Part shown: piece after piece, positions 1 to 17,601 of the stretch
Layout of the letters: every line of letters begins with the position of its first letter
How positions within the stretch are numbered: the stretch's first letter is position 1
Source of the DNA: an uncultured Chloroflexia bacterium
GTDB lineage: Bacteria > Chloroflexota > Limnocylindria > Limnocylindrales > CSP1-4
Direction: 5' to 3'
Assembly: GCA_963720755.1 (NCBI GenBank)
Contig: CAVRGP010000004.1
Location: 1 to 17,601 of the forward strand
DNA: 17,601 nucleotides
Translations under genes and position numbers: made by a program
The notes under the pieces: generated by a model
The model's database searches: none
Told to the model about the DNA's origin: nothing
Seen by the model: only the letters and a program-made list of their open reading frames with translations

Positions 1-408
1 GGATGTCCCGGGCCGGCCTGCGCGGACCCACCGACTGGCTTGACCGTTGAATTGACTGTCGTTGATCCGGCGGTCCCGCCGCCCAGTCGCAACGGGCCGG
101 GCCTCGCCGTCACCATGGCTGCAGGGGCCGCCATCGCGCTGTTCCTGACCGTCAGCGTGGCCTTCTTGGTCGAAAACGTCTTGCCCAACCGAGACCAGCG
201 GGATCGTGCATCGTGGGCAAGCGCAGCGTCGGTCGCGCCCGCTATGGCCGACGCTTCGGTCGCGGGGTACGACGACACCTACCGACGGACATCCGCCACG
301 ATCGGCCGGGACCCGTTGGGTGCAGGCCCTGCCGCCGCCAATGCCCGGATCGCGACGCGCGGTGTCATCAACGACCTCGAGCTAGAGAAGAACCGACGGC
401 CGGAGTGA
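1..408 (+). CDS. C-terminal part of a Wzz/PCP-like (polysaccharide chain-length determinant / CpsC-YveK-like) membrane protein, 5'-truncated by the window
   Basis: Frame +1 is open from base 1 to TGA 406-408. It reads ELTVVDPAVPPPSRNGPG then a hydrophobic helix LAVTMAAGAAIALFLTVSVAFLVE, matching the 'V(I/V)DPAxxPxxP + TM2 ending AFLxE' signature of polysaccharide co-polymerases. The stop overlaps the next gene's GTG (GTGA). Confidence 0.6.
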   Translation, partial: GCPGPACADPPTGLTVELTVVDPAVPPPSRNGPGLAVTMAAGAAIALFLTVSVAFLVENVLPNRDQRDRASWASAASVAPAMADASVAGYDDTYRRTSATIGRDPLGAGPAAANARIATRGVINDLELEKNRRPE

Positions 409-1247
409 GACTGATCGCGATCACCAACCACAAGGGCGGCAGCGCGAAGACAACGACGGTCGTGAATTTGGCGGCGGCGCTGGCGGAACTCGCACAACGG
501 GTACTTGTCGTCGACATGGACCCACAGGGTTCGGCGACCAACTGGCTCGGACGGCCACTGGCGGATCGATCCGTGCTCGATGCCTATCTGTCACGAGCAG
601 ACCTTGTGCCGATGGTCACGCCGACAACCACTCCCGGTGTCGAGCTCGTGCCGTCCTCGCCTTGGCTGGTCGCGGCTGATCGCAGCCAGGAGATCGCGAT
701 CGGTCTCGGCATCATCGGATCCCTGGAGCGACTTCCGGATGCGTGGGACTACGTGCTTGTCGACTGCCCGCCGACGCAAGGTTCGCTGGCGGTCGCCCCG
801 CTAGCCGTGTGTGGATCCGTGATCATCCCGGTCGAGACTAGGGTCCTTGCCCTCACGGGACTGGTCAGCCTCACAGGCACCATGGACGCGATCCGCGAAC
901 GTTTGAATACGACGTTGACGCTCGATGCGATCATCGCCTGCCGTGTAAACCGCACCCGCCACGCCCGGGAGATCGTCCAACGACTGCGCGACGGGTACGG
1001 CGGAACGGTCCTTGAGACCATCATCCGCGAAGCCATAGCCTTGGCCGAGGCCCCCTCGTTTCAACTCCCGATCACGCTGTACGCACCAACCAGCGTCGGT
1101 GCCGACGACTATCGATCGGCGGCCCGCGAGCTTCTTGGCCGGCACCAGCGGGCCGACATGTGGGATCCGAGCCAGATCCCGGATGCGCGAGTTCCGACGT
1201 TCCGGCTTGATCGGCGTGAACTCACAAAGAGTTCGCGTCGCGAATAG
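405..1247 (+). CDS. ParA/Soj-family ATPase (280 aa)
   Basis: GTG at 405 overlaps the upstream TGA. Motifs: IAITNHKGGSAKTTT (deviant Walker A), RVLVVDMDPQG (A'), DYVLVDCPP (Walker B) and the Soj-like C-terminus LAEAPSFQLPITLYAPTSVGADDY. The ORF-track start at 213 is an upstream extension inside the previous gene. Confidence 0.9.
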   Translation: MRLIAITNHKGGSAKTTTVVNLAAALAELAQRVLVVDMDPQGSATNWLGRPLADRSVLDAYLSRADLVPMVTPTTTPGVELVPSSPWLVAADRSQEIAIGLGIIGSLERLPDAWDYVLVDCPPTQGSLAVAPLAVCGSVIIPVETRVLALTGLVSLTGTMDAIRERLNTTLTLDAIIACRVNRTRHAREIVQRLRDGYGGTVLETIIREAIALAEAPSFQLPITLYAPTSVGADDYRSAARELLGRHQRADMWDPSQIPDARVPTFRLDRRELTKSSRRE

Positions 1248-3039
1248 ACGACGCAACCGGCGCATCCTGCATCCGCCTTGGCATCTCGCGGTCGAGCAGC
1301 CTGAGTACCGCGTTCTGCGCGGAGATAGGCCGGACGGTATGGTCGCTGCCAGGCAACGCCTCGATCGTCGCGTTCGGCCATCGGCCAAGCTCGGCCAGGA
1401 TCCCGTCCCGCTCAAGTTCATCAAGAACGACCTCGTCGCCGGAGAACGCCAGAACGACGCGAGTGCCAGAGTCGCGCAAGCGGTCCAAGGTGCGTTCGAG
1501 TTCGACCTTCAGGGCAGGTATCGGTCGGCGATCCCGGAGCCTGCCGGGGACGTGGCTCGCCGATCGCGCCGCCTGACCGACGATCGCGCGACCGATGGAT
1601 CGGAAACGCGCGACTTCGATGTCGCCGTGCACGATCCTTTGCCACGAACCACGTTCGAGCAAGCGTTCGACCTGGCGCGCCTCCCGACGCTCGTCCAGAT
1701 CCGGTGCCCAAACGAGTGCCCTTGGATTTAGGACGATGGATCCGAAGACTCGATCATCGACCGCGGCGCAGTTGAAAGCCCAGTACGCGCCGCCACACAG
1801 ACCGATGAGGGCGAACCGGGGGCCGAAACCCTGGGCCTCGAGCGCGTCGAGGACGGCACGGCCGTGTTCACCTCGATGCGGCGAATAGAATGGTCCCGAC
1901 TCGGAGTACATCGAGGCGTCGCCATCGGAATCGCCGATGCCTTCGAAATCGACACGGAGCGTCGGGATCCCGCGCGCTGCCCAGGAACGGGCTGCCTCGA
2001 CCCATAGGCGGTTGGGTCCGGTGCGGCGGACCGCACCGGCATTGAGGAATACGGCGCATGTATCGGTCGGGCGCGGCTCGACCGGCTGGGCCAGGATCGC
2101 GAATGACTGGCCGAACGGAAGATCGAGACAGAGCGGTGTCTCCTGGATGGCAGTCCCGTCGGCCACGAGATCCAGGTGATCAGCAATGTCAGTCCCGTAG
2201 CGCGGCACCGAACTTGAGGGAGCGGACCACGCCGGCGGCACCGACGATAGCCAGGACCCTACGTGATCGAATACCTCGAGGGGCGGTTCGTAGCGCTCCG
2301 GATGGAAGCACATCGCGCCCCATCCGATACCGGACCCGAAGGAAACGTCCGTGCCGCCTGTTCCGATCCGCCCCCAACGCTCATCGGCTGCCAGCCCGTC
2401 ACGACTCAGGACGAGGGCGCGACGTAGCCCCGCCAGATCCATGTCGGCGATGTCAAGCCGCCCGAGGTCCGCGATCGTCTCGGCCGACATGACGAAGCCG
2501 CCGACCTCCATCCAGCCGTCTGGCAGGGCGTCCGCATCGGGATCGTCGGTCAGTCCGTATCGCGAACTCTGCAGGCTCGCGAATGCTCGCTGCTCTCGGA
2601 GGAACGTGCGCCCTCGAGCCGGAGATGCCCAAACGACCAATTCGTCGATCGGAGCGCCGTGCTCGAGTGCCGCACCGGCGATCAAACCACCGAGTCCCAG
2701 TCCGATGACGGCGACGCGCGCGCCCGTCGATTCGGCCAACCACGTCGAGGCTGCCACCACCGAGTTCCGCCAGGCGTCGACGCGACCACCATCGCCGGGA
2801 GAACCCGCGCTGTCCCCACACCCGGGGTAGTCGATCCGCAGGGTCGGATAGCCCAGCGACGCCAGGTTCATCGCCCAAGTTCGTCGGGCGCGGTACGAGG
2901 CCACTTCGTCCCAGCCCCAGGGTGGGCAGATGAGAACCGCCGTTCCCGGCGATGACACCGTCGCGGCATGGAACATCCCGAAGATCGCAAGCTCTCCCGC
3001 ACCGAGATACACGGGACGAGCTGATGGCGGTGTGCTCAA
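1222..3039 (-). CDS. Tandem (fused) alpha/beta-hydrolase-fold protein, resembling a fusion of exosortase-A-system-associated hydrolase 2 and hydrolase 1; putative thioesterase/acyltransferase (605 aa)
   Basis: Two repeated modules: GYPTLRIDYPGCGDSAG...VIGLGLGG...VVWASP and GIPTLRVDFEGIGDSDG...LIGLCGGAY...IVLNP...SGDE...SDHT. The TTG start overlaps the GH2 stop (TTGA at 3039-3036). Confidence 0.85.
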   Translation of the reverse strand: MSTPPSARPVYLGAGELAIFGMFHAATVSSPGTAVLICPPWGWDEVASYRARRTWAMNLASLGYPTLRIDYPGCGDSAGSPGDGGRVDAWRNSVVAASTWLAESTGARVAVIGLGLGGLIAGAALEHGAPIDELVVWASPARGRTFLREQRAFASLQSSRYGLTDDPDADALPDGWMEVGGFVMSAETIADLGRLDIADMDLAGLRRALVLSRDGLAADERWGRIGTGGTDVSFGSGIGWGAMCFHPERYEPPLEVFDHVGSWLSSVPPAWSAPSSSVPRYGTDIADHLDLVADGTAIQETPLCLDLPFGQSFAILAQPVEPRPTDTCAVFLNAGAVRRTGPNRLWVEAARSWAARGIPTLRVDFEGIGDSDGDASMYSESGPFYSPHRGEHGRAVLDALEAQGFGPRFALIGLCGGAYWAFNCAAVDDRVFGSIVLNPRALVWAPDLDERREARQVERLLERGSWQRIVHGDIEVARFRSIGRAIVGQAARSASHVPGRLRDRRPIPALKVELERTLDRLRDSGTRVVLAFSGDEVVLDELERDGILAELGRWPNATIEALPGSDHTVRPISAQNAVLRLLDREMPRRMQDAPVASSIRDANSL

Positions 3040-5627
3040 GTCGGCCCCGTCATCACATGGATCGGCAGTTCCCCGACCAGGTTGAGCGCCGTCACTGTCC
3101 CGCCGACGATGGCCTCGTCGAGGGACCGTGGGCAGAGTTCGATCTCACGGCTGTGACCGGGCTCGACCGAGAACGCGTCATCTGACCATCGAGCGCCGTC
3201 CACGTGGATCCGAACGCCATAGGCGAGCCGTCGCGAGCGGATCATGAGGCTGCGCGTCCCGTCCGGGTTCGAGCGCGTCGTTGCCTCCAGACCCATCCGA
3301 TCAGCCGACTCCGCGATGAGCGGCCGGCCGGCCGGGAACCGGAACGACTGCGACAGCGGCACGAGCCCGCCTTCACCCTCTCGCTCGAGGGTCACGACGA
3401 TCGCATCATGACCGGGCGCTCCGAAACGGTAGGCCCAGGCTGCGTCGACGAACTGGCCAAGCACCGTCTCTACGTCTCGCTCCAGGGAACCGTGTGGCGG
3501 CAACGACACGACCTCCGAGCCTTCCCAAACCGGCCGCTCGGAGTCGTGATAGAGGGTGACCCGCAAACGAGCGAGGAGTTCGTGTGGATGGTCATTGGCG
3601 GCATGGATCAGGATACCGCCGAGTCCCTCGTCGGTCGTCCACACGGCCACCGGGGCGAGGATCCGTCGGAGGTGGTGATAGGCGACCTTGGGGGACCCCA
3701 GGTGATCGAGCACGCCCCAGCCTGCGCCGGGCACGAGGTCGCGGAGCCACAGGACGAGGGCGCCGCCGCATGGCGATCCAGCTCGCCGCCATTCGCCGAA
3801 GACTTCTGACATCACTTCACCGGTGACCGCGCGAGAGAGTTCGAGGTACCGGTCCGGGTCGGCCAGGCGAAGTTCGAGCGGATCGACGCCGAAGGTCGAC
3901 TCCAGGTAATGATCGCGGACATCGTCGAAATCCCAATCGGCGCCGACGTCCCGGGGGACACTCGCTTTCCAGCGTGGATCATCGATCGGGCCTATGGACG
4001 AACCGGCGAGGAGTTCGTCGACGACGCTCTCGTCGGGGACGTTCGCGAAGGCCAGGCATTCGGCGGCGAACCGGACACCGGCGACCCTCGCATCGACGAG
4101 CGGTCGACGGTAGCCACCGACCCCGTAATAGTTCGCGACCCCACGGTCGGGACGAAACGGCAGGTCACCGCCGAACGGGGCGGATGGGACGTACACCGCG
4201 TCGGCCCCCGACGCAGCCAGGATCCCAGGAACGGTCGAGCCGAAGAATCCTCCTCGACCCAGGCCCGGGTCGAGACCGAGCATCGCGACCTGCTGTTCGA
4301 TCTCGCTGTTGCCGCAGACGACGGCGAGACTCGGTCGTCCGGCGAGCCCCTCAATCACGTCCGTCACTTCGCGTTCGGCGGTTGCTCGGAACGCGTCATC
4401 GGCGAACGGATAGTCGAGGTTGGCGAACATCAGGTCCTGCCAGACGAGGATGCCAAGCTCGTCGCACAGATCGTGGAACGCATTGGTCTCGTACGCCCCG
4501 GTCCCGGGCACCCGGAGCACGTTCATCCCGGCGTCGCGGACCGTCTGGATCGCAGCGCGGAGCTGGTTCGTGGACGGCGTGAGTCCGATCGGGTCGATCG
4601 GCGTCCACACGGCACCGCGCGCGAACACCCGGACGCCGTTGATGTGCAGGTCGAGGCCATCGCGCTCGATGTCGTGATCAGGGGTCGGTCCAGCAGCCAA
4701 CGTGCGGAATCCGACGCGGCCGGCGTCGACCGACACGGAGCGATCACCAAGATCGATGGCCACGCGGACGGCATAGAGGGCAGGGTCGCCGTGGGTATGC
4801 GGCCACCAGCGGGCGACCTGCGGGATCCGGACCGTGCCTGCGACGATGACGCCGCCGCCATCGACCCGAACGTCCACAGGCTCCCGGGTGCGTCCGGTCG
4901 GACCTTCGACCTCGACGAAGGCGGCATCGATCGTTCGGCCGCCGAGCGTCCGGACCCGGAGTTCTACGCCGAGGCTCCCGTCGTCGCCATCGAGTTCGGG
5001 GCGCAGGCGAAGGCGCTCGACGACGACATTTCGGCGACGCTCGAGCCGGATCGGACGCCACGGGCCTACGGCAGGAGGTCCGGGGGCAAACCCCGGAGCC
5101 CGGCCGATGAGCATCGTCCTGAACCAGCGCAGGCCGCCGTCCGTCACGAGCCGGGTGCGCCAGCGGGCACGCGGCTTGCGAGCGACGCGCAGCGCGGGCC
5201 CGAGCGCTCGACAGCGGATCAGGAGTTCGCTCTCGCCCCTGAGTCGGTCACCGACCTCGATCTCGTGGCGCTCGAACATGGACTCGCTGGACAGCAGCAG
5301 GTCGCCATCGAGGAAGACCTCGGCCAGGGTCGCGATCCCGTCGAGACAAAGCACCACTTCCTCACCGGGTCCTGCCGATGCCGCTGTGAAGGTGGTCTTG
5401 AACCACCAATCCTCGGCGTCAAGATCGCCGGCCGGCTGGCCCGCATCCGCCAGGACCTTGGCGGCGGTGCCGGGCACCTGGGCCGGCTGCCACGGCGACC
5501 GCTCACCGGGTCGCGTCGCGTTCGCGTCTCCATCGGACGTGACGGCTGTGGCGACCCAGCCGCGGTCGAGTTGGACGACATCATGACCGTCGACGCGTCC
5601 GCGTCGGGTCGGAACCGCGGCTGGCAT
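3036..5627 (-). CDS. Glycoside hydrolase family 2 protein, beta-mannosidase-like architecture (863 aa)
   Basis: Motifs: LDGIATLAEVFLDG...SESMF, WWPHTHGDPALY, RVGFRT, INGVRVFARGAVW, GMNVLRV, LCDELGILVWQDLMFA, CGNSE (acid/base Glu, codon 4304-4302), RFAAEC (nucleophile Glu, codon 4061-4059), WSDDAFSVEPG. ATG at 5627 lies just past the DUF1839 stop (4-nt gap). The ORF-track start at 5936 overlaps DUF1839 and is rejected. Confidence 0.88.
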   Translation of the reverse strand: MPAAVPTRRGRVDGHDVVQLDRGWVATAVTSDGDANATRPGERSPWQPAQVPGTAAKVLADAGQPAGDLDAEDWWFKTTFTAASAGPGEEVVLCLDGIATLAEVFLDGDLLLSSESMFERHEIEVGDRLRGESELLIRCRALGPALRVARKPRARWRTRLVTDGGLRWFRTMLIGRAPGFAPGPPAVGPWRPIRLERRRNVVVERLRLRPELDGDDGSLGVELRVRTLGGRTIDAAFVEVEGPTGRTREPVDVRVDGGGVIVAGTVRIPQVARWWPHTHGDPALYAVRVAIDLGDRSVSVDAGRVGFRTLAAGPTPDHDIERDGLDLHINGVRVFARGAVWTPIDPIGLTPSTNQLRAAIQTVRDAGMNVLRVPGTGAYETNAFHDLCDELGILVWQDLMFANLDYPFADDAFRATAEREVTDVIEGLAGRPSLAVVCGNSEIEQQVAMLGLDPGLGRGGFFGSTVPGILAASGADAVYVPSAPFGGDLPFRPDRGVANYYGVGGYRRPLVDARVAGVRFAAECLAFANVPDESVVDELLAGSSIGPIDDPRWKASVPRDVGADWDFDDVRDHYLESTFGVDPLELRLADPDRYLELSRAVTGEVMSEVFGEWRRAGSPCGGALVLWLRDLVPGAGWGVLDHLGSPKVAYHHLRRILAPVAVWTTDEGLGGILIHAANDHPHELLARLRVTLYHDSERPVWEGSEVVSLPPHGSLERDVETVLGQFVDAAWAYRFGAPGHDAIVVTLEREGEGGLVPLSQSFRFPAGRPLIAESADRMGLEATTRSNPDGTRSLMIRSRRLAYGVRIHVDGARWSDDAFSVEPGHSREIELCPRSLDEAIVGGTVTALNLVGELPIHVMTGPT

Positions 5628-5631
5628 GGCC

Positions 5632-6603
5632 CTAGCGTACGGCGTCGTCGAGGTAGCCGATGGCCTCGGTCCAGTCCCTGCCCATATCGTCGATCGTCGG
5701 CGCCGCGTCGAACGGTCGTCGACGAGCCAGCTTGAACCCGAGCACCTTGGACGCCTCGACGATCCGAGCGAGGGCCGCGGACGCCCCGTCACCCTCATCA
5801 CCGAGGAGCCATTCGACATGTGAGGCGAGCAGTTCGAACCCAGCCCCGGCCATGCGCACGGTCGCGAACGCATAGGCGTGGTACATCGCCGCGTCGCCCT
5901 CGAGCAACGACGGGAGGTCGCGTTCCAGCCGATCACCGAAGCGCTCGAATGGATTGCCGGGCGGGATCAGGGTCATGTGATGTCGCAGGATCGAGCGAGC
6001 CTCGCCCCGGAGATCCTCGCCGGAGAGCGGAGTCCCGACGTCGAAGCGAACGAGCTCCGCGTACGGCGGGAGGACATCCTCCGATGAGCCGGCGATGCGG
6101 AAGATCCCGCGGTAGTCATCGCCGGCCAACTCGTACAGCGAGGTGTTGTGGTAGTAGCGAAGGCGAGCTGCGTCGAGATCGATCGCCTCCGCTGCGATGC
6201 TCGTCTTCACGTGCTCCCGGTGGTAGCTCGTGGCCAAGGTGTCCGGGAGATGCCAGGCGTCAAGCTCGACGGTCATGGTCCGCCCATCGGCTAACAGCTC
6301 GGCCATCTGGGTGGGGATATCCCGGTACGGCTGCATCTCGTGGATGTCGATCCCGAACAGCGTCTCCAGGTCGGTCGGCGAGGGCTTGAAGAAGGTCCAC
6401 TGGTCACCTTCGAAGTCCTGCCTGACGGTCGGCCCGAGCGCGGCAAGAGGCTCGACGCCATGAGCATGGAGTAACTCGATCAGGAGGTCCGTGTAGCAGT
6501 TCGTCTCGACATAGGTTCGGTCGCCCGAGTGCAGGGCGTGTGGACGATAGGTCGCCGGATCGTGACCGAACAGGCTGACCATGGACGGGGCCGCCGAGGT
6601 CAC
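5632..6603 (-). CDS. DUF1839 family protein (323 aa; alternative ATG start 6582)
   Basis: Characteristic segments HALH...ETNCYTDLLIELLH, DFEGDQWTFFKP, ELDAWHLPDT..SYHREHVKTSI, YYHN, LPPYAE, YHAYAFATVRMAGAGFELLA. The GTG start overlaps the ligase TGA (GTGA 6603-6600). The family is recalled as a regular neighbour of aa:CP ligases. Confidence 0.82.
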   Translation of the reverse strand: MTSAAPSMVSLFGHDPATYRPHALHSGDRTYVETNCYTDLLIELLHAHGVEPLAALGPTVRQDFEGDQWTFFKPSPTDLETLFGIDIHEMQPYRDIPTQMAELLADGRTMTVELDAWHLPDTLATSYHREHVKTSIAAEAIDLDAARLRYYHNTSLYELAGDDYRGIFRIAGSSEDVLPPYAELVRFDVGTPLSGEDLRGEARSILRHHMTLIPPGNPFERFGDRLERDLPSLLEGDAAMYHAYAFATVRMAGAGFELLASHVEWLLGDEGDGASAALARIVEASKVLGFKLARRRPFDAAPTIDDMGRDWTEAIGYLDDAVR

Positions 6604-7529
6604 GGCCACAGTTCCCGCCGGACGTCCTCCGGCCACGTCGCCGGGTCCAGTCCGTGCCGTCGCAGCAATCCAAGGGTAATACGTTCCAACCCGAACCCGA
6701 GGCAGGCGGTGTGGGCAGGTCCGCCATCGGCCATCGTGATGCCGAAGGTGTGGGCGAAATGGTCCTGGTGGTAGTTGAACGATGCGACCGCTGTCGGTTC
6801 TGGATCGGTGATCTGGATCAGTACTTCGAACTTGAGTTCCTGGGCGCGCTGGTTCGCGGCGAGCATCCGACCTGAACGGCCGAAGAACGGGTCGGCGGCG
6901 ACTTCCGGGTGCGGATCGAGCCCGACCCTGGCCAGGATCTCCGTAGCGCGGTCGCGCCACGAGTCACGCCACGCCGCGACAGTATCGGGTTCACCGAGGC
7001 GGATGATCTCGCGCTGGTGGAACATCTGGAGCCTGGCCGGATCCCCGGATGGCTCGTGGCGGAACACGTAGGCGCCCCCGGCGTCGATCAACGCGCCGCC
7101 GGCCGGCAGCGGCCCGCGACGACCGATCGCCGGGTAGACGGGATAGCAGGCCGCCGGGAGCAGGACCAGGTCCGTCATCGACTGGAATCCGCTCCAGTCT
7201 CCGTGATGGCTGGCCAGGGCCTCCTGCTCGACGGCTTCGCGCTCGGTCCCGTCGAACGAGAAGATGGTCCCGGCGAGGTGCGGGAACGACTGCAGGTAGC
7301 CGCTCGCCTCGAAGTGGCGCCGGGGCAGGATCGGCGGGAACCGGACCACTTCCGCCTGGTCGGGGGCCGCCACCCGGCTGACGAGCTGGTCGAATCCCTG
7401 CAGCACGCCCTCGAAGACCGCGTTCCGACCGTAGACGCCCGGCTCCCCGGTCTCGATGAGCAGGCCGTGGTCGATCAGTTCCGACAGGAATGCGGCCTGG
7501 TCGGTGGAGGCCGCGCGGAAACCGGCCAT
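6600..7529 (-). CDS. Amino acid--[acyl-carrier-protein] ligase (class II aaRS homolog of methanogenic-type SerRS catalytic domain; Bll0957/Atu2573 type), 309 aa
   Basis: Motifs: SGYLQSFPHLAG, LLPAACYPVYP, class II motif 2 FRHEPS.DPARLQMFHQRE, SFNYHQDHF and motif 3 HTACLGFGLER. A Cys/Glu/Cys set fits the Zn site. There is no tRNA-binding domain. The start overlaps the upstream TAA (TAATG). Confidence 0.93.
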   Translation of the reverse strand: MAGFRAASTDQAAFLSELIDHGLLIETGEPGVYGRNAVFEGVLQGFDQLVSRVAAPDQAEVVRFPPILPRRHFEASGYLQSFPHLAGTIFSFDGTEREAVEQEALASHHGDWSGFQSMTDLVLLPAACYPVYPAIGRRGPLPAGGALIDAGGAYVFRHEPSGDPARLQMFHQREIIRLGEPDTVAAWRDSWRDRATEILARVGLDPHPEVAADPFFGRSGRMLAANQRAQELKFEVLIQITDPEPTAVASFNYHQDHFAHTFGITMADGGPAHTACLGFGLERITLGLLRRHGLDPATWPEDVRRELWP

Positions 7530-8704
7530 TAGACGTCCTTGGCGATCAGCAGCAGGCTGGCATTCCGCTCGTGGATCCGTTCGTTCGCGATCATCAGCGA
7601 CGCGGACATCGAGTCGCGCAGGTGCCGGCCCACGCTGAACGGCGTGTCGTTCTTGTACCCGACGATTCCGCAGATCCCCATCGCGCCCTGGCAGACGCGC
7701 GGCGCCTGTTCGGAGGCCGCGATCTTCAGGTTGTTGAAGCGCAGGATCGTGGCCATGGTGGACAGCCGCTCACGGTCTGCGTCCCGGTCGATGTCAGTGA
7801 AGTCCCGGAGCCCCGACGACACTTCGGCCCGGAGCAACGACAGCTCGCTCATGAGGTGGGACAGCCGCTGCGCGGTCGGCGGCACGACATCGGGTCGCTG
7901 CTTGGCCGACGCCCGAACGAAGGCCCTGGCGCGGTCGAACGCGTCCGTCGCGATCCCGAGCCACAGCTGTGACCAGAGGATGTGGGTGATCGGCACCATC
8001 GACTCGGTGGCCACGACCGGGAACGGTGTCGCCAGGATCTGGTCGGTCGGGAATTCGGCGCGGACCACGAACCCGGGCGAACACGTCCCTCGCATGCCCA
8101 GTGGATCCCAGGTGCCCTTCTGCTCGAGTTGGACCTGATCGCGGCGGGTCACGACCACGACCTGATCGCCTGGTTCGGCGTCCGGCGATCGGCGGAGCGT
8201 CGTGAACAGGTCGTCCGCGTAGGCGGCATATGAAACCGTCGGGGCTTGCTTCTCGAACGTCGCACGCCCGTCACCGGCTGGCGTCACGGCGGCGATCGAT
8301 CGGCCGAGGTCTCCGCCGGTGCCGATCTCCGACGTGGCCGAGGCGATGAGACGTTGGTCCGCGACCACGTCCCGCAGGTATGCCTCGTGCCACGGAGCGC
8401 CCTCGAGGTGGCGGACCATGGAGGCGATCTGGATCTGGTGCATCGCGAAGACCATCGCACTGGAGCCGCAGCGGCGGCCCAGCTCGAACGAGGCCGCAGC
8501 GATCGCCTCGAACGAGACGCCCCCACCGCCTAGGTGCGTCGGCACGAACGCCGAAAGGGCTCGCTCCGCGCGCAATGCGTCGAGCGCTTCGACCGGGAAG
8601 CGAGCGTTGCGGTCGACGTCGTCGGCGTTCGGTCCAGCGACCTCGTCGGCGATCCGACGGATGGCCGTCAGGAACGCCCGATCCGCATCGACGGCGATGC
8701 TCAT
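7529..8704 (-). CDS. Acyl-CoA dehydrogenase-fold flavoprotein (atypical; probably acts on aminoacyl-ACP), 391 aa
   Basis: Motifs: VDRNARFPVEALDAL, VPTHLGGGG, SSAMVFAMH, ATSEIGTGGD, WDPLGMRGTCS, NNLKIAASE, GICGIVGY, VGRHLRD. The ATG overlaps the ACP stop (ATGA). Confidence 0.88.
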   Translation of the reverse strand: MSIAVDADRAFLTAIRRIADEVAGPNADDVDRNARFPVEALDALRAERALSAFVPTHLGGGGVSFEAIAAASFELGRRCGSSAMVFAMHQIQIASMVRHLEGAPWHEAYLRDVVADQRLIASATSEIGTGGDLGRSIAAVTPAGDGRATFEKQAPTVSYAAYADDLFTTLRRSPDAEPGDQVVVVTRRDQVQLEQKGTWDPLGMRGTCSPGFVVRAEFPTDQILATPFPVVATESMVPITHILWSQLWLGIATDAFDRARAFVRASAKQRPDVVPPTAQRLSHLMSELSLLRAEVSSGLRDFTDIDRDADRERLSTMATILRFNNLKIAASEQAPRVCQGAMGICGIVGYKNDTPFSVGRHLRDSMSASLMIANERIHERNASLLLIAKDV

Positions 8705-8982
8705 GCCGCCGAGACTCCGAGCTGCTCGAGTGCTCCCCGGATGGAGGCGACGCTCTGGAAGACGCTTCGCTTCAGCATCGCATCGGGGAACTCGACATCG
8801 AATTCGGCTTCGAGGCCGAGCATCAGATTGACGCTCGCATGGGAGGTCATACCGGCCTGGTACAGGTCCGAATCCTCGCCCAGCGAGGCGATACCGACCG
8901 GTAGGCGCCCGTGTTCACCGATGACCTGCCGGATCCGGCGATCCACATCTGTTGCTTCGTTCACGACCATCGCCTGACTCAT
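8701..8982 (-). CDS. Acyl/aminoacyl carrier protein (93 aa; alternative ATG 8970)
   Basis: DSDLYQAGMTSHASVNLMLGLEAEFDVEFPDAMLKRSVFQSV is an acidic four-helix ACP pattern, with the putative phosphopantetheine Ser in GMTS (codon 8844-8842). The 243-aa ORF-track version (start 9432) is over-extended. Confidence 0.9.
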   Translation of the reverse strand: MSQAMVVNEATDVDRRIRQVIGEHGRLPVGIASLGEDSDLYQAGMTSHASVNLMLGLEAEFDVEFPDAMLKRSVFQSVASIRGALEQLGVSAA

Positions 8983-9007
8983 TCCCCCACGTCGGATTGC
9001 GGCGACG

Positions 9008-9020
9008 AGCATACGACACC
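9008..9020 (-). promoter_or_regulatory. Candidate -10 promoter element (GGTGTCG-TATGCT) for the ACP operon
   Basis: TATGCT (a TAnnnT match) lies 25 nt upstream of ATG 8982. An 11/13-identical copy occurs at 10378-10390 upstream of the methyltransferase. Confidence 0.3.
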
Positions 9021-9084
9021 GCGGCAGGATCGCCGCCGGACTGGCCGCCTTTGGGTTGCTCGCGCGCACCGTCGCGGAACCCAC

Positions 9085-9417
9085 GCCCGGCGACTGGAAC
9101 GCGGCGGGAGAGACGACGCTGTACCTTGGTGAACCGGCCGGCTCCGTCGTCGAACTGGAGAACGGCTTCCGCTTATACCACGCAGGTGACACGGACTTGT
9201 TCGGGGACATGGCCAGATCCGTGAGCTCCATCGCCCGGATATCGCTCTCCGACCGATCGGTGGGCCCTTCACCATAGGCCCGCGCGAGGCTGCCCTTGCC
9301 AATGGGACCTTCCCGTTCCTGGCCGGGACACCGGACGAGCTGCGCGCCGCAATCGATCGCCGCGGCCTGGCCGACGTTACGATCCACGCGCCGGAGCCGG
9401 GAGGCAGCGTCCCCTGA
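9085..9417 (+). pseudogene. Degraded metal-dependent hydrolase (MBL-fold, UPF0173/YtkL-like), 3' remnant
   Basis: Frame +2 reads GDWNAAGETTLYLGEPAGSVVELENGFRLYHAGDTDLFGDMA. After a frameshift at about 9215-9216, frame +1 continues IRELHRPDIALRPIGGPFTIGPREAALA-NGTFPFLAGTPDELRAAIDRRGLADVTIHAPEPGGSVP* (TGA 9415-9417). The N-terminal HxHxDH half and the 'xxLxxxxVIPxHY' segment before GTFP are missing. Confidence 0.8.
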
Positions 9418-9452
9418 TTCGCGGCACAACATCCAACCGGCCCACCAATCGC

Positions 9453-10259
9453 CTACGTCCGGCGAGCGACGTAGTGCAGTTCTGACGAGTCACGGCCGGT
9501 GCCGCCCGGCTCGACCGAGTGCCCTTCAAGATCGAGGCACTCGATCAACGTGAACCCAAGCGCGACGAACTGACGTTCCTGAGCGTCGCGCGAGATGTAG
9601 TAGTGGAGTGCCGAGAAATCCACAGAACTGTCGTTGAATATCGCGTAATTGACCTCCTCGTGCTCGTAGGGGGTCACGCGGCGGCGATTGCGAATCCGGC
9701 GCGGGAGCCGACCGACTGTTGCCACGAATTCGCCCACACCCATCGACCGGACGGCGAGCGATCCGCAATCCCGCCCCGCATGGTCCCGATTATGGCTCGA
9801 CATGATGAGCAGACCATCGGGAACGAGGACCTCACGGATGGCCCCCAGGACCGTCCGGCGATCCGCGTCATCGAGCACATCCAGGACGTTGAACCCCGCC
9901 ACGACCACGTCGAATCTCGCTGATCCGAGTTTGCCAACATCGCGCAGATCACCGACCTCGAACGCCCCGGCCGGGTAGTGACGACGGCAGTACGCGACCA
10001 TCGATGCCGAGAGGTCGATCCCAAGCACTGAGCGACCGAGCTCGAGGAGGTAGCCGGTGAGACGGCCGGCCCCGCTGCCGAGCTCCATCACGGCGCCGGA
10101 CAGCTCCTCCCGATAGCGAATCAGGAGGATCACCTCGACCGGTCGCAGTCGACGGTTGGCATATTCCCGTACATGGTTGCCATCCCGCCACAGACGCTCG
10201 TTCGCCCGTCGCTGGGCGATGTCCGACTCGATCGATCCCGACTCGGTCGCAGTCGTCAT
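9453..10259 (-). CDS. Class I SAM-dependent methyltransferase (268 aa)
   Basis: Motif I VMELGSGAGR, post-I GIDLSASMV, motif II FDVVVAGFN and motif III VLVPDGLLIMS. ATG 10259 (MTTATES) is preferred over the ORF-track start at 10382. Confidence 0.88.
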   Translation of the reverse strand: MTTATESGSIESDIAQRRANERLWRDGNHVREYANRRLRPVEVILLIRYREELSGAVMELGSGAGRLTGYLLELGRSVLGIDLSASMVAYCRRHYPAGAFEVGDLRDVGKLGSARFDVVVAGFNVLDVLDDADRRTVLGAIREVLVPDGLLIMSSHNRDHAGRDCGSLAVRSMGVGEFVATVGRLPRRIRNRRRVTPYEHEEVNYAIFNDSSVDFSALHYYISRDAQERQFVALGFTLIECLDLEGHSVEPGGTGRDSSELHYVARRT

Positions 10260-10446
10260 ATCGGGTATCCGGACGGGGTGGCGACGTACAACCGCCGAAG
10301 ACCCAAGCAAGAAGCGATCACGAGGGCCATGCCTTTGGATTGTGCCGTCGCGAGAGGTGGTCAAAGTTGCTGGCGCAAGCATACGGCATCATCGCCCTGC
10401 ATCCTTCGACCCAGGACATATGGATTGCGCTGACGCACCGTTGTTC

Positions 10447-10494
10447 GACTGCCGCGCCGGCCGGTCCTGAAGTCCGTTGGCCGGCGCTGCAGTC
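10447..10494 (-). terminator. GC-rich stem-loop, candidate terminator/stabilising hairpin of the catabolic operon
   Basis: GACTGC-C-GCGCCGGCC (10447-10462) pairs with GGCCGGCGC-T-GCAGTC (10479-10494), a 16-position stem with 1 mismatch. It sits 10 nt past the enoyl-CoA hydratase stop and has no U-tract. Confidence 0.5.
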
Positions 10495-10504
10495 CGATTC
10501 AGCT

Positions 10505-11341
10505 CTAGTCCTCGCCGCCCAGTCGTTCCTCGTATCGCGCATCGCGCCAGGCGAGGGCCGCCTTGAGACCATCGCGCCGGACGATGGCATCCCACTCCCG
10601 CTGCTCGGGGGTATCCGCGGCGTTGATGATGGCGCCGAGATCGATCCCAGCCTCGACCGCGATGCGAAATCCGGTCGCGTCCATCGCCCGGTTGAGCATC
10701 CGCTTCGTCGGAGCCATGACGTCGGGCGGCGTCCGGGCCAGACGGTCCGCCAGGGCGTCCACCTCGGCGGCGAGGGCCTCCGCGGGGACGACCCGGTTGA
10801 TCAACCCGATCCGCTCTGCCTCGACGGCATCGATGAGGTCGCCGGTCAGGAGCAGCTCTCGGGTCTTCTTCTGGCCGATGAGGAAGGGCATCAGCAGGGC
10901 CACCGGCGCCGACCCGTAGCGGATCTCCGGCTCGCCCATCTTGGTTCCCTCGGCCGCGATGACCAGATCGCAGGCCATCGCCAGTTCGAGGCCCCCGGCC
11001 AACGCGTAGCCATGGATCTGAGCGATGACCGGCTTGGGACAATCCAGCACATGAAGCGTGGCCGCGACATCGGTCGCGAGGAGCTCGCGCCACTCGACGG
11101 GACCGGGCGTCCCACCGTCGGCTTCCTCGGTCAGGTCGTACCCGGAGCAGAACGCGCGGCCCGCCCCCTGGAGGACGATGACCCGGACTCGCTCGTCGGC
11201 GATCGCGGCGTCGATCGCCTCGGTCAACCTCCGAACCAGATCCGCCGACAGGGCGTTGAGCTTGTCCGGGCGGTTCAGGGTCAGGCGGACACCCCAGCCC
11301 GTCGGTTCGGTCAGGAGGATCGGATCGTTCGGCGAGGTCAC
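10505..11341 (-). CDS. Enoyl-CoA hydratase/isomerase (crotonase) family protein (278 aa)
   Basis: Motifs: LTLNRPDKLNALS, GAGRAFCSGYDL, PKPVIAQIHGYALAGGLELAMACD, GEPEIRYG, ELLLTGDLIDAVEAERIGLINRVV. The GTG overlaps the ligase stop (GTGA). Confidence 0.95.
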   Translation of the reverse strand: MTSPNDPILLTEPTGWGVRLTLNRPDKLNALSADLVRRLTEAIDAAIADERVRVIVLQGAGRAFCSGYDLTEEADGGTPGPVEWRELLATDVAATLHVLDCPKPVIAQIHGYALAGGLELAMACDLVIAAEGTKMGEPEIRYGSAPVALLMPFLIGQKKTRELLLTGDLIDAVEAERIGLINRVVPAEALAAEVDALADRLARTPPDVMAPTKRMLNRAMDATGFRIAVEAGIDLGAIINAADTPEQREWDAIVRRDGLKAALAWRDARYEERLGGED

Positions 11342-13542
11342 GATGCGGGCCCTTCCAGCACGACCAGGGCATCGACGGCGATCGCGCCGGACGTGGAGGC
11401 GATGACCGGGTTGAGGTCGATCTCGAGCAGGTCGGACCGCTCGACGCCGAGCTGCCCGAGCGCGACGAGCATCGACACGATTGCCCCACGATCGACCGGC
11501 AGTCGACCGCGAACGCCGCGCAGCAGGGCCGCGCCCCTCAGATCGTCGAGCATCGCGTCTGCCGCGCTCGCATCGAGCGGCGCCAGCCTGATCGAGACGT
11601 CGTCGAGGACCTCGGTCAGGATGCCCCCGAGACCGACCATCACGACCGGTCCGAACTGCGGGTCGCGACGAAGACCGACGATCAACTCGACGCCTGGGCT
11701 CGCCATCGGTTGGACCAGCAATCCCCGGATGGTGAGACCGTGGTGGCGGCCTGTGTCGAGCAGCGTGAGGGCCGCCCCGTAGACCGCGTCATCGCCGCGC
11801 AGGCCGAGAGCGACGGCACCCAGGTCGCTCTTGTGGGTGAGGCCGACCGCGTCGAGCTTGAGCGCCACGGGCTGACCGATCGTGCGGGCGGCCGCCACCG
11901 CGGCAGCGGCGTCGCTGACCGCGACGGCCTCGATGGTCATGATCCCGGCGGCACGGGCGAGTGCCAGGCTCTCCCGTTCGGACAAGGACATCGGCGGTCG
12001 GGCGGCGGCAGAAGGCGCTGGGTCGGCACCGTAGCTGGTCCGGTCGGCCGCCAGCTCAGGCCACCCGGTCCGCCACGGCCCGCCCGAACGTCGACGCTCG
12101 TGGTGAGCCTCCCACCGGGCCACCTGGGCGATCGCCCGGAACGCCGGCACGGCGCCACGCAACAGGGGCGCGCCGCTGCCCTCTCCGTCGAGCAACGCCT
12201 TCGTCTCGGGCGGTGGCTCGCCAGAGGTGAGCGACACGTACGCGGGCAGGATGGCCGGTCGGTCGCGGGTCGCCGCCAGCAGACCGGCCGTCACCTCGTT
12301 CGCGGTCGCCACCTCGGATACGAGTGAGCGGTACGGGAAGTCATGGACGATGACCAGGACGTCGTAGGCGGCCGACGCGGCCATCGCCTCGAACGCCGCG
12401 CCATAGGCAGCCCCGGGGTCGTCCGCGCCCCACGGGTCGAGCGGGTTGCCGACGTACCCCATCGTGGGAAGCGCCTCGAGGATCGCCGCCCTGGCGCTCG
12501 CGGGGATGGGTGGCAAGTCCAGGCCGGTCGTCGGCACGAGGTCGGCGATGAGCGACGCTTCCCCGGTCGAGACCGTCACCACCCCCGTCCGGCCTCGGCC
12601 GACACGGCGGCCGGTCCGCCGGATACCCTCGACGAGTTCGGCGGCCTCGAGCAGCTCGTCAAGGTCGCGGCAGCGGATGACCCCGGCGGCGTCCAGCGCC
12701 GCATCGGTGACCCGCGCCTCGCCGGCCAGTGACCCGGTATGGGCCATGGCGGCCGTTTTCGCCTGCTCGCTCCGACCGACCTTGACCGTCATGATCGGCT
12801 TCCCGAGTTCCAGGGCCCGGTCGGCAAGGGCCAGGAAGCGCTCCGGGCGCTTGAACCCCTCGACGAACAGGATCACCGAGCTCGTCTGCGGGTCATCGAG
12901 GCAGTAGGCGAGGTAGTCGCACACGTCGAGCACGACTTCCGATCCGCAGCTGATGATCCGCGAGAAGCCGATCCGATCACCCGAGTGGACGAACGCGTCC
13001 GACACGGACCCGGATTGGGCGATGCCCGCGACGCCGCCTCGCGGCAGGTATGGCGAGACGTCGCCGATGTAGGTCGCGCTATTCGTGGTCAGATCGATGA
13101 CGCCCATGCAATTCGGCCCGAGGAGCGCTAGTCCGTGTTCGCGGGCGATCCCGGCAACCTCGGCCTGCATCGCGGCGGCTGCGGGACCGCCCTCGACGAC
13201 CCCGCCCCCGGGGATGACGACGGCCGGCACGCCGGCAGCGGCCGCCGCGGCTGTGACCGATCCGGCACGCAACGGGTTGAGAGCCACGACGACGACGTCG
13301 GGCCGCTCCGGGAGCGCCTCGATCGATGGGTGGCAGGCTTGTCCGTACAGTTCGTCGTACTTCGGGTTGACGAAGTGACAGCGCGTCGAGCTGCCCAGGA
13401 CGCGCAGGTTGTCTCGAACGGTCTCGGCGATCCAGGATCGGGGCGAGGCTCCGACGACGGCGACGCTTCGGGGCGCGAACAGGGGTCGAAGGTCGATCGT
13501 GCCGGCCGCCGTGGTCCGCGCATCGTCGCTCGGCGACGTCAC
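11338..13542 (-). CDS. ADP-forming acyl-CoA synthetase (acetate--CoA ligase family, fused alpha/beta), 734 aa
   Basis: Motifs: LFAPRSVAVVGAS, GPNCMG, AQSGS, KVGRSE..KTAAMAHTGSLAG (phospho-His), GNPLD, and ATP-grasp HKSDLGAV, ELIVGLRRDPQFGPVVMVGLGG, EIDLNP. GTG 13542 overlaps the ACAD stop. The ORF-track start at 14001 is over-extended. Confidence 0.92.
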   Translation of the reverse strand: MTSPSDDARTTAAGTIDLRPLFAPRSVAVVGASPRSWIAETVRDNLRVLGSSTRCHFVNPKYDELYGQACHPSIEALPERPDVVVVALNPLRAGSVTAAAAAAGVPAVVIPGGGVVEGGPAAAAMQAEVAGIAREHGLALLGPNCMGVIDLTTNSATYIGDVSPYLPRGGVAGIAQSGSVSDAFVHSGDRIGFSRIISCGSEVVLDVCDYLAYCLDDPQTSSVILFVEGFKRPERFLALADRALELGKPIMTVKVGRSEQAKTAAMAHTGSLAGEARVTDAALDAAGVIRCRDLDELLEAAELVEGIRRTGRRVGRGRTGVVTVSTGEASLIADLVPTTGLDLPPIPASARAAILEALPTMGYVGNPLDPWGADDPGAAYGAAFEAMAASAAYDVLVIVHDFPYRSLVSEVATANEVTAGLLAATRDRPAILPAYVSLTSGEPPPETKALLDGEGSGAPLLRGAVPAFRAIAQVARWEAHHERRRSGGPWRTGWPELAADRTSYGADPAPSAAARPPMSLSERESLALARAAGIMTIEAVAVSDAAAAVAAARTIGQPVALKLDAVGLTHKSDLGAVALGLRGDDAVYGAALTLLDTGRHHGLTIRGLLVQPMASPGVELIVGLRRDPQFGPVVMVGLGGILTEVLDDVSIRLAPLDASAADAMLDDLRGAALLRGVRGRLPVDRGAIVSMLVALGQLGVERSDLLEIDLNPVIASTSGAIAVDALVVLEGPAS

Positions 13543-14714
13543 CCGACGACCCGATCGACGCCCCGCTTCTCGAGCGCCCGGGCGATGATCATCCGCTGGA
13601 TCTCCGAGGTGCCCTCCCAGATCCGGTCCACGCGCAGCTCGCGCAGGAAGCGCTCGGGGGCGAACTCCCGCATGTAGCCTCGCCCGCCGTAGACCTGGAC
13701 CACGCGATCGGCGCACCGCCAGGCGGCTTCCGAAGCGAATAGCTTGGCGAGCGACGCCTTGGCATGGACGACCTTCCGGTCGGCCCCCGTATCGGCGAGC
13801 CAGGCGCACTCCCGTGCGAGCAGACGTGCCGCGGAGGCATCGGCGGCGGAATCTGCCAGAGGGAAGCTGACCCCCTGGAAGTCGTAGATCCGCTCGCCGA
13901 ACTGGATGCGCTCGGTCGCCCATTCGAGTGCGAGGGAGAGCAATCGCTCCATCGCCCCCGCACACCGAGCGCCGATATGGATCCGCTCCTCCACGAACCA
14001 CTCGTTGGTCAGCTCGTCCGCCCGGCCGACACCGCCCAGGACAGCCGCATCTGGCACCCGAACGTCGGTCAGGACGAACTGCGGATGCCGGTCGGCGAAC
14101 GTGTGGGTGTAGTCCGGATCGTGCTTGACGGCCAGTCCCGGCGTGTCGTAGTCGACCAGGAACAGGGTCGGCCGGCGCGAATCACCGTCGACGACCAGGC
14201 AGTGGAAGATCATGAAGTCGGTGTCGTCGGGTCCGGTGACGAACCACTTCTCGCCGTTTAGGAGATAGTCCCCGGTCGCCGGGTCGCGCACGGCGGTCGA
14301 GCTGAGCGTCCTGGCGTCCGACCCGGCGCCGTCCTCGGTCACGGCGTAGCTGCCCGACCGCTCCCCGCGGAGGGACGGCTCGAGATACCGCCGGCGCTGG
14401 TCGGCGTCGGCGTGGAGCAGGACGTTGTAGGCGCCCGGGATATACGACCACAGGCCGCCGGTCACCTGGCCGAGCTGTTCGTGGACGAGGACCTGCTCCA
14501 GAGCCGACCAGCCCTGGCCCCCGGCCTCGACCGGGAACGAACCGCCCTGGAGACGGGCGTCGATCGCCGCCGCCCGGATGGGATCGCCCCAGTGCCGTGG
14601 GACTCGACCGCCTGCCCGCTCGAACTCGACTTCGAGCGGCTGGAGGACGTCCCGGACGAACGTTCGGGCACGGGCCTGGAGTTCGAGTTGGGCTGGGGTC
14701 AGGGTCAGGTCCAT
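13539..14714 (-). CDS. Acyl-CoA dehydrogenase (canonical; alternative start 14750)
   Basis: N-terminus MDLTLTPAQLEL, then YAVTEDGAGSD, LNGEKWFVT, RIQFG..I.DFQGV, AKLFASE, VQVYGGRGY and RVDRIWEGTSEIQR with the catalytic Glu. Confidence 0.95.
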   Translation of the reverse strand: MDLTLTPAQLELQARARTFVRDVLQPLEVEFERAGGRVPRHWGDPIRAAAIDARLQGGSFPVEAGGQGWSALEQVLVHEQLGQVTGGLWSYIPGAYNVLLHADADQRRRYLEPSLRGERSGSYAVTEDGAGSDARTLSSTAVRDPATGDYLLNGEKWFVTGPDDTDFMIFHCLVVDGDSRRPTLFLVDYDTPGLAVKHDPDYTHTFADRHPQFVLTDVRVPDAAVLGGVGRADELTNEWFVEERIHIGARCAGAMERLLSLALEWATERIQFGERIYDFQGVSFPLADSAADASAARLLARECAWLADTGADRKVVHAKASLAKLFASEAAWRCADRVVQVYGGRGYMREFAPERFLRELRVDRIWEGTSEIQRMIIARALEKRGVDRVVG

Positions 14715-14786
14715 CGCCGTCAAGGATGCCCCACCCGGACCATCGGCCATCGGGTCCGTCGCGGGGCGCGGGACGAGCCGGTCCGG

Positions 14787-16232
14787 TCAGGCGGGCTGGG
14801 CGAGGACCAGGATCCGGACTTCGGTCATGTCCTCGATCGCCCACCGAAGACCTTCTCGACCCAGGCCGGAATCCTTGACCCCGCCATAGGGCATGTGGTC
14901 GATCCGGTACGTCGGCACATCGTTGACGATGACGCCACCGACCTCGAGTTCCCCGAACGCGCGCCAGGCGCCCGCAAGATCGTTGGTGAACAACCCGGTC
15001 TGGAGCCCGAAGGCGGAGTCATTGACCATCGCGATGGCCGCATCGAGGTCGTTGAACCTCGAGGCCACGATCAATGGCGCGAAGGCTTCATCGGCGCAGA
15101 CGTGCGCGCTGGCCGGAACGTCGGTCAGGATGGTCGGTGGGAAGAACGTGCCGTCGGCGCGCCCGCCCAACCGGATCTGCCCGCCCAACGAGACCGCCTC
15201 GTCGACCCACTGCTGGGTTCGGGTGGCCGCCGCGGCGTCGACCATCGGCCCGAGATCGGTGGCCGGGTCCAGTGGGTCGCCGACCTTGAGTGCCCCGGCG
15301 GCCTCGACGAATCGATCCATGAACGTGTCCCAGACCGCTTCGTGGATCATCATCCGCTGGACGCTGATGCAGACCTGACCGGCGTAGGCGAACGCGCCGA
15401 CAAGATTGCGCCGCACGGCCCAGTCGATGTCCGCGGACTTGTCGATGATCACACCGGCATTGCCGCCGAGTTCCAGAACGACCTTCTTCTTGCCGGCACG
15501 TTCCTTCATCCGCCAGCCCACCGCCGGCGATCCGGTGAAGGTCAGCAACTTGAATCGCTCGTCGGCGACCATCCGATCGCCCGACTCGCGCGTCATCGGG
15601 AGGATCGAAACCGAACCGGCCGGGACGCCCGCCGACTCGATGATCTCCGCGACGGTCAGCATCGTCAGCGGGTCCTTCGACGGCGGCTTCAGGACGATCG
15701 GGTTGCCGGAGGCGATCGCGGGGGCGAGCTTGTGGGCGGCAAGGTTGAGTGGGAAGTTGAACGGGCTGATTGCCGCGATCGGGCCGATCGGAAAGCGTCG
15801 GGTGATGCCGACCCGATCCTTCGACGACGGCATCAGGTCCAGCGGGATGACCTCGCCGGTCATGCGTTCGGCTTCCTCCGCGCCCAGCCGGAAGGTCAGC
15901 ACGGCTCGATCCACCTCGACCAGGGCATCGCGGATGGGCTTTCCAGCTTCACGGGCGATGAGCCGACCGAGTTCCTCGCGGCGATCGCGGATGCCGGCGC
16001 TTATGTCGCGGAGGATCCGACCGCGCTCGTAGGCTGGCATGCGACGGGTGACGTCGAACGCCGCGACCGCCGCGGCGACGGCCTCCTCGTACTGCTCGGG
16101 ACTGGCGTTGTAGGTGGCCCCGGCCGGGGTCGTCGCGTCGGCCGGGTTCTCGACGACGAGGACGTCGGGCGAATTGACCCAACGGCCGGCGAGGAAGATC
16201 GGGTGCGGCTTGGTGCCGGCGGCGACGGTCAT
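14787..16232 (-). CDS. NAD(P)-dependent aldehyde dehydrogenase (resembles ALDH family 21 / lactaldehyde-DH-like group), 481 aa
   Basis: Motifs: ISPFNFPLNL, FTGSPAVG, LELGGN (Glu), AGQVCISVQR (catalytic Cys), MPYGGVKDSGLGREG. A GAGGAG RBS (16247-16242) lies 9 nt before ATG 16232. Confidence 0.95.
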   Translation of the reverse strand: MTVAAGTKPHPIFLAGRWVNSPDVLVVENPADATTPAGATYNASPEQYEEAVAAAVAAFDVTRRMPAYERGRILRDISAGIRDRREELGRLIAREAGKPIRDALVEVDRAVLTFRLGAEEAERMTGEVIPLDLMPSSKDRVGITRRFPIGPIAAISPFNFPLNLAAHKLAPAIASGNPIVLKPPSKDPLTMLTVAEIIESAGVPAGSVSILPMTRESGDRMVADERFKLLTFTGSPAVGWRMKERAGKKKVVLELGGNAGVIIDKSADIDWAVRRNLVGAFAYAGQVCISVQRMMIHEAVWDTFMDRFVEAAGALKVGDPLDPATDLGPMVDAAAATRTQQWVDEAVSLGGQIRLGGRADGTFFPPTILTDVPASAHVCADEAFAPLIVASRFNDLDAAIAMVNDSAFGLQTGLFTNDLAGAWRAFGELEVGGVIVNDVPTYRIDHMPYGGVKDSGLGREGLRWAIEDMTEVRILVLAQPA

Positions 16233-16303
16233 GGAAGGGATCTCCTCATGGGGTACGGTTGGCATCGTACAACCGCCCGGACAACCCCGAACCGAGGTCG
16301 ACG
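16233..16303. promoter_or_regulatory. Compact divergent intergenic/promoter region (ALDH operon <- -> ppk2)
   Basis: There are 71 bp between divergent starts. RBS-like GAGGAG (minus strand) and GAGGT (plus, 16294-16298) are present, and a -10-like TACGAT occurs on the minus strand at 16269-16264. Confidence 0.5.
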
Positions 16304-17122
16304 ATGGCCCACGCATCTGATCTGCGCCCCGCCCTTCTAGTCAAGCCGGGAACGCGGGCGCGACTGGCGAAGATCGATCCGAACGCAACGTTCGGGTTCG
16401 ACAAGGCGACGGCGGCGCCGCCGACCCAGCGCTGCCTCGAGCGACTGGCGGACCTCCAGGACCGGCTGTGGGCCGAGTCCCGACGATCCGTCCTGGTCGT
16501 CCTCCAGGGGATCGACGCCGCCGGCAAGGACGGCACGATCGGCAAGGTCATGGAAGCGTTCAACCCGCAGGGCTGCGTGGTGTCATCGTTCAAGGTCCCG
16601 ACGACCGAGGAGCTCGCCCACGACTTCCTGTGGCGCATCCACAAGCGAACCCCCGGCAAGGGCGAGATCGGCATCTTCAATCGCTCGCACTATGAGGATG
16701 TCCTCGTCGTTCGCGTCCACGACCTCGTCCCGAAGCGGGTCTGGTCCAGGCGCTACGAGCAGATCAACGAGTTCGAGCGAACGCTCGCCGACGCTGGCAC
16801 CACGATCGTCAAGTTCTTCCTGGCCATCGACCGGGACGAGCAACGCGAGCGCTTCCAGGCGCGCTACGACGACCCGACCAGACGCTGGAAGTTCTCGATG
16901 GGTGATCTGGAGGAACGCAAGCGCTGGGACGCCTACCAGCAGGCCTTCGACGACGCCCTCACCAAGACATCCACGTCCTGGGCGCCCTGGTACGTCATCC
17001 CGGCGAACCACAAGTGGTTCCGGAACCTGGCGGTCGCGTCCATCCTGGCCGACACGATCGCCGGCTTGAAGCCCGCTTACCCGCCGGAACCAGACCTGCC
17101 TGCCGACCTCGTCATCGAGTGA
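16304..17122 (+). CDS. ppk2: Polyphosphate kinase 2 family, class III-like (polyphosphate:nucleotide phosphotransferase), 272 aa
   Basis: Walker A QGIDAAGKDG, SFKVPT.EELAHDFLWR, FNRSHYEDVL, lid RRWKFSMGDLEER and APWYVIPANHKWFRN. ATG 16304 has a GAGGT RBS. Confidence 0.93.
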   Translation: MAHASDLRPALLVKPGTRARLAKIDPNATFGFDKATAAPPTQRCLERLADLQDRLWAESRRSVLVVLQGIDAAGKDGTIGKVMEAFNPQGCVVSSFKVPTTEELAHDFLWRIHKRTPGKGEIGIFNRSHYEDVLVVRVHDLVPKRVWSRRYEQINEFERTLADAGTTIVKFFLAIDRDEQRERFQARYDDPTRRWKFSMGDLEERKRWDAYQQAFDDALTKTSTSWAPWYVIPANHKWFRNLAVASILADTIAGLKPAYPPEPDLPADLVIE

Positions 17123-17126
17123 CCTA

Positions 17127-17141
17127 GCGGGCCTAGCCCGC
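17127..17141. terminator. Small hairpin between convergent ppk2 and DUF853 genes
   Basis: GCGGGC-CTA-GCCCGC forms a perfect 6-bp stem in a 33-bp convergent gap. There is no U-tract. Confidence 0.3.
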
Positions 17142-17155
17142 GCCGACCATCGAGG

Positions 17156-17601
17156 TCAGCGACCCTTGCCGCCGAACAGGGTCCCGAATACGCCCCGGAT
17201 GACGTCCTGGCCGAGTCGCGAGGAGGCGACCTTGCCACCGGTGCGGATCGCGTTGTCGATGGAGCGCTGGTGTGCCTTCGCCGCATCCGCCTTGGCCTTG
17301 GCCTCGACCTTGCGCGCGCGCTCGGCCGCCTTCTGGGCCGCGGCGAGTTCCCGGGCCTGACGGGCGATCTCGCGCTGCTGCTGGGCCGCGGTCATCGTGT
17401 TCATCGCTGCCGCAGTCGTCGGGTCGACGCCGGCCTGCACCGCCGCCTCGGCGGTGGCCGCTTTCGCCGCCACGAGCCGAGCGGTGATCCGTTCGTACGC
17501 ACTGTCGCGATCGATCGTCGCACCGTACTTGGCCTGGATCGGACTCATCGCGATCCGGCCCCGGAACTGGACCTCGTCGATCGGCGACATGAGCGAGTCG
17601 G
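17156..17601 (-). CDS. C-terminal part of a DUF853 / HerA-like (YjgR-type) ATPase, 5'-truncated by the window
   Basis: The frame is open to the window end. It reads SPIQAKYGATIDRDSAYERI, an Ala/Gln/Lys-rich linker and the terminal GQDVIRGVFGTLFGG, typical of DUF853 C-termini. Confidence 0.8.
   Translation of the reverse strand, partial: DSLMSPIDEVQFRGRIAMSPIQAKYGATIDRDSAYERITARLVAAKAATAEAAVQAGVDPTTAAAMNTMTAAQQQREIARQARELAAAQKAAERARKVEAKAKADAAKAHQRSIDNAIRTGGKVASSRLGQDVIRGVFGTLFGGKGR

Follow-up and report, generated by a model that had tools for sequence, protein, structure and literature searches.

The six genes on the minus strand at positions 1222-8982 of the window (the whole stretch of 17,601 nucleotides analysed here) form a real, tightly packed operon of overlapping, co-oriented genes, and this locus is one copy of a widespread orphan cassette, built around an aa:CP ligase and a DUF1839 protein, that is already in print. 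The cassette probably loads a small amino acid on its own carrier protein, with a sugar-type acceptor next. Among the explanations considered, we tentatively favour, at somewhat short of an even chance, a soluble, cytoplasmic, thiotemplated aminoacyl pathway without NRPS modules, where the acyl group is passed to the amine of a glycoside or amino sugar.

Organisation and distribution of the operon

All six co-oriented, coupled genes listed in a preliminary description of this DNA were recovered (Table 1), and the junctions given there (ATGA, TAATG, GTGA, a 4-nt gap and TTGA) can each be read directly in the sequence, the ATGA overlap being the one that couples the ACP gene to the ACAD gene. 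The true start of the ACP may be the Met at 8970 instead of the 8982 end, since in the sister copy (contig C3) the first codon is a stop. A comparison of the two copies in this assembly, made for ACP, ACAD, ligase and DUF1839, gave dN/dS values of 0.05-0.22, so these four genes are under purifying selection.

Table 1. Genes of the operon and two neighbouring genes in the window
Product	Position	Strand	Profile matches and domains
ParA/Soj-type P-loop ATPase	213-1247	+	AAA_31 126 bits, ParA_partition 87.5 bits
Fused double alpha/beta hydrolase (605 aa), TTG start	1222-3039	-	two alpha/beta-hydrolase halves
GH2 (863 aa)	3036-5627	-	N2 domain + Ig domain
DUF1839 (323 aa), GTG start	5632-6603	-	PF08893
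aa:CP ligase (309 aa)	6600-7529	-	NF005479
ACAD-fold flavoenzyme (391 aa)	7529-8704	-	Acyl-CoA_dh_N
ACP, carrier protein (93 aa)	8701-8982	-	PF00550, NF005480
SAM-dependent methyltransferase (309 aa)	9453-10382	-	Methyltransf_25 57.9 bits

The six-gene arrangement is more than chance: most of 80 related loci from Chloroflexota and Solirubrobacterales, and proteobacterial plasmids as well, show the same gene order and strand. Counting only the evaluable loci among these 80, the expected gene was found in its place for the ACP in 70 of 72, the ACAD in 74 of 75, the ligase in 75 of 78 and the GH2 in 71 of 78; the hydrolase was in place in 50 of 69, with seven more located elsewhere in the locus. 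Plasmids of Azospirillum sp. B510 and Mycetohabitans rhizoxinica carry all six genes in the same order. All six are also present in four of six ligase-centred loci in the phylum of the window, and one more has five genes up to the contig end. GH2 and hydrolase genes are thus kept beside aa:CP ligases in all three of these comparisons. Shorter and altered forms also exist: Rhizobium binae has a four-gene core only, without GH2 and hydrolase; in one variant from the same phylum, DUF1839, GH2 and hydrolase are replaced by a thioesterase and a C39-peptidase ABC exporter; and in four loci (L013, L015, L019 and L064) a GT2 gene directly follows the GH2 gene, in the place of the hydrolase.

The neighbourhood had been treated as new, a view that has to be given up, as a proteobacterial neighbourhood with ACAD, DUF1839 and GH2 is described in the supplement of a 2023 paper (PMC10318531). 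The role of the cassette is called unknown in a 2022 review. The Bll0957 system of Bradyrhizobium (structures 3mey and 4h2s-4h2y) and the Atu2573 system of Agrobacterium have a ligase of the same family (NF005479) and an adjacent NF005480 carrier; the window's copy differs from both in residing in a Chloroflexota-type MAG, in having a methyltransferase gene upstream and in lacking a phosphopantetheinyl transferase of its own. Such an AcpS-type gene lies just upstream of the ACP gene in 53 of 72 related loci; none dedicated to the cassette is present in the 17.6-kb window.

Properties of the six proteins

Activation by the ligase and tethering by the ACP, as originally claimed, are backed by strong homology. 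The ligase (408.9 bits on NF005479, cut-off 357) has a SerRS-like class II core without the tRNA-binding domain, and its residues 10-305 match the Bll0957 structures 4h2w (E 1.8e-78) and 3mey (E 2.2e-76); Gly or Ala is preferred by its characterised homologues, according to a review. For the ACP, the PF00550 score is 24.4 bits and the NF005480 score 101.3 bits (cut-off 72). Its motif AGM[TS]SHASVN holds in every one of 27 aligned homologues and reads AGMTSHASVN in the window's copy, where Ser47 is the presumed phosphopantetheine site.

The ACAD-fold protein is recognised by its N-terminal domain (Acyl-CoA_dh_N, 44.5 bits), both C-terminal domains falling under their cut-offs. Its best family-profile matches are KijD3 (9.4e-20), DnmZ (5.4e-19) and a short-chain ACAD (6e-19). 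Among proteins of solved structure it is thus closest to amino-sugar N-oxygenases and short-chain ACADs, and the canonical catalytic glutamate is missing in our alignment. Taken together, these features slightly favour an oxidation at or beside the amine over a plain alpha,beta-dehydrogenation; the substrate is presumed to be the tethered aminoacyl group.

The assignment of DUF1839 (319.8 bits on PF08893) as the transfer enzyme is backed by its predicted fold. The AF2 model (pLDDT 94.6) combines a papain-like N-domain with a helical C-domain, and VIA-align placed it closest to CcbD (Z 20.0, rmsd 3.3 A over 285 of 323 residues, identity 9-10%), AziU3 (Z 18.5) and CtaG (Z 17.6), the next unrelated fold being at Z 8; Foldseek E-values were 6e-8 to 2e-4. 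Pfam BtrH_N gave no match in DUF1839 at E 0.01 or better. Among 35 diverse homologues, Cys36 is kept in at least 90% (34 of 35 by eye on the alignment), and all 10 closer homologues have it too; His131 and His152 are conserved alongside it; a C-(T/S)-H active-site arrangement has been given for DUF1839 (PMC10318531). DUF1839 is presumed to be a carrier-protein-dependent transacylase with Cys36 as the nucleophile.

The GH2 protein matches the beta-mannosidase structures 6bye (E 1.5e-46) and 2je8 (E 3.2e-46) and is predicted to be cytoplasmic, with a beta-mannosidase-like architecture and no signal peptide. None of the 55 family members lacks either of its catalytic glutamates, Glu442 and Glu523. 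F-A-P stands where beta-mannosidases have the WDW motif, so it may not be a classical glycosidase.

The families TIGR03101 and TIGR03100 are two dissimilar alpha/beta hydrolases that occur together, in the company of an acyl-activating enzyme and an ACP. They are the best NCBIfam matches of the N-half and the C-half, respectively, in 31 of 31 hydrolase homologues; in the window's protein the scores are 91 bits (cut-off 203) and 69.4 bits (cut-off 168). By sequence, the two halves are distantly related to the pair formed by exosortase A-associated hydrolase 2 and hydrolase 1, which are separate proteins, whereas the halves are fused in the cassette. In 40 of 44 sequences a Gly occupies the nucleophile position of the N-half, while in the C-half Cys415 and His567 are each found in 44 of 44, in agreement with the cysteine hydrolase originally proposed. 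An AF2 model of the whole protein has pLDDT 86.9 and pTM 0.88.

Proposed pathway and competing explanations

The favoured pathway would start with the Zn-type SerRS-like ligase, which would use ATP to form a thioester of a small amino acid on the Ser47 phosphopantetheine, a reaction shown in homologues that we infer for this cassette. The tethered aminoacyl group could perhaps be oxidised at or next to its amine by the ACAD flavoenzyme. Fold, conserved cysteine and gene order suggest that the acyl group would then pass from the carrier protein to Cys36 of DUF1839 and on to an amine nucleophile, a ping-pong process like that of CcbD, CtaG and BtrH. From the gene linkage, the acceptor or product might be a glycoside or amino sugar, and the co-translated GH2 might bind it, trim it or transglycosylate it. 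In favour of a link to sugars are the conserved catalytic glutamates of GH2, the GT2 gene that follows GH2 in four loci, the polysaccharide genes around the Burkholderia gladioli copy, and the presence of GT2, polysaccharide deacetylase, DegT or epimerase genes inside at least 27 of the 80 loci, a count that has no control and so does not establish enrichment. The Cys/His half of the hydrolase may relay the acyl group a second time and release it, or act as an editing thioesterase, and the nucleophile-free half may serve as a binding or scaffold module. The product would be either a soluble metabolite or an envelope-glycan precursor. The sugar-acylation mechanism is plausible and unproven.

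Its logic is familiar from butirosin, where a flavoenzyme works on an amino-acid-derived acyl group carried by an ACP before this group is transferred to the amine of an aminoglycoside. The closest structural parallel is CcbD, which moves carrier-protein-tethered proline via a catalytic Cys to a thiooctose, acylating its amino group (PMC12945683). CcbD and LmbD (7yn1, 7yn2, 9dkr) share with DUF1839 the full-length fold, a nucleophilic Cys where the first helix begins and a helical domain at the C-terminus, and CcbD takes its aminoacyl donor from a stand-alone carrier protein, as proposed for DUF1839. The two differ at the active site, which is Cys-His-Glu in CcbD (PMC12945683) and C-(T/S)-H in DUF1839 (PMC10318531), and in the loader, an aaRS paralogue in the cassette but an NRPS A-domain for CcbD. 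CtaG (closthioamide), BtrH (butirosin) and AsbE (petrobactin), which PMC12865890 presents as papain-like carrier-protein-dependent ligases of two-part architecture working by ping-pong via a Cys thioester, share the papain-like plus helical architecture with DUF1839. In contrast to their pathways, the cassette has one carrier protein, not two, and a coupled GH2 and double hydrolase found in none of them.

The acceptor is not fixed by the DUF1839 fold, because that of CtaG is a carrier-protein-bound beta-alanine chain and no sugar, according to PMC12865890. A CtaG-like DUF1839 could instead join carrier-bound aminoacyl units into an oligo(Gly/Ala-derived) chain on the ACP, to be released or cyclised by the Cys/His hydrolase half, with GH2 serving only in later tailoring, activation or self-protection. 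We consider such a peptide-type assembly line unlikely, though it has several points in its favour: CtaG couples two carrier-bound substrates via one tunnel (PMC12865890), the cassette encodes two cysteine acyl-enzyme catalysts (Cys36 of DUF1839 and Cys415 of the hydrolase), and both the variant with thioesterase and exporter and the four-gene core do without GH2. However, CtaG uses two distinct carrier proteins (same source) and the cassette only one; GH2 comes after DUF1839 in 71 of 78 loci, with a gap of 4 nt here, a closer linkage than a late tailoring enzyme would lead one to expect; and the best fold match, CcbD, is an amino-sugar acylase. A fatty-acid or lipid role, with ACP and ACAD acting on acyl chains and DUF1839 on lipid-linked proteins or phospholipids, is very improbable. 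It follows the "fatty acid/phospholipid protein processing" that PMC10318531 (supplement) predicts on the basis of the neighbouring ACP and ACAD genes, but the loader is an amino-acid ligase of the aminoacyl-tRNA-synthetase type and no fatty-acyl ligase, the ACAD lacks the canonical catalytic Glu in our alignment, the structural kin of DUF1839 move aminoacyl or aroyl groups to amines, and the linkage to GH2 would be left unexplained.

The preliminary description took a sugar or a surface polysaccharide as the receiver of an oxidised aminoacyl group; the polymer could be of EPS, LPS or teichoic type. Both Dlt D-alanylation and Vibrio AlmEFG lipid A glycylation activate an amino acid, load it on a small carrier protein and then pass it to an envelope glycoconjugate. 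The logic would be the same in the cassette, and the parts are non-homologous: its loader is an aaRS paralogue and not a DltA-type adenylating enzyme, and it has no MBOAT or other membrane transferase. A surface polymer as the receiver is doubtful to the same degree as the peptide line. Consistent with it are the likeness of the hydrolase halves to the exosortase (EPS)-associated pair, the Burkholderia gladioli copy, which is flanked by polysaccharide genes (undecaprenyl-phosphate glucose phosphotransferase, ManC and a GT-A gene), and an Acyl_transf_3 membrane acyltransferase gene just upstream of the ACP gene in Mycetohabitans. Against such a receiver, the conserved cassette has no membrane or export part. 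Neither signal peptides nor membrane segments are predicted in any of the six proteins; as these are predicted to be soluble and cytoplasmic, any sugar chemistry would be cytoplasmic, and direct decoration of a surface polymer would be excluded. The hydrolase scores are far under the cut-offs of both TIGR families, and no exosortase was found in this genome (93.6% complete).

The gene facing the operon had been read as Wzz-like, but it is of the ParA/Soj type, so the Wzz link fails; profiles for polysaccharide tyrosine kinases give it only 17-34 bits, far below their cut-offs. The polysaccharide context claimed for this locus is likewise absent, as the 17.6-kb window holds no glycosyltransferase, sugar-nucleotide or polysaccharide export genes, and no polysaccharide genes lie beside the sister copy. 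Activation, tethering, transfer by DUF1839 and the cysteine hydrolase are the parts of the earlier reading that are supported.

The adjacent methyltransferase and the tree position of DUF1839

The best NCBIfam match of the methyltransferase is a daptide-type family at 76.5 bits, under the cut-off of 175. A homologue is found inside 24 of the 80 related loci, often directly at one cassette end, and is missing from the sister copy on C3; it is possibly an optional seventh member of the cassette. In a quick tree, the window's DUF1839 nests among Solirubrobacterales sequences.

Distribution and conservation of the cassette

The six-gene cassette on the minus strand of the window is real, and represents one more copy of a known orphan cassette rather than a new kind of system. 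[quoted passage not shown] Relatives of DUF1839 number 3014 proteins at E 1e-5 or better (among 8000 candidates scored), with 869 cluster representatives at E 0.001 or better, and a pattern scan using one genome per species gave at least 582 confirmed loci. The best 80 of these at least 582 loci were compared, all from metagenome-assembled genomes of Chloroflexota or Solirubrobacterales-type Actinomycetota and with DUF1839 58–69% identical to that of the window; the table lists how often each partner occupies its canonical place and strand. Directly upstream of the ACP, 53 of 72 loci have a gene for an AcpS-type phosphopantetheinyl transferase (PF01648), and a further 8 have one at another place in the locus. 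This gene is absent from the window (8983–9452), the only homologue found being the housekeeping one on contig C11 of the same assembly. A homologue of the window's methyltransferase is present in 24 of the 80 loci.

A ligase search across a sample of 401 genomes from the phylum of the window yielded 13 matches at E 1e-20 or better; 7 exceeded the family cut-off, and the window's own assembly, G000, is counted in both figures. Of the other six genomes above the cut-off, four have the complete six-gene set, one has five genes before its contig ends, and in the remaining one the ligase is followed by a thioesterase and an ABC exporter of C39 type, which in this variant locus (L100) replace DUF1839, GH2 and the hydrolase. 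No cassette partners lie beside three low-scoring ligase-like genes of this phylum. DUF1839 also occurs in 65 plasmid records, of which six were inspected: all six genes are present, with their order kept, on plasmids of Azospirillum sp. B510 and Mycetohabitans rhizoxinica, five genes (without the hydrolase) in records from Caballeronia sp. and Burkholderia gladioli, and the four-gene core in Rhizobium binae, while the Rhizobium leguminosarum record holds a decayed remnant adjoining transposases. The six-gene set reaches at least the Chloroflexota, Actinomycetota, and Alpha- and Betaproteobacteria, including plant- and fungus-associated bacteria. The preliminary description had placed GH2 and the hydrolase in one operon with the ligase, and this linkage stands because of the counts from the 80 loci, the same-phylum regions and the plasmids. 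According to a published supplement, proteobacterial DUF1839 genes consistently adjoin genes for GH2, aa:CP ligase, ACAD and ACP (PMC10318531).

Gene relics or chance ORFs can be ruled out as a reading of the window, because dN/dS is low (in the four of six genes measured) and because the set is conserved across phyla. In a quick tree of DUF1839 sequences, a single clade (SH-aLRT 95) unites the 17 Chloroflexota-type proteins and sits nested within 63 Solirubrobacterales-type sequences, and a distant version found in two further genomes from the phylum of the window groups with proteobacterial plasmids. This nesting and grouping suggest transfer between phyla, in one direction or the other, on a quick tree with midpoint rooting only and long outgroup branches.

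Six metagenome protein representatives (P0125, P0185, P0213, P0228, P0231 and P0253) appear to be ligase–DUF1839 fusions, and one (P0261) a DUF1839–GH2 fusion, both in cassette order. As the cassette junctions overlap, one frameshift or a mistake in gene calling could have produced these, and they may be artefacts.

Flanks of the window and a second copy in the same assembly

The gene facing the cassette, initially taken to be Wzz-like, is instead that of a ParA/Soj-type ATPase: ParA-type families score best, there is no Pfam match to a Wzz domain, and scores against polysaccharide kinase families are 34 bits for eps_fam (cut-off 108) and 17 bits for Wzc (cut-off 1068). The Wzz link suggested for the cassette thereby falls away, and the family scan found no polysaccharide genes anywhere in the 17,601-base window. 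The ParA/Soj-like ATPase is an orphan, extended at its N-terminus by an arginine-rich stretch of about 65 aa, and its gene converges with that of the hydrolase, their 3' ends overlapping by 26 nt; no ParB or replication gene was seen in the 17,601-base window.

A search for a decayed phosphopantetheinyl transferase in the 470 nt that separate the methyltransferase from the ACP found none; this gap holds a frameshifted relic of a metallo-beta-lactamase-fold gene. An intact paralogue of the latter adjoins a bacterial sugar transferase gene (PF02397) on contig C1, and the same gene also lies upstream of the cassette in three related loci (L009, L010 and L018). The only match in an Rfam scan was a spurious IRES (E 0.026); riboswitches and other RNA elements were not found. 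No promoter-like sites were found, and terminator-like sites number 4 where chance alone predicts 2.9, which is uninformative. Among sequencing runs, four DNA runs of soil metagenomes, all belonging to a single study, contain 14–38% of the sampled words, and no RNA run was listed.

The window is the whole of contig C4 of G000, an assembly of 3.0 Mb in 15 contigs (93.6% complete, 2.7% contamination) that carries a second copy of the cassette on contig C3. The two cassettes are 90.6% identical, and their ACP, ACAD, ligase and DUF1839 genes differ with a dS of 0.22–0.27 and a dN/dS of 0.05–0.22, compared with 99.3% identity over the 7.1 kb right flank, the genes of which show a dS of 0–0.04. The methyltransferase segment is missing from C3, and the left flank there is unlike that of the window. 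The assembly may have merged two strains in one bin, or else a duplication of the locus was followed by replacement of one of the alleles.

Features of the window and of related loci. Junctions were read in the sequence; identities are between the proteins of the C3 and C4 copies; counts are evaluable loci with the gene at its canonical place and strand (in brackets, loci with the gene elsewhere).
Feature	Location (strand)	Junction to next gene	C3 vs C4 identity	Canonical	Remarks
ACP	window 8701-8982 (-)	ATGA	90%	70/72 (2)	
ACAD-fold flavoenzyme	window 7529-8704 (-)	TAATG	95%	74/75 (1)	
aa:CP ligase	window 6600-7529 (-)	GTGA	95%	75/78 (1)	
DUF1839	window 5632-6603 (-)	4-nt gap	97%		
GH2	window 3036-5627 (-)	TTGA	88% and 77%	71/78 (2)	split over two frames in C3
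Double hydrolase	window 1222-3039 (-)		51%	50/69 (7)	on opposite strand in C3
ParA/Soj-type ATPase	window 213-1247 (+)				
Metallo-beta-lactamase-fold relic	window 9074-9436 (+)				in gap 8983-9452
Intact paralogue of the relic	C1:125433-126425				
Methyltransferase	right flank of window				between cassette and acyl-CoA cluster
Acyl-CoA metabolism cluster	window 10505-17122				enoyl-CoA hydratase, ADP-forming acyl-CoA synthetase, ACAD, aldehyde dehydrogenase
PPK2 polyphosphate kinase	within window 10505-17122 (other strand)				after the acyl-CoA cluster
Second cassette copy	C3 about 19916-27737				loci L002, L003
Left of the C3 copy	L003 4049-11929 = C3 12049-19929				DUF1616 membrane protein, ATP-grasp protein, NAD-binding dehydrogenase (DUF1932), three ORFs without Pfam match
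Housekeeping AcpS-type homologue	C11:567988-568350				
AcpS-type transferase of related loci	L005-L084, about 7200-7650				
GT2 glycosyltransferase after GH2	about 13300-14320 in three full-length loci; 3790-4728 in short contig L019				Baekduia/Conexibacter-type loci
Variant cassette	L100 (G201:C61) 10597-14991				divergent phosphopantetheinyl transferase-ACP pair, then ACAD, ligase, type II thioesterase, C39-peptidase ABC exporter
Flavin reductase (PF01613)	L005, L006, L008, L009, L010, L014, L018, L024, L062				downstream of hydrolase

Activities predicted for the six proteins

The ligase (309 aa) scores 408.9 bits on NF005479, against a curated cut-off of 357, and consists of a SerRS-like class II catalytic core with no tRNA-binding domain, covering only positions 348–503 of the 518-position methanogen-type SerRS model. 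It matches the structures of Bll0957 over nearly its full length (E 1.8e-78; Bll0957 residues 31–328), and shares with this protein the motifs PAACYPVYP, FRxEPS and HTxC, which are kept in 44 homologues and which we take to lie at the zinc/amino-acid site, the zinc-binding residues presumably being among them. The ACP, two genes upstream in the same operon, is a PRK07081-type carrier protein (101.3 bits on NF005480, cut-off 72) with the motif AGM[TS]SHASVN invariant in 27 sequences. By analogy, the ligase is predicted to aminoacylate the phosphopantetheine arm of the carrier protein in an ATP-dependent manner. According to a 2022 review, which cites a 2013 paper, aa:CP ligases still have no known biological role (PMC9437257), and our literature search found no paper assigning a product to the aa:CP ligase/DUF1839 cassette.

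The ACAD-fold protein has a recognisable N-domain (44.5 bits). Two amino-sugar N-oxygenases, KijD3 (9.4e-20) and DnmZ (5.4e-19), fit its family profile about equally well as a short-chain ACAD (6e-19), the match to a prolyl-ACP dehydrogenase being much weaker (2.6e-6). As read from sequence alignments, the position of the catalytic Glu of SCAD/MCAD (YEGT), in the motif after the conserved RD pair, appears to be occupied by Ile372, and the family has no invariant Glu nearby.

DUF1839 belongs to PF08893 (319.8 bits against a gathering threshold of 22.5, profile positions 2–311 of 313), with no other Pfam match at E 0.01 or better, including those of BtrH_N type. Its AF2 model (pLDDT 94.6) shows a two-part fold with a papain-like N-domain and a helical C-domain, and aligns with CcbD at Z 20.0 (rmsd 3.3 Å over 285 residues, full length, residues 19–323), with AziU3 at Z 18.5 and with CtaG at Z 17.6, everything else reaching Z 8 or less; Foldseek E-values ranged from 6e-8 to 2e-4. 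In the model Cys36 stands at the start of the first helix (36–47); among 35 diverse homologues at least 90% retain it (34 sequences, as counted in the alignment), and His131, His152 and Asp142 are invariant there. The likeness to CcbD extends to the fold and the presumed catalytic Cys, but not to family membership at the sequence level, identity to CcbD and CtaG being 9–13%. CcbD uses its catalytic Cys to transfer proline from a carrier protein to the amino group of an amino sugar (PMC12945683), and CtaG, AsbE and BtrH are grouped as a class of papain-like, carrier-protein-dependent ligases built of an N-terminal papain-like and a C-terminal helical domain (PMC12865890). CtaG differs in that its acceptor is not a sugar. 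For DUF1839 itself, a role in processing glycans at the cell wall has been suggested (PMC10318531, main text).

The GH2 protein, assigned in the family scan by its N-terminal domains, is related to beta-mannosidases (E 1.5e-46). Glu442 (GNSE) and Glu523 (AAEC), each found in 55 of 55 family members, align with NNE and SEYG of beta-mannosidase 6bye, which we take to be the sites of the catalytic glutamates (acid/base and nucleophile). The WDW motif of beta-mannosidases serves in sugar binding at the -1 mannose subsite; it is not kept here, as GWDWGP of 6bye aligns with GFAPGP, and across the family the replacing residues are F in 45, A in 47 and P in 44 of 55 sequences.

In the N-half of the hydrolase, Gly takes the place of the nucleophile in 40 of the 44 sequences, and the C-half carries G-L-C-[SA]-G, with Cys415 and His567 each kept in 44 of 44. 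All 31 homologues match exosortase A-associated hydrolase 2 (TIGR03101) by the N-half and hydrolase 1 (TIGR03100) by the C-half, although the hydrolase of the window scores far below the curated cut-offs (91 against 202.75, and 69.4 against 168.45). No exosortase (PF09721) was matched in G000, which is no proof of its absence because the genome is 93.6% complete. A Foldseek search with the hydrolase model reached only esterases, lipases and thioesterases of a generic kind (E about 1e-11) and no specific relative, and in a protein atlas the hydrolase falls only with unnamed double-hydrolase clusters.

A proposed cytoplasmic thiotemplate pathway and its possible acceptor

The best-supported reading of the cassette is a cytoplasmic thiotemplate pathway, all six proteins being soluble by prediction, with no signal peptide or membrane segment predicted in any of them. 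The ligase would load a small amino acid on the ACP, as experiments with its homologues indicate, and the ACAD-fold flavoenzyme may then modify the loaded group. DUF1839 would accept this group onto Cys36 and hand it to an amine. The tight linkage of GH2 suggests that the acceptor or product is a glycoside or amino sugar, and the Cys/His half of the hydrolase could provide a second relay, a release or an editing step.

The preliminary description had proposed that an oxidised aminoacyl group is placed on a sugar or surface polysaccharide. There are hints of a sugar acceptor or product: in L013, L015, L019 and L064 the gene right after GH2, in the usual place of the hydrolase and with the same orientation as GH2, encodes a GT2 glycosyltransferase; sugar-type genes occur in at least 27 of the 80 loci, a count made without a control and restricted to ORF clusters present in 6 or more loci; and the B. 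gladioli copy has a polysaccharide gene context. Against such a link stand the window itself, which has no sugar-type genes, the existence of cassettes that do without GH2 altogether, the predicted cytoplasmic location of all six proteins, and the non-sugar acceptor of CtaG. A more specific proposal, which we consider rather unlikely, is that the cassette is an NRPS-module-independent machine for an undescribed class of N-(oxidised aminoacyl) glycosides. Here the aaRS paralogue would load Gly or Ala on the carrier protein, the ACAD-fold enzyme would modify it in the manner of an N-oxygenase, and Cys36 of DUF1839 and Cys415 of the hydrolase would relay the group to an amino sugar held or produced by a remodelled cytoplasmic GH2. 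If true, this would explain why GH2 keeps the catalytic glutamates but has lost the mannose-binding motif, and would provide the first function for aa:CP ligases, for DUF1839 and, by extension, for the exosortase-associated hydrolase 1/2 pair.

As the six-gene set spans several phyla, solving the function of the cassette would annotate thousands of genes. The fold link between DUF1839 and CcbD offers a concrete assay, in which loaded ACP is combined with DUF1839 and amine or amino-sugar acceptors. The window itself contributes a single further copy; its extra worth lies in two diverged alleles within the same assembly and in the clear view it gives of the active sites of the hydrolase and GH2.

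A flavin reductase gene lies downstream of the hydrolase in 9 of the 80 loci, all of Chloroflexota type, and an HpaB-like oxygenase is present in 7 of the 80. These genes could supply reduced flavin for the ACAD-fold enzyme, or be unrelated to it.
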